This document shows, in pieces, positions 1 to 58,677 of a stretch of 58,677 bases of DNA. The stretch is from assembly GCA_938003915.1 (NCBI GenBank), contig CALKWV010000050.1, positions 1-58,677 on the forward strand, read 5' to 3'. Origin of the DNA: an uncultured Bacillota bacterium. Its GTDB lineage: Bacteria > Bacillota > Clostridia > Caldicoprobacterales > UBA3941. The notes beneath the pieces are model-generated. The model had not been told where the DNA came from and did not search any database. It worked only from the letters and a program-made list of their open reading frames with translations. The number at the start of each line of letters is the position of its first letter. Position 1 is the first letter of the stretch. Position numbers and translations under genes: made by a program.

Positions 1-40
1 ATCTAGCTATTCTAAGAAAAAATCAGCTATCTTTTCATTT

Positions 41-175
41 TTACTTAACAGCTCCCATATCTGCAGCCTTTTCACCATCATGCACACAGACACAATCATA
101 CCCCTTGTCTACCAAGTTCATCTGTATAAGTTCAGCAATAGCAATTTCATCTTCCACTACCAGTATTTTTATCAT
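41..175 (-). pseudogene. Response-regulator receiver-domain N-terminal remnant (44 codons, truncated)
   Basis: Minus-strand ATG at 175 translates to MIKILVVEDEIAIAELIQMNLVDKGYDCVCVHDGEKAADMGAVK*. This is a typical OmpR/CheY-type receiver start, but it stops before the phospho-acceptor Asp. No effector domain follows. Confidence 0.3.
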
Positions 176-482
176 GCCATTCCCCTCCACAAAATTGACG
201 TAAGCCAAACTATTAATTTTCGTTAAAACAATTATCTTATACCAATGTATTAAATTTGTATCATAGCATCAATCCAGTATTCAATTGTTATTAGCATAAT
301 ACTTAGGTTTTTATAAACACTATGGTTAGCAAAAATATACTAACTGGAGGCGCTATTATAGCAGGAAGTATTAGTTGTATTTGTTAGTTCTATTATAGCT
401 TGATTACAGCTATACCTATATTGGAATTATACGAAGGCTATGAACACTGGAAAGACTTAGGAAAATAATAAAATTATAAATA

Positions 483-511
483 TTGCATAAAAGATTAGCT
501 TTTGCTATAAT
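483..511 (+). promoter_or_regulatory. SigmaA-like promoter for the THF riboswitch/folT
   Basis: TTGCAT (483-488), 17-nt spacer, TATAAT (506-511). Confidence 0.5.
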
Positions 512-526
512 TACGTTATTAATATG

Positions 527-630
527 AATGTGCAGAGTAGGCATTGTGCGTTAAGTGTTAGGGGATGGGATGTTGCCCCTAAACGAAGGAAGAACTCTTC
601 CGCGATGCAATGCCGCATCCGCTGCCACAT
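527..630 (+). promoter_or_regulatory. THF (tetrahydrofolate) riboswitch
   Basis: AGAGUAG..GCGUUAAGUGU..AUGGGAUGU..AACGAAG..GCG..GCAUCCGCU matches, block by block, the Eubacterium siraeum THF aptamer as I remember it. It sits directly upstream of a folate ECF S-component gene. Confidence 0.9.
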
Positions 631-707
631 ACAAAGATTGGTTTTTAAGCATTACCCTCTCTTTGTTGTGGCGTCTTTGCCATTCAAAGAGAAAGGAGGT
701 GCTTTTT

Positions 708-1232
708 TTGATTAGTAGAGTTAGCAAAATTTCATTGGCAGGTCTATTCGTAGCCACAAGCATTATACTGGCTCGTTTTTTTGCTGGAGACATATTAATT
801 GGAGGATTGTCTGTCCTTCGAATCAGTTTTGGGCAAGTACCTATTTTTATAAGTGGTATCCTTTTAGGTCCTGTATATGGAGCCATCACCGGTGCACTAG
901 CAGACGTTCTAGGATATTTAGTTAAGCCTTTAGGTCCATATTTTCCTGGATTTACTATTAACGGTGCTTTGGCTGGTCTCATTCCCGGCTTGTTGGCTAG
1001 TTTTTATAATCAAAATAAAAGCTGGTGGCGTCTATTTTTAATCATTGCCCTAGCTGAATCAATAACATCTATCTTGCTAACTCCTCTATGGTTAAGCATG
1101 ATTACCGGAAAAGCATTCATTGCCTTTTTACCCTCTAATCTTCTTGCAAGGGTTTTCTTAATACCCCTTCATGTAACCCTTGTAAAGTTGATTTTAAAGT
1201 ATTCAACGCGTGTTATTCCTTCCCTAAGGTAA
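708..1232 (+). CDS. folT: ECF transporter S component, folate family (FolT)
   Basis: TTG start at 708 with AAAGGAGG 8 nt upstream. The product is small, multi-TM and typical of FolT (…FGQVPIFISGILLGPVYGAITGALADVLGY…). It is preceded by the THF riboswitch. The longer ORF in the track (555-) runs through the riboswitch. Confidence 0.85.
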   Translation: MISRVSKISLAGLFVATSIILARFFAGDILIGGLSVLRISFGQVPIFISGILLGPVYGAITGALADVLGYLVKPLGPYFPGFTINGALAGLIPGLLASFYNQNKSWWRLFLIIALAESITSILLTPLWLSMITGKAFIAFLPSNLLARVFLIPLHVTLVKLILKYSTRVIPSLR

Positions 1233-1235
1233 ATA

Positions 1236-1264
1236 AAAGGCTAGGGATTAATCCCTAGCCTTTA
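1236..1264. terminator. Bidirectional hairpin between folT and the convergent CapA-like gene
   Basis: aaggctaggga-tta-atccctagcctt, flanked by A and T runs. Confidence 0.6.
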
Positions 1265-2555
1265 TATATTCATCATCTATATGACTAGTTGTTTCATTCC
1301 AAACTTCCTTAATTCTTGCATTGGTAGCAGCATCAAATCCACCGTCCATAAAATCTTTAACAGGTAAAATCCGATAATGTAATCTGTCATTCTCAGTATA
1401 TCTGTATACCCAAGTAGGAATATAATCTATTTCACCTATTTCTATAGTTCCCTTATCATAATCCTTTACAACTTCCAAATTTAGAATAAGACCACTGTCC
1501 CTATAACGATTCCTCTGGTTAGAGACTATATTTCCCAGGGAATATATTACAAAAACATCTTTTTCTTGACCTTCATCAGTGATAATGGTCTTTTTCTCTG
1601 TTGGCTGAATTACGTGGGGATGGCTGCCAAAAATAGCGTCTACTCCCATGGAGAATAACTTGTCCGCCATTTCCTTCTGTGCTTGATTGGGATTCCTAAC
1701 ATACTCGTCACCCCAGTGGATACATGCTACAATAAACTCTGCTCCTTCGACCTTTGCCTGCTGTATGTCTTTTTCTATCTTGGAAATATCATTTAAATAA
1801 TTTACCATATAAGAAAGTTTATCTTTATCAACTGCACTCTCCATTCCATTGGTACCATAAGTATATGCCAGTATAGCTACCTTAATGTCATTTTTGTCTA
1901 CTATCAAAACCCTATCCCGCTCTTCAGGTGAACGGGCTGTTCCCGTATGAAGCAAGCCATATTGGTCTAATTTATCCAGTGTATTTGTTACTCCAAATTC
2001 TAAGCCATCCAAACTATGATTATTAGCAGTAGTAATCACATCAAATCCTGCTTCCTTCAGTGCACTAATAAGGGATTCAGGACTTCTAAACCTGGGATAT
2101 GCGGTATAGCCAATCTCATCTGTGCTAATAGTAGTTTCAAGATTAGCCATAGCAATATCAGCCTCTTGTAAATAAGGTCTTATATCCTCAAAAACTTCAG
2201 TAAAATCATAGTTGCCATCGGGCTGTTTAGCTGCTTTTAACTGATGCATGTGCACCATTATATCCCCAACCACACTGATTTTTATACTAGTTCTACCTGT
2301 CGGTTTTTGCTCCTGTTGTGGATGCGTCTCATCTTTAGCATCTTCATCCTCAATATATTCATCTTCTGCATTTTCATCTCCGGTATCTTTATCTTCGATA
2401 ATATCATTTTGATTTGTTGTTAAATTTCTATCCTCTGGTTTATCTAAATGCTCCTCGCGGTTTAAGTTAGGTAATAATGAACAGGCACTTAGAGTTATTA
2501 AAGATATTGTAAATAAACATAAGACAAATAAAATACTAATTCTATATTTCATCAT
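1248..2555 (-). CDS. CapA/PGA_cap family metallophosphoesterase-like lipoprotein
   Basis: Signal peptide with lipobox LSAC, an acidic linker, then a CapA-type domain (VVGDIMVH…, NLET, ANNHSLD, HWGDEY, GSHPHV). SD GGGGAG lies 7 nt before the ATG. Confidence 0.8.
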   Translation of the reverse strand: MMKYRISILFVLCLFTISLITLSACSLLPNLNREEHLDKPEDRNLTTNQNDIIEDKDTGDENAEDEYIEDEDAKDETHPQQEQKPTGRTSIKISVVGDIMVHMHQLKAAKQPDGNYDFTEVFEDIRPYLQEADIAMANLETTISTDEIGYTAYPRFRSPESLISALKEAGFDVITTANNHSLDGLEFGVTNTLDKLDQYGLLHTGTARSPEERDRVLIVDKNDIKVAILAYTYGTNGMESAVDKDKLSYMVNYLNDISKIEKDIQQAKVEGAEFIVACIHWGDEYVRNPNQAQKEMADKLFSMGVDAIFGSHPHVIQPTEKKTIITDEGQEKDVFVIYSLGNIVSNQRNRYRDSGLILNLEVVKDYDKGTIEIGEIDYIPTWVYRYTENDRLHYRILPVKDFMDGGFDAATNARIKEVWNETTSHIDDEYIKARD

Positions 2556-2730
2556 AATCTATCTCCCCACAAATAATAGCGTTCTGTATTAAAGCACAGC
2601 CTTTTAAAGATGATATTTCCAAAATATTATCGAATCCTTCAATAATACTTTTAAATCTTAGTACGAAACCAAACAAATTATTTTACAATACCGCCCAAAC
2701 TACTAACTTAACTTGGATTACGATATTACT

Positions 2731-4386
2731 CTAGTGAAAGCAACTTCCACCAATAAATTCCCGTAATATTGAGTTGTTGGGGATGTCATCATCTTCTAGC
2801 TCTACAAAATATTTCATAAACTTTTTAATTCTGTTAACTTCTATATAATGTGGACTATCCTCATGGATTTCATCCAACAAGGGTAATATATAGGGCTTAA
2901 GCACTGCCAATTCATATATCAAGGATGTATTTAGCATGACATCAGCTTGTTCTTGGAAAGGGAATATATTTCTTTCTTCACCCCTGCGAACATTGGGCCA
3001 CAAACTCAGAGTTTCCTCAATAGAAGTACCCCTAAACTTATAATCCCTTACCATTCTTCTAATCAAACGGGTGTCAGTGGTAGGTATTCTATTGTGATTA
3101 TCAATGTTAAGCTGAGTTAATGCACTTATATATATTTTGTACTTGTTGCTCTTTGGAATCATAGCTGTTAATTTCTCATTGAGAGCATGGATGCCTTCAA
3201 CAATAATTAATTGATCTGAGCCAAGTCTAACTTTGTTTCCTATATACTCTCTCTTTCCTTTTTGAAAATTGTATCTAGGAATTTCAACTTCTTCACCTTG
3301 GATCATGGCTGTCATCTGTTCATTGAAAAGATCAATGTCAATAATATCTATAGACTCTAAGTCTCTTTCTCCATTTTCATCAACAGGGATATCCTCTCGA
3401 TTGAGGAAGTAATCATCCATTGAAATGGGGACTGGATCCAAACCCTTGACCATCAACTGAACCCTTAGACGTTGTGCAAAAGTAGTCTTGCCTGAAGATG
3501 AAGGTCCAGCAATTAGTATTAACTTAATTCTATCAGCGTTTTCATAGATTTCATTGGCTATTTCTGCAATTTGATTTTCAAGATAGGCTTCATTCATCCT
3601 TATCAAATCGCCGCCTCGGCCTTGCTCAATCATTTTATTTAATTGAGCTACATTTTCTACCTTTATAATTTGACTCCATTTCTCTGCCTCTCGAAATACT
3701 TTATAAAGCTTGGGACTATCAACAAATTCAGGTATTTCACCCTTAGCGTCTTCTGTTGGATGCCTTATTATTACCCCTGGCAAATAAAACATTAGCTCAA
3801 ATTTCTTCAAATAACCGGTGCTAGGAACCATATATCCATAGAGATAATCTGTCATCCAACCACAGCGATATAGGTTAACTGTTTCCTCGGGACGATATTC
3901 GAGGATGTCCAATTTATCATAAAAGCCCATATCTGTAAAGATTGCCTTAGCTTCCTCAATGGATACAGAGTACCTTTCAAAAGGTTCATCCAACTCAACT
4001 ATTTCTCTCATCCGCTTTTCAATTTTTTTAACTTTACTAGGTGTTAAATTAATGCCACCACAAATCTCACAATAAAGCCCCTTGCTCATAGAATGTTCTA
4101 TGGAGACATCGCACTCTGGGAATAACTCACGACAAGCTCTGATAAATATAAAAGACAATCCCCTAACATATATTCTGATTCCATCCTTAGACAATAGATC
4201 TACAAATTCCAGCCTACAATCCCTGTTTAGATTATAAGTCAATTCTTGTATTTTATTATCAACTTTTGCAGCTACAATTTGAGTAGAACTTTTAATTCCA
4301 AAGGCATCTATAAATTCCTCTATAGTTGTTCCCCTTTTTGTTTTATAAATCTCATCGTTAACCTTAATCTTTATACTATCAGACAT
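2731..4386 (-). CDS. Uridine kinase-family nucleoside kinase with N-terminal TGS / ThrRS-SAD-like domains
   Basis: P-loop GPSSSGKTTFAQRL and a PRK/Udk-like C-terminal half, with a TGS-like N-terminus. ATG at 4386 is preferred; an alternative TTG lies at 4425. Confidence 0.7.
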   Translation of the reverse strand: MSDSIKIKVNDEIYKTKRGTTIEEFIDAFGIKSSTQIVAAKVDNKIQELTYNLNRDCRLEFVDLLSKDGIRIYVRGLSFIFIRACRELFPECDVSIEHSMSKGLYCEICGGINLTPSKVKKIEKRMREIVELDEPFERYSVSIEEAKAIFTDMGFYDKLDILEYRPEETVNLYRCGWMTDYLYGYMVPSTGYLKKFELMFYLPGVIIRHPTEDAKGEIPEFVDSPKLYKVFREAEKWSQIIKVENVAQLNKMIEQGRGGDLIRMNEAYLENQIAEIANEIYENADRIKLILIAGPSSSGKTTFAQRLRVQLMVKGLDPVPISMDDYFLNREDIPVDENGERDLESIDIIDIDLFNEQMTAMIQGEEVEIPRYNFQKGKREYIGNKVRLGSDQLIIVEGIHALNEKLTAMIPKSNKYKIYISALTQLNIDNHNRIPTTDTRLIRRMVRDYKFRGTSIEETLSLWPNVRRGEERNIFPFQEQADVMLNTSLIYELAVLKPYILPLLDEIHEDSPHYIEVNRIKKFMKYFVELEDDDIPNNSILREFIGGSCFH

Positions 4387-4622
4387 AGGTGCATCAACTC
4401 CCTTTGTGAATTTAAGCCCTGTCAATTATTTCATATTGAATATTATAGTAGCACAAATGTTATACGGTAAGCAAACAATATTGTTAAATTAATTTAACAA
4501 AAGCATTACATAACGACTCCTTATATTATGCACCAAGATAAATTTTCTAATAATAAAAGAATTTATACCAGCCATAAGTGAAATACTAATTTAGAAATAA
4601 TATTAGCTTTGAGGTGTATGCC

Positions 4623-5585
4623 ATGGCAAGGTCAAATATAAAAAATGCAATCTCTGCCATTTTATTAATGGTTATATTGCTTACCATTATCACTGGATGC
4701 AATGAAATATTTGGTAAGTCTAGTGAAAACCAATCAAAGCAAAATCAGGAGCAAAAAAAATCTCCTCCTAAAACCCTTACTTCATTGGAAAACACAACGG
4801 AATCTATGTATAAGGAAATTCAAGAGGTTATAGACAAACGTGCTGAGCAACAACAAGAAGAGCAAGAACAAGCTGGCCAACAACAAAAGGAACAACAAAC
4901 TGGTGAGCAACAAGTAAACCAGCAATCTAATCAGCAGCAACAAAACAGTGAGGAACAACAGGGACAAAAAGATAACTCCAATAAAGAAGATTCCCAAGAA
5001 GATGAACAAAAAGATCAACAAGGCTCTTCAGAAAAGAAACAAGAACAGAAGTCAGATAAAAATCAAGATAAACCTGCAAGTATAGATTGGAATAGTATGA
5101 AAAAAAATGTGGAAAATCTTCAAAACACTTGGAGTAATTATGCAAGTGTAGCCATGAAAGATGGAGCTTCCAATGAAATTATTAGGGAATATGAAAATCA
5201 GCTAGATCTTGTAACCACAAAGGTTATGGAGAGGCAGGAAGAATCATTATTAAATGCCGTTAATGATTTATACAAATACTATCCAAAATTTTTAGATCTA
5301 TATAAACATCAAGCTCCCCCTAATTTAAAGGAGATGAAATATTATATACGGAAAATAATAATAGAAAGCCAATCTGATCAGTGGCTAGAGAGTAATAAGG
5401 CATTGGATGCTATAAAACAAGCTTGGGAAACTGCAAAAGCACGGATGGAAAAGCCTAATCAGGACATGAATCAAAAAGTCCAAACTGCCTTAGATAGCTT
5501 TTCACGATCCGTGCAACAACAAAATAAACATTTAGTTAAACTTAAGGGAGAAATTCTAATAAACATTCTGGAAGAGGTAAAGTAG
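4623..5585 (+). CDS. Hypothetical lipoprotein with a long Q/E-rich low-complexity linker
   Basis: Lipobox ITGC, about 110 aa of Q/E/K-rich sequence, then a helical C-terminal domain. ATG at 4623 lies 8 nt after GAGG. Confidence 0.6.
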   Translation: MARSNIKNAISAILLMVILLTIITGCNEIFGKSSENQSKQNQEQKKSPPKTLTSLENTTESMYKEIQEVIDKRAEQQQEEQEQAGQQQKEQQTGEQQVNQQSNQQQQNSEEQQGQKDNSNKEDSQEDEQKDQQGSSEKKQEQKSDKNQDKPASIDWNSMKKNVENLQNTWSNYASVAMKDGASNEIIREYENQLDLVTTKVMERQEESLLNAVNDLYKYYPKFLDLYKHQAPPNLKEMKYYIRKIIIESQSDQWLESNKALDAIKQAWETAKARMEKPNQDMNQKVQTALDSFSRSVQQQNKHLVKLKGEILINILEEVK

Positions 5586-5587
5586 CC

Positions 5588-7084
5588 TTATGGCCCTATC
5601 CAATTGGTTGAACGGGATACTGCTTTCTGCCATAATTTATATTTTTCATCCCTAAGCCTATTATCCATTTTAGGGATGAATTTTTTTTCTTCCTTCCATA
5701 TTTGCTCTAAATCCCTTTTGTCTTTCCATACTCCGGCCTCTAAACCTGCTAGAAATGCAGCTCCACGAGCAGTAGTTTCTGTAACCTCAGGTCTTACTAC
5801 AGGAATGCCTAAAATATCTGATTGAAATTGCATTAAGAAGTTGTTAACTGCTGCCCCACCATCTACTCGTAGTTCGGAAATAGCAACTCCTGAATCCTTT
5901 TCCATAACATCTAGTACATCCCTTGATTGATATGCTATGGACTCTAAAACAGCCCTTACTATATGATTTTTGTTTGCTCCTCTCGTTAAGCCTAAAATAG
6001 TACCTCTTGCGTAAGGATCCCAGTAGGGCGCTCCTAATCCTACAAAAGCAGGAACCACATACACGCCATTGGTGTTTTCCACAGACATGGCCAAAGTCTC
6101 AGTTTCAGCCGCATTTTTGATTAGACCCAGCTCATCCCGTAGCCATTGCACAGCTGCTCCTGCAGTAAACACGCTTCCCTCCAGTGCATATTCAACCTCT
6201 CCTCCAATACTCCAGGCTATGGTGGTAAGGAGACTATTCTCGGAAAATTTAGCTTCTTTGCCTGTGTTCATTAAAATAAAGCAACCAGTTCCATAGGTGT
6301 TTTTTACCATGCCTTCTTTAAAACAGGCTTGCCCAAATAATGCCGCATGCTGATCTCCAGCTACTCCAGTTATGGGGATCTCATGACCCAATAAAGCTTT
6401 ATCAAGATTGCCAAAATAACCGCTGCTATCCTTAACTTCTGGTAGCATACTATAGGGGATTTCAAACAATTCCAATAGATCCTCATCCCAACACAATTCA
6501 TTTATATTAAATAACATGGTCCTAGAAGCATTTGTATAATCAGTAGCATGAACTTTTCCACCTGTAAAATTCCAAATAAGCCAAGTATCTATAGTGCCGG
6601 CCAATAAATCTCCTTCCACCGCCATGGCTCTTGCACCAGGTACTTGATTTAAAATCCAATGCAGTTTTGTTGCCGAAAAATAAGCGTCAATAACAAGTCC
6701 TGTTTTTTTATAAATTTTATCCTGTAATCCATTTTGTATTAATTCATCGCATATATTTGCAGTTCGCCTACATTGCCAGACAATAGCATTATAGATAGGC
6801 TTTCCAGTGTGTCGATTCCATACCACTAAGGTCTCTCTTTGATTGGTGATTCCAATAGATGCGATTTGGTTAGGTTTGATATCAGTAGTAGTTAAAGCAT
6901 CTTTTAACGTTGACAGTTGGCACTTCCATATCTCCTCAGCATCATGTTCTACCCATCCAGGATTTGGATATATTTGTTTAAATTCCCTGGATGCCTGCCC
7001 GACAATTTTTCCAAATTTGTCAAAGATAATGCTTCTACAGCTAGTGGTCCCTTGATCCAGTGCAATTATGTATTTATCCCCCAT
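5588..7084 (-). CDS. glpK: Glycerol kinase
   Basis: Full-length FGGY kinase (…[17 protein letters not shown]…, [15 protein letters not shown]). SD AGGGGAG. Confidence 0.95.
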
Positions 7085-7292
7085 CTACATCTCCCCTTTA
7101 TTTAGTTTTATCTATTGTGCCAGCTCAACAGTTATCATCACTGATTCATACTGGCTGCTGATAAGTGAGCTCCTTGGCTGATTTGATGAAGAAAACTTAG
7201 TTTTTAGTTTTCTCAAAATCAGTAATGAAGCCCATAATCAGTAGCCAGTATGTTAAATTAGCACAATAGATTAATTTATATAAATAAAAAAT
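7085..7292 (-). promoter_or_regulatory. Structured glpK leader (candidate GlpP antitermination target)
   Basis: Three nested inverted repeats: CUAUUGUGC/GCACAAUAG, CAUACUGGCUACUGAU/AUCAGCAGCCAGUAUG, and CUGAUUU..GAAAACU/AGUUUUC..AAAUCAG. It lies between glpP and glpK. Confidence 0.5.
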
Positions 7293-7859
7293 TCAATCTA
7301 AATCCCACAATTCACGTTTACTAGTAGAAACAGCTATAGCGCCTGCTTTTAAGGCCTGTATTACATCCTCCTTTTCTGTTATCATCCCTCCTGCTATTAC
7401 AGGTGAAGAAATTTTATTTTTAAACTCTGATATGGCTTTAGGAATAATTCCCGGCATTACTTCAACAAAATCTGGTTTGTAGCTTTCTACCATTTTTATT
7501 CCACTTTCAAAAGATAAAGAATCAATCATGAAAATTCGCTGAACAGTAAGTAATCCAATCTCTTTTCCATGACGCAATAGGTTACTACGAGTGGATATTA
7601 TACCGTCTGGCTTTATATGATTTTGCATATAATCTATAGCTGCTGTATCCTTAGCTAAACCGTCAATCAAATCTACATGTACAAAAACTTTTTTTCCTGA
7701 ATCTTTTAGGAAAGAAACTCTATTATGTATTTCCATTATGTTGCCTGACAATAAAAAAAATACCTCTATTTTTCTTTGTTCTAACTCATTAGGTAGTACC
7801 ATATGGGGTAATGCTCCAATAATTGGATTTGCTTCTAGTAGATCATATATGCTATCCAT
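7293..7859 (-). CDS. glpP: Glycerol-3-phosphate responsive antiterminator GlpP
   Basis: 188-aa protein with a GlpP-family pattern (…FVHVDLIDGL…, ISTR…, GGMI). It is directly upstream of glpK. SD AGGAGG. Confidence 0.85.
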   Translation of the reverse strand: MDSIYDLLEANPIIGALPHMVLPNELEQRKIEVFFLLSGNIMEIHNRVSFLKDSGKKVFVHVDLIDGLAKDTAAIDYMQNHIKPDGIISTRSNLLRHGKEIGLLTVQRIFMIDSLSFESGIKMVESYKPDFVEVMPGIIPKAISEFKNKISSPVIAGGMITEKEDVIQALKAGAIAVSTSKRELWDLD

Positions 7860-8165
7860 GGATTTTCCTCCTATGATAAGGATAAGTACATTGATTGTAA
7901 GTATATTATAGCATAGAAATTTAGCTTATATAAGCTATATTAATATTTCAATTTTTTGTTATTTATTTTACATCAATCACTAAAATTAGTCTTCTATAGA
8001 TGCTTATGAATTATTTACATTAAATAAAAAAAGAAAATAAGCAGAAACTATAAAAGCATTAGATCCTAAAAAATATATTTATAAACATTAACAATATTTG
8101 GGATATAATGCTTTACTTTTATTGTAGTTTTCTAATTATACTAATAAAGAAGGAGGTAATATTCT

Positions 8166-8807
8166 TTGAAGAAAAAAATATGGGTATTGTTAAGTATTAT
8201 TTTGGTAATAGGAGTTATAGCATTAGCAGGATGTACTACAGCTGATAGACGTCCTGATACAACTCCTAACCAAAATAGAACAACAGTGCCTAGACAAACA
8301 AGGGTAACGCCACCCACTACTCCTACTCCTGGAACGACTAGAACTACTCCTAATAACACCAGAGTAACGCCCCGAACTACTTCTCCAAGAACTATTTCAG
8401 ATAGTCCTGGTACAACAGATATTCCAGGTACAACATCTCCAAGGAGAGTTCGTCGTACAGAGACTATTGATAACGATACTGCTAGAAGTCAAGCAAAGAG
8501 AATAGCCGATGCTATTGCCAAGGAGAGGAATATAGATTCTGCTAGCTGTGTAATTACTGGAGATACAGCTTTAATAGGAGTACAATTTGAAAAGCAGTAT
8601 AAGGGCGAATTAACAGATGCCATAAAAAAATCAGTAGAAAAACGTGTTAAGGATATAGAACCAGATATTGATAACGTTGTAGTAACAGCTGACCCTGATC
8701 TTCTAAGCAGAATCAAAACCATAGCATCGGATATAGAAAATGGAAAACCCTTATCTGGCTTTACAAAAGAAATAGAGGAGATCATTAGAAGAATTAATCC
8801 CTTTTAA
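8166..8807 (+). CDS. YhcN/YlaJ family sporulation lipoprotein with a P/T/R-rich linker
   Basis: TTG start after AAGGAGGT. Lipobox LAGC. The C-terminal half is typical of YlaJ (…TALIGVQFEKQY…VVVTADPDLLSRI…ENGKPLSGF). Confidence 0.8.
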   Translation: MKKKIWVLLSIILVIGVIALAGCTTADRRPDTTPNQNRTTVPRQTRVTPPTTPTPGTTRTTPNNTRVTPRTTSPRTISDSPGTTDIPGTTSPRRVRRTETIDNDTARSQAKRIADAIAKERNIDSASCVITGDTALIGVQFEKQYKGELTDAIKKSVEKRVKDIEPDIDNVVVTADPDLLSRIKTIASDIENGKPLSGFTKEIEEIIRRINPF

Positions 8808-8833
8808 TAAAAATCATTTGCTGAATTAAAAAA

Positions 8834-8876
8834 GAGAGCATAAGGCTCTAGCTTATGCTCTCCTTTCTATCTTTTT
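8834..8876 (+). terminator. Rho-independent terminator
   Basis: gagagcataag/cttatgctctc stem followed by a T-rich tail. Confidence 0.6.
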
Positions 8877-8938
8877 TATATTCATATACCTATTAATTAC
8901 AGATAATTCTTAGATTTAAATATTCTTCTAAATAGTTG

Positions 8939-9589
8939 TTAAAACATTCTTAGCTGTTGATAATCCTCATGGCTAGAACTTCCTGAATTATTATCAATCC
9001 TATTTATAAACAATTCACCTTTGGTCTTGGATTTAAGTATCCTTTGAACATGCCTTATATCAGTATTTCTATCCAGCCAAGCATCTATATCATTATCCTT
9101 AATAATAAGAGGCATTCGCCAATGAATATCTTTAACACCTTCTTCTGCCTCAGTAGTAATGATAACAAAGGTCAATTGTTGAATAGAATGACTATCATCC
9201 ATGGATAACTTAAAAATCCCGCCTAGGGATATTAAATTTTTATCTTTTAGACCTATTTCGTACTTAACTTTTTTCCCCTTGCTCTCTTCTTTCCATTCAT
9301 AGTAGGAATTAGCAGGGATTATGCACCTAGCAGTGTAAAAGGAATCTTTAAACATGGGTTTGTTCATAATGGTTTCGGATCGTGCGTTGATAACTATACC
9401 CTTTTTAAAGCTAAAGGGAAATCCCCATTTGGCGTGAGCAATAGTTCTTTGTCCATCATCAAATATTATGGGAGCATTTGTAGAAGGGAAAATTTCACCA
9501 GCCTTGTATTCTCCTACTTTGGCACGAAGTATTTTGTATGTCTTTATAATTTCTCTTATTTCCGTATCCAACAGGTATCTTCCACACAT
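8939..9589 (-). CDS. SOS response-associated peptidase (SRAP/YedK family)
   Basis: The start is placed at the MCGRY motif, giving the catalytic Cys2 characteristic of SRAP. The ORF track starts 2 codons earlier. Confidence 0.85.
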   Translation of the reverse strand: MCGRYLLDTEIREIIKTYKILRAKVGEYKAGEIFPSTNAPIIFDDGQRTIAHAKWGFPFSFKKGIVINARSETIMNKPMFKDSFYTARCIIPANSYYEWKEESKGKKVKYEIGLKDKNLISLGGIFKLSMDDSHSIQQLTFVIITTEAEEGVKDIHWRMPLIIKDNDIDAWLDRNTDIRHVQRILKSKTKGELFINRIDNNSGSSSHEDYQQLRMF

Positions 9590-9611
9590 ATCCATGTACC
9601 TTTCTCATCAA

Positions 9612-9971
9612 TTATTTCACTAATATTATTTTACTACAATTATGAATCTGCGCGGGATAACTTTCAGCAATTTGTCCATCATAAAAAATTTGTACCCTAT
9701 CTCCTTCTTTAATATCATCCACCCTAATCTCATCTCCATCAGAATTTATTAAAGTTGTTTTTGCCAAAGAAACAGAAATTTTATCAGCAGACGATAATTC
9801 AGATGAACCAGATTCTGGCTCCACTAACAAAAAGGATTGGTCATTTTCAAGTACGGTAGCATTAAAAGATATTTCTTCTTCGCTGGAATTGTTTTTGTAA
9901 ACATCGTTGCATCCTGAGAAAATCCCGACTATAAATAGTATACACAAAACAAAGATTATATGTCTATTCAT
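9612..9971 (-). CDS. Small lipoprotein (DUF3221/YobA-like)
   Basis: Lipobox FSGC, 119 aa, C-terminal …GDRVQIFYDGQIAESYPAQ. SD GGGAGG. Confidence 0.55.
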   Translation of the reverse strand: MNRHIIFVLCILFIVGIFSGCNDVYKNNSSEEEISFNATVLENDQSFLLVEPESGSSELSSADKISVSLAKTTLINSDGDEIRVDDIKEGDRVQIFYDGQIAESYPAQIHNCSKIILVK

Positions 9972-10024
9972 AATTAAAACCTCCCTACCAAATTAGACGA
10001 AAAAAATTCATTATTGTTTCATAC

Positions 10025-10081
10025 AAAACAAAATAGGCTATATGATTTCACGCTTCTCGCGGATAATCATATAGCCTATTT
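10025..10081 (-). terminator. Terminator of the tRNA-Gln/tRNA-Glu transcript
   Basis: aataggctatatgatt/aatcatatagcctatt stem followed by UUGUUUUG on the minus strand. Confidence 0.6.
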
Positions 10082-10086
10082 AATAC

Positions 10087-10161
10087 TGGCACCCCCAAGG
10101 GGATTCGAACCCCTGTTGCCGCCGTGAGAGGGCGGAGTCTTAACCACTTGACCATGGGGGC
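10087..10161 (-). tRNA. tRNA-Glu (anticodon CUC), CCA encoded
   Basis: Hand-folded cloverleaf: acceptor GCCCCCA/UGGGGGU, anticodon stem CCGCC/GGCGG, loop CUCUCAC, T-loop UUCGAAU. Confidence 0.9.
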
Positions 10162-10166
10162 TAATA

Positions 10167-10240
10167 TGGCTGCGGAACTAGGATTCGAACCTAGACACTA
10201 TGAGTCAGAGTCATATGTGCTACCGTTACACCATTCCGCA
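10167..10240 (-). tRNA. tRNA-Gln (anticodon CUG), CCA encoded
   Basis: Acceptor UGCGGAA/UUCCGCA with U1-A72, typical of bacterial tRNA-Gln. Anticodon loop CUCUGAC. Confidence 0.9.
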
Positions 10241-10264
10241 ATATAATTTGTACCAGCGTTTTAT

Positions 10265-10292
10265 ATTATATCATATGATCAATAATTGTCAA
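10265..10292 (-). promoter_or_regulatory. SigmaA-like promoter for the tRNA pair
   Basis: Minus strand TTGACA (10287-10292), 16-nt spacer, TATAAT (10265-10270). Confidence 0.5.
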
Positions 10293-10320
10293 TAAAAAAT
10301 TTTTTAAGCTAGGTCATTAT

Positions 10321-10551
10321 AATAGCAACCCCCCACATTACGCGGGGGCTTGCTATTCCCATAATGCCGTTCTCTACTATTATTAGACCCGCCTCCTGGC
10401 AGGTGGGTGCCCTATTGCCCAATTCTGCCTTCCCCGCTAGGGGCATGACATCCTATGGGCAAACCCGAGCTCCCAATGTCATACTGTGGGTTAATAACAA
10501 TAGATTAACGAACATTACAGGATTATCAGCTAAATTTCTCATCTTACTGTA
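10321..10551 (-). ncRNA. Unassigned structured sRNA with a 6S-like rod architecture
   Basis: It has its own promoter and a 3' GC-rich hairpin (10321-10357). Arms 10488-10521 and 10358-10390 form a closing helix of about 31 bp (with G-U pairs and bulges). The GC-rich interior has a large internal loop and complementary UUGCCCA/UGGGCAA segments. It is a GC island in AT-rich DNA, and the only ORF over it has no SD. Confidence 0.5.
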
Positions 10552-10556
10552 CCTAT

Positions 10557-10585
10557 ATAATAATATAACTTTAGCACTTTTTCAA
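10557..10585 (-). promoter_or_regulatory. SigmaA-like promoter of the sRNA
   Basis: Minus strand TTGAAA (10580-10585), 17-nt spacer, TATTAT (10557-10562). Confidence 0.45.
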
Positions 10586-10701
10586 TAGATAATAATATCC
10601 ATATTCATTACTTTCTCGCCTTCAAGCCAACTATTTATGGATTATATGAGTTTTCCTCGTTTTACATAGTCAAATTAAATTTTTTTATGTTAATCTAAAG
10701 C

Positions 10702-10953
10702 TCAGGTAATAGGAGAAACAGATTGGTACTCAATACGATTGCAAAATTCGCAATAGTAAAGATGGACACATAAATGATCGCCTATCAATAACTTTTTGTT
10801 ATCCATACTAAAACTTTCCTTGTCCATATATGGATAATAGGGATCCATATAGTCTTCCATCTTCCCAATTTCATCCATCTGTTTCCCGCAGTTTGTACAT
10901 GCCTTATTGAGATGAGAAAGACCGTTACAAATAGGACAGACTTGGTAAACCAT
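10702..10953 (-). CDS. Small Cys-rich protein (N-terminal CPxC..CxxC zinc-ribbon plus C..CxxC)
   Basis: 83 aa with 7 Cys. Its start is 1 nt after the stop of the upstream small ORF, suggesting translational coupling. Confidence 0.5.
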   Translation of the reverse strand: MVYQVCPICNGLSHLNKACTNCGKQMDEIGKMEDYMDPYYPYMDKESFSMDNKKLLIGDHLCVHLYYCEFCNRIEYQSVSPIT

Positions 10954-10954
10954 T

Positions 10955-11152
10955 TTAAGTCTGATCTATCCCTGTCAGTACTTCGTCAAATATCTCACAT
11001 GCCCCATCATTCCAATGCAGACATATATCACATGAATCTTCCCTCATTCCCGTAGCACTATTTACAAAGCCTTCATATGCGGGACTATATTCTGGACATA
11101 CGGCAGCCACGTAACGCTTTTGTTCAAAGCTAGGAGCTTCTCTCCTTTTCAT
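10955..11152 (-). CDS. Small Cys-rich protein (C..CxxC..C)
   Basis: 65 aa with 4 Cys. SD AAAGGATGGA. It lies 68 nt downstream of the activase gene on the same strand. Confidence 0.45.
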   Translation of the reverse strand: MKRREAPSFEQKRYVAAVCPEYSPAYEGFVNSATGMREDSCDICLHWNDGACEIFDEVLTGIDQT

Positions 11153-11220
11153 AATAATCCATCCTTTCAGTAAAAGAAATTCTATCTTGACTTTATTATC
11201 TCACCCTTGATTTCTTATAT

Positions 11221-12216
11221 TCATGCTAAGGAACGAAGTTCTGATTTCTCTTCAATTTTCATTGCCCATTTACCGCATCTGTCTCCCCATCTTGCTAAGG
11301 TTTTATCATCTGCTTTAAATTCCACTATCTCACAGCTATTTGGACAATCTTGGCATTCAAAAGTTCTGGCTTTAAAATCTTGCTTCATATTTTCTATACC
11401 TCTAAAAGAAGTACTACCTTTTCTTTCTACCTCTTTTTGAGCTAAAATAGCCACACCAATAGCTCCCATTACATCATAATGTTCAGGCACCATTACCTCA
11501 TATCCCAATGCTTCTTCAAAAGCAGCTCGTATACCTTGATTGGCTGCTACTCCTCCTTGAAATACTATATTGGGGAGAATTTCCTTACCTTTTCCCACAT
11601 TGCTAAGATAGTTTCTTACCAATGCCTCACATAATCCCCTAATTATATCCTCTGGCGGACATCCCATTTGTTGTTTATGAACCATATCTGATTCTGCAAA
11701 AACAGCACATCTACCTGCTATTCTTACAGGGGATTTGGATCTTAAAGCCATTTCCCCAAATTCTTCTATAGGTATATTAAGGCGAGCTGCCTGGCGGTCT
11801 AAAAAAGAGCCGGTACCTGCAGCACATACTGTATTCATAGCAAAATCCGATACAACACCGTTGCGTATTATAATTATCTTGGAATCCTGCCCTCCTATCT
11901 CTATTACAGTCCTAACATCAGGATAAAAAGTAAGTACTGCTACCCCATGAGCGGTGATTTCATTTTTTATCACGTCTGCACCCACCATAACGGCTGCCAA
12001 ATCTCGTCCACTCCCAGTAACACCTACACCACTTATCTTTATATTTTCTCCATTTCTTAAGGATAAGTCTTCCATAGCCTTTTTTAATATTGGTATAGGT
12101 TTACCTTCAGTGCGGACATACAGCTTGTCTACAATTTTTTGACGTTCATTCATAAGTACTAGATTTATACTAACTGAACCAACATCAATTCCAAGATAAT
12201 ACTTTTCCAAACTCAT
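11221..12216 (-). CDS. BcrAD/BadFG (HgdC-type) ATP-dependent enzyme activase with a C-terminal Cys-rich extension
   Basis: ASKHA fold start YLGIDVGS. Cluster-bridging Cys motifs CAAGTGSF and RCAVFAESD. The extra tail reads FECQDCPNSCEIVEF…WGDRCGKW. Confidence 0.85.
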   Translation of the reverse strand: MSLEKYYLGIDVGSVSINLVLMNERQKIVDKLYVRTEGKPIPILKKAMEDLSLRNGENIKISGVGVTGSGRDLAAVMVGADVIKNEITAHGVAVLTFYPDVRTVIEIGGQDSKIIIIRNGVVSDFAMNTVCAAGTGSFLDRQAARLNIPIEEFGEMALRSKSPVRIAGRCAVFAESDMVHKQQMGCPPEDIIRGLCEALVRNYLSNVGKGKEILPNIVFQGGVAANQGIRAAFEEALGYEVMVPEHYDVMGAIGVAILAQKEVERKGSTSFRGIENMKQDFKARTFECQDCPNSCEIVEFKADDKTLARWGDRCGKWAMKIEEKSELRSLA

Positions 12217-13300
12217 TTTCCTTTCTACTCCTTTCCAGATGCAAGAGATCTACAAAAGCTTCTAATCTAGTTTGGTAGCCTGCTTCACCTGTTAATTCAT
12301 CCACTACTAAAGTCATGATTGGAATATTCTCATCCTTTGCTATGGTGGGAAGTATGCTTTCTGCTACAATCTCTGGCATACAACCAAAGGGCAAGAGCTG
12401 TATAATGCCATCCATTCCTTGCCGAGAATAGTTTAGGGTATGAGCCACAGTTTCCCAGGCATGGCCTCCAATACATAAACCTAAATAATCCTTTGCCTCC
12501 TCTAAAATTCGCTTTTGTCTTCTCCTAAACTTTATGTCAGGAGATAAATGGAATTTTACCCAACCATCTACCGACATTTCTCGGTGGACTTCTACACCCA
12601 TATTCCCTAGTCTTTTCTCAATTTCAAGATTTACATAAGGCTCTATAATAGTATATATCTCTCCAACAATCCCCACTTTTATAGGTCTTTTCTTATTATC
12701 CACCGCAATATTTTCCAACTCTTCTTTAGTTTCATAGATGCAATCTAAAATCGCTTGTGCACCCTTGACCTTTCTAATTTTCTCTTCGAACCTATTAAAA
12801 ATTCTGTCAGTATCACCTTTGTGTACTTCTCTGCAGCGTTGTCTTAATACTAGTTGAAGAAGTTTTTCAGTTTCTTCACATACTTTAAAAGCTTTATTTA
12901 TTGCCCTTAACCCTTTATAAAGGGAACTGTTTCCGGATATCTTTTTTACTCTTTCCCAAAACTCTTTAATTCCTTCCCTGGGAGGATCCAGTATTACTAT
13001 TTCTACATCATATCCAAGATCCCGGAGTATCTCTTTTTGTACAACTCCATAATATCCAAATCTACAGGGACCACAGCTACCTGACAAGACTATAGTGTCT
13101 GCACCTCTCTTTATACTTTCCACATAATTGCCTATATTAATCTTTAAAGGTAAACATGCCATCTCTGGACAGGTTTTAAGCCCAATCTCTAAAGTCTTTT
13201 TACTTATCTTGGGAGGAATAACAATATCTACATCTAATTCATCAAAAAGAGCTTTTACCGGAATATACATCTTGCCCATGTGAGGAAAAGTTATAACCAC
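12185..13300 (-). CDS. Acyl-CoA dehydratase activase-related / 2-hydroxyacyl-CoA dehydratase-like subunit (paralog B)
   Basis: GTG start 6 nt after GGAGGG. Motifs EMACLPLKINIG, GSCGPCRFG, LLPFGCMPE, VVDELTGEAGYQTRLEAFVDLL. Confidence 0.75.
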   Translation of the reverse strand: MVITFPHMGKMYIPVKALFDELDVDIVIPPKISKKTLEIGLKTCPEMACLPLKINIGNYVESIKRGADTIVLSGSCGPCRFGYYGVVQKEILRDLGYDVEIVILDPPREGIKEFWERVKKISGNSSLYKGLRAINKAFKVCEETEKLLQLVLRQRCREVHKGDTDRIFNRFEEKIRKVKGAQAILDCIYETKEELENIAVDNKKRPIKVGIVGEIYTIIEPYVNLEIEKRLGNMGVEVHREMSVDGWVKFHLSPDIKFRRRQKRILEEAKDYLGLCIGGHAWETVAHTLNYSRQGMDGIIQLLPFGCMPEIVAESILPTIAKDENIPIMTLVVDELTGEAGYQTRLEAFVDLLHLERSRKENEFGKVLSWN

Positions 13301-14270
13301 TCTTATCCCTCCATTCCAGCATATCTAAGAAAGCTTCCAGTCTGGTATCGAATCCCGCTTGTCCGCTATGTTCGTCTACAGTAAACACAGCATAAGGAAG
13401 TTTAAGCTTTCGTGCATTGAACCTTTGTATCAACTCTTCTATAAAGGAGTCTATTCCGCATGCAAAACTAGATAAAAATATAATACCATCTACCTCATTA
13501 CCTTTTAACCATTCCATGCCACTTCCCAATAGTTTCTTACCATAACTCCAAAATAATCTTTTGGGCATAGCTTTTAAGTTGTCCTCTATTTTTTTCTGAG
13601 AGACATTTCCTACTACTCTAACATCATAGCCTTTGTTACGTATTTTTCTCACTATATCCATAGATATATATCTGTCACATACTAAATAGGAGTGAGCTAT
13701 TATTCCTATAACACCTTTGCAGCTGTCCAGCTTATCCCATTTTTCCTTTGGATGAAGAATAGCCAAGGGATTTTGCCCAGATTCCAGCATAACTTCATAT
13801 ATGTATTGTCTGCTAATAGCCTCTTTATATGCTTTTTCTATAGATCTGCTGCTTAATCCCAGCTGCCTGCCAAGATCATAAAATGCGTTTTTCTTATCCT
13901 CGGTATCTTTATGTAGGTTGTAGTTAAATATTAATAAGGGTGGAAGATTTTTAATGGAATTTTTGATCATTTCAGGTAAACCGATAAATTTTGGGCAAAT
14001 AAATTCCCCTGGAGAAACGCTGATCAATCTTGGCACAAAGATTGCATCAACTTTACCTACTAAGTCTGCCACATGGCCATGAAATATTTTTACTGGTAAA
14101 CAAGCGTCATCTACGCATAAAGACACTCCTTTGTTCAATATATCCTTGGTGGTGGGTGAAGATATAGTAATCTTAAATCCTAAATGATTAAAGAATGTCT
14201 GCCACATGGGAAAATAATCAAAATACGATAGTGCCCTTGGAATTCCAATATTCAATTCCTTCCCTCCCAT
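13242..14270 (-). CDS. Acyl-CoA dehydratase activase-related / dehydratase-like subunit (paralog A)
   Basis: Motifs DDACLPVKIFHG, LSSFACGIDS, TVDEHSGQAGFDTRLEAFLDML, which parallel those of the downstream paralog. Its 3' end overlaps the next gene by 59 nt. Confidence 0.75.
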   Translation of the reverse strand: MGGKELNIGIPRALSYFDYFPMWQTFFNHLGFKITISSPTTKDILNKGVSLCVDDACLPVKIFHGHVADLVGKVDAIFVPRLISVSPGEFICPKFIGLPEMIKNSIKNLPPLLIFNYNLHKDTEDKKNAFYDLGRQLGLSSRSIEKAYKEAISRQYIYEVMLESGQNPLAILHPKEKWDKLDSCKGVIGIIAHSYLVCDRYISMDIVRKIRNKGYDVRVVGNVSQKKIEDNLKAMPKRLFWSYGKKLLGSGMEWLKGNEVDGIIFLSSFACGIDSFIEELIQRFNARKLKLPYAVFTVDEHSGQAGFDTRLEAFLDMLEWRDKSGYNFSSHGQDVYSGKSSF

Positions 14271-14530
14271 TAGTTTTAATTTGCATCAATCTTTTCTATT
14301 ATTGACATACAAGAGGATTATTATAACATCTTGTAGCTTGTGACTTGATTTAGAAGGGAATATTAATAGGAGAAAAATATCACCTACAACCACTGAAATA
14401 GATAACTAAAAGTATTGATACTTTGAATAAATTAGTATATACTTAAAATAGTGGAATATATTACATAATGAATTGTATAAATATTCTATTATTTTATTCC
14501 ACGTAAATATTAAAATGGAGGGCTGATTTT

Positions 14531-14758
14531 ATGAAAACCGTAAATATTAAATTGTCCCTTGCTGAAAATGTAAAGGAGTTTGTCAACATCGTTAGTAAAT
14601 ACCCCTATGAAATTGACCTCCGTTCCGGTCGTCATGTAGTGGATGCAAAGTCTATACTAGGTATTTTTAGCCTTGATCTTAGCAAGCCTATCATTGTTGA
14701 AATTTACTCTGATGATTGTGATGACCTACTAGAGGAGATCAAAAAATTTATGATTTAA
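14531..14758 (+). CDS. HPr-family (PTS phosphocarrier-like) protein lacking the His15 site
   Basis: 75 aa. VDAKSILGIFSLDL matches the HPr Ser46 region (KSIMGVMSLG). No GIHARPA-type His motif is present at the N-terminus. Confidence 0.65.
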   Translation: MKTVNIKLSLAENVKEFVNIVSKYPYEIDLRSGRHVVDAKSILGIFSLDLSKPIIVEIYSDDCDDLLEEIKKFMI

Positions 14759-14763
14759 TAGCA

Positions 14764-14792
14764 AAAACCCTCGAAATTCGAGGGTTTTTTAT
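14764..14792 (+). terminator. Rho-independent terminator
   Basis: aaaccctcg-aaat-tcgagggttttttat. Confidence 0.8.
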
Positions 14793-14802
14793 GATTAAGG
14801 AT

Positions 14803-15369
14803 TTAATTGCTTTGCAATAGACCTGTTCTTTTTAATATTGGCAAAACATATAGAGAGCTTATAGATGCAATAACTGCCGAAAGTAAATCTGTAGGTATGA
14901 AAGGTATTAGTCCTACTCCTATTACAGCCGATATTGACATTGATTTGTGCAAATAAAAATTCATAATTATATATAAATGGGTCAAACCACATATATATAC
15001 CCCAACTAATCCCATTAAAACTGCACCAAATACTTTATGTAGTTTTAACTCCTTCATCTTTTCAGTGGCTTTACCTATTATATAAGAACATAGGGCAAAT
15101 CCCACAAGATAGCCGAAGGTAGGCTGCAATACATAAGCTGGTCCTCCTCCGTTTGTAAATATTGGAATACCAATTAAACCTACTGCCAAGTACAATAGCT
15201 GTGAATACAATCCACGTTTGGCACCTAATAACAAGCCTGAATAGGCACAAAATAAGACCTGCAGTGTGATAGGAACATAGGGAATAGGAATCTTAATAAA
15301 TGCTCCTATTGCTGTCAGTGCTGCAAACAAGGCTATTAAAATCATGTCTTTTACTTTTAGATTTCCCAT
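14803..15369 (-). CDS. bioY: Biotin transporter BioY
   Basis: Typical BioY sequence (…TLQVLFCAYSGLLLGAKRG…GGGPAYVLQPTFGYLVGF…). ATG at 15369 is preferred over the upstream extension. Confidence 0.85.
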   Translation of the reverse strand: MGNLKVKDMILIALFAALTAIGAFIKIPIPYVPITLQVLFCAYSGLLLGAKRGLYSQLLYLAVGLIGIPIFTNGGGPAYVLQPTFGYLVGFALCSYIIGKATEKMKELKLHKVFGAVLMGLVGVYICGLTHLYIIMNFYLHKSMSISAVIGVGLIPFIPTDLLSAVIASISSLYVLPILKRTGLLQSN

Positions 15370-15429
15370 AAAACCGTACCCCTTCTTGCCTAATTTTTTA
15401 TGGGGATATTCTATCAAACTAATTTGTAA

Positions 15430-15461
15430 TTGTCAACCATGTGAGGTTAGTAGGTTGACAA
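15430..15461. promoter_or_regulatory. BirA operator
   Basis: Perfect inverted repeat TTGTCAACC-N14-GGTTGACAA immediately upstream of bioY. It matches the Firmicute BirA site architecture (TGTnAACC-N14-GGTTnACA). Confidence 0.7.
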
Positions 15462-15533
15462 CTCAATTAGAATTATACTTTTCTCTATAGGGTTAAGAAC
15501 AAAGAAGCTAACCTAAGAAACTACCTAAAAGCT

Positions 15534-16769
15534 TTATATACTTGCATTATACCCTGCCACATAACCTGATGACCATGCCCATTGAAGATTGAATCCACCA
15601 CACTGTCCGTCTATATCAATAATTTCACCCGCAAAATAGACTCCTTTAATAATTTTTGATTCCATAGTATTCGGATCAATTTCTTTAGTATTGACTCCGC
15701 CTGCCGTTACTTGTGCACTGGTCCAACCCTTTGTTCCCCTTATCTTAAATCTCCAGTCAGTCAAAATATTAGCGATGCTTCTTCGCTGTTCCTTTGAAAG
15801 AGTTTGAACAGGTGCTTTAAGATTCGTAATTCCCGCTTCTTTTAATAATACAGGTATAAGCCTTTTATTAATAAGCCCTACCAAACTAAACTCTACTGTT
15901 TTTTCTGCAGCCTTTTTAAACCGCTGCTCTATTAGATCATTAACTTCCTGATTCGACATGGTATCCAGTATGCTTATCTTTAGAACTGGACTCTGCCCCT
16001 TCAGCAATAGCTCTCCAGCTTTTCGACTTATTTGCAATATGGGAGGTCCTGATACCCCGTAATTTGCAAAGAGAATGTCTCCCCTATCTTTAGCCACAGA
16101 TCTATTGTTTACTAAAATTTCTGCGGTACCAACAAACTTTACTCCTTGGATCTGCTTAAAAAAGGAGCCCTCTAGCATAATTTGTACAAGACCAGGAAAA
16201 ATATCAACTATGGAATGTCCCAGCTGCCGTGCAAGATCATAGCCGTTTCCATCAGATCCGCTGGATGGCATTGCTTTCCCGCCTGTGGCAATAATTATCC
16301 TGTCCCCTTGGATAGAAGATCCATCTTCAAGCTTAAGCTGAAACCTATTATTTCCTTTAACAATAATATTTTTTACATAGGTATTACATAAAACCTTAAC
16401 CTTTCTTTTCTCCATCTCATATCGAAGTACATCTAGCACGCTTGAAGCCTGATCTGACATAGGAAAAACCTTACCCATATCTTCAACTTTATGTGCGATT
16501 CCTAGCTCCTCAAAAAATTCAATGGTACGATATACATCAAACTGTGCTAAAGCACTATAAACAAATTTAGGATTATTGCCATTATAATAGCTAACATCTG
16601 TATTGATATTGGTAAAGTTACACCTTCCATTTCCTGTAGCTAATATTTTCTTCCCAACCCTGGGATTTCTCTCTAGTATTGTAACGTCTGCACCTTGTCT
16701 ACTTGCAGTTATAGCAGCCATCATTCCCGAAGCTCCGCCGCCAATTACAATTACCCTTATCTTCCTCAA
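15534..16769 (-). CDS. NAD(P)/FAD-dependent oxidoreductase, HI0933/BaiN family
   Basis: TTG start 6 nt after GGAGGAG gives MRKIRVIVIGGGASGMMAA (Rossmann GxGxxG). The C-terminus reads …GGVNTKEI…FAGEIIDIDGQCGGFNLQWAWSSG. Confidence 0.8.
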   Translation of the reverse strand: MRKIRVIVIGGGASGMMAAITASRQGADVTILERNPRVGKKILATGNGRCNFTNINTDVSYYNGNNPKFVYSALAQFDVYRTIEFFEELGIAHKVEDMGKVFPMSDQASSVLDVLRYEMEKRKVKVLCNTYVKNIIVKGNNRFQLKLEDGSSIQGDRIIIATGGKAMPSSGSDGNGYDLARQLGHSIVDIFPGLVQIMLEGSFFKQIQGVKFVGTAEILVNNRSVAKDRGDILFANYGVSGPPILQISRKAGELLLKGQSPVLKISILDTMSNQEVNDLIEQRFKKAAEKTVEFSLVGLINKRLIPVLLKEAGITNLKAPVQTLSKEQRRSIANILTDWRFKIRGTKGWTSAQVTAGGVNTKEIDPNTMESKIIKGVYFAGEIIDIDGQCGGFNLQWAWSSGYVAGYNASI

Positions 16770-16855
16770 TATAAGCTCCTCCAAAATCAAAAATGCTATT
16801 ATATGATTATACCACAATCATATAATAGCATTTAGAAAACTTTATGCAAAGCATA

Positions 16856-18016
16856 TTATTCATAAGCTTGTATAAGCTTATCCCCTATTCTATCCTTATC
16901 TAAATATTCTTCTAGTTCTTTAGGAAAGGAAATAGTATTTGGGTCCCCATCGCTAATATATCTTTCTTCTGGATGTTTATCAAAATACTCCAACCAATCA
17001 TACAATCCAGTGTTTTCAGTTTCCATTTCACTAGCTCTTATCCTAGGTATTCTGGCCATGTTGGTATCAACATGGTATGAAGGCCGTGCTGGATTAGAGC
17101 CTACTAAAAGTATAGCCTTATTATGATATTGAGTTCCTTCAAAACTGCCCTTTATAACATAATTGTACAATTCTTCATCTTTCGGACTTGCCCCATAGGG
17201 TAAAGCTAGGCTATCTACCTCATAGCCAGGTAAAATCTCTTGTGTTGCTTTTACATTTTTCCCTAAAGCCTCCTGAATAAATTGTGCATCTCTACTCTCT
17301 TTTGTATTAAAATCCATCCTTAGGTTTTCATGGTTATAGCAATGATTAGCTATTTCCATCCCTTTTTCTACTAGATATTGGTATTTGTCAGCAACCCATT
17401 GTTCCTGTCTAAAAGGTGTAGGATAAAATACATAAAAAGTAGCATTTAGGCCAAAATCAGGATGCTTTTTATTAAACTCTTCTAAAATCCCAACAGCACA
17501 GTTTGGATCTATTCTAAATTCTCCATCTTCATCTAATATATTAAATTGACCTCTTGTTCCATCATCAAAGGTAATTACAACAGGAGTGGTTCCTGGTGGA
17601 GTATTAATATTACCTTCTATATAATCCTTCATACTTATTGTGCGATAACCTTTATCATATAGGGTCTGCAAATCCTTACGGAAATTTTCTGGCGTTCGAA
17701 CCCAAACATCTTCCGGCTCACCTATATCATGATACATCAATATCATGATTTTACCCAATTCATTGACTTTAAGTGCTTTTAGATCTACTGAAGGATTCTC
17801 TTCTTCTATAGAAGCTTCTTCTTCAGCTTCATTTTCTTGTCCGTCTAGTTTTTCATCTTCCTTTTCTTCATTTGACACATTATCTTGATGCTCTTGTTGG
17901 TTGTCTTCCTTTTCTACAAATGCATTATTATCATTTTTAACATTAGCACAAGCAGTAATAAACATTAGAACCAAAATTACCATTAGGGTAACGAATTTTC
18001 TTTTGTTTTTTACCAT
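16856..18016 (-). CDS. Polysaccharide deacetylase (NodB) family lipoprotein
   Basis: Lipobox ITAC, an acidic linker, then NodB motifs VVITFDDG and ANHCYNH. Confidence 0.8.
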   Translation of the reverse strand: MVKNKRKFVTLMVILVLMFITACANVKNDNNAFVEKEDNQQEHQDNVSNEEKEDEKLDGQENEAEEEASIEEENPSVDLKALKVNELGKIMILMYHDIGEPEDVWVRTPENFRKDLQTLYDKGYRTISMKDYIEGNINTPPGTTPVVITFDDGTRGQFNILDEDGEFRIDPNCAVGILEEFNKKHPDFGLNATFYVFYPTPFRQEQWVADKYQYLVEKGMEIANHCYNHENLRMDFNTKESRDAQFIQEALGKNVKATQEILPGYEVDSLALPYGASPKDEELYNYVIKGSFEGTQYHNKAILLVGSNPARPSYHVDTNMARIPRIRASEMETENTGLYDWLEYFDKHPEERYISDGDPNTISFPKELEEYLDKDRIGDKLIQAYE

Positions 18017-18307
18017 ATTTAACCTCTTCCATTTTATGTATTAGTATAAATTAAAGATTGCATATATAGCATATATACTATCTAATCCTATCATAACAGA
18101 TAATATCATAAAAAACTATATATAAAAATTTCCTTTCTGTTAGTAGGGTATTTTTTATTGATTTACCAATAAATCCACAGTATTATTTTTTTATTTTCTA
18201 CACACATTAATAGTACAAAACAATGATACTTTATTAATAATAATATTGAGTATTGTTGTTTTGTTTCAAATATATTTCATAATTATACTTTGAAAGGAGA
18301 TTGTAAA

Positions 18308-18529
18308 ATGGCAGCAGGAAGCGGAAATACTGGACGTAATAGACAATTAGTACCTAAAGCTCACAAAGCGCTAGATGATATGAAATATGAAATTGCTAGG
18401 GAATTTAACCTACCTGTAACTCAAGGTTCAGAAGATTACTGGGGTAATTTAACTGCTCAACAATGTGGTAAAGTCGGCGGAGAAATGGTAAAACGCTTGA
18501 TAGCAATGGCTCAAAACCAGCTGAAATAA
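18308..18529 (+). CDS. Alpha/beta-type small acid-soluble spore protein
   Basis: …LVPKAHKALDDMKYEIAREFN…GNLTAQQCGKVGGEMVKRLI is a canonical SASP signature. SD AAAGGAGA. Confidence 0.9.
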   Translation: MAAGSGNTGRNRQLVPKAHKALDDMKYEIAREFNLPVTQGSEDYWGNLTAQQCGKVGGEMVKRLIAMAQNQLK

Positions 18530-18562
18530 TAGTTTAATAATAGTCTAGAATATGATAAAAAT

Positions 18563-18595
18563 AATACGGCGAATATTTTCGCCGTATTATTTTGT
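18563..18595 (+). terminator. Rho-independent terminator
   Basis: aatacggcgaa-tatt-ttcgccgtatt followed by attttg. Confidence 0.8.
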
Positions 18596-18663
18596 TGTAT
18601 TTTGTGCTATAATCATAATATTATCTCCTTAGAATTTCTAAAGACTTGTACGAGGTGGGAACT

Positions 18664-19185
18664 ATGATTCAAGATACTAACGCTTTGGCCGAGGATAAAT
18701 TATCTATTTTATATTTTATGGGATGTTTAGGTATCCCCCTGACAAATGGTCAAATTACTCGATTTTTTGTAGAAAATAATATCATTAATTATTTTGAGCT
18801 ACAGCAATATATTATTGAGCTTATATCCGGTGAACTAATTGATAATATGGAAACAGGTAATTCTCAATTCTTGACCTTAACCTCAAAAGGTAATAAGGTT
18901 TTAACTTTTTTTAAAAAAAGAATTTCTCCTTCACTGCGTAATATCATTGAATCCTATGCAGAAAATAATCGTGACCGTCTAAAAGACGAAAGTCAAATTA
19001 CTGCAGATTACAAAAAAATAAACCATAAGCAATACGAGGTTCTATGTAGAGTTACTGAAAAGGATATAGTGCTCATGGAACTAAAGCTTAACGTTCCCGA
19101 TAGTAGTCAAGCTAAGACTATTTGCGAAAACTGGCGGCTTAAAGCCCCTGAAGTCTTTAAAGCTATGTTAGACCGTTTGATATAA
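18664..19185 (+). CDS. DUF4364-like protein (hypothetical, winged-helix-like N-terminus)
   Basis: ATG 18664 follows GAGGTGGG. The family assignment is from memory of Clostridial DUF4364 proteins. Confidence 0.55.
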   Translation: MIQDTNALAEDKLSILYFMGCLGIPLTNGQITRFFVENNIINYFELQQYIIELISGELIDNMETGNSQFLTLTSKGNKVLTFFKKRISPSLRNIIESYAENNRDRLKDESQITADYKKINHKQYEVLCRVTEKDIVLMELKLNVPDSSQAKTICENWRLKAPEVFKAMLDRLI

Positions 19186-20086
19186 AAACTATGCCATTAG
19201 GCTCTTTTCCTACCTTCAAAGTATTAATTTTTCTAGCATTTTTCCAATCCACAATTGAAATTGAATTATCATCAGGATTGGTTACATAAACATATTTCTC
19301 GTATTGATCTACAGCCATACCATGTGTCATACCGTTTGTGGGCACATGGTTTATTATTTTTTTCTTTTCTATATCTACTATTTCAAGCCCTCCATGGCCC
19401 ATCGAGGAAACCAATACATACTTTCCGTCTTTAGTGTTATAAAATTGTCCTGGTATGGCATTTAGCCTGATGTCAGCTATAACTTTATAGCTATCAGTAT
19501 CAAGAACCTTTATACTCCCTACATCATCATTGTTTGAAGATGAACAACAAATAAATAACACATCTCCTTTTGCCGAATACTTTACTTGCATGGGGTTCTT
19601 TTCCAATTTAATAAGCTTTTTTATTAATAGACTGTCAGCATCAATAATTACAACATCATTAGAATTTACATTGGCTATAGCTAATTCCCTTTGAAAGGGA
19701 TCAAAATTTATGCCTTGAGGCAAGGATCCGGTCTTCAATTGGCTAATTAGTTTCATTTTTTGTACACATACCACCGATACTGTATCTGAATCACTATTTG
19801 TGACAAAAGCTAAGGCACGATCTTTATCATAAACCATATGCCATGGACGCCTTCCAGTAATAATAGAGTCCAGTACTTCACCTTTTAATAAATCAATAGC
19901 TGCTATGGAATCTGCATAATATTGACTAACCAAAACCTTATAACTTTTGTCATATTCTATTATATCATAGGGTCCTGAATCTTTTGGAAGTTGTATTCGT
20001 TTAATTTCTTCAAAACGGCAGGGATCAATAACTGAAATAGTACTATCACCAGTATTTGTAACTGCTATTAAATGTTTATAATTCAT
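19163..20086 (-). CDS. YncE/YVTN-type beta-propeller repeat protein
   Basis: Repeated units of about 40 residues (…P.G(I/M).(F/V)D…YV(T/S)N…D..(V/I)S(V/I)ID). ATG 20086 lies 7 nt after GGAGG. Confidence 0.65.
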   Translation of the reverse strand: MNYKHLIAVTNTGDSTISVIDPCRFEEIKRIQLPKDSGPYDIIEYDKSYKVLVSQYYADSIAAIDLLKGEVLDSIITGRRPWHMVYDKDRALAFVTNSDSDTVSVVCVQKMKLISQLKTGSLPQGINFDPFQRELAIANVNSNDVVIIDADSLLIKKLIKLEKNPMQVKYSAKGDVLFICCSSSNNDDVGSIKVLDTDSYKVIADIRLNAIPGQFYNTKDGKYVLVSSMGHGGLEIVDIEKKKIINHVPTNGMTHGMAVDQYEKYVYVTNPDDNSISIVDWKNARKINTLKVGKEPNGIVFISNGLT

Positions 20087-20202
20087 AATTGACCTCCCCA
20101 TAATGCCAATGGCTTTTGGCCATCCATTTCATTAATAACTAATCCCTTGAAAAATTAATCTAATTTCATTATATGGGGAGAAGGTAAAAAGTGTAATCTA
20201 AT

Positions 20203-20259
20203 AAAAAAATACCTCCAGCCAGATAGCTAATTATTAATTAGCTTGTCTAACTTGGAGGT
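20203..20259 (-). terminator. Terminator of the valS-folC operon
   Basis: Long hairpin acctccaag…agctaatta/taattagct…ctggaggt, followed by AUUUUUUUA on the minus strand. Confidence 0.7.
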
Positions 20260-20280
20260 GCCCTATCACACGGGTTCTCG

Positions 20281-21606
20281 TTAATAATCTCTTATAGCTA
20301 CTGTTGATTTTCTATCTTTATTTTTTATATAGCTTCTTGCACTGCCCGCTAGATATAAAGAACCGCATATTATTACTACCCCTTCATGGCCTGCTATATC
20401 TATAGCCTTGTCTACTGCATCGGGGATATTGGGTTCTGTAATAACCTTATCACAATATTTTACAACTTTAGTACTAAGCTGGCTTGGATCCATGGCTCTA
20501 TGGCTCTCGGGCTTAGTTGTAATTACCTTATTGGCTAGGGGGCAAAGCTTGCTAACTACTGCATCTACTTCTTTATCCTTTAATATACCTAGTACTAAGG
20601 TTACTTCATCTCGGTTAAAATACTTGCTTATGGTATTAGCTAGGACACTTGCACCAGCGGCATTATGAGCACCATCTATTATGATTAATGGTCTCTCATA
20701 AACTTTTTCAAGGCGTCCTGGCCATTTTGTTTTAGCCAAACCCTTGTATATAGCTGCTTCAGGCACTCCTATTCCCAGATCCCGTATAACTTCTATAGCT
20801 GATAATGCAGTAGCAGCATTTAAAAGTTGATGTTCACCTATTAAATTTAGCTTTAGATCCTTATACTCCCTGTCTTTATACCGAAAATCAAAAAAATTGC
20901 CTTCTAGGGACGACTCTTTAACTAATATTTGGTCGGTAGAGACTTCATATAAAAAGGCATCCCTTTCTTTTGATACTTTTCTAAGGACTGTAGAAGCTTC
21001 ATGGAGCTGGGGATATACCACTACCGGCCTGCCATGCTTTATTATACCCGCTTTCTCGAAGGCAATCTCCCCTAAAGTGTTGCCTAATACATCTGTATGA
21101 TCAAAGTCAATGGCAGTGATTACCGATAACAAGGGTTTATCTACCACATTAGTAGCATCAAACCTTCCTCCCAATCCTACTTCTACTACAGCTATATCTA
21201 TCTCTTGCTGGGCAAAGTAAAGTAGGCCAATAGCTGTTATTATCTCAAAAACTGTAGGATGGTTGCGTCCCTCCGCAACCATCTCTTCCACCTTTTCCTT
21301 TACTATTTTGGTGACATTGCCTAAATCCTCATTAGGCATCTCCTTTAAATTTACTTGAATTCTTTCAGTAAAATTCTCTAAATAGGGAGAGGTAAACATT
21401 CCCACCTTATATCCCGCTTCATGGAGAATATGAGATATCATTGAAGTAACAGAGCCTTTACCATTTGTTCCTGCTACATGTATATACTTATATCTATTTT
21501 GCGGATTACCTAAGCGATTTAGTAAGTCAGTGATATTCTCCAGTCCTAGTTTAGATCCAAATTTATAAGCACTATATATATACTCCAAAGCTTGATTGTA
21601 GTCCAT
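20281..21606 (-). CDS. folC: Bifunctional folylpolyglutamate synthase / dihydrofolate synthase
   Basis: Mur-ligase motifs HVAGTNGKGS and DGAHN, in the classic valS-folC arrangement. An alternative GTG start lies at 21621. Confidence 0.9.
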   Translation of the reverse strand: MDYNQALEYIYSAYKFGSKLGLENITDLLNRLGNPQNRYKYIHVAGTNGKGSVTSMISHILHEAGYKVGMFTSPYLENFTERIQVNLKEMPNEDLGNVTKIVKEKVEEMVAEGRNHPTVFEIITAIGLLYFAQQEIDIAVVEVGLGGRFDATNVVDKPLLSVITAIDFDHTDVLGNTLGEIAFEKAGIIKHGRPVVVYPQLHEASTVLRKVSKERDAFLYEVSTDQILVKESSLEGNFFDFRYKDREYKDLKLNLIGEHQLLNAATALSAIEVIRDLGIGVPEAAIYKGLAKTKWPGRLEKVYERPLIIIDGAHNAAGASVLANTISKYFNRDEVTLVLGILKDKEVDAVVSKLCPLANKVITTKPESHRAMDPSQLSTKVVKYCDKVITEPNIPDAVDKAIDIAGHEGVVIICGSLYLAGSARSYIKNKDRKSTVAIRDY

Positions 21607-21627
21607 TGAAATAGCTTCCACCTGCCC

Positions 21628-24285
21628 TTACTTCATCAATTTATTTAAAGCTTCTATCCTGTCATTTACTTTATCCATCATATCAAGGTATTTCTTAAGC
21701 TTCTGTCTTTCCTCCTCCACTACAGCAGGAGGTGCTTTTTTGACAAAATTCTCATTAGCAAGTTTGCCTTCAGCCCTGGCAATTTCCTTTTTTAAGGTTT
21801 CTTTTTCCTTGTTTAATCTTGCCATTTCCTTATCAAAATCCACTAAATCTTCTAAAGGCATAAATATTTGTGCCTTATCTGTCACTGCAGAAACACTGTT
21901 TTCAGGAATATCTGCTTCACTATTCTTTAAAACTAGCTTTGATGCATAGGCCAACCTTTCAAAGTAGATTTTGCCCTCTTCAAATACATCTTTATAGCCT
22001 TGTGATGGAACAATAATTACCTGTGCCTTTTGAGAAGGATGAACCTCCATTTCTGCCCTAACATTTCTTATACTCCTAATGGCATTCATTATTGCCTCCA
22101 TCTGATCTTCGGCTTCAGCATCTACTTCATTTTCATTGTACTCTGGCCATGGAGATATCATTATGCTGTCTCCTTCATGAGGTAAGTGCTGCCATATCTC
22201 CTCTGTTATAAAGGGCATAAAAGGATGCAACAATTTCAAACTATTGGATAATACGTAAGTAAGTGTATACAGTACTGTTTCCCTCTGCTGCTCATTCTCC
22301 TGGTCATATAATCTTGGCTTTGCAAGCTCGATATACCAATCACAAAACTCGCTCCATATAAAATCATAGAGCTTCTGTACCGCAATACCTAGTTCATACT
22401 TTTCTAGATTTTCAGTTACTTCTTGAACTAACCGATTGTATTTACTAATGATCCAACGGTCAGGCAGCTCCAACTCTTCCTTATCTGGTTTCTTGGGAAC
22501 AGTATCTTTTAGGTTCATTAATATAAATCTAGATGCATTCCATATCTTATTGGCAAAATTTCTAGAGGATTCAACTCGTTCATAATGGAACCTCATATCA
22601 TTTCCTGGTGCGTTACCTGTTAGGAGGCTAAGCCTTAGGGCATCGGCCCCATACTCCTCAATTACCTCAAGGGGATCTATACCATTACCCAAGGATTTAC
22701 TCATCTTTCGTCCCTGGGCATCCCTGACAATACCATGAATAAATACATGCCGGAAAGGAACTTCACCCATATGCTCCAATCCAGAAAAGATCATTCTAGC
22801 TACCCAGAAGAATATAATATCGTATCCTGTTACTAGAACGCTGGTTGGATAAAAATACTCTAGCTCCTCTGTTTTATCCGGCCAGCCTAATGTAGAAAAG
22901 GGCCAAAGGGCAGAACTAAACCATGTATCCAAAACATCTTCATCCTGCTTGAATTCTGTACTACCGCATTTTGTACAATAGTCGGGCATCTCCCTGGCTA
23001 CTACTGTATCATTGCAGCCTTGGCAATAATAAGCTGGTATTCTGTGTCCCCACCATAGCTGCCTGGAAATACACCAGTCCCTAATATTTTCCATCCAGTT
23101 AAAGTATATCTTTTCAAATCTCTCAGGAATAAACTTAATTCGTCCATCTCTGACAGCTTCAATAGCAGGTTTGGCCAAAGGTTCCATCTTTACAAACCAC
23201 TGTTTAGATATAATTGGTTCTACTACAGTATCGCATCTGTAGCAGTGTCCCACATTATGGCTATGTTCCTCTATCTTGGCCAAAAGACCCTCTTTTTCTA
23301 AGTCTTCTATTATTCTTTTTCTTGCCTCGTATCTGTCAAGTCCCTGATATTTACCCGCATTTTCATTCATTACAGCCTCATCATCCATAACTCTTAGCTG
23401 CTCAAGATTATGGCGAAGCCCTACCTCAAAATCATTAGGATCGTGTGCAGGTGTAATCTTTACAACTCCAGTTCCAAACTCCCTATCAACATATTCATCC
23501 GCTATTATAGGTATCTCACGATTTACCAAGGGAAGAATTACCTTCTTGCCAATGAGATGCTGATATCTTTCATCTTCAGGATGAACTGCTACTGCAGTAT
23601 CTCCTAGCATGGTTTCAGGCCTAGTAGTTGCTATGGTTAGCTTTTCATCGCTGTCCTTAATTGGATAATAAATGTGCCAGAAGTGACCATCTTGTTCTTG
23701 ATGCTCTACCTCTGCATCTGATAGAGCAGTTTTACATTCTGGACACCAATTGATAATTCTATCTCCTCGATAAATTAGACCTTTTTCATATAGTCTAATG
23801 AATACCTCTATAACTGCACGACTACAACCTTCATCCATGGTAAAACGCTCTCTGGACCAGTCAAGGGATGAACCCAGTTTTTTAAGCTGGTCTACAATTC
23901 TCCCCCCATATTTTTCCTTCCATTCCCATGCCCTTTCCAGAAAGCCCTCTCTTCCAACATGGTTTTTAGTAAGGCCTTCCTTTGCCATTTCTTCAACAAT
24001 TTTTACTTCAGTAGCAATACTAGCATGGTCAGTCCCTGGAACCCACAGAGTTGAGTAGCCCTGCATTCTTCTCCAGCGTATTAATGTGTCTTGCAGGGTA
24101 TTATCCAAGGCATGACCCATATGCAGCTGTCCGGTTATATTTGGAGGAGGAATAACTATACAGAAAGGTTTTTTACTCCAGTCCACTTCTCCCCTAAAAT
24201 AGCCTTTTTCCATCCATTCTTTATATATCCTATCCTCTACCTGTTTAGGATCATAGGTTTTTGCTATCATACGATCTTCACCCAT
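21628..24285 (-). CDS. valS: Valine--tRNA ligase
   Basis: 885 aa with HMGH and KMSKS motifs and a C-terminal coiled coil. SD AAAGGAGAG. Confidence 0.97.
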
Positions 24286-24304
24286 TGTATACTCTCCTTT
24301 CCCT

Positions 24305-24514
24305 TCATTTAATAATTCTAAATAAGCCTAATAGTCCTATTAATACTCCAAATATTTTTAGTATAGTTGTAACCTTGAAAAGCTTATGGGGTGATACTTT
24401 CATAATCCTTACAGCTATAAACCTAGCGCCGTAAGTTATAAAAGCAGCTATTATAAAAAACAATAAGGCCACCTTATCTATATTGATTAAATTCTCTAGT
24501 GCCTTCTCAAACAT
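24305..24514 (-). CDS. Small two-TM membrane protein between the T-box leader and valS
   Basis: 69 aa. ATG lies 8 nt after GAAGGG. Two hydrophobic helices. It ends 20 nt before valS. Confidence 0.45.
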
Positions 24515-24536
24515 AAACAACACCCTTCATAATAGA

Positions 24537-24800
24537 TAAAAAAAGCCTTACATCCCAGGGACAAGGACGTAAGACTCCGCGGTACCACCTTGCTTTTTGC
24601 TTTTATAGCAATAATAACTATAAAAGCAAACACTCGAAATCTTTAACGGGATTAGCGTTTCAGCCTACTAATGGTTCAGCTGAAATGTTCAGAAGCGACC
24701 TTCCATTTTCTCCAACCGGGGAAATCTCTCAGCCAGTGGATTTCCTTTTCTGTCGGCCTTGAAAATGTACTCCTCTTCCTCATCACATTAATATGAAATT
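24537..24800 (-). promoter_or_regulatory. T-box leader, Val specifier (GUA), with terminator
   Basis: T-box sequence AAGGUGGUACCGCGG (24577-24592). Specifier loop …UUAGUAGGC with GUA at 24666-24668. Terminator cuuacgucc…gggauguaagg followed by a U7 run (24537-24576). Confidence 0.9.
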
Positions 24801-24830
24801 GTTGTTTACAATTAGCTACTTTTTCATAAT

Positions 24831-24858
24831 ATTATAACCTATAAAGTTGTGTTGTCAA
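24831..24858 (-). promoter_or_regulatory. SigmaA-like promoter for the T-box/valS operon
   Basis: TTGACA (24853-24858), 16-nt spacer, TATAAT (24831-24836) on the minus strand. Confidence 0.5.
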
Positions 24859-24941
24859 GACTTAACTTTAAACCTATTATACTAGTTAAATAGCATTAGC
24901 TAAATATTATGACAACTATTGAAGTGGCACAATAGATTAAG

Positions 24942-25466
24942 CTAAACATTTGTATTATGATTTCCTAAATTTATAATACCATATTGAACAAGGGCAAATA
25001 ATGTAAGGAAGACTGCAATTCCTAACAGATAATAGGCGTAAGGTAATTCAAACACTAAAGCTATAATGGCTACATAAAAGGCTGCACTAGCAGCTTTCCC
25101 AACAAAATTAGACTGTACTACAGTATCTCTATTTTTGTATAAGAATATTGCGCCTAACACCATTAATAGTTCCTTACCTAACACTATAATTACAACCATT
25201 AAGGGAACTATATCTACTGTATACAAGCTTATCAAAACAACAATTAACATTAGCTTGTCAGCTAATGGATCCATTAGTTTACCCCATTTGGTGATCATAT
25301 CATATTTTCTGGCAATATAGCCATCTAACACATCGGTAATCCCTGCTACCAAAAAAATTATAATAGCCCATTTAAGATTGTTTTCAATAGCAGGATTATT
25401 AAAGACATATATAAATACGCCAACGAGGCAAAATCTAATGGCTGTCAAGATATTGGGTATGTTCAT
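24942..25466 (-). CDS. pgsA: CDP-diacylglycerol--glycerol-3-phosphate 3-phosphatidyltransferase
   Basis: CDP-alcohol phosphotransferase motif DVLDGYIARK…G…DPLADK. Start at MNIPNILT (15466 frame) with a GAGGAAAA SD. Confidence 0.85.
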   Translation of the reverse strand: MNIPNILTAIRFCLVGVFIYVFNNPAIENNLKWAIIIFLVAGITDVLDGYIARKYDMITKWGKLMDPLADKLMLIVVLISLYTVDIVPLMVVIIVLGKELLMVLGAIFLYKNRDTVVQSNFVGKAASAAFYVAIIALVFELPYAYYLLGIAVFLTLFALVQYGIINLGNHNTNV

Positions 25467-25623
25467 ATTTATTTTCCTCTTCTCTTTGTTTAGCTTAAAC
25501 TTAATTTTATTTTTTCTAATGGATTTTATACTATACATTAACCATTGTCCAATTCACTAGTTACTATATTCTACTTATAATTAAAAATTCCTCCAAAAAG
25601 ATCGAGGAATTGCTACAAAACTA

Positions 25624-25700
25624 TGGTCGGGATGACAGGATTTGAACCTGCGACCCCTTGCTCCCGAAGCAAGTGCGCTACCAAGCTGCGCTACATCCCG
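25624..25700 (-). tRNA. tRNA-Pro (anticodon CGG), CCA encoded
   Basis: Acceptor CGGGAUG/CAUCCCG, anticodon stem CUUGC/GCAAG, loop UUCGGGA. Confidence 0.9.
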
Positions 25701-25707
25701 AATTGTA

Positions 25708-25783
25708 TGGAGCCAATAAGGGGACTCGAACCCCTGACCTACGGTTTACGAGACCGTTGCTCTACCATCTGAGCTATATTGGC
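25708..25783 (-). tRNA. tRNA-Thr (anticodon CGU), CCA encoded
   Basis: Acceptor GCCAAUA/UAUUGGC, anticodon stem ACGGU/ACCGU, loop CUCGUAA. Confidence 0.9.
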
Positions 25784-26071
25784 ACTATAACATCTTATAT
25801 AATAGTTAATTATATCATAGTAGTTTTAAAATGTCACCACATTTTTCAATTCTATAATCTAGGTGATATTGATGAATTCATCCCTTAATCCAATATAACA
25901 AGATAGAAAATACATAAATAAGAAAATTAAAGTCGCTGAATTGCTACACATATTTCAAAATTTTTATTGGAAATTCATAAATCCTTAGTCTGATACTTAA
26001 ATCACCTTTTATTATCACTTGAATATTATAAAAGTAGCTAAACTATGTCAAGGTTTTGGAGGTGTTACCAA

Positions 26072-27067
26072 ATGAGAAAAATGAATTTTTTTATTTTAGC
26101 TCTAGTTTTAGTGTTGGCTATAGCCTTTGTTATATCAGGATGTAATAAGCAACAAGGTCAAAAAGTCCGCTTGATAGAAGTAACCCATTCTATTTTCTAT
26201 GCACCTCAATATGTTGCGATATATGAAGGGTATTTCAAGGAGGAAGGTATAGACATTGAACTTACTACAGGTGAAGGTGCTGACAAAGTCATGACCGCTG
26301 TGCTAGCTAACCAAGCGGACATTGGGTTTATGGGGCCTGAAGCAGCTATCTATGTTTACAACGAAGGCAGAGAGGATTACGCCCAGATTTTTGCACAGCT
26401 AACTCAAACCGATGGTTCTTTTTTGGTAGGTAGAGAAGAAGAACCGGATTTTAAATGGGAAAACTTAAGAGGTAAAACCATTATTGGTGGTCGAAAAGGC
26501 GGGGTTCCTCTAATGACCCTGGAATATGTACTTAAGAAGCATGGACTAACACCTGGTGTAGATGTAGAAGTATTGACAAATGTCCAATTCGCATTAATGG
26601 CAGGCGCTTTTACTGGCGGCACTGGTGATTATGTAACCCTATTTGAACCAGTGGCCTCAACATTAGAAAATGAAGGTTCCGGTTATGTTGTCGCGTCAGT
26701 AGGAGTTGCAGCTGGTAACATTCCTTATACAGCATATGCCGCCAAAAAAAGCTTTATAGAAAAAAATAAAGATCTAATCCAACGTTTTACCAACGCTATT
26801 TACAAAGGCCAGCAATTTGTGCAAGAAAAGTCTCCTGAAGAAATAGCAAAAGCTATACAACCAGCTTTCCCCGACAGTGATCTAGATTTGCTTACTCAAG
26901 TAATTAAGAGATATAAGGATCAGGATTCCTGGGCAAGCAATCCTATTTTAAAGGAAGAGGATTTTAACCACCTACAAGATATAATGGAAATGGCTGGTGA
27001 ACTTGATAAAAGAGCACCCTACGATGAACTAATTAACAATGAATTTGCAGAGAAAGCAACCAAATAA
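26072..27067 (+). CDS. ABC transporter substrate-binding lipoprotein, NMT1/THI5 (NitT/TauT) family
   Basis: Lipobox ISGC. ATG lies 8 nt after GGAGGTG. NMT1-like fold pattern, followed by the cognate ATPase and permease. Confidence 0.8.
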   Translation: MRKMNFFILALVLVLAIAFVISGCNKQQGQKVRLIEVTHSIFYAPQYVAIYEGYFKEEGIDIELTTGEGADKVMTAVLANQADIGFMGPEAAIYVYNEGREDYAQIFAQLTQTDGSFLVGREEEPDFKWENLRGKTIIGGRKGGVPLMTLEYVLKKHGLTPGVDVEVLTNVQFALMAGAFTGGTGDYVTLFEPVASTLENEGSGYVVASVGVAAGNIPYTAYAAKKSFIEKNKDLIQRFTNAIYKGQQFVQEKSPEEIAKAIQPAFPDSDLDLLTQVIKRYKDQDSWASNPILKEEDFNHLQDIMEMAGELDKRAPYDELINNEFAEKATK

Positions 27068-27091
27068 TTTATCGAATAACCTTGATTATAT

Positions 27092-27116
27092 AGCCCCTTT
27101 GGGGGCTTTTTATTTT
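27092..27116 (+). terminator. Rho-independent terminator/attenuator after the SBP gene
   Basis: agcccc-tttg-ggggct followed by tttttatttt. Confidence 0.7.
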
Positions 27117-27212
27117 AACAAATCATATGCCTAAGAATATAATGAATTATGAACAAAAACTCTAAATTCCTTATATCTTTATATATTTATCCATACAAGG
27201 AGGATTGGATAT

Positions 27213-27989
27213 ATGAATAGAAAAGAAGTGGTAAGTCTCAAGAATGTTTCCTTGAAATATTACAGTTTAGAGGGTGAAACCCATGCGGTTAATGATATAT
27301 CCTTTTCAGTTAAAGAAGGAGAGTTTATTGGAATTGTTGGACCTAGTGGCTGCGGTAAAACTACTATACTCTCTCTAATAGCTGGTCTAATTAAGCCTAC
27401 AAAAGGGGAAGTTTTAGTAGATGGAAAAAGTGTAGAAGGCCCTTCCACCGATGTGGGATACATGTTACAGCAGGATCATTTATTCGAGTGGCGTACCATA
27501 TCACAAAATGTCCTGTTAGGTCTTGAGATTCACGGCAAAGTAAATCAAGAATCTAAAGCAAAAGTAGAAAGACTTCTAGAAACCTATGGTTTAGGGGAGT
27601 TTAAAAATCATTATCCAGATCAACTCTCAGGCGGCATGAGACAAAGGGCGGCCCTGATACGCACCTTGGCTATCGATCCTAAAATTTTATTGCTTGATGA
27701 GCCTTTTTCAGCTTTAGATTATCAGACACGATTAGCAATATCCGATGAAGTAAGTACAATCATTCGAAAGGAAGGCAAAACTGCGCTGCTGGTTACCCAT
27801 GATATTTCTGAAGCTATCAGTATGTCAGATAAGGTTATAGTTTTAAGCAAAAGACCTGCTTCTATAAAGTCCATACATGAAATTAAGCTTACCTGTGAAA
27901 AAGATAATCCCATTAGCCGTCGTCAAGCCCCTGAGTTTAGAGAATACTTTAACACCATATGGAAGGAGTTGGATGTACATGTTCAATAG
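27213..27989 (+). CDS. ABC transporter ATP-binding protein (NitT/TauT family)
   Basis: Walker A GPSGCGKTT, signature LSGGMRQR, Walker B LLLDEP. Confidence 0.9.
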   Translation: MNRKEVVSLKNVSLKYYSLEGETHAVNDISFSVKEGEFIGIVGPSGCGKTTILSLIAGLIKPTKGEVLVDGKSVEGPSTDVGYMLQQDHLFEWRTISQNVLLGLEIHGKVNQESKAKVERLLETYGLGEFKNHYPDQLSGGMRQRAALIRTLAIDPKILLLDEPFSALDYQTRLAISDEVSTIIRKEGKTALLVTHDISEAISMSDKVIVLSKRPASIKSIHEIKLTCEKDNPISRRQAPEFREYFNTIWKELDVHVQ

Positions 27990-28803
27990 AAATAAAATTA
28001 GTGCTGCATCCAAAGAGCACGCAATGTACATTGCCAAGATTAAAAGAAGAAAACTGTTTATACGTCTCACACAAATCAGTGTCTTAATTCTCTTTATAAT
28101 TCTATGGGAGTTGGCAGCCAGATTTAAAATAATTGATGCTTTTATTACCAGCCAGCCAACTAGAATTGTTGATACATTAGTAAATTTGCATGAAGAAGGT
28201 ACCCTTTGGATGCATATCTCCATAAGTATTATAGAAACAATAATAGGTTTTGTTTTAGGAACTGCCCTGGGTACAGCTATTGCTATAGTGCTATGGTGGT
28301 CAGATTTTATTGCAAAAGTAGCTGATCCCTACCTAGTAGTGTTAAATAGTTTACCAAAGGTTGCATTGGGACCTATTATCATCGTTTGGATAGGTGCAGG
28401 TCCTTTTGCTATTATAACCATGGCCCTATTAGTTTCCCTTATAGTCACTATCATAACAGTGCTTAATGGTTTTTTAGAAGTCAGTCCAGATAAGATTAAG
28501 CTGCTTCAGACATTTGGTGCTACTAAGCTGCAAATCCTAAAAAAGGTTATTCTTCCTGCCAGTATTCCTACCATCATATCAGCCCTTAAGATCAATGTTG
28601 GTATGTCTTGGGTAGGAGTAATAGTTGGAGAGTTTTTAGTTTCCAAAGCAGGATTAGGACATTTGATCGTATACGGTGGTCAGGTATTTAAGCTTGATCT
28701 AGTTATGACCAGCGTATTTATACTTTCTATTGCAGCTGCTTTGATGTATCAGTTTACAGCTTGGTTAGAGAAAAAATTAATAAAATGGCAGAATTTAAGA
28801 TAA
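27973..28803 (+). CDS. ABC transporter permease (BPD_transp_1)
   Basis: The start overlaps the ATPase stop, with ATGs at 27973 and 27979. Multi-TM with an EAA-like region. The upstream part of the track ORF is out-of-frame overlap with the ATPase. Confidence 0.85.
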   Translation: MYMFNRNKISAASKEHAMYIAKIKRRKLFIRLTQISVLILFIILWELAARFKIIDAFITSQPTRIVDTLVNLHEEGTLWMHISISIIETIIGFVLGTALGTAIAIVLWWSDFIAKVADPYLVVLNSLPKVALGPIIIVWIGAGPFAIITMALLVSLIVTIITVLNGFLEVSPDKIKLLQTFGATKLQILKKVILPASIPTIISALKINVGMSWVGVIVGEFLVSKAGLGHLIVYGGQVFKLDLVMTSVFILSIAAALMYQFTAWLEKKLIKWQNLR

Positions 28804-28839
28804 AAAAGATGAGAGAAGTTTTTTCTCTCATCCTTTTTT
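28802..28839. terminator. Bidirectional terminator
   Basis: gatgagagaa-gtttt-ttctctcatc, flanked by A5 and T6 runs. Confidence 0.7.
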
Positions 28840-30618
28840 ATTTATTATAGTGATATTTTTCAGCTTTGGGAGGCTAAAAATATCTAAAAGCTTATTCCTA
28901 ATGCTGTCAACTCTTTGCATGGAACCTAGCCAATCATGGGTTTTATCCAAATTGTCTTTATTTAGGAATAGCAATCTTTCTGTTTTTAAATTATCTTGCC
29001 CATATACTTCTGGAATTTGTTCTATAATGTCATTAGCTCTGTTAATAGGGATACTATAGGCTAAAAACTTATCCCACATATCTAGTTGGGGTTTTTGTAA
29101 ATCAGATTGCAAGGGATTTTTTAAATAATTTCTAAATCCATTCCACAAGGCATTATTAATGGCTCCAAATTTTGTACGCTTACAAATAAATTGGGAATAT
29201 ATAGCAAGCAATAAGGCTAATCCAATGACTGACAAAGCTCTTATCATTTCTCCCATAGCATATAGTACAACACCTGGGATTACAGCTATAAGCCCAAACA
29301 CTAAACCATATAATTTTGCCTTTTTGACATTTTCAAAGAAGTTCCATCTTTCAGCTTGTTCTATGACTAACTTCTTCCACGTATTGTACTTATATTTGTA
29401 GCGTTGTCTATTGCTTGGGTCTTGTACCCATGCTTCAAAATCCTTTGTAGATATATTGGAAGAACCATGACCTAAATCCTCGAAAAGCCATACCAATAAA
29501 TATTTCTCATGATCTTTCAAGTCCTTTGTTTCTACATCTGGATTTTGAGAGAGAAGAAAGCCTCCTCCTTCCTCTGGTACCGCCTTTATATAAGTTCTAT
29601 TTACTAAATCAATCAAGGTAGCAATAATATAATCCTCTCTTACTCGCCCTTTATTCATTAGCACTCCTAATTCAGCAGGAGTATAGTAATTGGCTGGTAA
29701 TTGGTTTACATGTTTTTTATCAATGCCTGTTGCTGGATCTTTATCATATTTTATGAAAATATAAACAAAAGCAATAGCAATAAGTACCCATGTAACTATG
29801 GAGAGCAACCTAATAATCAATTGACGTCTTTCATAGGCCTCACGAGCTTGTCCAATTATTTCCTCATATTCTTGCATATCCGCTAAAACTTTATCGGCAA
29901 TCTCATTTTCTATTATTTTCCTTCCTTCGGGAACCATGGAAGTTGGTAACAGCATAACTAATCTTAAATCCCCGTCTTCTAACATTAAGCTAGCATCATA
30001 TTTAACAGTATTGCCTTCTTTAAATTGTTGACTATAAAGGGCTCCTTGTAAAAAAGATTGTGTAAGTTCCACATCTCCCCCTTTGGGAATGTGAACACTT
30101 ATAGAAATCTCTCCCAAGCATCGGCCATCCTCTTGGTTAATAAATGACCAATCTAGCAATGCCATATCTTTATATATTCCTACTAAATCGTACAAAGTAT
30201 ATTTATATACTAAAGTTTTCTGATTTTCTTCCTTATCTATTGATACCTCTATTCCATTAACAATACCATATTCCTCATCATAAATAAGCTTATAAGTATC
30301 TGACTTAATCTGCTCTAATTTAGATTTTTTAATATCTTCCTCATCAACTTCTGCAACATAATATACGCTAAAATTATCTATTGAAGACGCAGCAAAAGCA
30401 TCTATATTTTTCCTTATAGTGCCTGAAAAATTTTTGTTGAAGTTATATGTAATATATTCCTCAATTGATACTGAACCATCGGGATTGACATGGGCTGATG
30501 CAGTATAAGCATGTATATCCAATGAAATAGGCATGTCCTCATTAGCCAGAGATTTAGATATTCCCAGAGAAGTTATTAATAAAATAAAGGATAACGCAAA
30601 TATAATAGCTTTTTTCAA
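28828..30618 (-). CDS. DUF2207 domain-containing membrane protein
   Basis: Signal peptide, an extracytoplasmic domain of about 250 aa, TM helices and a cytoplasmic region, which is the DUF2207 architecture. TTG start. Confidence 0.7.
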   Translation of the reverse strand: MKKAIIFALSFILLITSLGISKSLANEDMPISLDIHAYTASAHVNPDGSVSIEEYITYNFNKNFSGTIRKNIDAFAASSIDNFSVYYVAEVDEEDIKKSKLEQIKSDTYKLIYDEEYGIVNGIEVSIDKEENQKTLVYKYTLYDLVGIYKDMALLDWSFINQEDGRCLGEISISVHIPKGGDVELTQSFLQGALYSQQFKEGNTVKYDASLMLEDGDLRLVMLLPTSMVPEGRKIIENEIADKVLADMQEYEEIIGQAREAYERRQLIIRLLSIVTWVLIAIAFVYIFIKYDKDPATGIDKKHVNQLPANYYTPAELGVLMNKGRVREDYIIATLIDLVNRTYIKAVPEEGGGFLLSQNPDVETKDLKDHEKYLLVWLFEDLGHGSSNISTKDFEAWVQDPSNRQRYKYKYNTWKKLVIEQAERWNFFENVKKAKLYGLVFGLIAVIPGVVLYAMGEMIRALSVIGLALLLAIYSQFICKRTKFGAINNALWNGFRNYLKNPLQSDLQKPQLDMWDKFLAYSIPINRANDIIEQIPEVYGQDNLKTERLLFLNKDNLDKTHDWLGSMQRVDSIRNKLLDIFSLPKLKNITIINKKG

Positions 30619-30768
30619 ATCTCCCCACCCCTTTTCATAGTTATTATTCTACCACGAAATTAAATTCATCTCCACACTTTTATAAAAAATTAATATCATA
30701 TTATCCATGGAACGTAATATATGCTATTATTAGATTAATTGAAAGATGTTCCAGGAGTGATAGGTGGA

Positions 30769-32943
30769 ATGAAATTATTGAAAAAACCATATATATACTT
30801 AATCTTTGTTCTAGTCCTTGTAGTCTTTGTAACTTTATTTTTCATAATAAAAAATCCAGCAGCAAAGACCCTTGACCAGTTTTTAAGCAATATCAATGAT
30901 TCATCTAAAATATCTTTGCAAAATTTTGTTTCAGCAGAAATTCTAGATGATCCCTTCATTACTAGCCTGATGAATCAAAATATAATAAAGAAACACAGAA
31001 TAATCAAAACCCAAAGGACTAGACAAAACAATGTACGAATCAAAGCTTCCCTAACCACCGATCTGGGTTCTTTTGATGCATGGTTTAGCTTATCAAAATT
31101 ATCTAATAGATGGCTTGTAACTGGTTTTCCCAAGGTTACCAATATTGAAGCTGCCGTCCCCTTAGCTGCAGATGAAAAAGGAAATGGACATATAGAATAT
31201 CAGATGGATGTGAGTGGAACCCATCTATATTGTCTTTTTCCCTCTCATAAAAGTGGCATCCACATTGGTTTACCTGTTTCCCTTGTATTAATAGAAGACT
31301 ATATCGTTTTGTATGAACACATGATACCCCTTCATCTAAATAGGATAATGTCAGCATCAGACAAGCATATTGAAGATTCTAAGCTAGGATATATACCCAT
31401 TGAATCGTCATTAAATATATATGAGATTACCGATGATATACCGGTTTATCAGCAAAATTCCATTTTGCCTATAGGAGTTAAGGATGTTACCTTGTATCAT
31501 TCATCCTCGCCAAAGAATAAGACCCTAGTAGCATATGTTAACCTAAGAAAAATGCCAACTGATATTATTCGTGTTGTTTTAAAGGATACACAGTTTCAAA
31601 ATCTTGTGCATTCAGAGGTAAGATTATCCTCTGCTAATGGCCTAACTATAAAGAATATTGTTGATGATATAGAGCTTAACATAGAACAGAATCAAGAGAT
31701 TGTGTTTAAACAAAATAATGAAAAGGATATTCAGCTATATAATAACGATAATTTAATTGCCTCATCTCCAAATCGCTGGTATATTTCTCCTAAAAATGGA
31801 GGTAAAATAATCATTAATAGTATTATCCGTTCACAAGCTCAAGGATTATCAGGAACACCCTATAGAGGAGATATAGAAATATCCAGTAATGGCAATGGAT
31901 TAATAATAGTTAACGAAGTGAATTTGGAAGAATATCTCTATTCTGTTGTCCCTAGTGAAATGCCTATAAAATTTGGACTTGAAAGTCTTAAGGTTCAGGC
32001 TATTGCTGCCCGCTCCTATGCTGTTAGAAGTCTAAAATCCAGAGGTTATGCCAGTCTAGGCGCACATGTAGACGACAGCACCTCCAGTCAAATGTACAAT
32101 AATATCCAAGAACAGCCTATTGCCATTGAGGCCGTTGACGAAACACGGGGGCTAGTACCTGTATTTGAAGGCGAAATTATAGATGCTCGCTTTTTTTCTA
32201 CTTCCTGTGGCTACACTGCTAATTTCCATGAAACCTGGAGTGTAGACCATGTTTTTCCAAGCCGGGAAATTCCCTACTTAACTGCGCGTCCCCAATTCGA
32301 AGGAGATGCACCCAGCCTTTACAACGAAGAGAATTTTAGAGCTTTTATAAATCAGAAAAATCTACAAGGCTATGACCGATATTCTCCATTCTTTCGCTGG
32401 ACTTTCACAATGAAGCGGGAGCAGTTAGAAGCTGTCTTGCAAGAAAATCTTGCTATACTTCAAAAAAATCAACCTTCATTTATCCTTACACGGGACAATG
32501 AAGGCTCATTTAGTCAGCAGCCAATCCCAGAAAACATAGGTCAACTACAAAATATAGTACCTATTAAAAGAGGCCAAGGCGGCAATATTATGGAATTAGA
32601 AATCACTACTACTAGCGGAGTCTACAGGATTATAAAAGAGCTCAACATTAGACAGCTTTTAAAGCCTGTTAACCTTATTCCAGATGAAAAACCTATTGAA
32701 ATACATCGCCATGATAACAGTATAGTTACTGACTTCCCTATACTGCCTAGTTCTTTTTTCTACGTTGATATAAGCCGGGACAAAAATGGCAATCTCTCTA
32801 GCATTACATTTACCGGTGGCGGATATGGGCATGGGGTTGGAATGAGCCAATACGGTGTCTATGGTCTTTCTCTCTTGGGAAAATCTTATGTTGAAATCAT
32901 TGAACATTTTTATCCAGGAAGCAAGCTTGAAAGCCTATACTAG
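30769..32943 (+). CDS. SpoIID/LytB domain-containing protein with N-terminal TM anchor
   Basis: The C-terminal half carries SpoIID motifs (LEEYLYSVVPSEMP, AIAARSYA, DDSTSSQMY, FFSTSCGYT, GGGYGHGVGMSQYG). An alternative TTG start lies at 30739. Confidence 0.8.
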   Translation: MKLLKKPYIYLIFVLVLVVFVTLFFIIKNPAAKTLDQFLSNINDSSKISLQNFVSAEILDDPFITSLMNQNIIKKHRIIKTQRTRQNNVRIKASLTTDLGSFDAWFSLSKLSNRWLVTGFPKVTNIEAAVPLAADEKGNGHIEYQMDVSGTHLYCLFPSHKSGIHIGLPVSLVLIEDYIVLYEHMIPLHLNRIMSASDKHIEDSKLGYIPIESSLNIYEITDDIPVYQQNSILPIGVKDVTLYHSSSPKNKTLVAYVNLRKMPTDIIRVVLKDTQFQNLVHSEVRLSSANGLTIKNIVDDIELNIEQNQEIVFKQNNEKDIQLYNNDNLIASSPNRWYISPKNGGKIIINSIIRSQAQGLSGTPYRGDIEISSNGNGLIIVNEVNLEEYLYSVVPSEMPIKFGLESLKVQAIAARSYAVRSLKSRGYASLGAHVDDSTSSQMYNNIQEQPIAIEAVDETRGLVPVFEGEIIDARFFSTSCGYTANFHETWSVDHVFPSREIPYLTARPQFEGDAPSLYNEENFRAFINQKNLQGYDRYSPFFRWTFTMKREQLEAVLQENLAILQKNQPSFILTRDNEGSFSQQPIPENIGQLQNIVPIKRGQGGNIMELEITTTSGVYRIIKELNIRQLLKPVNLIPDEKPIEIHRHDNSIVTDFPILPSSFFYVDISRDKNGNLSSITFTGGGYGHGVGMSQYGVYGLSLLGKSYVEIIEHFYPGSKLESLY

Positions 32944-34275
32944 GAATTCCCTAGCCTTATTAATCAAAGTTTCTCTGGTATTTTCTATTTCTTCGTTGAT
33001 TACCATCTCCAGTAGCTTGTTGAGAATAACCCCTATTTCTTTTCCTGGGGGAATTCCTAACTCAATAAGGTCATTACCATCAATAGCTAGATCCCTTAAA
33101 CTGGTACAAGGATTCTCCGCTAAAACAGCATCCAATTTTTCTTCAATAGCGTCTAACTTGTCCAACTTTTCCTTAAAATATAAAGGATTTTTTGCCAAAG
33201 CATCGGCCCTCTTTACCTTTAACAACCTTCTAAATTGCTTTTCTCCAACTTCCCTAAGCAGCCTTTTGATGCTTTTGGAGCTTAAAGCAATTTGTCTGTT
33301 GTGATACTTAATTAACTGTACAATATCATTTATATCTTTATTTGAGAATCTCATCCTCTTTAATATTTTTTTGGCCATATGAGCAGATACTTCAGCGTGA
33401 CCATAAAAGTGACCTATGCTATTTTCATCTAATGTAAAGCTTTTAGGTTTGCCAATATCATGAAAAAACATGGTAGTCCTTAAAATAATATCTTTATCAA
33501 TTAATTCCACTGCTTTTAAGGTATGCTTATATACATCATATATATGATAAGGGTTATGTTGCTTAAATCCTACCATATCCTTAACTTCAGGTATTAAAAA
33601 AATAATAATTTCTTTAAATTCCAGAAGAATATCATAAACTTTTTCTCCAAGCAAAGTCTTACAAAATTCAACGGTAATGCGCTCTTGGGATATATTTTTC
33701 AATAAGTGCATACATTTAAACATGGCCTTTTTTGTTTCCTTTTCAACTTGGAAGTCCAAAACCGATGCAAACCGAATTCCCCTAAGTATTCTTAGGGCAT
33801 CTTCGCTGAAACGCTCAACTGGATTACCTACGCATCGTATTAAGCCCTTTTTTAAATCTTCTTGTCCCCCAAAGGGATCCACTACATGTCCATCTGTGGC
33901 AGCACAAGCATTAATTGTAAAATCCCTACGCTTTAAATCCTCAACAATATTTTTAGTAAAATATACTTTATCAGGCCTGCGCCCATCGGAATACTTATCA
34001 TCTATCCTATAGGTAGTAATCTCAATTAATTCCTTATCTATAAGGATGGCTACAGTGCCATGCTTGAGACCGGTATCTATCTGGTGATAATCTCTAAACA
34101 CCTTCTTTATTTCCTCTGGCGTAGCAGAGGTAGCAATATCCCAATCATCAGGTTCTTTCCCAAGTAGGGAATCTCGAACACAGCCACCCACAACATAGGC
34201 TTCATACCCGGATTGATGGAGTTTGTCTAAAGCTAATTTGATTTTATTAGGAATATCAATATTTATTGTGCTCAT
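32935..34275 (-). CDS. cca: CCA-adding tRNA nucleotidyltransferase with HD domain
   Basis: Pol-beta NTase motif VVGGCVRDSLLGK..DWD, plus HD (FFHDIGKP). ATG lies 7 nt after GAGGTG. Confidence 0.85.
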   Translation of the reverse strand: MSTINIDIPNKIKLALDKLHQSGYEAYVVGGCVRDSLLGKEPDDWDIATSATPEEIKKVFRDYHQIDTGLKHGTVAILIDKELIEITTYRIDDKYSDGRRPDKVYFTKNIVEDLKRRDFTINACAATDGHVVDPFGGQEDLKKGLIRCVGNPVERFSEDALRILRGIRFASVLDFQVEKETKKAMFKCMHLLKNISQERITVEFCKTLLGEKVYDILLEFKEIIIFLIPEVKDMVGFKQHNPYHIYDVYKHTLKAVELIDKDIILRTTMFFHDIGKPKSFTLDENSIGHFYGHAEVSAHMAKKILKRMRFSNKDINDIVQLIKYHNRQIALSSKSIKRLLREVGEKQFRRLLKVKRADALAKNPLYFKEKLDKLDAIEEKLDAVLAENPCTSLRDLAIDGNDLIELGIPPGKEIGVILNKLLEMVINEEIENTRETLINKAREFLV

Positions 34276-34340
34276 CTTTTGCACCTCATGGACAAATACA
34301 TATTTTCTCTTTGTATTACAAAAGGTCTAACTAATGCATC

Positions 34341-35390
34341 TTAGTTTTTTAGTTTTCTTGTATAAAAAAATACCCCTATTATGAAAATAACACCTATTAA
34401 TCCGACTATAGGATAAAGGGTATTTACTATTGAAGAAAATCCAAGAAAAGAAAGTAAGGATGCAGCACATATTATTAATGTAGCCGTAAATAAATGATTC
34501 ATACCAAATCTATCATGAAAAAAGGAGGTCATAGAGAATAAATTTCCTACTAGGGTTGTAAAAATAGCCCCCCATACAACTAAAGAATAAAAAATTGACA
34601 AAAACCGAGATTTATCAGAAATAATATAAAGAGCCGGAATTTCATAATCAAAAATATAAGGTATGTGTGCTAGCAAACAATAATGACTAGTAATTAGCAT
34701 AGCTGCCAGAATACTTCCGCCTAGTACTCCGCCAAGTATCAATAAATCTCTATCCTTAAATTTCTTCCCCAGACTTGCCAGTACTCCAGTGCTAAGAATT
34801 ATATTAAAGGACGCATAGGATATTCCTTGCTTGATAAGATGAACAGTGCTAGCTTCTACAAAACTAATTTCACCTTCAAATGAACTTTTTGTAGACAAGG
34901 TGATGAAAATTATTATTATCTGAAATGACAAAATAGCAGGTACTAGTATTTTATTTATAGACAAAATTCCACTAATACCTAGTCCTATGGTAACTATGGC
35001 TGCCAATGCAGTTATGGTAACACCGACTAAATATGATGTGTTACCAAATTCTTGAAACATAGCTCCTGCCCCAGCCAGCATAGCTATATTTATAACCATC
35101 ATGGCAAATAAGAGGTATATATTGATAATTGGAGAGAGAAGTCCAAACATGGTATCTATTAATTTACCAAAGGAGGAGGCCTTAAGCTCCATCCCCAAAA
35201 GGAGAATGCCAGTTCCAATAAAAGCAAAAAGAAAGGATGATATCAAAATCGCCCATAGAGCCTTATGCCCGTATATGGTGAAAAAACTCATAACTTCCTG
35301 TCCTGACGCAAATCCTGCCCCTACAACTGTACCTACATAAGCAAAAGCTATTCCAGATGCTGTACCTAGTCTTTTTCCTTTATTCATCAA
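34341..35390 (-). CDS. YkvI family membrane protein (putative transporter)
   Basis: N-terminus …AFAYVGTVVGAGFASGQEVMSFF is typical of YkvI. About 10 TM helices. Confidence 0.7.
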   Translation of the reverse strand: MMNKGKRLGTASGIAFAYVGTVVGAGFASGQEVMSFFTIYGHKALWAILISSFLFAFIGTGILLLGMELKASSFGKLIDTMFGLLSPIINIYLLFAMMVINIAMLAGAGAMFQEFGNTSYLVGVTITALAAIVTIGLGISGILSINKILVPAILSFQIIIIFITLSTKSSFEGEISFVEASTVHLIKQGISYASFNIILSTGVLASLGKKFKDRDLLILGGVLGGSILAAMLITSHYCLLAHIPYIFDYEIPALYIISDKSRFLSIFYSLVVWGAIFTTLVGNLFSMTSFFHDRFGMNHLFTATLIICAASLLSFLGFSSIVNTLYPIVGLIGVIFIIGVFFYTRKLKN

Positions 35391-35479
35391 TATTCACTCT
35401 CCCTCAATAGCGGCTATAATAGTAATTCTTAGGTCTAATGACTATATATTTAACAGGGAGAGTAAATATGAATGAATCT

Positions 35480-35680
35480 TTACTTATCTTGACAATCCGA
35501 ATCTTTTAGCAGCCTTATGGTACTAAAAGGATCAAAGGAAATATTAAACTGAAGAACATCTCCTACTCGACAACCTTTTGGCAAGTATTCAATAGGAATC
35601 ATAATATTTTCATTACCGTGTTGAGGACAGACAATTCCCTTATTATTCTTAAAACCCTTTAATACAGCGCTCCACTTCAT
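35480..35680 (-). CDS. Small hypothetical protein (possibly DUF3006-like)
   Basis: 66 aa with a strong SD, AAGGAGGGGG. The family call is tentative. Confidence 0.4.
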   Translation of the reverse strand: MKWSAVLKGFKNNKGIVCPQHGNENIMIPIEYLPKGCRVGDVLQFNISFDPFSTIRLLKDSDCQDK

Positions 35681-35711
35681 ACCCTAACCCCCTCCTTAAC
35701 TGGTTAACAAA

Positions 35712-37427
35712 TCAAATACTATCTAATACCTTCTTTATCTTATTGAGGTTATTATAAAGAGCCGAATAAGTAATATCATAGTAATCCGCAATATCTTTCT
35801 TTTTAATATATATGTCCTGATCCATACAATAATATAACTCTAGTGCTGCAGCCCAAGCCTCATATTTTTTAATCTTAGGCAAATCGTTAGGATATAGAGC
35901 TTTAACAAATTTAGTCCATATCTTTTCTATAATTTCTTCATATCCTTGCTGGTATCTGCCCTCCATTTTATAAGTTGCAATATTAAGCACCATTTCCATT
36001 TCCAAGGGCATTTCAAAAGAATCATCGTCTATAAGATCTACTTTTACCTCTAAAATATCATCATCCACATAGGCTAAATAGGGCTCCTCGGCAGCCATCT
36101 GTTTTAGTAAACCCAAAGCTTCGGTTTTTAACTCTTCGCTCTCATTTACCATTAATAAAAATTCCCGGAGAAACTCCTCCGCTTTACTGTCATTGAAAGA
36201 TGCTACTACATTTATTATAGCTTTCTTTATTAAATCATCATTCAGCCCTAATCCCCATCTTAACAAATTAATAAGATTATCATCATTTCTCCATCTTATA
36301 AGTAGCTCTCTTTCATCCAACTTAAGAATATTATTTAATTCCTTAATCCTACGCAGGATTTCATCATAGGGAACTTGGAAATGATAAAATATTTCCCTAC
36401 TGCTGTCCTTATTAGCCGCATATTCCTGGGCTAAGCGAATATAGTAATCACTTATAGCATTGTCTGGATCAATTTTGCTTATCTTGGTCCAATGCTTAAT
36501 AGCTTCTTTGTATTCTCTAAGATTAAAATGGGATACGGCTACATAGTGAAGAACTCGAATATCATATGGCTTATATTGCAACAATTGTTTTAGCACACGA
36601 TTGGCCAGTCTATGCTCTTTCAACTCACATAATGTTACGGCTATTTTATGGAGTTCCTCTGGATCCTGTGTCTTGAAGTTAACAATTTTATCCAGGTATT
36701 TCTTGCTGCTCTCTGAGCCATCCCTTTCATTTATAAAAAGACATATATTACAGTTTGCATGGATGTTTTGAGGATCCATAGCCAAAACTTCCAAGCTTGT
36801 TTCAATAGCCTTATTAATCTTTCCATCGCAAAAGTAGGCTAGGGATAAATTATTCTTGACAAAAGTAAGGGTAGGGTTTAGCTTAACTACTTTTTCAAGT
36901 TTACTAATTGCTTTCCTATACTCACCACGATCTAAAAGATACTTACCTTCAGCCGCCAAGTCGTATATACTTTCCGCATCTGAATCAAAAATATTATAAC
37001 TATCTTCGTAATATTCATATTCTTCTAGCACATCTAATAAATCCCTTGCCTCCTCAGAGTATACGCCATTAGGATCTATATCTAAATACTTTTCAAAGCA
37101 TTCAATTGCTCTATCATAATCTTGCATGCCCAAAAAATTACATCCTAAACCAAAATAACAATCAACTCTATCTTTCTCTTTTTGAAGGATGCTAAATAAA
37201 ATCCTGCTGGATTGGTCAAAACAGCCCATTTCTGTAAAAACTTCAGCCAATTCCAATAAATACTCTATATTATGAGGCTCCTTCTCAATTGCTTTTCTAT
37301 AAAGATTGACAGCACCAAGATAATTATTGTTATTTATGTGTTTTTTTGCTTTTCTATAATAAAATTGACCAGACTGGTCAAAAGGAATAACTTTTCTTTG
37401 TTTTCTAGCAAAAAGTTCTTTAGCCAT
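35712..37427 (-). CDS. Tetratricopeptide repeat protein
   Basis: Multiple 34-aa TPR-like units (…A…Y.KAIE.DP.N…). The second ATG is preferred because AGGAG abuts the first. Confidence 0.7.
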   Translation of the reverse strand: MAKELFARKQRKVIPFDQSGQFYYRKAKKHINNNNYLGAVNLYRKAIEKEPHNIEYLLELAEVFTEMGCFDQSSRILFSILQKEKDRVDCYFGLGCNFLGMQDYDRAIECFEKYLDIDPNGVYSEEARDLLDVLEEYEYYEDSYNIFDSDAESIYDLAAEGKYLLDRGEYRKAISKLEKVVKLNPTLTFVKNNLSLAYFCDGKINKAIETSLEVLAMDPQNIHANCNICLFINERDGSESSKKYLDKIVNFKTQDPEELHKIAVTLCELKEHRLANRVLKQLLQYKPYDIRVLHYVAVSHFNLREYKEAIKHWTKISKIDPDNAISDYYIRLAQEYAANKDSSREIFYHFQVPYDEILRRIKELNNILKLDERELLIRWRNDDNLINLLRWGLGLNDDLIKKAIINVVASFNDSKAEEFLREFLLMVNESEELKTEALGLLKQMAAEEPYLAYVDDDILEVKVDLIDDDSFEMPLEMEMVLNIATYKMEGRYQQGYEEIIEKIWTKFVKALYPNDLPKIKKYEAWAAALELYYCMDQDIYIKKKDIADYYDITYSALYNNLNKIKKVLDSI

Positions 37428-37502
37428 TTTCATCTCCTGACAATTAAATATAATGAATATATTATAGCATAAATTTTAGCAAGGCTCTACAATCAAAGAT
37501 AA

Positions 37503-38381
37503 TTAAGCATTCTTGATTAGTCTCTTTATATCTTCCTCGTCAAAATTATATACAGTATTACAATAATGGCATACTAATTCTGCCTTTCCATCTTCCTCTA
37601 ATATAGCCTCTAATTCTTCTCTTCCTAAAGTTAACAGTACTGATTCTAATCTTTCTCTATTGCAATCGCAGGAAAATTCAGGATATATAGTATCATTAAT
37701 CTTTAAATCCATAGAGCCCAAGATTTTGTCCAAAATCTCTTCGGGTGTCATACCCTGATCCACCATTGCAGATATGGCAGGAGCTTGGTATATTCTTCTT
37801 TCTATTTCATCTATCAGTTCGTCCGATGCACCAGGCAAAGGCTGAATAATAAAACCTCCCGCAGCCTTAACACTACCATCTGGATTTACCAATACTCCTA
37901 CTGCAACAGCAGAGGGCTGTTGTTCAGAGTATGCCATGTAATATGCTATATCTTCCCCTATTTCCCCTGTCACTAAATCAACCTGTCCGGCATAGGGCTC
38001 CTTCAAGCCCAAATCCTTAATCACAGTTAACTTACCTTGATTGCCTACAGCACCAGCCACATCCAATTTACCTAAAGAATTCAAGGGCAATTCCACATGG
38101 GGATTGTCAACATAAGCTTTAATCTGACCACTACTCTTGGCAACCACCACTATATTGCCTATGGGGCCATTGCCTTTTATTATTATGGATAAGGTGTCCT
38201 TCTTACCTTTCAAATCAATAGCCATCATAGCAGCTGCTGTCATAGTTCTTCCAAGAGCAGCTGATGCCACTGGATATAGTCCATGAGTTTTACGTGCAGT
38301 ATCCACTAAATTTGTAGTTGTAGCAGCAAAAGCTCTTATACTTCCATTTGCTGCAGTTGCTCTTATTATATAGTCCTTCAT
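37503..38381 (-). CDS. hslO: Hsp33 family redox-regulated chaperone
   Basis: Full-length Hsp33 with the C-terminal zinc centre CDC…CHYC. Confidence 0.9.
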   Translation of the reverse strand: MKDYIIRATAANGSIRAFAATTTNLVDTARKTHGLYPVASAALGRTMTAAAMMAIDLKGKKDTLSIIIKGNGPIGNIVVVAKSSGQIKAYVDNPHVELPLNSLGKLDVAGAVGNQGKLTVIKDLGLKEPYAGQVDLVTGEIGEDIAYYMAYSEQQPSAVAVGVLVNPDGSVKAAGGFIIQPLPGASDELIDEIERRIYQAPAISAMVDQGMTPEEILDKILGSMDLKINDTIYPEFSCDCNRERLESVLLTLGREELEAILEEDGKAELVCHYCNTVYNFDEEDIKRLIKNA

Positions 38382-38471
38382 TTTAATTACTCCTTACATC
38401 CCAAATTGTCATTTATAATTACATATACTTTCACAGCCTAACAGTTTTGTTTATCAACATCTTTTATATTA

Positions 38472-39206
38472 TTATTTTTGTGCCACAAACATTAAACGTT
38501 GGCTATGCTTTTTTGGTCCATCAAAGGTTAAATGATGGTAGCAGTTTATATTTATAAACTTATTTTCCTTCAGTTTATCAATAAGATCTTGAGCATGATG
38601 ACCCTTTTGTATATGGACCTCGTCAAATCTTCTATATAAGGAATTTTCCTCAACGAAAAAGGTTAAATCCATAGTACAGATGCTCTCTTCCTTGTCAAAA
38701 TTATTTTCCCATATAAGAAATATACCTTGGTCATCATCTATCATTATATTATCACCTAATATGGTAGAAAGCTTATAATAAGTGCTTATATCAAACAATA
38801 GCACTCCGCCAGGTCTTAGAATATTGTAAATAAGGTAGAATACCCTGTCAATATCCTCGTCGTCTATAATATAATTTATTCCATCACACATAATAAGAAC
38901 TGCATCTACTTGCTTATGAAGCTCAAGGTCCCTCATATCTTGGCAGACAAAAGGTATCTTCAAGCCTTTTTTCCTAGCCTTTTCTTGGGCAACCTGTAAC
39001 ATATCATGAGATCTATCAATTCCTATCATATTATAGCCACGGTCTGCCATTATTATTGTTATATTACCGGTACCGCATGCTAAATCCACTATATCTCTAG
39101 GCTTTATTTTATATAGAGAAAATATGCTTTCTATATAATCAGTCCACTTTAAATAATCCACGTCTCTCATCATTTTATCATATATATAGGCAAAATCTTG
39201 GTACAT
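38472..39206 (-). CDS. Class I SAM-dependent methyltransferase
   Basis: Motif I VDLACGTGN, followed by GIDRS and DAVLIMCD. Confidence 0.75.
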   Translation of the reverse strand: MYQDFAYIYDKMMRDVDYLKWTDYIESIFSLYKIKPRDIVDLACGTGNITIIMADRGYNMIGIDRSHDMLQVAQEKARKKGLKIPFVCQDMRDLELHKQVDAVLIMCDGINYIIDDEDIDRVFYLIYNILRPGGVLLFDISTYYKLSTILGDNIMIDDDQGIFLIWENNFDKEESICTMDLTFFVEENSLYRRFDEVHIQKGHHAQDLIDKLKENKFININCYHHLTFDGPKKHSQRLMFVAQK

Positions 39207-39253
39207 TTTCTTTGGCTCCTTTTTATAATCTTCTCATCAAAAAAGAGGCCCTT

Positions 39254-40102
39254 TTAAGGCGCCTCATTTGTTTTAGCTTCCTCATGCTCTTGGCTCTTCT
39301 TATTAAGATATTTATTAAATACCCAATTTGCAAAGGAGATAGTTATTAACATAGGAAAGGTTAACCCTATGAGGAAAAAGGGTATGATAAAGGGAAGACT
39401 AAAATGAAACACTACACCGAATAGTAAAAAGGCTAATAAAAATACTACAAAAGCCCTTGGTAATTCCGCTATTGTGAAAATCAGAGCATTTTTAAGTATC
39501 TGTCTTATCTTTAGCTCGTATGTTACCAGCATGGGGAATATAAACATATTCATCATGGCATATATGATGCCCATGACCAGAATCAAGTAACGCAGAACTA
39601 GATAAATGAGACTGCGCTGTGCATAAACAGTATAGAAAATAAGATTTACATAGAATATTATTAATGCCAATCCATTAATCAACATAATCAATATGCTTTC
39701 TTTCCAATTCTGCTTCCATGCATCCTTAAAGTCACTCCATACCCATGCATGCTCATCCCTGGCCCAATTCCTTATAACATAGCTGGTACCAGCAGTTGCT
39801 GGTCCTGCAATAATCATACAAGGCAATAATTGTATTAACATAGTTAGTACAAAGCCACGCAGGTTCTCTGCAGCTTGAAATACCTCCGGAGATTGGGCCA
39901 TAGCCATAAGATTGATGTAGATGACTATGAAGGCTGGAATCCAGAATATAGAGTAAAGTAAATTAAGTTGAATCAACTTCCAAAACCTAACTTGTAGTAC
40001 AATAAAAAATAACTTAATGGGCCCCTCTTGCACATCTTCTTTTTTTAGATCTGGTTTATTGGGATTGCCATAGTACATTCTATTGAAAAATCCACCAAAC
40101 AT
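39254..40102 (-). CDS. YesL/DUF624 family membrane protein
   Basis: The N-terminus and the 5-6 TM pattern resemble YesL proteins. Confidence 0.55.
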   Translation of the reverse strand: MFGGFFNRMYYGNPNKPDLKKEDVQEGPIKLFFIVLQVRFWKLIQLNLLYSIFWIPAFIVIYINLMAMAQSPEVFQAAENLRGFVLTMLIQLLPCMIIAGPATAGTSYVIRNWARDEHAWVWSDFKDAWKQNWKESILIMLINGLALIIFYVNLIFYTVYAQRSLIYLVLRYLILVMGIIYAMMNMFIFPMLVTYELKIRQILKNALIFTIAELPRAFVVFLLAFLLFGVVFHFSLPFIIPFFLIGLTFPMLITISFANWVFNKYLNKKSQEHEEAKTNEAP

Positions 40103-40209
40103 TTCAACAGTCCTTTCTCAGACAAAACTTTTGTCTTTCCTTTGTATACACCATATTTTAACAAAAACCAAATAAAAAATCAAAATAGTAATATTAATTC
40201 TATACTTGT

Positions 40210-41085
40210 TTAAATAAGTCCCAAAACTTCCAGCTCTGACCTTAATGTATCTTTTACCTTTTCATCAGCTTCTACCAAAGGTAGACGCAATCCTCCAACA
40301 TTTATTCCCATAATATTTAAAGCTGCCTTAACAGGTATAGGATTTGTAGTCATAAACAAGGCTTTAAATAAGGGACTTAACATTTGATGAATCTTGGACG
40401 CCTTATCTATATCTCCATTTACAAAAGCATCTATCATCTCTCTCATCTTACGCCCTGCCACATGGGCAGCAACACTTACAACTCCGTATCCACCAGCACT
40501 CAATACTGGGAGAGTAAAGGCATCGTCTCCTGAATAAACTAGAAAATCTTTCTCACATTCTGCAATTATCTTAGTAATTTGATCCATATTCCCACTTGCT
40601 TCTTTTATTGCTACTATATTGGGTATCTTTGATAAGGCTATGGTAGTCTCTGCTTCCATATTGCCACCAGTTCTTGATGGAACGTTATAGGGCATCATAG
40701 GTAAATCTATAGCTTCAGCAACGGCCTTAAAATGCTCATATAGTCCTTTTTGATTAGGTTTATTATAGTAAGGCACTACAACCATTACTCCGTCAACTTT
40801 ACTCTCCATTGCCAATTTCCCGGTCTCTATAGTAGCCCTAGTACAATTAGTACCGATTCCAGCTATAATAGGTGCATTTACTTTATTTTTAAGTATCCTA
40901 AATAACTCGAACTTCTCTTCCGATGTCAACGTAGGAGATTCACCTGTAGTTCCTACTACAACAATAGCTGTACTACCATCATCAATGATTTTCTTTGCCA
41001 GTTCCACGGCCTTATCATAATCAACATTCAAATTTTCATCAAAAGGTGTAACCATGGCAGTAAGCAATCGTCCCCACTCTTTCAT
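40210..41085 (-). CDS. dapA: 4-hydroxy-tetrahydrodipicolinate synthase
   Basis: GTTGE, YNVP and the active-site K in AIKEASG. 291 aa. Confidence 0.92.
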   Translation of the reverse strand: MKEWGRLLTAMVTPFDENLNVDYDKAVELAKKIIDDGSTAIVVVGTTGESPTLTSEEKFELFRILKNKVNAPIIAGIGTNCTRATIETGKLAMESKVDGVMVVVPYYNKPNQKGLYEHFKAVAEAIDLPMMPYNVPSRTGGNMEAETTIALSKIPNIVAIKEASGNMDQITKIIAECEKDFLVYSGDDAFTLPVLSAGGYGVVSVAAHVAGRKMREMIDAFVNGDIDKASKIHQMLSPLFKALFMTTNPIPVKAALNIMGINVGGLRLPLVEADEKVKDTLRSELEVLGLI

Positions 41086-41342
41086 ATCAATAGCCTCCTT
41101 AAAATTAGTGTCTCCAAGATTATTACTATTTTACTATATGTTTATTCCCATGTAAATGGTATAGATTTAACTATACTATTTAACTAAATCTAGTCTCTAT
41201 TTTTGCAACATTCTCAGGCGTCATTTGTATACTAGTAACAAGTAATACTATTAAATATTAATATACTTTTTTATGTATAAAATATCAATGATAAATTTTC
41301 AATTAATTGCAAGAATCGGAGAATTATTTTGCAAAAAATCAT

Positions 41343-41371
41343 TTGACAACCTTATATATCAATGGTATCAT
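41343..41371 (+). promoter_or_regulatory. SigmaA-like promoter for the L-box/asd operon
   Basis: TTGACA, 17-nt spacer, TATCAT. Confidence 0.5.
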
Positions 41372-41408
41372 AAATTGAAAACAAACTAAATAATAATTAG
41401 TATCTTAA

Positions 41409-41582
41409 TGCGGTTAGAGGTGCATCTTTTATGAGTAAGTTTCCGGAGAATGCGGAATTCTGTGAAGGGACCCAAAGGAAAAGATGCCGAAAGGTATAAA
41501 TGTCCGCAATTTATACCTTGGTCCTAGGGTGAACAACTCTAGGATTGTCATCAAATGTTTATTTGATGGAGAGCTAACTGCT
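41409..41582 (+). promoter_or_regulatory. Lysine riboswitch (L-box)
   Basis: P1 GCGGUUAG/CUAACUGC. Conserved AGAGGUGC, GAGUA, GAAGGG, GCCGAAAGG, CUUGGUC, GUCA and GAUGGAGAGCU blocks occur in the canonical order. Confidence 0.85.
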
Positions 41583-41616
41583 TTCGTATACCTTGTTCAT
41601 TTTACAGGTGTGACGA

Positions 41617-41652
41617 AAGCGGCTGGTGAAACATCAGCCGTTATTTTATTTT
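41617..41652 (+). terminator. L-box expression-platform terminator
   Basis: gcggctg-gtgaaacat-cagccgt followed by tattttatttt. The upstream GCUUUCG/CGAAAGC pairing could act as an antiterminator. Confidence 0.65.
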
Positions 41653-41692
41653 GATAAGTAAATAAATCATATAAATCTTAGGGAGGAAAGCC

Positions 41693-42703
41693 ATGAGAAA
41701 ATATAATCTTGCAATAGTTGGAGTCACCGGAATGGTGGGCCGGAAATTTCTGGAAGTGTTGGAGGAAAAACAACTACCTATCGAAAACTACTATATGTTC
41801 GCTTCTGCACGATCTGCTGGTAAAGTCATCAATTTCATGGGTAAAGATCATGTGGTAGAAGAACTTAGCCCTACATGCTTTGATGGTAAGGATATTGATA
41901 TTGCCCTTTTCTCCGCCGGGGCTAGCGTAAGCAAAACCTACGCGCCTATTGCTGCTGAGAAAGGAATAGTAGTTATTGATAACAGCAGTGCATGGAGAAT
42001 GGAACCTGATGTACCTTTAGTAGTTCCTGAGGTAAATCCTGAAGAAATTTTAAACCATAAAGGTATAATAGCCAATCCTAATTGTTCTACCATTCAAGCT
42101 GTAGTAGCTTTAAAACCCTTATATGATAGATATGGTATAAAAAGAATTGTATATTCTACCTATCAAGCTGTTTCAGGGGCAGGAGTAGCAGGATATAATG
42201 ACCTTGAGAATGGAATAAAGGGAGAAGCTCCACAAAAATTCCCTCATCCTATCTTTAGTAATTGTATTCCCCATATTGATTCCTTTTTAGATAATGGATA
42301 TACTAAAGAAGAGATGAAGATGATCGAAGAAACTAAGAAAATCTTAAAGGATAATAGTTTGAGAATTACTGCAACAACTGTTAGGGTGCCTGTATTTAAT
42401 GGGCATAGTGAATCTATTAATGTAGAATTGAAAAAGGAATTTGATTTAGACGAATTGAAAGACCTATTAGCAAATGCTCCCGGTGTTGAAGTAATTGACA
42501 ATCCTGCCAACAATCAATATCCAATGCCCATAAATTGCGACGGCAAAGACCAAGTTTTTGTAGGTAGAATTCGAAGGGATGAAAGCGTAGACAACGGAGT
42601 TAACTTATGGGTTGTTGCGGATAACATTAGAAAAGGAGCTGCCACCAACACTGTCCAAATTGCCGAAAAATTAATCTGGTACTGGCAAAATCAAGCTCTC
42701 TAA
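41693..42703 (+). CDS. asd: Aspartate-semialdehyde dehydrogenase
   Basis: GVTGMVG Rossmann motif, active site NPNCSTI, QAVSGAG. Confidence 0.92.
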   Translation: MRKYNLAIVGVTGMVGRKFLEVLEEKQLPIENYYMFASARSAGKVINFMGKDHVVEELSPTCFDGKDIDIALFSAGASVSKTYAPIAAEKGIVVIDNSSAWRMEPDVPLVVPEVNPEEILNHKGIIANPNCSTIQAVVALKPLYDRYGIKRIVYSTYQAVSGAGVAGYNDLENGIKGEAPQKFPHPIFSNCIPHIDSFLDNGYTKEEMKMIEETKKILKDNSLRITATTVRVPVFNGHSESINVELKKEFDLDELKDLLANAPGVEVIDNPANNQYPMPINCDGKDQVFVGRIRRDESVDNGVNLWVVADNIRKGAATNTVQIAEKLIWYWQNQAL

Positions 42704-42737
42704 TTTTCTCAAATTCACTTAAAGACAGGAGTGTTTC

Positions 42738-43967
42738 TTGCATATGATAAAAATAATTATCCACGGATGCAATGGTAAGATGGGGCAAGTAGTAGCGTCC
42801 ATGGCTATTAAACAGCCTGACATCCAAGTAGTGGCCGGCGTGGATAGGGTTACTGATGCCTGTGACAATCCATTCCCAGTATATCCATCATTGGACCAAT
42901 GTCCTGAGGAGTGTGATGTCATTATCGACTTTTCTCTACCTCAGGCCCTGCCCTCCTTATTGGATGCAGCTGTCAAGCGAAATTGCGCCCTAGTTATCGC
43001 AACTACAGGTTTTAATCAAAAAGAGCAGGAAACAATTGAAGCATACAGCAAAAGGATACCAATTTTACAAGCTGCCAATATGTCTGTAGGTATTAATTTG
43101 ATGTACCAACTTATTCAAAAAGCAGCACAAGTGCTTGGAGATTCCTTTGATATCGAAATTATTGAAAAGCATCATAACCAAAAAATTGATGCTCCCAGTG
43201 GAACTGCCTACGCTTTGGCGGATGCCATAAATGAAGTATTCCTTAATTCAAAAAACTATATATATGGAAGGCATTCCAAGAATGATAGGAGATCACCTTC
43301 TGATATGGGCATCCACGCTATACGAGGGGGTACCATAGTAGGGCAGCATACAGTATTATTTGCCGGAAATGATGAAACTATTGAAATAGAGCATACTGCA
43401 TATTCTAAGCAAATATTTGCCGTAGGAGCCCTTAGGGCTGCACGATATATGGCAAATAGAGCTCCTGGGTTATATAACATGAAAAATGTACTAGATGATA
43501 GAAGTCCCGTTACCAATATTACAACCCAGGACAATATTATTCTAGTATCTATTCGCAATGCACCTGCTAAGCTCAATACCATTGCTAATATATATAGAGA
43601 ATTTGCTGGAGAAAACAATTACTTGGAGTTAATTAGTCAAACTTCTCCTGCAGATAGAATGAGTGATATTGCCTTTGCCCTATCAGCGGATAATCTCCAA
43701 AAAGCAGAAAACTTTTGTAAAGATCTAGCATCAAAGGACAATGGCATCTCCATAAAATTGGACACCAATATTATAAAGATGTCCATTGAAGGATTAGGCT
43801 TAGAGCAACAACCAAGAATAGCTGCCACAGTCTTTGAATTGTTCACCAAGCATAATATACCCATTAAAGCTTCGGTTACATCTAACAAAAAAATCGGTTG
43901 TTTTATCAATAAAATCCATGAAAAACAAGCTATGGATATGTTAATCGATGAATTCGGTTTACAATAA
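42738..43967 (+). CDS. dapB: 4-hydroxy-tetrahydrodipicolinate reductase fused to a C-terminal aspartokinase-type ACT domain pair
   Basis: Residues 1-255 are DapB (GCNGKMG, EKHHNQKIDAPSGTA, IRGGTIVGQHTVLFAG). Residues about 258-409 (DNA 43509-43967) resemble the aspartokinase regulatory ACT repeats (…IIKMSIEGLGLEQQPRIAATVFELFTKHNIPIKASVTSNKKIGCFI…). Confidence 0.85.
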   Translation: MHMIKIIIHGCNGKMGQVVASMAIKQPDIQVVAGVDRVTDACDNPFPVYPSLDQCPEECDVIIDFSLPQALPSLLDAAVKRNCALVIATTGFNQKEQETIEAYSKRIPILQAANMSVGINLMYQLIQKAAQVLGDSFDIEIIEKHHNQKIDAPSGTAYALADAINEVFLNSKNYIYGRHSKNDRRSPSDMGIHAIRGGTIVGQHTVLFAGNDETIEIEHTAYSKQIFAVGALRAARYMANRAPGLYNMKNVLDDRSPVTNITTQDNIILVSIRNAPAKLNTIANIYREFAGENNYLELISQTSPADRMSDIAFALSADNLQKAENFCKDLASKDNGISIKLDTNIIKMSIEGLGLEQQPRIAATVFELFTKHNIPIKASVTSNKKIGCFINKIHEKQAMDMLIDEFGLQ

Positions 43968-43996
43968 CCTTATAGGGAATTAAATAAAAGGAGAAT

Positions 43997-44039
43997 TAAA
44001 AACCACCCGATACCAAAATACAGTATCGGGTGGTTTTTA
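43997..44039. terminator. Bidirectional terminator
   Basis: aaaaaccacccgatac-…-gtatcgggtggttttt. Confidence 0.8.
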
Positions 44040-44063
44040 TTAAAAGGTATAATAAATCCTAAA

Positions 44064-45401
44064 TTAAAGTGCTATCTTAAAGATAAACAATACTGCAAGA
44101 ACATACATTAGAGGTTGAACCTTCTTAGCATTACCGGAGAGAACTTTCAGAATAACCCAGGATAGTATACCAAATACTATTCCTTCAGCAATGCTGCTTG
44201 TAAAAGGCATCATTATAATTGCCAAGAAAGCAGGTAAACCTTCTGTGAAATCATTAAAGTCAATCTTGGTAATGGCAGTTACCATAAACAATCCTACTAC
44301 AACCAAAGCAGGTGCAGTGGCAAAGGAAGGGATTGCCGTAAAGATAGGAGCAAAAATCAGAGCCACAACAAACAATACACCAGTAGTAAGTGCAGTAAGT
44401 CCAGTTCTTCCACCTTCTGCTACTCCTGATGCACTTTCTACGTAGCTGGTAACTGTAGAAGTACCTAAGGAAGCACCTGCAACAGTACCTATAGCGTCTG
44501 CCAATAGCGCTTCTTTTGCTCTAGGTAGTTTTCCGTCCTCATCAAGGAGATTTCCTTTACTTGCCACACCAATAAGAGTTCCTACAGTATCAAATATATC
44601 AACAAACAGGAATGAAAACATAATAACGAAGAATTCAAATCCTAACTTAAATGCTCCAGCAAAATCAAATTTAAAAAATGTAGGAGCTACTGAAGGTGGT
44701 AGAGAAATAAGCTGTAAGGATGGAATAAGGTCAAATCTTCCTGCATCTGGATCAACAGTATATAGTCCAGTCAACTGACATATAATACCTAAAATATAGG
44801 TACCTAAAATACCCCAAAGAAGCGCACCTTTTACTCCCTTATGAGTCATATAAACAATAGCTATTAATCCAATAAGGGATAAAATTACAGTAATATCGGT
44901 TAAGTCTCCAAGCCCTATCATAGTTCCTTCATTTGGTACAACTATACCAGCGTTTTGCAATCCAATAAGGGCAATAAATAGTCCTATTCCCACAGTAATA
45001 GCATATTTTAAGTTTTCAGGCATACCATTAACTATTGCTTCTCTAAATCTAAAAAATGACAAAAGAATAAATATTATACCTTCAATAAGTATAGCAACTA
45101 ATGCAATTTCCCATGAATATTGAGATGCAACAATTGCAAAAAAAGCATTAAGTCCCATCCCTGATGCCAGGGCAACAGGATAGTTAGCCAAAAATGCCAT
45201 GGCAATAGTAGCTATAGCCGCAGATAGAGCCGTTGCAGTGAAAACAGCACCTCTATCCATGCCAGCAGAAGATAAAATGTTTGGATTTACAACTAGGATA
45301 TAAGCCATAGTCATAAATGTTGTAATACCGGCCATGATCTCAGTTCTTACATTGGTGTTGTGTTCTTTTAACTTAAATGTGCGTTCAAAGAAACCATTCA
45401 T
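44064..45401 (-). CDS. NCS2/AzgA-family purine permease (guanine/hypoxanthine PbuG/PbuO-like)
   Basis: The N-terminus MNGFFERTFKLKEHNTNVRTEIMAGITTFMTMAYILVVNP is diagnostic of the AzgA/PbuG family. It is preceded by a guanine riboswitch. Confidence 0.85.
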   Translation of the reverse strand: MNGFFERTFKLKEHNTNVRTEIMAGITTFMTMAYILVVNPNILSSAGMDRGAVFTATALSAAIATIAMAFLANYPVALASGMGLNAFFAIVASQYSWEIALVAILIEGIIFILLSFFRFREAIVNGMPENLKYAITVGIGLFIALIGLQNAGIVVPNEGTMIGLGDLTDITVILSLIGLIAIVYMTHKGVKGALLWGILGTYILGIICQLTGLYTVDPDAGRFDLIPSLQLISLPPSVAPTFFKFDFAGAFKLGFEFFVIMFSFLFVDIFDTVGTLIGVASKGNLLDEDGKLPRAKEALLADAIGTVAGASLGTSTVTSYVESASGVAEGGRTGLTALTTGVLFVVALIFAPIFTAIPSFATAPALVVVGLFMVTAITKIDFNDFTEGLPAFLAIIMMPFTSSIAEGIVFGILSWVILKVLSGNAKKVQPLMYVLAVLFIFKIAL

Positions 45402-45448
45402 TTGTGTTTCCTCCTTTTTTATTGTCAGGTCTAAAAAATTAATAATTT

Positions 45449-45502
45449 AAAAAGAGGCAAAATAGGCAAATAGATTCATGACCTGAGTGAATCTATTTGC
45501 CT
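45449..45502 (-). terminator. Expression-platform terminator of the permease riboswitch
   Basis: aggcaaatagattca/tgaatctatttgcct stem followed by AUUUUGCCUCUUUUU. Confidence 0.7.
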
Positions 45503-45541
45503 ATATTGGAAAGCTTTAAAGCTTCTCAATATAACACAATT

Positions 45542-45612
45542 CACACATAGCCTATGGCAGTTACGGCTGCCTGGTAGAAACTCCCGAACCAATTATCAGG
45601 ATTATATGAGTG
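45542..45612 (-). promoter_or_regulatory. Purine riboswitch, guanine type (C at the specificity position)
   Basis: CACUCAUAUAAUCCUGAUAAUUGGUUCGGGAGUUUCUACCAGGCAGCCGUAACUGCC..GGCUAUGUGUG. P1, the UAUAAU J1/2, GUUUCUAC J2/3 and the CCGUAA L3 are all present. Confidence 0.85.
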
Positions 45613-45629
45613 CTATTTGTTACATTGAT

Positions 45630-45658
45630 AATATATCAAAGGACTACCAAAAAGTCAA
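45630..45658 (-). promoter_or_regulatory. SigmaA-like promoter of the permease transcript
   Basis: TTGACT, 17-nt spacer, TATATT on the minus strand. Confidence 0.5.
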
Positions 45659-45661
45659 TAA

Positions 45662-45705
45662 AAATTTGAACATTTTGCTAAGTTTTTATTGTAATGTTCG
45701 GATTT
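45662..45705. promoter_or_regulatory. PurBox pair (PurR operator)
   Basis: AAATCCGAACATT (complement of 45693-45705) fits the AWWWCCGAACWWT consensus. A weaker inverted partner, AAATTTGAACATT (45662-45674), lies 18 nt away. The pair is just upstream of the -35. Confidence 0.6.
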
Positions 45706-45723
45706 TTTCTTTATTAATATGCT

Positions 45724-46974
45724 CTATTTCCCAATATCTGTCCTAAAGTTCATTCCTTTAAAGCTTATATTATCAATATTAGCGTATATTTTATCTCTTG
45801 CTTCTTCTAAAGAATTTGCCAATGCAGTTACAGATAGCACCCTTCCTCCAGCTGTTAGCAGCTTATCCTTTTTATACTCGGTTCCATTATGAAATAAGAT
45901 TATATCCTTTTCTAGCTTGTCTTTTATACTAATTTCAAAACCCTTTTCAAATTCCCCGGGATAGCCTTCAGATGTTAACACTACAGTCATACAGCTTTGC
46001 TGGCTCCATTTAATATCTGAAGGCTTTAGTGATGAACCTATGGTCTTTTCAAAAAGCTCAACTATATCAGATTCCAGTCTAGGGATAAGGACTTCTGTTT
46101 CCGGATCTCCGAACCTTACATTGAACTCTAAAACTTTAGGGTTACCTTGAACTATCATAAGGCCAACATATAGGATGCCTTTGTAATTTAAGTTTTCCTT
46201 ATTTAACCCATCCTCTATTCTATCAAGCACTTCTTCCTTTATTCTCTTTTCCAAATCTTTGGTAAGCAATGGACTTGGAGAAAAAGCTCCTACTCCCCCC
46301 GTGTTTGGTCCTAGATCTCCATCATATATTTTCTTATAATCCTTAGCACTTTCCATAGGAATTATTCTATTATCCGTTACAAAGCATAGTAGAGACATTT
46401 CAATTCCATCTAAATACTCTTCAATTACCACCCTATTTCCTTGCTCACCAAACTTCTTATCTACTAATATTTCCTCAAGTATCTTTAATGCCTCTTCTTT
46501 TGTGTCTACTATTTCTACACCCTTCCCTGCACATAGGCCATCAGCCTTGATTACCAGCGGATAGGAAAAACTATTTAAATCTTGGCAGGCATCCTTATAA
46601 CTTTCATAGCTCTGATATTTTGCCGTTGGGATATCATATTTTTTCATAAATTCCTTGGCGTAGCTTTTACTGCCTTCCAATCTGGCGCTTTTTTTGTCTG
46701 GTCCAAATATTCTCAGTCCTTTCTCTTGGAACCTGTCGACAATTCCCAGAACTAGTGGTTCCTCAGGACCTACTACAGTTAAATCAATGTTGTTTTTTAG
46801 GGCGAATTCTACCAAAGCATCTATATCGTTTGCTTTTATATCTACATTTTCTGCAACTAGCCTGGTACCTCCATTGCCAGGAGCACAATACACTTTTTCT
46901 ACTTCTTTTGACTGGGAAATCTTCCAGCACAAGGTATGTTCTCTTCCTCCGCTGCCTACGACTAGTACTTTCAC
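45724..46974 (-). CDS. purD: Phosphoribosylamine--glycine ligase
   Basis: Full-length ATP-grasp PurD (MKVLVVGSGGREH…). GTG start. Confidence 0.95.
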   Translation of the reverse strand: MKVLVVGSGGREHTLCWKISQSKEVEKVYCAPGNGGTRLVAENVDIKANDIDALVEFALKNNIDLTVVGPEEPLVLGIVDRFQEKGLRIFGPDKKSARLEGSKSYAKEFMKKYDIPTAKYQSYESYKDACQDLNSFSYPLVIKADGLCAGKGVEIVDTKEEALKILEEILVDKKFGEQGNRVVIEEYLDGIEMSLLCFVTDNRIIPMESAKDYKKIYDGDLGPNTGGVGAFSPSPLLTKDLEKRIKEEVLDRIEDGLNKENLNYKGILYVGLMIVQGNPKVLEFNVRFGDPETEVLIPRLESDIVELFEKTIGSSLKPSDIKWSQQSCMTVVLTSEGYPGEFEKGFEISIKDKLEKDIILFHNGTEYKKDKLLTAGGRVLSVTALANSLEEARDKIYANIDNISFKGMNFRTDIGK

Positions 46975-46986
46975 TCTTAATACCCC

Positions 46987-48513
46987 CTAGTGTTTAAAGT
47001 GCCTAATGCCAGTAAACACCATGGCAATATTGTGCTTATTTGCCTCTTCAATTACTTCTCCATCCCTTATGGAGCCTCCAGGTTGTATTATGGCTGTTAC
47101 ACCCCATTGGCCTAGCAGCTCAATAGAATCTTTAAACGGGAAAAATCCGTCAGAGGCCAAGACGCTTCCCTTTACCTTATCCTTTGCTCTTTCTACTGCA
47201 TTTTGTACTGCCCAGAAGCGGTTTACCTCGCCTCCACCTATGCCAATGGTACCTTTATCCTTAGCAATAACAACCCCATTGGATTTTAGGTGTTTAACAG
47301 CCTTCCAGGCAAAGATCAGATCTTCCATTTCCTCTTCTGTAGGCTTTCTTTCTGTCACCACTTTCATATCATCTAAAAAGTTAATTACGTCCTTGTCCTG
47401 AACTAAAATACCACCAGATATGTTTTTAACTTCCAGACCCTTGTCCTCCTTCTTTATAGCCCCCAGTTCTATAAGCCTTAAGTTTTTCTTTTTAGTTAAA
47501 ATTTCCAAGGCTTCATCTGTGAAGGAAGGCGATATGATTACCTCTAAAAAGATTTTAGCCATTTCCTTGGCAACTTCCCCATCAACTTCCCTGTTCGTTG
47601 CAATTATTCCACCATATATAGATTCTTTATCGCATTCATAGGCTTTTAAATAGGCTTCTAATAGATTTTCTCCGCTTCCTATACCGCAGGGATTTGCATG
47701 TTTTACGGCAACTACAGTGGGCTGGTCAAACTCTCTTACCATATCAATAGCAGCATTACCGTCGTTTATATTATTGAAGGACAATTCCTTTCCATGAAGT
47801 TTTTTCCCAAGGGCAATACTACCTTCAGTTGGATCTGGGCTAACATAGAATGCAGCTTTTTGATGGGGATTTTCACCATATCTTAAATTGTCCTTTAGCT
47901 TATATCCCAGAGTCAAATAAGCGGGGAATTCTACTTCTTCTAGCTCATTAAAATATTTAGATATGAGGGCATCATAATAAGCAGTATAGTTAAAAACTTT
48001 TCTTGCTAGATAAAGGCGGGTCTCTAGGCTAGTATCATTACTTTCTTTAAGCTCCGACAATACTTTGGGATAATCTTCAGGATCTATTATTACTGTTACG
48101 TACTTATAGTTTTTGGCTGCAGCTCTTATCATGGAAGGGCCACCTATATCTATATTTTCTATAATTTCATCATGGCCTTTTCCTTTTAACATTGTTTCTT
48201 CAAAGGGATATAGATTATTAACCACCATATCTATGGAAGATATATTCATATCCTCCAATGTTTTTACATGCTTCTCATCGTCCCTTTTATAAAGAATTCC
48301 TCCGTGGATATAGGGGTTTAAAGTTTTTACCCTTCCATTTAAAATTTCAGGAAAGTCGGTAACCTCTTCAATTTCTACAACATCAATACCGGCATTTTTA
48401 AGCTCTGCAAAAGTACCCCCTGTAGAAATTATTTGCCAGCCTAACTCCACCAATTCCTTTGCAAAATCCACTATTCCTCTCTTATCAAAAACACTAATCA
48501 ATGCTCTTTTCAA
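46987..48513 (-). CDS. purH: Bifunctional AICAR transformylase / IMP cyclohydrolase
   Basis: Start placed at TTG 48513 (AAGGAG 8 nt upstream), giving MKRALISVFDKRG, the usual PurH N-terminus. Confidence 0.95.
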   Translation of the reverse strand: MKRALISVFDKRGIVDFAKELVELGWQIISTGGTFAELKNAGIDVVEIEEVTDFPEILNGRVKTLNPYIHGGILYKRDDEKHVKTLEDMNISSIDMVVNNLYPFEETMLKGKGHDEIIENIDIGGPSMIRAAAKNYKYVTVIIDPEDYPKVLSELKESNDTSLETRLYLARKVFNYTAYYDALISKYFNELEEVEFPAYLTLGYKLKDNLRYGENPHQKAAFYVSPDPTEGSIALGKKLHGKELSFNNINDGNAAIDMVREFDQPTVVAVKHANPCGIGSGENLLEAYLKAYECDKESIYGGIIATNREVDGEVAKEMAKIFLEVIISPSFTDEALEILTKKKNLRLIELGAIKKEDKGLEVKNISGGILVQDKDVINFLDDMKVVTERKPTEEEMEDLIFAWKAVKHLKSNGVVIAKDKGTIGIGGGEVNRFWAVQNAVERAKDKVKGSVLASDGFFPFKDSIELLGQWGVTAIIQPGGSIRDGEVIEEANKHNIAMVFTGIRHFKH

Positions 48514-48518
48514 TGTCC

Positions 48519-49139
48519 TCACTCCTTATTCTTTATTCTTACTAATCTTCCTTTTATAGATAATTTGTTTTCGCAAAATAATTTTATAGCTTGTACTAAT
48601 AACTTGTGTTCTACTTCAAGAACCTTCTTTTTTAAGGTGTCTATGGTATCATTTTCATCAACCCTAACTACCTCTTGGAGTATTATGGGGCCTGTATCAG
48701 TACCTTCATCAACAAAATGGACAGTAGCTCCAGTATATTTAACTCCATATTCAAGTACTGCCCTGTGAACCCTATCTCCGTAATAACCTTTGCCACAAAA
48801 ACTTGGTATTAGGGATGGATGGATGTTTATAATTTTATTTTTGTATTCTTCTATAAATTCCTTTGATAATATCCTTAAATAACCTGCTAATACTACTAAA
48901 TTCACATCTCTCTTCTTTAGCTCGCATAATATTCTTTGATCATAAGCAGCATCATAATCTTTTGGATCTAAAAACATAGATTCAATATTGGCCTTTTGGG
49001 CCCTTATAAGGCCATGGGCATCTTTCCTATTTGATATAACTATCTTTATTCTTCCATTTATAATTCCTTTATCTATCCCATCTATAATAGCTTGTAGATT
49101 AGTCCCATTGCCGGATATAAGCACCCCTATGTTTACCAT
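48519..49139 (-). CDS. purN: Phosphoribosylglycinamide formyltransferase
   Basis: [22 protein letters not shown] and [13 protein letters not shown] motifs. Confidence 0.92.
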
Positions 49140-50164
49140 GATAGTACTACTCCTTCATTACCCCTTCTTACATCTCCCAGCACATAATATTTTTCATTCT
49201 TATCCTTTAGATGCTGCTCTAAATGTGTCAGCTCTTGCTTATCAACAACCAACACCATTCCAACTCCCATGTTGAAGGTCCCATACATTTCATGAGTTTC
49301 AACCTGCCCCCATTTCTGCAATAAATTAAATATTTCAGGTGTTTGGATTACAGATACATCTATATAGGCAGCTAAACCCTCCGGAAGCATTCTAGGAATG
49401 TTTTCTATAAAGCCTCCTCCTGTTATATGACTAATACCTTTTATATTGACCTTAGCTACTAAGTCTGTTATAACATCTGCATATATTCTGGTAGGCTTAA
49501 GGAGTTCTTCTCCTAGAGTAGTTTTTAGCTCTGGTACATAGGTGTCCACATCCATTTTTTCCTTTTCAAATACAATTTTCCTTACCAGAGAATATCCATT
49601 GCTATGAATTCCACTTGAAGGTAGCCCTATAACAACATCCCCTTCCTTTATATCAGCGCCGGTTATCAAATTCTTTTTGTCAACAACACCTACGCAAAAA
49701 CCTGCTATATCGTATTCTCCATCAGCATAAAAACCAGGCATTTCCGCAGTTTCACCGCCTATTAAGGCGCATCCTGCCTTTATACAGCCATTGGAGACAC
49801 CTTCAACAATCTCCGCCATCTTTTCTGGTTCCAGCTTGCCCGTGGCAATATAATCCAAGAAAAACATGGGTTTTGCTCCTTGGCACAAAATATCATTTAC
49901 ACACATTGCAACACAATCTTCCCCAACGGTATCATGCTTGTCCATCATAAAGGCGATTTTTAGTTTGGTTCCCACTCCATCGGTTCCTGATACCAGAATG
50001 GGCTCTTCATAAGCCTTAATATCCAGCTGAAAAAGTCCTGCAAAGCCTCCAATATCCGACAAAACTCCTGGAGTATGGGTTTTGCTAATAAACTTTTTAA
50101 TTAGCTGAACCTGTTTATAGCCAGCTTCTTTGTCAACCCCCGCGTCCTTGTATGTTAGTGACAT
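49133..50164 (-). CDS. purM: Phosphoribosylformylglycinamidine cyclo-ligase (AIR synthetase)
   Basis: Full-length PurM (YKDAGVD…, [18 protein letters not shown]). Confidence 0.95.
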
Positions 50165-50290
50165 TTTAACACCTCTCTGTCCTTAATTTCGCATATTTGA
50201 TGATATAGCAGTTATCACTATGGAATATAATATTCTATTGAAATAACTATATATAGGATTTACTAACACAAACACTTGACTAAAATTACA

Positions 50291-51625
50291 CTACACTGGG
50301 TATCCTCCAGTAAAACAGCCTGTGCAAAAGCCGTCATCTCCTCCAATGGCCTTGATAAGCCCCTCCAAGGAAATATAGTATAAAGAATCAGCTCCTAACT
50401 GCTTTCTAATATCTTCAACAGTCATACTTTTGGCCATTAAAAATTCTTCATTGGGAGTATCCATGCCCAGATAACAGGAATGGGTTACTGGAGGCGAACT
50501 TATTCTGACATGGACTTCTTTAGCTCCGGCTTTTTTTAATAATTCTATAATTCTCTTTATTGTAGTTCCTCTTACTATGGAATCATCCACCAACACAACC
50601 CTTTTTCCATTTACGTTATCCTTTAAAACATTTAACTTTATTTTTACCCCTTGCTCTCTTAGCTCCTGAGTTGGCTGAATAAAGGTTCTGCCTACATATC
50701 TATTTTTTATCAAACCATCCCTGTAGGGGATTTTGGATTCTTCCGCATAGCCTACGGCTGATACTATTCCTGAGTCTGGTGCTCCAATTACTATATCTGC
50801 ATCTACAGGGCTTTCTCTGGCCAACTGCCTTCCTATTTCAATTCGTGCTGTATATATACTTCTATTGTCCACCTGACTATCTGGCCTTGCAAAGTATATA
50901 TACTCAAATAGGCAGTGGCTGACCTTGCCTTTCTTTTGACAAACAGTCCTTACTCCATTTTCATCTATGACTATCATTTCTCCAGCATCAATATTTCGAA
51001 TAATGTCTGCTCCAATGGTATCGAAAGCACAGGTTTCAGAGGCTATTATATAGCCATCCTTAATCTTACCTAAGACCATAGGTCTTATGGCATGAGGATC
51101 CCTTGCGGCAATTAGGCTGCTGGCATTCATCATAACTATGCTATAGGAGCCCTTTATATCATCCAAAGCCTTCATAATGGCCTCTTCTAACCTGTCCTTA
51201 TGATATCTTGCTATTAAGTTGGCAATAACCTCTGCATCTAAAGTGCTTTGGAATATTACGCCCTTATCCTCTAATTCATCCCTTAGTGCCTTTGCATTTA
51301 CAATACTTCCATCAAGGCAAAGAGCAAGTGCTCCTTTTCTATAGCCCACAACTAAGGGTTCTACATTGGTTTTATCCTTACTGTCATGGCTTGTAGCATA
51401 CCTAACATGACCTATAGCAATATTTCCTATAAGTCTTTCTATTACATCCTTTGAAAATACTTCATTGACTAATCCCTGCCCCTTATGGTAATCAACAAAG
51501 CCGTTGTTGTTGACTGCTATACCTGTACTGGCTTGGCCTCTATGCTGCAGCGCATATAGACCATAATAGGCAATTTGGGATGCATCCACTCTATTTGGGC
51601 TGTATATTCCAATTATTCCGCTCAA
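50291..51625 (-). CDS. purF: Amidophosphoribosyltransferase with a non-canonical N-terminal nucleophile (Ser instead of Cys)
   Basis: TTG start lies 6 nt after GGAGGG. The PRTase motif VVLVDDSIVRGTT and four Fe-S Cys are present. The N-terminus is M-SGIIGIY instead of M-CG(I/V)xGI. Confidence 0.9.
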   Translation of the reverse strand: MSGIIGIYSPNRVDASQIAYYGLYALQHRGQASTGIAVNNNGFVDYHKGQGLVNEVFSKDVIERLIGNIAIGHVRYATSHDSKDKTNVEPLVVGYRKGALALCLDGSIVNAKALRDELEDKGVIFQSTLDAEVIANLIARYHKDRLEEAIMKALDDIKGSYSIVMMNASSLIAARDPHAIRPMVLGKIKDGYIIASETCAFDTIGADIIRNIDAGEMIVIDENGVRTVCQKKGKVSHCLFEYIYFARPDSQVDNRSIYTARIEIGRQLARESPVDADIVIGAPDSGIVSAVGYAEESKIPYRDGLIKNRYVGRTFIQPTQELREQGVKIKLNVLKDNVNGKRVVLVDDSIVRGTTIKRIIELLKKAGAKEVHVRISSPPVTHSCYLGMDTPNEEFLMAKSMTVEDIRKQLGADSLYYISLEGLIKAIGGDDGFCTGCFTGGYPV

Positions 51626-51636
51626 TATGTTCCCTC

Positions 51637-52119
51637 CTATTGTTCTTGGATGGTTTTGTCCATCTCAGCTACCTCTTCAGCCAATCCCTTTTTATATTCC
51701 TTTAGTTTTTCCTTTAGCTCAGGATACTTAAGTGACAACATTTGTACTGCTAGCAGGGCTCCATTCTCCCCTCCATCTATGGCAACAGTCGCTACCGGAA
51801 CCCCTTTGGGCATTTGAACTACAGATAAAAGGGAGTCTAGTCCATCCATTGTTGAAGATTTTGCCGGAATACCTATAACTGGAAGGTGGGTAACGCCAGC
51901 CATTACCCCGGCTAAATGAGCTGCCTTGCCTGCAATAGCTATAATGACTTCAATCCCTCTTTCTTCTGCCTTTTTTGCAAATTCAAAGGCGGTATAGGGA
52001 GTTCTATGGGCTGATATAACCCTTAGTTCATAATCCACCCCAAATTTGTCTAATATCCCTGTTACCTTATCTCCTAAATGCTTATCGGATATACTTCCCA
52101 TAACAACAGCTACCTTCAA
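51637..52119 (-). CDS. purE: 5-(carboxyamino)imidazole ribonucleotide mutase
   Basis: MGSISD, SAHRTP and AGKAAHLAGVMAG (class I-like 70s loop). TTG start after GGAGGG. Confidence 0.92.
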   Translation of the reverse strand: MKVAVVMGSISDKHLGDKVTGILDKFGVDYELRVISAHRTPYTAFEFAKKAEERGIEVIIAIAGKAAHLAGVMAGVTHLPVIGIPAKSSTMDGLDSLLSVVQMPKGVPVATVAIDGGENGALLAVQMLSLKYPELKEKLKEYKKGLAEEVAEMDKTIQEQ

Positions 52120-52130
52120 TTTAGACCCTC

Positions 52131-55100
52131 CTATTTAAAATATTTAACTCCAGATTCAAATATATTGTGTATTCCCTTTATAGGAACATTTTTGTAAATA
52201 TCTTTACCCATTCTATCTATGGCGCTTACAGTTCCTAATATCCTTCCATCAGGACTGGTAAGAGAATCTATAGCTAAATCAGAACCTGTAGGATTAATAT
52301 CCACAAACTGAGTGGCTATTTGCCCCTTGGCTCCCAGGTCTGCTTTTCCTAAAACTACCCTACCTTCTCTAGTTGCAACTGGTACTGAATAAATATCACC
52401 TACATTCATTCCACTCATCCAGGGAGAAAGGTTGGATACTACTTTGACATCTACTATGGTTGATATAAAGTTGCCCCATAAATTGCTTGTAATAGATGTT
52501 GAATTTTGGTCTGGCTTTGCAATGTATCCTTTTTCTATAAGCCCCAGCTTAATTAAAGCATTTAGTCCACTACCGATTCCTAAAACCAGACCGTCCTTTG
52601 TAGTTATATGCTCATTTAGAACTTCTTTGAGCCTTGGATGGTTAAATAATATATTTATTAGCTTTCCTCCACCTTCAGGCTCGTTGCCCAAGATAAATCC
52701 ATTAGCAAAAACTAGTATCTGGCACTGGCTAATCCTTTTTGCTAATTCATCTATGGACTCTTGGATTTTATCCTTAGTTAGTCCCTTAAATACAAAGGTC
52801 TCAACCTCTGCACCAGCCTCTTTAAACCTAAGCTCAGCATCGTATTCCCCATGAGTTCCTGAAAATATAGGTATTAATACTTTTGGTTTTGTTATGCTTG
52901 TTGCTTTTGTCCTCTTTATCTGGTTTCCTTCCCGATATAGAATTTCATCAGCTTCCACTTTTTCTTTATAAATAGGAAATACATCCTTGAGCGGGCTTTG
53001 CCATTGTTCCATAATTTCCTTGAGGCTTATGGAAACCTCACCTAATCTTATCTCTTCTCTTTCTACAGTTCTACCTACAATAGAGTAGTCTATGCCATCA
53101 AGCAGAGATGCTAAATCTTCTCCCTCTTTTATTTCCAACACAATTGATCCGTATAAAGGTTTATAAATCACGCTTAATATATCAGCATCAAATTCAAAGC
53201 CTATTCCGTTGCCACAGGCCATTTCAGAAATACTTCTTGCAATACCTCCAAATTTTACAGCAGAACTTGATAATACTATGCCTTTATCTACTAATTCTTT
53301 TATCCTGGTATAATTTTTCTTTAGCTGTTCAAAGTCCACCAATCCATTTTCATCAATATTTAGATTTATGACTACAACCTGGGAATTAGGCTCTTTAAAC
53401 TCTTTGGAAACTACATTTTTCACATCCTCTGTAACCACAGCAAAGCTTATAAGAGAAGGGGGTACGTTTATATCTTCAAAGGTACCGCTCATGCTGTCCT
53501 TTCCCCCAATACTAGGTATGTCCAAATTCTTTTGAACCATGAAGGCACCTAATAGGGCAGAAAAAGGTTTGCCCCACTTAGTTGGATCCTCACCTAACCT
53601 TTCAAAATATTCCTGGAAGGTTAGCCTTGCCTTTGTAAAATCTCCTCCTAAAGCTACTATCTTTGCTAGGGATTCTATAACTGCATAGTATCCTCCATGA
53701 AAAGGACTCCATTGGCATAGGCTTGGATCATAACCACAAGTCATTATGGAACAGGTGCTTGTCTTGCCATCTAAAACTGGCAACTTTGCAACCATTCCCT
53801 CCTGGGGAGTTATCTTATTTTTCCCTCCTAGAGGCATTAAAACAGTTCCTGAGCCATAGCTGCTGTCAAAGCTCTCTATTAACCCTTTTTGGCTAGCAGT
53901 GTTAAGATTGCTTATATTTCTAAGGAAATTATCTTTTAAGTCTCCATCCTTGATATACTCCGGATTCCTCTTTAGATATATATCCTCATCTGGTAGTTGA
54001 ACTCTTACTTTGGCTTTATTTCTAATTCCGCCGCTATTTAGGAAATCGCTTTCTAAATCTAATACTGTCTTTCCTCGCCATGTCATTGTAACCCTGTTAT
54101 TATCCGTTACTTCTGCAACTATTGATCCTTCAAGGTCTTCTCTCTCTACAAGCTCCATAAATTTATCTAAGTTCTTCCTATCTATTAACACTGCCATTCT
54201 TTCTTGGGACTCGGAGATAGCTATTTCCCAATCCTTAAGACCTGGATACTTTAGAGGAACTTTATCCAAATTAATATCTAATCCATCTGCCAGCTCTCCT
54301 ACAGCAACAGCGACTCCACCAGCTCCAAAATCGTTGCATTTCTTTATAAGCCGTGTTGTCTCCTTATTTCTAAAAAGCCTTACAATCTTTCGTTCCACTA
54401 TAGGATTTCCTTTTTGTACATCTGTACCCCTTTTTTCTAGAGCCTCTTCAGTATGTTCCTGGGATGAGCCTACAGCAGCACCAATTCCATCCCTTCCAGT
54501 TCTACCACCTATTAATACCACTACATCCCCCGCTTCTGGAGTACCCCTTAATACCCAATCCTTGGGTACGGCAGCCACTAGTGCCCCTAGTTCCATCCTC
54601 TTTGCAGCAAAGCCTTCATGGTAATACTCATTAACATATCCTGTAGCACTGCCTATCTGATAGCCGTAGGATGAGTAGCCTTCCATAGCCGTTCTGGTTA
54701 TCTGCCTTTGTGGTAGCTTTCCAGGTATTGTATCCTCATATTTGTGCCTTGGATCTGCAGCCCCGGTTATTCTCATAGCCTGATATACATATGCCCTTCC
54801 AGACAAAGGATCCCTAATGGCACCACCAAGGCAGGTTGCTGCACCACCAAAGGGTTCTATTTCTGTAGGATGGTTATGGGTTTCATTTTTAAACATTAAA
54901 AGCCATTTTTCAGTCTTTCCATTGTGATCCACGTCTACCTCTATGGAAGCAGCATTTACTTCATCTGTTTCTTCTTTGTCTTCCAGCAATCCCTTCTTCT
55001 TTATTTCTTTCATATTTATAGTTGCCATATCCATAAGGGTAATGGGATTTGGGTTATCTCCATAAACATATTGTCTTGATGCTAAGTATTCTTTTAATGC

Positions 55101-55838
55101 TTGTTCAAAAACTTCCCTTAATTTGCCTTCCTCTATTTCCACATGGGTTATTTCAGTATTAAAGGTTTTGTGCCTACAATGATCAGACCAATAGGTATCT
55201 ATTACCTTTAATTCAGTAACGGTTGGATTTCTGTGAGCATTTTTAAAATATTCCTGACAGAATTGGAGATCCTCTAAATCCATAGCTAGTCCCAAAGATT
55301 TTAACAATTTTTCTAGGCCTTCTTTATCCAAATCTATAAAGCCATCTACAATTTCAACATCATCCGCAATATCCTCTTCTTCTAAAAAGCTTTCTTTATC
55401 AAGGGGAATTTCTCTCGATTCAGTAGGATTGATGTAGTAGGATTTTATTTTTTCAAGATCTGTGTCAGAAATGTTTTTAAGGATTATATACTTAGAATGC
55501 TGGATTTTTACCTTATCATATCCAAGATAGTTATTAACCAATTCATTGGCAGCAGCTTCCCTTTGGTTGTATTGTCCTCCAATATTTTCAACCCTAAAAG
55601 CTTTTTCATCCTTATCAATTGGGGGCATATCTTCGTATAAGTAATCTATGGCTGGTTCATATAGAACCATTTCAATGATATTGTCTATTTCATTTTTCTT
55701 TGCACCATAAATTTCATAAGAGTTTATAACTCTAACTCTTTCAAGGGTCTCTATGCCTAAATAGTCTTTAAATTCAGTGTACAATTCTCTCGCTTCTGAA
55801 TTTACAGCACTCTTTTTTTCGATCAATATTCTTTTCAT
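52131..55838 (-). CDS. purL: Phosphoribosylformylglycinamidine synthase, single-chain clostridial type, with a degenerate glutaminase domain
   Basis: 1235 aa. The synthetase core is conserved (…NETHNHPTEIEPFGGAATCLGGAIRD…). The C-terminal domain of about 250 aa aligns to the PurQ-like glutaminase but lacks the Cys/His/Glu triad. Confidence 0.95.
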   Translation of the reverse strand: MKRILIEKKSAVNSEARELYTEFKDYLGIETLERVRVINSYEIYGAKKNEIDNIIEMVLYEPAIDYLYEDMPPIDKDEKAFRVENIGGQYNQREAAANELVNNYLGYDKVKIQHSKYIILKNISDTDLEKIKSYYINPTESREIPLDKESFLEEEDIADDVEIVDGFIDLDKEGLEKLLKSLGLAMDLEDLQFCQEYFKNAHRNPTVTELKVIDTYWSDHCRHKTFNTEITHVEIEEGKLREVFEQALKEYLASRQYVYGDNPNPITLMDMATINMKEIKKKGLLEDKEETDEVNAASIEVDVDHNGKTEKWLLMFKNETHNHPTEIEPFGGAATCLGGAIRDPLSGRAYVYQAMRITGAADPRHKYEDTIPGKLPQRQITRTAMEGYSSYGYQIGSATGYVNEYYHEGFAAKRMELGALVAAVPKDWVLRGTPEAGDVVVLIGGRTGRDGIGAAVGSSQEHTEEALEKRGTDVQKGNPIVERKIVRLFRNKETTRLIKKCNDFGAGGVAVAVGELADGLDINLDKVPLKYPGLKDWEIAISESQERMAVLIDRKNLDKFMELVEREDLEGSIVAEVTDNNRVTMTWRGKTVLDLESDFLNSGGIRNKAKVRVQLPDEDIYLKRNPEYIKDGDLKDNFLRNISNLNTASQKGLIESFDSSYGSGTVLMPLGGKNKITPQEGMVAKLPVLDGKTSTCSIMTCGYDPSLCQWSPFHGGYYAVIESLAKIVALGGDFTKARLTFQEYFERLGEDPTKWGKPFSALLGAFMVQKNLDIPSIGGKDSMSGTFEDINVPPSLISFAVVTEDVKNVVSKEFKEPNSQVVVINLNIDENGLVDFEQLKKNYTRIKELVDKGIVLSSSAVKFGGIARSISEMACGNGIGFEFDADILSVIYKPLYGSIVLEIKEGEDLASLLDGIDYSIVGRTVEREEIRLGEVSISLKEIMEQWQSPLKDVFPIYKEKVEADEILYREGNQIKRTKATSITKPKVLIPIFSGTHGEYDAELRFKEAGAEVETFVFKGLTKDKIQESIDELAKRISQCQILVFANGFILGNEPEGGGKLINILFNHPRLKEVLNEHITTKDGLVLGIGSGLNALIKLGLIEKGYIAKPDQNSTSITSNLWGNFISTIVDVKVVSNLSPWMSGMNVGDIYSVPVATREGRVVLGKADLGAKGQIATQFVDINPTGSDLAIDSLTSPDGRILGTVSAIDRMGKDIYKNVPIKGIHNIFESGVKYFK

Positions 55839-55883
55839 ATTCTACTCCTCCTTGATAGTCTTATAGACCATTATCTTCGCCAT

Positions 55884-55928
55884 AAACAAAAACCAGTTGA
55901 ATAGGTTAAGCGAAACCTACCCAACTGG
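55884..55928 (-). terminator. Expression-platform terminator of the intra-operon riboswitch
   Basis: CCAGUUGGGUAGG/CCUAUUCAACUGG (with G-U pairs) followed by UUUUUGUUU. Confidence 0.7.
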
Positions 55929-55952
55929 TCCAGAACCTCTAGGTATAGTTTC

Positions 55953-56021
55953 GCTCATAGTCAAATGATTTACGTTCATTTTGTAAAAACGTCTCAACCC
56001 TCTTTTGAGACTTATATGAGC
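55953..56021 (-). promoter_or_regulatory. Purine (guanine-type) riboswitch between purC and purL
   Basis: GCUCAUAUAAGUCUCAAAAGAGGGUUGAGACGUUUUUACAAAAUGAACGUAAAUCAUUUGACUAUGAGC. P1/P2/P3 and C74 are present. It begins 12 nt after the purC stop. Confidence 0.75.
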
Positions 56022-56032
56022 AAAACATTCAA

Positions 56033-56719
56033 CTAATCTTCAAACATCAATTTTTCTAGTTCAAGAGGTTCTACATATTTTCCATCCTTATAGACACGCA
56101 TATTGCCTCCAGAAATTTCATCTATGAGCCCAATATGACCATCTTCTCCAATTCTGCCAAACTCAAACTTTATATCGTATAATTCCAGTCCCTTTCTTTC
56201 AAGCTCGTCTTTTACTAACTTTGCAATTCTTTTAGTTAGCTCTTTGACTTCCTCATACTCTTCCTTAGTCATAATATCTAACATGACAAGACCGTCCTCT
56301 GTAATCAATGGATCATTTCTTTGGTCATCTTTCAAAGTTACTTCAATGTATCCATCAAGAGGCTGCCCTTCCTTCGCATAGGCTCCATAGCGGCGAATAA
56401 AGCTGCCCACAGCCCTATATCTAACTATTACTTCAATACCATTTCCAAATAGTTTTGCAGGCATTACTGTCATTGTGTTATTGTCTAAATCTGCATCTAT
56501 ATAATGAGTTGGAATATTTAGTTCCTTAAGCTTTTCGAAGAAAAATTTAGACATTTTCAAGTTTGATTTTCCCATGCCCTCAATCTTAGAAACCACAGTA
56601 TTTCCACCTGGATCAAATACTCCGTCCTCTCCTGTTACATCATCTTTAAACTTAAAAAGAAAATTTCCATCTTCCAATTTGTAAATATCCTTAGTCTTGC
56701 CCTTGTATACCAATTCCAT
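56033..56719 (-). CDS. purC: Phosphoribosylaminoimidazole-succinocarboxamide synthase
   Basis: Full-length SAICAR synthetase (…LVYKGKTKDIY…, short Firmicute form). SD GAGGTG. Confidence 0.95.
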   Translation of the reverse strand: MELVYKGKTKDIYKLEDGNFLFKFKDDVTGEDGVFDPGGNTVVSKIEGMGKSNLKMSKFFFEKLKELNIPTHYIDADLDNNTMTVMPAKLFGNGIEVIVRYRAVGSFIRRYGAYAKEGQPLDGYIEVTLKDDQRNDPLITEDGLVMLDIMTKEEYEEVKELTKRIAKLVKDELERKGLELYDIKFEFGRIGEDGHIGLIDEISGGNMRVYKDGKYVEPLELEKLMFED

Positions 56720-56745
56720 AATATCACCTCGTAGAAATTATTATA

Positions 56746-56782
56746 CCCAGTCTGGTAGATATGCGAAACCTAGCCGACTGGG
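56746..56782 (-). terminator. Terminator-like hairpin of the tandem riboswitch platform
   Basis: CCCAGUCGGCUAG/CUACCAGACUGGG. The 5' arm overlaps the 3' end of the ykkC-type aptamer. The trailing U-tract (UAUAAUAAUUUCU) is weak. Confidence 0.5.
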
Positions 56783-56870
56783 CTTTTCTCCCTTCGGTGT
56801 AATACTATCAAAAGATAATATCTGTACCGCTCGGACCAGACGAGATTCATTCTCCGGAACCCTAGGTACA
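56770..56870 (-). promoter_or_regulatory. ykkC-family subtype 2 aptamer (PRPP riboswitch-like)
   Basis: ACCUAGGGUUCCGG…CUGGUCCGAGCG…ACACCGAAGGGAGAAAAGCCCAG follows the ykkC fold blocks (CUAGGGUUCCG, GGUCCGAG, ACAC.G..GGGA.AAAAGCCC). It has ACCG where the guanidine-I class has ACGG. It sits immediately 3' of a guanine aptamer and 5' of purC. Confidence 0.6.
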
Positions 56871-56875
56871 CTTTC

Positions 56876-56944
56876 GCTCATAGCCGAATGATTTACGGTC
56901 ATTTTGTAGAAACGTCTCAACCATATTATGAGACTTATATGAGC
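56876..56944 (-). promoter_or_regulatory. Purine riboswitch, guanine type (5' member of the tandem)
   Basis: GCUCAUAUAAGUCUCAUAAUAUGGUUGAGACGUUUCUACAAAAUGACCGUAAAUCAUUCGGCUAUGAGC. Canonical L2 AUAUGG, J2/3 GUUUCUAC, L3 CCGUAAA and C74. Confidence 0.85.
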
Positions 56945-56967
56945 TAAATATTAACTTGTACATCTTA

Positions 56968-56995
56968 ATCATAACATAATGTTTTAGAATGTCAA
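56968..56995 (-). promoter_or_regulatory. SigmaA-like pur operon promoter
   Basis: TTGACA (56990-56995), 16-nt spacer, TATGAT (56968-56973) on the minus strand. Confidence 0.5.
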
Positions 56996-56999
56996 TAAT

Positions 57000-57043
57000 A
57001 AATTTGAACATTTTTTTGTTTTTATAATTGAATGTTCGGATTT
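57000..57043. promoter_or_regulatory. PurBox pair (PurR operator) upstream of the pur promoter
   Basis: The two 13-mers are the same as at 45662-45705: AAATTTGAACATT (57000-57012), an 18-nt gap, then AATGTTCGGATTT (57031-57043, complement AAATCCGAACATT). Confidence 0.6.
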
Positions 57044-57205
57044 GTGGGATTGTTGCCGTTTATTGTTAAATCTAGTTTATAAAGCCAATGTTATTGCTGG
57101 AAATAAAGGTACATTGACATTGTCATTTAAATTTATATATAATATTCATTTGTTCGTCCAAATGGCAATTTATATCTTAATTAAACGAGGTGTCCAATTA
57201 TAACC

Positions 57206-58592
57206 ATGAAAACTAAAGACTATTAAATGGATACTATTAGAGTAGCAGTCCCTAGTATTATTGAACATATTGCTAATGTTGTAGTAGGCTTTGTGGATAC
57301 TATTATGGTAGCTAAATTAGGAACAATAGCTACTGCAGCAGTAGGTATTAATTCCACAATTACCTGGTTTCTCATGGCATTTTCTACCTTATTTGCTGTG
57401 GGTACAACTGTGCAGGTAGCTCAGAGTATTGGTGCTAACAATCACCAACGAGCTAAAAGAGCATCTATTAATGGACTATCAGGTGGTTTTATACTATTTG
57501 CCATTATATTTATAGTGATGTATTCTCTGTCTCCCTACATACCCAAATGGCTTGGAGCAGAAAGAGCAATCCTCCCAGACGCTGTTTCTTATTTGAGAAT
57601 TTGGACCCTTGCCATTGTTCCCATGTTCCTAGGCAGGATTGCCTCCAGTATCTTCAGAGGAAGCGGAAACACTAAAGTGCCAATGATAGTTGCTTTTTTT
57701 TACTAATATCTTAAATGTAATAGGGAATTTTCTCCTCATTTATGATACCCGATTTATTGCTATTCCTTTAATAAATACTGAAATCAAAGTCTGGGGGGCC
57801 GGCCTTGGAGTAACTGGCGCTGCCATCTCCACCTCCCTAACCAATGCATTAGGTGGAATAATTATGTTATATTTATTGTTTAATGGATCTCAAATAATAA
57901 AGTTAAACTTGGGGAACTTATTTAAATTTGAAAAAGTGCTCTTAGAGCATATATTTAATACTGGTGCACCTGCTACTGGTCAAGATTTAATTACTAACAT
58001 GGGACAGGTTCTATATCAAAAAATGGTAGCAAGCCTTGGCACAATCCAGGTGGCCGCTCACCATTTGGCAACTACAGCTGAATCTCTATCATATATGCCA
58101 GCATCGGGATTCTCCGTAGCAGCCACTACACTGATAGGCCAATCTTTAGGAGCAGGAAAAAAGCAAGAAGCAGAAAACTTTGGCAGAGTTTGTTTTATAC
58201 TATCACTCTTTGCTGGATTATTCAGTGGACTTATGCTATATATCTTTCCAAGGCAATTAATGTCCTTATTTTCCAAGGATATTGCAGTTATAGAAGAAGG
58301 GGTTGGTGCTCTTAGAATAATTGCCTTTGTCCAGCCACTATTTAATGCTTCCATAGTTCTAACTGGTGTTTTAAGGGGAGCAGGAGAAACAAAAGTTCCA
58401 TTATATGCTTCATTAGGTGGTATGTGGTTTGTTAGACTGATATCAGCTTATATATTTATAAATGTATTAAACTGGGGACTAAAAGGGGTTTGGCTAGGAA
58501 TGCTGCTAGATCTGGCTATGAGATTTGTGATTGTATTTTATAGATATATAAAAAAGGACTGGCTAAATGCAAAAATAATTGTAGACGATTAA
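57206..58592 (+). pseudogene. MATE family efflux transporter, disrupted (in-frame TAA at 57224 and a frameshift in a T8 run near 57693-57700)
   Basis: Two adjacent ORFs (57227-57706 and 57690-58592) together make one MATE protein. The junction reads …GNTKVPMIVAFF|TNILNVIGNFLLIY. The only good SD (GAGGTG, 57187-57192) serves ATG 57206, which runs into a TAA 6 codons later, in frame with ATG 57227. Confidence 0.6.
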
Positions 58593-58677
58593 TCCAAGGC
58601 GGTTTATATAAATACTATTTAATAAAGGTTCTATAATAAATGTTGGGGTGGAAAATAATTTACCCTAACATTTATTT

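Follow-up and report, generated by a model that had tools for sequence, protein, structure and literature searches.

Does an amidophosphoribosyltransferase (PurF) that lacks its catalytic N-terminal cysteine still depend on glutamine? The question arose from a 58,677-nucleotide stretch of DNA, referred to here as the window, from an uncultured Bacillota bacterium (GCA_938003915.1, contig CALKWV010000050.1). The initial annotation noted that the purF gene at 50291..51625 (-) encodes Ser in place of the Cys1 nucleophile and has lost the HNGN oxyanion motif, and inferred that the enzyme cannot hydrolyse glutamine in the canonical way. We found that each of its sequence statements holds and that the inference is supported, although the emphasis changes in two respects: the universal hallmark of the family is the replacement of Asn by Asp and not that of Cys by Ser, and the change is not confined to PurF.

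The purF gene and its catalytic residues

The open reading frame encodes 444 amino acids and begins with a TTG codon at 51623-51625, with a GGAGGG Shine-Dalgarno sequence at 51632..51637 (-), 6 nt upstream. Codon 2 (51620-51622) is AGC, which encodes Ser. In order to determine whether a mis-called start might conceal a propeptide ending in Cys, as an alternative to a true loss of the nucleophile, the upstream sequence was read in frame. A stop lies 15 codons back (*DGQNHPRTIGGNI-L-S), and between it and the TTG there is no ATG, GTG or TTG and no Cys codon, while relatives have in-frame stops 1-3 codons before their start. A sequencing or assembly error at codon 2 was likewise rejected, since contigs from four unrelated metagenomic runs (faeces, sludge, anaerobic digester and compost) are identical across the start codon and codon 2, the sequence is present at 98-100% of sampled words in 19 runs from at least 12 studies, and five related assemblies carry TTG followed by either AGC or AGT, that is, by synonymous Ser codons. 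We found nothing in favor of an artefact, and consider that explanation refuted.

The protein scored 497.1 bits against the TIGR01134 amidophosphoribosyltransferase model (cutoff 350) over residues 3-443, and Pfam identified GATase_6, GATase_7 and Pribosyltran domains. The closest match in sequence was Bacillus subtilis PurF (PDB 1AO0; see also 1GPH), with an E value of 5.6e-139, and an AF2 model (pLDDT 90.7) gave the same protein as the best fold match by Foldseek (1ao0_A, TM 0.92, E value 3.9e-59), predicting the two-domain architecture of an Ntn glutaminase domain and a type I PRTase domain. Relative to this B. subtilis-type [4Fe-4S] enzyme, the window protein has no propeptide, Cys1 is Ser, HRGQEGAG is HRGQASTG and LAHNGNLVN is LCLDGSIVN. 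The HRGQAS motif lies at 51527..51544 (-), where the Arg and Gly are kept but the acidic residue after HRGQ (E. coli Asp29) is replaced by Ala. The CLDGS motif lies at 51305-51319, with the GAT codon for Asp105 at 51311..51313 (-) in place of the oxyanion-hole Asn (E. coli Asn101, B. subtilis Asn102); the adjacent Gly106 is kept. The PRTase half (50294..50929 (-)) is intact. The sequences VLVDDSIVRGTT, SHCLFEY, HSCYLG and FCTGCF are all present, the PRPP motif DDSIVRGTT is at 50561-50587, and the four Fe-S ligands Cys238, Cys384, Cys434 and Cys437, which are invariant or nearly so in the alignment, are contained in motifs at 50900-50920, 50465-50482 and 50312-50329.

Conservation of the substitutions across the clade

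To determine if the substitutions were a strain-specific lesion, the protein was aligned with its homologs. All of the 120 best homologs carry Ser or start within the conserved N-terminal motif, none has Cys, and all that reach the oxyanion column have Asp or Glu. The clade is broad and monophyletic. Ser was found in 131 of 131 clade members with this position aligned, and Asp (130) or Glu (3) in 133 of 133, while the 64 canonical relatives had Cys in 64 and Asn in 64. Among representatives of clusters at 50% identity, the residue pairs were C/N in 130 and S/D in 7. Several second-shell residues of the glutamine site that are nearly invariant in canonical enzymes vary in the clade, namely the acidic residue after HRGQ (Glu in 63 of 64 canonical sequences, but mostly Val, Ile, Ala or Met in the clade, with 7 of 133 keeping Glu), the Thr equivalent to E. 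coli Thr76, and the second Asn of HNGN. A strain-specific lesion was rejected.

The N-domain (50930..51625 (-), residues 1-232) has nevertheless been retained under purifying selection. In five pairwise comparisons, dN/dS was 0.04-0.08 overall, 0.07-0.10 in the N-domain and 0.01-0.06 in the C-domain, and the ratio of N-domain to C-domain entropy was 1.13 in the clade and 1.17 in canonical relatives. Relaxed selection on the domain was therefore rejected.

The strict invariance of Ser in this sub-clade raises the possibility that Ser1 is a replacement nucleophile, as in Ntn hydrolases of the penicillin G acylase type, and that the enzyme remains glutamine-dependent with Asp105 taking part in a re-tuned active site. 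A start codon always sits directly before the Ser, so that Met removal would expose it, and Arg73, Tyr74 and Asp127 (E. coli numbering), which bind glutamine or couple the two sites, are mostly retained (128, 122 and 129 of 133), which could mean that a ligand still binds there. However, E. coli PurF mutants in which Cys1 was changed to Ser or Ala have no detectable glutamine-dependent activity but still use NH3 (Mei & Zalkin 1989, as summarised in PMC3261824), although those are engineered single mutants, while the change described here is natural, fixed in a clade and coupled to the Asn to Asp and other changes. In addition, a carboxylate in the oxyanion hole, where the side-chain donor Asn would normally lie, is anti-catalytic for amide hydrolysis. 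In the wider family Asp is universal, but position 1 is Cys, Ser, Gly or Ala (C/D 38, S/D 15, G/D 4, A/D 3), and the members with Ala or Gly have no possible side-chain nucleophile, yet sit in pur operons. Ser is thus not universally required and is probably not a nucleophile, and we consider this alternative unlikely. A further alternative, that the N-domain now hydrolyses a different amide or nitrogen donor to feed the channel, would also be in keeping with the conserved Ser and Asp, the retained amino-acid-binding Arg and Asp and the purifying selection, but the gene context suggests no candidate substrate and the relatives with Ala or Gly argue against any covalent catalysis. It appears more doubtful still.

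The purine operon and the neighbouring PurL

The gene occupies the purF position of a purC-purL-purE-purF-purM-purN-purH-purD operon. The first gene (56033..56719 (-)) is purC-like, matching TIGR00081 at 122 bits, which is below the 190-bit cutoff, although SAICAR_synt is reported in syntenic loci. It is followed by purL (52131..55838 (-)) and purE (51637..52119 (-); TIGR01162, 203 bits), and downstream of purF by purM, purN, purH and purD (45724..50164 (-)), which matched TIGR00878, TIGR00639, NF002049 and TIGR00877, all above their cutoffs. The operon leader (56773..56962 (-)) contains a purine riboswitch aptamer (RF00167, 77.6 bits) followed by a ykkC-type (Guanidine-I model) aptamer (RF00442, 66.8 bits against a gathering score of 63), and a second purine riboswitch (RF00167, 69.2 bits) lies between purC and purL at 55938..56039 (-). 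The same gene order was seen in relatives.

Interestingly, the adjacent PurL has also lost its glutaminase residues. It is a single-chain FGAM synthase (TIGR01857, 1535.8 bits against a cutoff of 1057) whose C-terminal GATase_5 domain (residues 984-1234, 144 bits) lacks the Cys-His-Glu triad. It has LGIGSGLNA at 52557..52583 (-) where canonical enzymes have LGICNGFQA, replacing the nucleophile Cys with Gly, and GTVSAIDR at 52212..52235 (-) where canonical enzymes have GKMGHSER, replacing His with Ala and Glu with Asp. A search of PDB sequences with the window's own PurL C-domain found nothing at E <= 0.01, and the columns were therefore anchored to Salmonella PurL (1t3t) by way of the canonical homolog from another locus. 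The triad is lost in 16 of 16 loci of this clade and in 0 of 12 canonical loci. The two losses are not obligatorily linked, however, since one distant lineage with an Ala1/Asp PurF keeps an intact PurL triad. FGAM synthase homologs lacking glutaminase catalytic residues are known among the herpesvirus vGAT pseudoenzymes, homologs of PFAS (PMC7605207), but the viral proteins are non-metabolic, while the PurL described here keeps a high-scoring synthetase part within a pur operon.

GuaA from a close relative, whose PurF is 86% identical to that of the window, lacks about 94 residues that include LGICYG and HPE, the catalytic part of its GATase domain, and about 30 protein clusters share this form. 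No other amidotransferase genes that might serve as an internal control were found in the window or the fetched loci, using tblastn for glmS and Pfam on about 40 window ORFs. The loss of the glutaminases of PurL and, in the relative, GuaA with no replacement nucleophile suggests that the cell already supplies NH3 to this pathway, and is explained more simply by the use of NH3 than by a different amide donor.

It is also conceivable that the operon gene is a redundant or regulatory paralog and that a canonical purF elsewhere does the real work. A Ser-bearing PurF paralog, Mlab_0150, has been described beside the canonical Mlab_0202 in the archaeon Methanocorpusculum labreanum (Brown et al. 2011; PMC3261824), where it is a recent duplicate that was judged not to be the real purF. 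Although a canonical purF, purQ or other ammonia-delivering partner could not be excluded without whole genomes of the clade, the variant is the only purF in a complete, riboswitch-controlled pur operon in every locus examined, its PRTase domain has a very low dN/dS, the clade is broad and monophyletic, and the PurL of the same operon, which also lacks its triad, would require a second purL or purQ as well. We regard this explanation as improbable.

A purine pathway with probably reduced dependence on glutamine

Taken together, these data suggest, with reasonable though not full confidence, that this is the operon's working amidophosphoribosyltransferase and that it no longer depends on glutamine, the PRTase half converting PRPP to phosphoribosylamine with free ammonia. 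That NH3 is the nitrogen donor is inferred from sequence and not from enzyme assay. The Ntn half, having lost glutaminase chemistry, would be kept as the structural and regulatory partner of the PRTase domain, as part of the Fe-S cluster environment, and probably as the ammonia channel. Amidotransferases in general can use exogenous NH3 (PMC10526850), and NH3-dependent NAD synthetase NadE, AsnA and ATPPase-only GMP synthetase subunits appear to follow the same biochemical logic, although those enzymes lack the glutaminase domain altogether or belong to other folds, while here the full-length domain is kept and conserved. The Km values for NH4+ of ordinary amidotransferases are high (26-174 mM for GMP synthetases), so efficient use of NH3 may need adaptations that are not apparent from the sequence. 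The sequence is found in compost, sludge, digester, faeces and bovine metagenomes, and habitats such as compost, manure, sludge and digesters are generally likely to be rich in ammonia. We found no published description of this variant of PurF.

The invariant Asp may have a positive role, for example in attracting or deprotonating NH4+ at the mouth of the channel. It is interesting to speculate that the former glutaminase pocket has been converted into an ammonium-capture site, in which the carboxylate, sitting where NH3 is normally released, would attract NH4+, take its proton, and feed neutral NH3 into the existing intramolecular channel to the PRPP site, giving a PurF with physiologically useful affinity for ammonium. 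Together with the triad-less PurL and, in the closest lineage, a GATase-less GuaA, this would define a glutamine-independent route of purine nucleotide synthesis that evolved in ammonia-rich anaerobic niches. This reading is tentative and, on present evidence, more likely wrong than right. If the Asp does build an ammonium site, it would be a new solution for feeding an amidotransferase channel and a template for engineering NH3-dependent variants.

PurF is a textbook Ntn glutamine amidotransferase in which Cys1 is treated as a defining residue of the family. Public sources name some of these proteins amidophosphoribosyltransferase and glutamine-hydrolyzing GMP synthase, and for these sequences the implied glutamine dependence is probably wrong. 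The fixation across a whole bacterial clade of Ser or another residue at position 1 and Asp in the oxyanion hole, with the domain still under selection, is a natural experiment that bears on what the glutaminase domain does beyond hydrolysis, such as the channel, allostery or Fe-S support. The change in PurF appears to be part of a wider retreat from glutamine in the purine pathway of this Tissierellia-related lineage, in which up to three amidotransferases of purine nucleotide synthesis have shed glutaminase function, PurF and PurL in the window's operon and GuaA in a relative, and this points to ammonia as the nitrogen currency of purine synthesis in compost, manure and digester anaerobes.

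Identification of the purF ORF

The ORF at 50291..51625 on the minus strand encodes 444 residues from a TTG at 51625, with the sequence GGAGGG lying 6 nt upstream. When the frame was read upstream of this start, it gave *DGQNHPRTIGGNI; a stop lies 15 codons back, and between it and the TTG there is no ATG, GTG or TTG and no cysteine. A longer N-terminus or a propeptide ending in Cys is therefore impossible. Codon 2 is AGC (Ser). The protein is clearly PurF. It scores 497 bits on TIGR01134, against a cutoff of 350, Pfam finds GATase_6, GATase_7 and Pribosyltran, and the best solved relative is B. subtilis PurF 1ao0/1gph, at E about 1e-139. An AlphaFold model (pLDDT 90.7) superposes on 1ao0 with TM 0.92.

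In the alignment to 1ao0, the residue before G(V/I)xGI is Ser instead of Cys1, HRGQEGAG reads HRGQASTG, and LAHNGNLVN reads LCLDGSIVN, so that the oxyanion-hole Asn is Asp (GAT, 51311-51313). The PRPP motif DDSIVRGTT and the four cluster cysteines are present. The initial annotation, which described a PurF with the catalytic Cys1 changed to Ser and the HNGN motif lost but with the PRTase half and the Fe-S cysteines intact, was correct in every statement it made about the sequence.

Conservation of the substitutions

In order to determine whether the substitutions might be an artefact or a lesion, we examined public sequencing runs and related sequences. The stretch is present at 98-100% of sampled words in 19 public runs from at least 12 studies, covering compost, sludge, anaerobic digester, faeces, bovine and biofilm metagenomes, and contigs from four unrelated runs are identical across the start and codon 2. 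The 120 best homologues are 65-100% identical, and some are named by their sources as Tissierella, Tissierellaceae, Schnuerera sp., Wansuia/Lachnospiraceae NSJ-29 and Clostridiales MAGs. Of these, 118 begin M/L-S-G, or have L-S-G after a short called extension, while the other two start within the conserved motif. All that reach the column have x-(D/E)-G-x in place of HNGN.

We also aligned 133 clade members against 64 canonical relatives. Position 2 is Ser in 131 of 131 aligned members, against Cys in 64 of 64 canonical relatives, and position 105 is Asp in 130 and Glu in 3, against Asn in 64 of 64. These are by far the sharpest discriminating columns. Close relatives use either AGC or AGT for the Ser, which is a synonymous difference, and all of them start at TTG. 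Several relatives have in-frame stop codons 1-3 codons before the start. In one relative (L082:6001-6012) the called start is a GTG three codons upstream, giving M-S-I-L-S-G; if that start is used the conserved Ser would not be N-terminal, but a TTG directly before the Ser is also available. In Tissierella sp. P1 (L057:10001-11326) the purF match is broken into three tblastn pieces and the ORF stops at 337 aa, which points to a frameshift or an assembly error in that genome. In a neighbor-joining tree the variant forms one clade, separate from canonical Clostridia and Bacilli PurF. The change is thus neither an artefact nor a lesion.

Operon context and selection

The gene sits in the purF position of purC-purL-purE-purF-purM-purN-purH-purD, all of which score above the NCBIfam cutoffs except purC, which matches TIGR00081 below its cutoff. 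Upstream of purC (56773-56962, minus strand), a purine riboswitch aptamer is followed at once by a ykkC-type aptamer (Guanidine-I model, 66.8 bits against a 63-bit gathering score), which is the layout of the published guanine plus PRPP tandem gate (PMC5912903). Another purine riboswitch lies upstream of purL, and a third (45528-45629, minus strand) lies in front of a xanthine/uracil-family permease (44064-45401, minus strand) directly downstream of purD. The same gene order recurs in relatives.

Other RNA elements and one odd protein in the window are a lysine riboswitch (41407-41584, plus strand) before asd and a DapB that carries a C-terminal ACT domain (409 aa; 42738-43967, plus strand), a T-box before valS (24560-24792, minus strand), a THF riboswitch at the window start (531-626, plus strand) and a 6S RNA (10352-10526, minus strand). 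Two overlapping ORFs at 57227-57706 and 57690-58592 (both plus strand) match the first 149 and the last 249 positions of the MATE efflux model, and are probably one gene split by a frameshift, either real or an assembly error.

Pairwise dN/dS of purF against five relatives is 0.04-0.08 overall, 0.07-0.10 for the Ntn-like N-domain and 0.01-0.06 for the PRTase domain. The ratio of column entropy between the N- and C-domains is 1.13 in the clade and 1.17 in canonical enzymes. The catalytically altered domain is therefore not decaying.

Changes within the glutamine site

Residues of the glutamine site are given in E. coli numbering, with equivalences and roles that should be taken as presumptive. 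Arg26 and Gly27 are kept in 133 of 133 clade members, Arg73 in 128 of 133, Tyr74 in 122 of 133, plus 8 with Phe, and Asp127 in 129 of 133. In contrast, Cys1 to Ser and Asn101 to Asp are fixed. The acidic residue after HRGQ, which is Glu in 63 of 64 canonical sequences, is mostly Val, Ile, Ala or Met in the clade, where 7 of 133 keep Glu. Thr76, which is Thr in 60 of 64 canonical sequences, varies in the clade, as does the second Asn of HNGN. The catalytic pair is therefore replaced and the second shell is relaxed, while the residues that tie the two domains together are kept.

Loss of glutaminase residues in PurL and GuaA

The adjacent purL (52131-55838, minus strand) encodes a single-chain FGAM synthase that scores 1536 bits on TIGR01857, with GATase_5 matching residues 984-1234. 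We aligned its C-terminal domain with those found next to other PurFs. The 12 loci with canonical PurF have PGGFSxGDEP, LGICNGFQ, SHGEGRF and GKMGHSER, while the window and 10 loci of the variant clade have Gly in place of the Cys, ATKEGR-like sequence, and (S/A)(S/I)xDR in place of GHSER. In the window the Cys is replaced by Gly (LGIGSGLNA, 52557-52583) and the His and Glu by Ala and Asp (GTVSAIDR, 52212-52235). Five more loci of the clade show the same, so that the triad has been lost in 16 of 16 loci of the variant PurF clade and in 0 of 12 canonical loci. The canonical motifs align to LGVCNGCQ and MMPHPER of Salmonella PurL structures, which are the known Cys-His-Glu triad. The residue next to the lost Cys varies (S, A, N, G, E, Q), so no new nucleophile has been installed. 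This dead domain has a dN/dS of 0.10-0.12.

In a contig whose PurF is 86% identical to that of the window (L081), the operon is preceded by guaB and by a guaA of 418 residues (L081:3871-5127). That GuaA keeps only the first 75 or so residues of its GATase domain, reads LGIPTK where LGICYG should be, and lacks the His-Glu segment. About 30 protein clusters share this form, and those that carry a source name are called glutamine-hydrolyzing GMP synthase. The guaA of the window organism itself could not be determined. A full-length (511 aa) GuaA relative, protein P0297, reads LGIGYG and FHLE where LGICYG and FHPE are expected, and looks like a point-inactivated GATase domain.

The wider family

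A profile of six distant Ser/Asp sequences recovered many more relatives. Reading positions 1 and 101 in the 120 listed hits gave 57 Cys/Asn, 38 Cys/Asp, 15 Ser/Asp, 4 Gly/Asp, 3 Ala/Asp and 2 Gly/Asn. The Cys/Asp group, which includes Tepidimicrobium xylanilyticum, Tissierellia MAGs and the protein P0391, has YDG in place of HNG and often lacks Tyr74. Two Cys/Asp loci, from a Schnuerera MAG (L012) and Schnuerera ultunensis ([Clostridium] ultunense DSM 10521; L014), nest inside the Ser/Asp clade in the neighbor-joining tree and also have a dead PurL. Either Cys was regained or Ser arose several times.

The carboxylate at position 101 is thus the constant feature, while position 1 can be Ser, Cys, Ala or Gly. 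Ala and Gly cannot act as nucleophiles, yet these genes sit in pur operons. This result, together with the carboxylate in the oxyanion hole, is the main evidence that weakens the alternative in which Ser1 serves as a nucleophile. One Ala/Asp lineage keeps an intact triad (LGICNGFQ) in a PurD-PurL fusion of 1667 aa (L088:12600-17362, in the operon that carries the Ala/Asp PurF), so the PurF change can occur on its own.

Relation to known enzymes and proposed mechanism

By sequence, fold and context the protein belongs to the PurF family, but it lacks the two features that define a glutamine-hydrolysing Ntn amidotransferase. The nearest precedents are Cys1 mutants of E. coli PurF, a Ser-bearing archaeal paralogue that was dismissed as not the real purF, and enzymes such as NH3-dependent NAD synthetase. 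Full-text literature searches found no description of a natural, clade-wide, operon-encoded PurF without Cys1, nor of triad-less bacterial PurL. The sequence facts are solid and surprising for a textbook enzyme, while the physiology is well indicated but still unproven.

The best-supported reading is a PurF that makes phosphoribosylamine from PRPP and free NH3. This follows from the mutant data for E. coli Cys1, from the general ability of amidotransferases to use exogenous ammonia, and from the parallel, unreplaced loss of glutaminase function in PurL and GuaA. Another amide donor was considered as an alternative, as was the possibility that the operon copy is a redundant paralogue, which could not be excluded directly since no whole genome could be scanned. 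The N-domain is retained, presumably because the PRTase active site, the Fe-S cluster and feedback regulation depend on it. Because Asp never drifts across sequences as little as 35% identical, we infer a positive role for it, and the most attractive role, although this remains a hypothesis, is binding and deprotonating NH4+ at the entrance of the existing channel.

Follow-up and report, generated by a model that had tools for sequence, protein, structure and literature searches.

In the textbook pathway, steps 1 and 4 of purine synthesis are catalyzed by glutamine amidotransferases. The closest described relatives of the protein considered here are the canonical clostridial-type FGAM synthases (TIGR01857; EC 6.3.5.3), in which a PurS-like N-terminus, a linker, a PurM-like synthetase, and a C-terminal GATase_5 domain follow one another in a single chain. 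The glutaminase motifs of these enzymes read LGICNGFQ, GHSER, FPGTNCEYD, and PGGFSAGDEP. In the three-subunit PurL/PurQ/PurS systems (Thermotoga maritima, 3D54; Bacillus subtilis), the glutaminase PurQ is a separate, active protein with Cys, His, and Glu.

Glutaminase residues are missing from several relatives of such enzymes. Human CPS1 has a class I GATase domain in which Ser294 stands for the nucleophile Cys, and the folded domain is kept while external ammonia is used (PMC4655335). Archaeal PurF' and Mlab_0150, found in purine gene clusters, have Ser, Ala, or Val for Cys1 and were proposed to be ammonia-dependent PRPP aminotransferases (PMC3261824). The gammaherpesvirus vFGARAT/vGAT proteins are conserved FGAM synthase homologues without the amidotransferase catalytic residues (PMC7605207). 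A full-text literature search of limited coverage did not turn up any bacterial FGAM synthase described as lacking the triad.

We analyzed a 58.7-kb stretch of DNA (the window) from a bacterium of an anaerobic digester. The features of its PurL outside the glutaminase domain are as follows.

52131..55838, minus strand: purL, single-chain FGAM synthase, 1235 aa plus stop codon (ORF list, TIGR01857, and Pfam domains)
52959..55328, minus strand: FGAM synthetase core, aa 171-960, its catalytic motifs unaltered
55170-55193, minus strand: synthetase-core motif YWSDHCRH
54867-54884, minus strand: synthetase-core motif ETHNHP
54315-54332, minus strand: synthetase-core motif DFGAGG
54195-54215, minus strand: synthetase-core motif SESQERM
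53484-53507, minus strand: synthetase-core motif GGKDSMSG

PurL matches NCBIfam TIGR01857 with 1535.8 bits (cut-off 1057.05) over model positions 1-1239 and contains the Pfam domains FGAR-AT_linker, AIRS_C, and GATase_5. It has the length and domain order of the canonical members, is 45-50% identical to them, shares their synthetase motifs, and occupies the same place in the pur operon. Among 44 aligned sequences, both variant and canonical, H321-N-H-P, D503-x-G-A-G-G, E543-S-Q-E-R, and G779-K-D-S-M-S-G are invariant, indicating that the ATP-dependent FGAR-to-FGAM chemistry of the PurM-like core is intact. The initial annotation had described an uninterrupted ORF of 1235 codons with a well-conserved, "ATP-grasp-like" synthetase core. 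The ORF is real and the conservation holds, but the core is PurM/AIR-synthase-like (PF02769), and the ATP-grasp designation has to be dropped.

The glutaminase domain differs from the canonical one in the following features.

52134..52889, minus strand: pseudo-glutaminase domain, aa 984-1235, class I GATase/PurQ fold without the catalytic triad
52839..52865, minus strand: FSGTHGEYD, aa 992-1000, replacing FPGTNCEYD
52677..52706, minus strand: ANGFILGNEP, aa 1045-1054, replacing PGGFSAGDEP; Asn takes the leading position of the oxyanion-hole GG pair
52572..52574, minus strand: Gly1089 (GGT) at the nucleophile Cys position; the elbow G-x-C-x-G has become G-I-G-S-G
52359..52379, minus strand: VATREGR, replacing (I/V)SHGEGR; a conserved loop of PurQ-type domains, remodelled here
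52221-52223, minus strand: Ala1206 (GCC) at the His position
52215-52217, minus strand: Asp1208 (GAT) at the Glu position
52212..52223, minus strand: A1206-I-D1208-R1209, replacing H-x-E-R, with His and Glu lost and Arg kept

PF13507 (GATase_5) matches aa 984-1234 of PurL over profile positions 1-260 (E = 4.7e-42), in agreement with the earlier assignment of a PurQ-like class I glutaminase domain to the last ~250 residues. The four motif strings picked out by the initial annotation are present, namely LGIGSGLNALIKLGL at aa 1086, GTVSAIDR at aa 1202, FSGTHGEYD at aa 992, and ANGFILGNEP at aa 1045. The consensus strings that it had given are also correct, since canonical members read LGICNGFQALIKLGL, GKMGHSER, FPGTNCEYD, and PGGFSAGDEP. 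Its central claim, the absence of the whole Cys-His-Glu triad, is borne out by both the codons and the profile alignment, which place Gly1089, Ala1206, and Asp1208 in the triad columns. Compared with the canonical members, substitutions have removed the Cys, the His, the Glu, the first oxyanion Gly, and the N-C pair, and a deletion of ~11 residues follows aa 1180.

Solved structures were searched with a profile of the domain that is gapless across the motifs. Thermotoga PurQ (LIMGICNGFQ) and Salmonella PurL (StPurL; LALGVCNGCQ) both have their catalytic Cys at the position of Gly1089, and A-I-D-R falls on H-P-E-R of the solved PurQ and PurL. The VATREGR loop aligns to IAHGFGR in PurQ and VSHGEGR in StPurL, and the GtnceyD motif aligns to GSNCDRD in PurQ. 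With phmmer, the domain alone gave only a weak PurQ match in the PDB, and the profile was required. PurL is a TIGR01857 member by sequence in which the functional Cys-His-Glu triad belonging to EC 6.3.5.3 is absent, and this 'glutamine-hydrolysing' EC number should not be given to it without an assay.

The same columns were inspected in 121 sequences of the clade. Gly fills the nucleophile column in 120 of them and Asp the Glu column in 118, while the His column varies among S, A, N, C, L, D, P, and G. The oxyanion motif is [AP]-[NHD]-G in the clade versus P-G-G in canonical sequences. A relocated triad was considered and rejected, as no Cys or His column in the domain reaches 95% across the 121 members (C1039, 60%; H996, 90%); a triad elsewhere in the domain had been named at the outset as a finding that would speak against the loss.

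The residues that are conserved should be noted. G997, E998, T1156, E1158, D1208, and R1209 are each conserved in at least 95% of the clade. Arg1209 is the counterpart of StPurL R1263, the mouth-gate Arg of the ammonia tunnel (PMC7124931). Judging from the motif position, His996-Gly997 probably sit at the place of the tunnel-mouth residues N1051-S1052 in Salmonella PurL. A fragment search to map Salmonella D657, the partner of the mouth-gate Arg, onto PurL matched smPurL structures only.

In three unsaturated comparisons, dN/dS is 0.075-0.115 for the domain versus 0.054-0.074 for the core. The domain/core rate is 1.2-1.46× in the variant clade, where the glutaminase domain outpaces the core, and 0.83-1.0× in canonical lineages, where it is slower than or level with the core. 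Constraint on the pseudo-glutaminase domain is relaxed but strong, and 63 of its 267 positions are conserved in at least 95% of the clade. The AlphaFold2 model of the domain has a pLDDT of 90.5 and a pTM of 0.90. The best Foldseek match of the model is PurQ (3d54_D; E = 7.8e-17, TM 0.86 normalised by target length), followed by the glutaminase domains of the Salmonella and human FGAM synthases (1t3t and 9n9w, respectively; TM 0.73-0.77 for StPurL). The domain has lost its nucleophile, yet it matches the flavodoxin-like alpha/beta GATase fold and is under purifying selection. The initial annotation had seen a retained pseudo-glutaminase domain rather than a decaying gene, a view upheld by dN/dS, the predicted fold, and the invariant synthetase motifs.

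The loss is not particular to this genome; it is fixed in the nearest homologues and recurs across the TIGR01857 family. All 120 of the 120 nearest PurL homologues (57-99% identity) are without the catalytic Cys. This shared state, together with a dN/dS of ~0.1, rules out a sequencing error or a pseudogene; a sequencing error is also ruled out by metatranscriptome contigs, which show no differences over the Gly1089 codon. About one-quarter of the 50%-identity clusters of the family are Cys-less. Among 150 family representatives, the nucleophile column holds Cys in 96, and about 35-45 are Cys-less; ~15 changes of the Cys state are found on a neighbour-joining tree of the PurL core. Cultured carriers of the Cys-less form include Tissierella, Wansuia (Wansuia hejianensis), Aerococcus viridans, and Treponema phagedenis. 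A profile of the Cys-less domains used as a query gave 27 matches, mostly canonical fragments.

The operon, its other amidotransferase PurF, and its control elements are located as follows.

45724..56719, minus strand: pur operon purC-purL-purE-purF-purM-purN-purH-purD, each gene with NCBIfam equivalog matches; purQ and purS absent
50291..51625, minus strand: purF, amidophosphoribosyltransferase of the class II/Ntn GATase type (TIGR01134, 497 bits; cut-off 350)
51620-51622, minus strand: Ser (AGC) for the Ntn nucleophile Cys1 of PurF, read from the DNA and the ribosome-binding site
51308-51316, minus strand: LDGS of PurF for the oxyanion motif HNGN, from alignment with canonical C-G.. / AHNGN sequences
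55938..56039, minus strand: purine riboswitch aptamer directly upstream of purL (Rfam RF00167, 69.2 bits; gathering score 37)
56773..56962, minus strand: tandem aptamers upstream of purC, a purine riboswitch at 56861-56962 and then a ykkC-fold aptamer at 56773-56876

PurF begins with TTG-AGC-GGA (M-S-G-I-I-G-I), so that Ser, not Cys, precedes the G-[IV]-x-G-[IV] segment at the N-terminus, and none of the upstream codons read is an in-frame Cys codon. All 118 of the 118 homologues have S-G-[IV] at this end. Among relatives the oxyanion Asn is changed to Asp, HNGN becoming xDGx, and in the PurF proteins of the Aerococcus-like contig and Miniphocaeibacter there are deletions in the glutaminase half. 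In E. coli PurF, C1S or C1A leaves no detectable glutamine activity, while NH3 is still used (PMC3261824). At loci with both genes, Cys-less PurL occurs with Ser-PurF in 12, canonical PurL with Cys-PurF in 10, and Cys-less PurL with Cys-PurF in none, counts that are phylogenetically non-independent because the loci come from one large clade. Cys-less PurF is also found beside canonical PurL at four loci (L046, L051, L068, and L075). The joint loss in PurL and PurF suggests a pathway-level switch of the nitrogen donor rather than a curiosity of one protein.

A separate purQ, which the initial annotation had regarded as telling against its reading, was found neither in the window nor in the flanks of relatives. 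HMMs of the GAT domain and the PurS-like N-terminus, run on all six-frame ORFs of the 58.7-kb window, detected no PurQ-like or PurS-like ORF other than purL. In the 10-kb flanks of 88 related loci there is likewise none besides PurL, with one exception that is a split canonical gene (L070). Other parts of the genome could still encode a stand-alone PurQ/PurS/smPurL set or a second, Cys-bearing PurF. Two PurF genes of this kind, one with and one without Cys, are found in Methanocorpusculum labreanum (PMC3261824).

Three purine aptamers and one ykkC-fold (PRPP-type) aptamer are present at the locus. In the tandem upstream of purC, the purine riboswitch scores 77.6 bits with RF00167 and the ykkC-fold aptamer 66.8 bits with RF00442 (gathering score 63). 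The latter matches no PRPP-specific Rfam family and is classed as Guanidine-I-like only, and the order of the two agrees with the guanine-PRPP tandem (PMC5912903). A purine permease under purine riboswitch control adjoins the pur operon. Four digester runs yielded metatranscriptome contigs over the operon, with 52079-52852 among the stretches covered, though such assemblies can contain DNA. The purC-purL-purE-purF-purM-purN-purH-purD module is common to Tissierellia, Wansuia, the Aerococcus-like contig, and other lineages; for Aerococcus-like loci, gene context was examined on one contig (L089). Carriers come from digester, compost, and manure, which are ammonia-rich settings. Aerococcus is not obviously an ammonia-rich specialist, which counts against ammonia as the donor.

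Judging from these sequences, the pur operon is probably ammonia-dependent and glutamine-independent, with the pseudo-glutaminase domains acting as scaffolds. In PurL, the changes of Cys to Gly, His to Ala or Ser, and Glu to Asp and the remodelled oxyanion loop would leave the class I glutaminase domain catalytically dead, and strong purifying selection would retain it as a structural part of the enzyme. The amidine nitrogen of FGAM would then most likely come from free cytoplasmic NH3 or NH4+ instead of glutamine. PurF without Cys1 and the oxyanion Asn would run step 1 on ammonia in the same way as PurL at step 4. Because both proteins are without the glutamine-hydrolysing residues, steps 1 and 4 of IMP synthesis would both run on ammonia. 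Hoskins et al. in 2004 reportedly observed NH3-dependent activity of smPurL alone, which shows that the glutaminase is dispensable for the synthetase chemistry. For E. coli lgPurL, Schendel et al. in 1989 reportedly found NH3 to be a very poor substrate (Km near 1 M), and an efficient ammonia-dependent PurL would therefore need some adaptation. The canonical enzymes couple the opening of their tunnel to the binding of glutamine and the formation of a thioester (PMC13013826, PMC7124931). The PurL of this operon cannot have such a trigger, a point against the ammonia reading. The vestigial glutamine pocket and tunnel mouth, with His996, Gly997, and Arg1209, may be the entry for ammonia, and the retained role of the domain may be scaffolding or allostery.

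Glutamine would still be needed if a glutaminase encoded elsewhere, a stand-alone PurQ or another class I GATase, fed ammonia in trans and the dead domain served as a docking adaptor. A separate PurQ does occur in the three-subunit systems (PMC3261824; 3d54), the view taken here is of the window and the 10-kb flanks, and the surface formed by the 63 conserved positions could be an interface. We consider this arrangement unlikely, because no PurQ/PurS-like ORF accompanies the other pur genes, all of which are clustered, in the window or the flanks of the 88 loci. The docking place of PurQ also appears to be taken by the fused domain in the Foldseek superposition on 3d54 and 1t3t, and the co-loss in PurF would be left unexplained, as the glutaminase of that enzyme never forms a subunit of its own. 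The conservation of the pocket residues (His996, Glu998, Thr1156, Glu1158, Asp1208, and Arg1209) and the constant Ser at position 1 of PurF (118/118) could alternatively reflect a glutaminase or amidase of non-canonical chemistry that takes nitrogen from glutamine or another amide. Other Ntn hydrolases do use Ser as their nucleophile, and Ser1 of PurF could in principle serve as one. Such chemistry is improbable, however: the nucleophile position of PurL is a Gly with no side chain, its His position drifts freely, a signature of lost function, and its oxyanion GG is altered. In PurF, the oxyanion Asn is replaced, the segment is deleted outright in some lineages, and the C1S variant of the E. 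coli enzyme is without glutamine activity (PMC3261824).

It is quite improbable that the operon does not serve de novo synthesis at all, the cells living on salvage and the PurL and PurF variants being regulatory or structural. Herpesviruses do have FGAM synthase pseudo-enzymes with non-metabolic roles (PMC7605207), and the riboswitch-controlled permease beside the operon would suit salvage. However, the eight pur genes are all intact and clustered, the synthetase motifs are invariant with a core dN/dS of 0.05-0.07, aptamers govern the locus as in bona fide biosynthetic operons, and the operon is present in metatranscriptomes. Moreover, degradation is confined to the glutaminase halves, and the synthetase and phosphoribosyltransferase halves are spared.

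The reading of an ammonia-dependent operon can be placed among the known systems. The PurL resembles vertebrate CPS1 in being a multidomain ATP-dependent synthetase of glutamine amidotransferase descent that has lost the nucleophile Cys. CPS1 is, however, another enzyme in another pathway and kingdom; it keeps His and Glu, whereas all three residues are lost in the PurL, and its ammonia dependence is measured, whereas that of the PurL is predicted. The PurF has the same Cys1 change as archaeal PurF' and Mlab_0150, but in those archaea a canonical Cys-PurF coexists and PurQ keeps its triad, while here the Cys-less PurF is the operon's only PurF and is paired with a Cys-less PurL. PurQ of the three-subunit system, the best structural match of the pseudo-domain, is separate and active, whereas the domain here is fused and predicted to be dead, with no purQ or purS nearby. 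In the viral vFGARAT/vGAT proteins the enzymatic function is lost entirely and host signalling is the target; the PurL described here appears dead in its glutaminase half only and belongs to a regulated biosynthetic operon.

A broader proposal, to which we give an even chance, is that this is a horizontally mobile, glutamine-independent operon for de novo purine synthesis. Its PurF and single-chain PurL would both be ammonia-dependent, with the dead domains serving as scaffolds or ammonia ports. It would have spread among Tissierellia, Lachnospiraceae (Wansuia), Aerococcus, and Treponema phagedenis, beside about a dozen further losses of the PurL nucleophile in the family.

A large lineage, much of it uncultured, is without the residues for glutamine use at both steps 1 and 4. 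If ammonia is confirmed as the donor, bacterial PurL, together with PurF, would join the short list of amidotransferases that have reverted to ammonia while keeping a pseudo-glutaminase domain, of which CPS1 is the classic case. The enzyme would then offer a natural system for studying what else the glutaminase domain contributes to FGAM synthase, such as folding, allostery, and tunnel gating. Confirmation would also mean that EC 6.3.5.3 and EC 2.4.2.14 are systematically misassigned and feed into metabolic models, and that nucleotide synthesis in digesters, compost, and gut is tied to the availability of ammonium. Should the mobile ammonia-dependent operon prove true, textbooks would name the wrong nitrogen source for purine N3 and N9 in a sizeable share of anaerobic Firmicutes.

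The purL gene is an uninterrupted ORF of 1235 codons (52131-55838, minus strand) encoding a 'clostridial-type' single-chain FGAM synthase (NCBIfam TIGR01857; 1535.8 bits, cut-off 1057). Its Pfam domains comprise an FGAR-AT linker, AIRS_C, and a complete GATase_5 (aa 984-1234, E = 4.7e-42), the last of which coincides exactly with the glutaminase-domain interval in the initial annotation. The gene belongs to the compact operon purC-purL-purE-purF-purM-purN-purH-purD, in which each gene matches an equivalog model.

The initial annotation had claimed that this domain lacks the Cys-His-Glu triad, and its reading of the sequence holds. All four strings it quoted are found in PurL; the nucleophile Cys is replaced by Gly (GGT, 52572-52574), His by Ala1206 (GCC, 52221-52223), and Glu by Asp1208 (GAT, 52215-52217). 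The consensus strings it gave are also right, since canonical members read LGICNGFQALIKLGL, GKMGHSER, FPGTNCEYD, and PGGFSAGDEP. In the alignment of the domain profile with PDB sequences, Gly1089 shares its column with the Cys that is catalytic in Thermotoga PurQ and in Salmonella PurL, and A-I-D-R pairs with H-P-E-R, with gap-free motifs. The best homologues (57-99% identity; Tissierella, Gudongella, Schnuerera, and Tissierellia MAGs are among those named) lack the Cys in 120 of 120 cases.

Residues at the triad positions in PurL of the window and 120 homologues (121 sequences)
Cys position: Gly 120, Asn 1
His position: Ser 99, the rest Ala, Asn, Cys, Leu, Asp, Pro, or Gly
Glu position: Asp 118

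A relocated triad is ruled out, because no other conserved Cys or His column is present in the domain among the 121 clade sequences (C1039, 60%; H996, 90%). We conclude with high confidence that the domain is unable to hydrolyse glutamine.

Although dead as a glutaminase, the domain is not decaying, as the initial annotation had also proposed. In three unsaturated comparisons (the window with the related loci L081 and L082, and these two with each other), dN/dS is 0.075-0.115 for the domain versus 0.054-0.074 for the synthetase core. The amino-acid divergence of the domain is 1.2-1.46 times that of the core in the variant clade and 0.83-1.0 times in canonical lineages. Constraint on the domain is thus relaxed by about half, yet is still strong, and 63 of 267 domain positions reach 95% conservation or more across the clade. 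An AlphaFold2 model of the domain (58-sequence alignment; pLDDT 90.5, pTM 0.90) has as its best Foldseek PDB matches PurQ of the Thermotoga PurLQS complex, followed by the Salmonella and human FGAM synthases. The synthetase motifs HNHP, DxGAGG, ESQER, and GKDSMSG are invariant in variant and canonical sequences alike; the core carrying them, first described as ATP-grasp-like, is actually PurM/AIR-synthase-like.

In PurF, encoded in the same operon, the nucleophile is also replaced.

50291-51625, minus strand: purF, start TTG-AGC-GGA behind a GGAGGG ribosome-binding site, with the Ser codon AGC at 51620-51622

The N-terminus reads M-S-G-I-I-G-I, versus C-G-[IV]-x-G-[IV] in every glutamine-dependent PurF, and the nucleophile position is Ser in 118 of 118 informative homologues. 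The oxyanion motif AHNGN becomes xDGx; in the window HNGN is LDGS, with Asp for Asn (LDG, 51308-51316). Further deletions in the glutaminase half are found in the PurF of an Aerococcus-like contig (L089) and of Miniphocaeibacter (L008). In E. coli PurF, replacement of Cys1 by Ser or Ala makes glutamine activity undetectable while ammonia use is kept, and ammonia dependence has been proposed for Cys-less archaeal PurF' proteins (PMC3261824).

Pairing of PurL and PurF at loci holding both genes, window included
Cys-less PurL with Ser PurF: 12 loci (window included)
Canonical PurL with Cys PurF: 10 loci
Cys-less PurL with Cys PurF: 0 loci
Canonical PurL with non-Cys PurF: 4 loci (L046, L051, L068, L075)

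The 12 Cys-less PurL/Ser PurF loci are members of one clade and represent a linked module, not 12 independent events. At the four exceptional loci, canonical PurL with its C/H/E triad adjoins either a Ser PurF starting M-S-G-I-F-G-I (L046, a Peptostreptococcaceae MAG) or a divergent PurF-like protein starting M-G-G-F-F-G-A and having no HNGN (L051, L068, and L075, Oscillospiraceae/Eubacteriales MAGs). The nucleophile has thus been lost more widely in PurF than in PurL.

The distribution of Cys-less PurL was surveyed in 150 representatives, one per 50%-identity cluster from 1.84 billion proteins, plus 80 genome loci. The Cys is missing in about one quarter of the clusters. In a neighbour-joining tree of the synthetase core only, one large Cys-less clade contains the window, and further losses are scattered. 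Parsimony on this coarse tree puts the number of state changes at about 15, itself an approximate count. The large clade also holds Aerococcus viridans/urinaeequi and Treponema phagedenis (look-ups of the clusters of P0256 and P0248). Wansuia hejianensis NSJ-29, a cultured gut isolate of Lachnospiraceae, has the same operon (L090; GCA_014385225.1, 5810-11368) with Gly, Ser, and Asp at the PurL triad positions, and the Aerococcus-like contig carries variant PurL together with Ser PurF. The Tissierellia-type operon in Wansuia, together with these other carriers of variant PurL, points to horizontal transfer of the module, although the Wansuia case may instead be a taxonomic oddity.

Glutamine could still be used if a second PurF or a PurQ were encoded elsewhere in the genome, beyond the window. 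HMMs for the GAT domain and the PurS-like N-terminus matched PurL alone across all reading frames of the window, and again PurL alone at 88 related loci with their 10-kb flanks. The one exception is a canonical locus (L070) whose PurL is split, an ORF of 242 aa (6099-6824) encoding the glutaminase domain on its own; the split may be real or may stem from a frameshift or an assembly error. No other amidotransferase gene is present in the remainder of the window. We judge it moderately probable that ammonia serves as the donor and that the operon as a whole does without glutamine. Most likely, the PurM-like core would activate FGAR with ATP, and free ammonia would then attack; the dead domain may be kept for folding of the synthetase, for the N-terminal domain interface, or for the ammonia-tunnel mouth. 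One point against the ammonia model is that E. coli PurL makes poor use of NH3. Another is that canonical enzymes open the tunnel on glutamine and thioester formation (PMC13013826).

The tunnel mouth of Salmonella PurL is gated by N1051, S1052, and R1263 (PMC7124931), to which His996, Gly997, and Arg1209 correspond by motif position (putatively for His996 and Gly997). Arg1209 is conserved and the gate Ser/Cys position is now Gly, so a permanently open mouth can be proposed as a specific hypothesis open to experiment. CPS1 offers the nearest precedent: its glutaminase-like domain has Ser for Cys and is inactive but retained, external ammonia being used (PMC4655335).

Regulatory elements and the first gene of the operon are arranged as follows.

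56861-56962, minus strand: purine riboswitch aptamer upstream of purC, the first of a tandem (77.6 bits)
56773-56876, minus strand: ykkC-fold aptamer, scored Guanidine-I (66.8 bits versus a gathering score of 63)
56033-56719, minus strand: purC, short 228-aa form (TIGR00081 121.7 bits, well under the cut-off of 189.9)
55938-56039, minus strand: purine riboswitch aptamer between purC and purL, directly upstream of purL, its 5' end overlapping the last purC codons
45528-45629, minus strand: purine riboswitch aptamer upstream of a Xan_ur_permease gene (xanthine/uracil family, 44064-45401)

Three purine aptamers thus lie within 12 kb. The tandem aptamers of purC (56773-56962) overlap by 16 nt, the same arrangement as in the guanine-PRPP tandem logic gate (PMC5912903); no PRPP-specific Rfam model gave a match to the ykkC-fold aptamer. 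PurC of Wansuia is the same 228-aa form. The operon looks alive: it is covered by contigs from four anaerobic-digester metatranscriptomes, assemblies that can contain DNA, with at least 99% identity, and these span the whole pseudo-glutaminase domain with an identical Gly codon. The sequence is present in digester, compost, manure, and faecal metagenomes.

The window also contains the following features.

531-626, plus strand: THF riboswitch
10090-10240 and 25627-25783: four tRNA genes
10352-10526, minus strand: 6S RNA
24560-24792, minus strand: T-box leader upstream of valS (21628-24285)
41407-41584, plus strand: lysine riboswitch preceding asd and a DapB-fusion ORF
41693-42703: asd, between the lysine riboswitch and the DapB-fusion ORF
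42738-43967, plus strand: DapB-fusion ORF after asd, with a complete DapB (aa 3-253; TIGR00036, 231 bits)

The C-terminus of the fusion (aa 250-408) resembles the regulatory ACT region of aspartate kinase.

Among the papers covered by full-text search, none describes a bacterial FGAM synthase that lacks the triad; the concept is already known from CPS1, PurF', and viral vFGARAT. The finding is surprising for a textbook pathway and broad in distribution, cultured species included, and it is relevant to annotation and directly testable.
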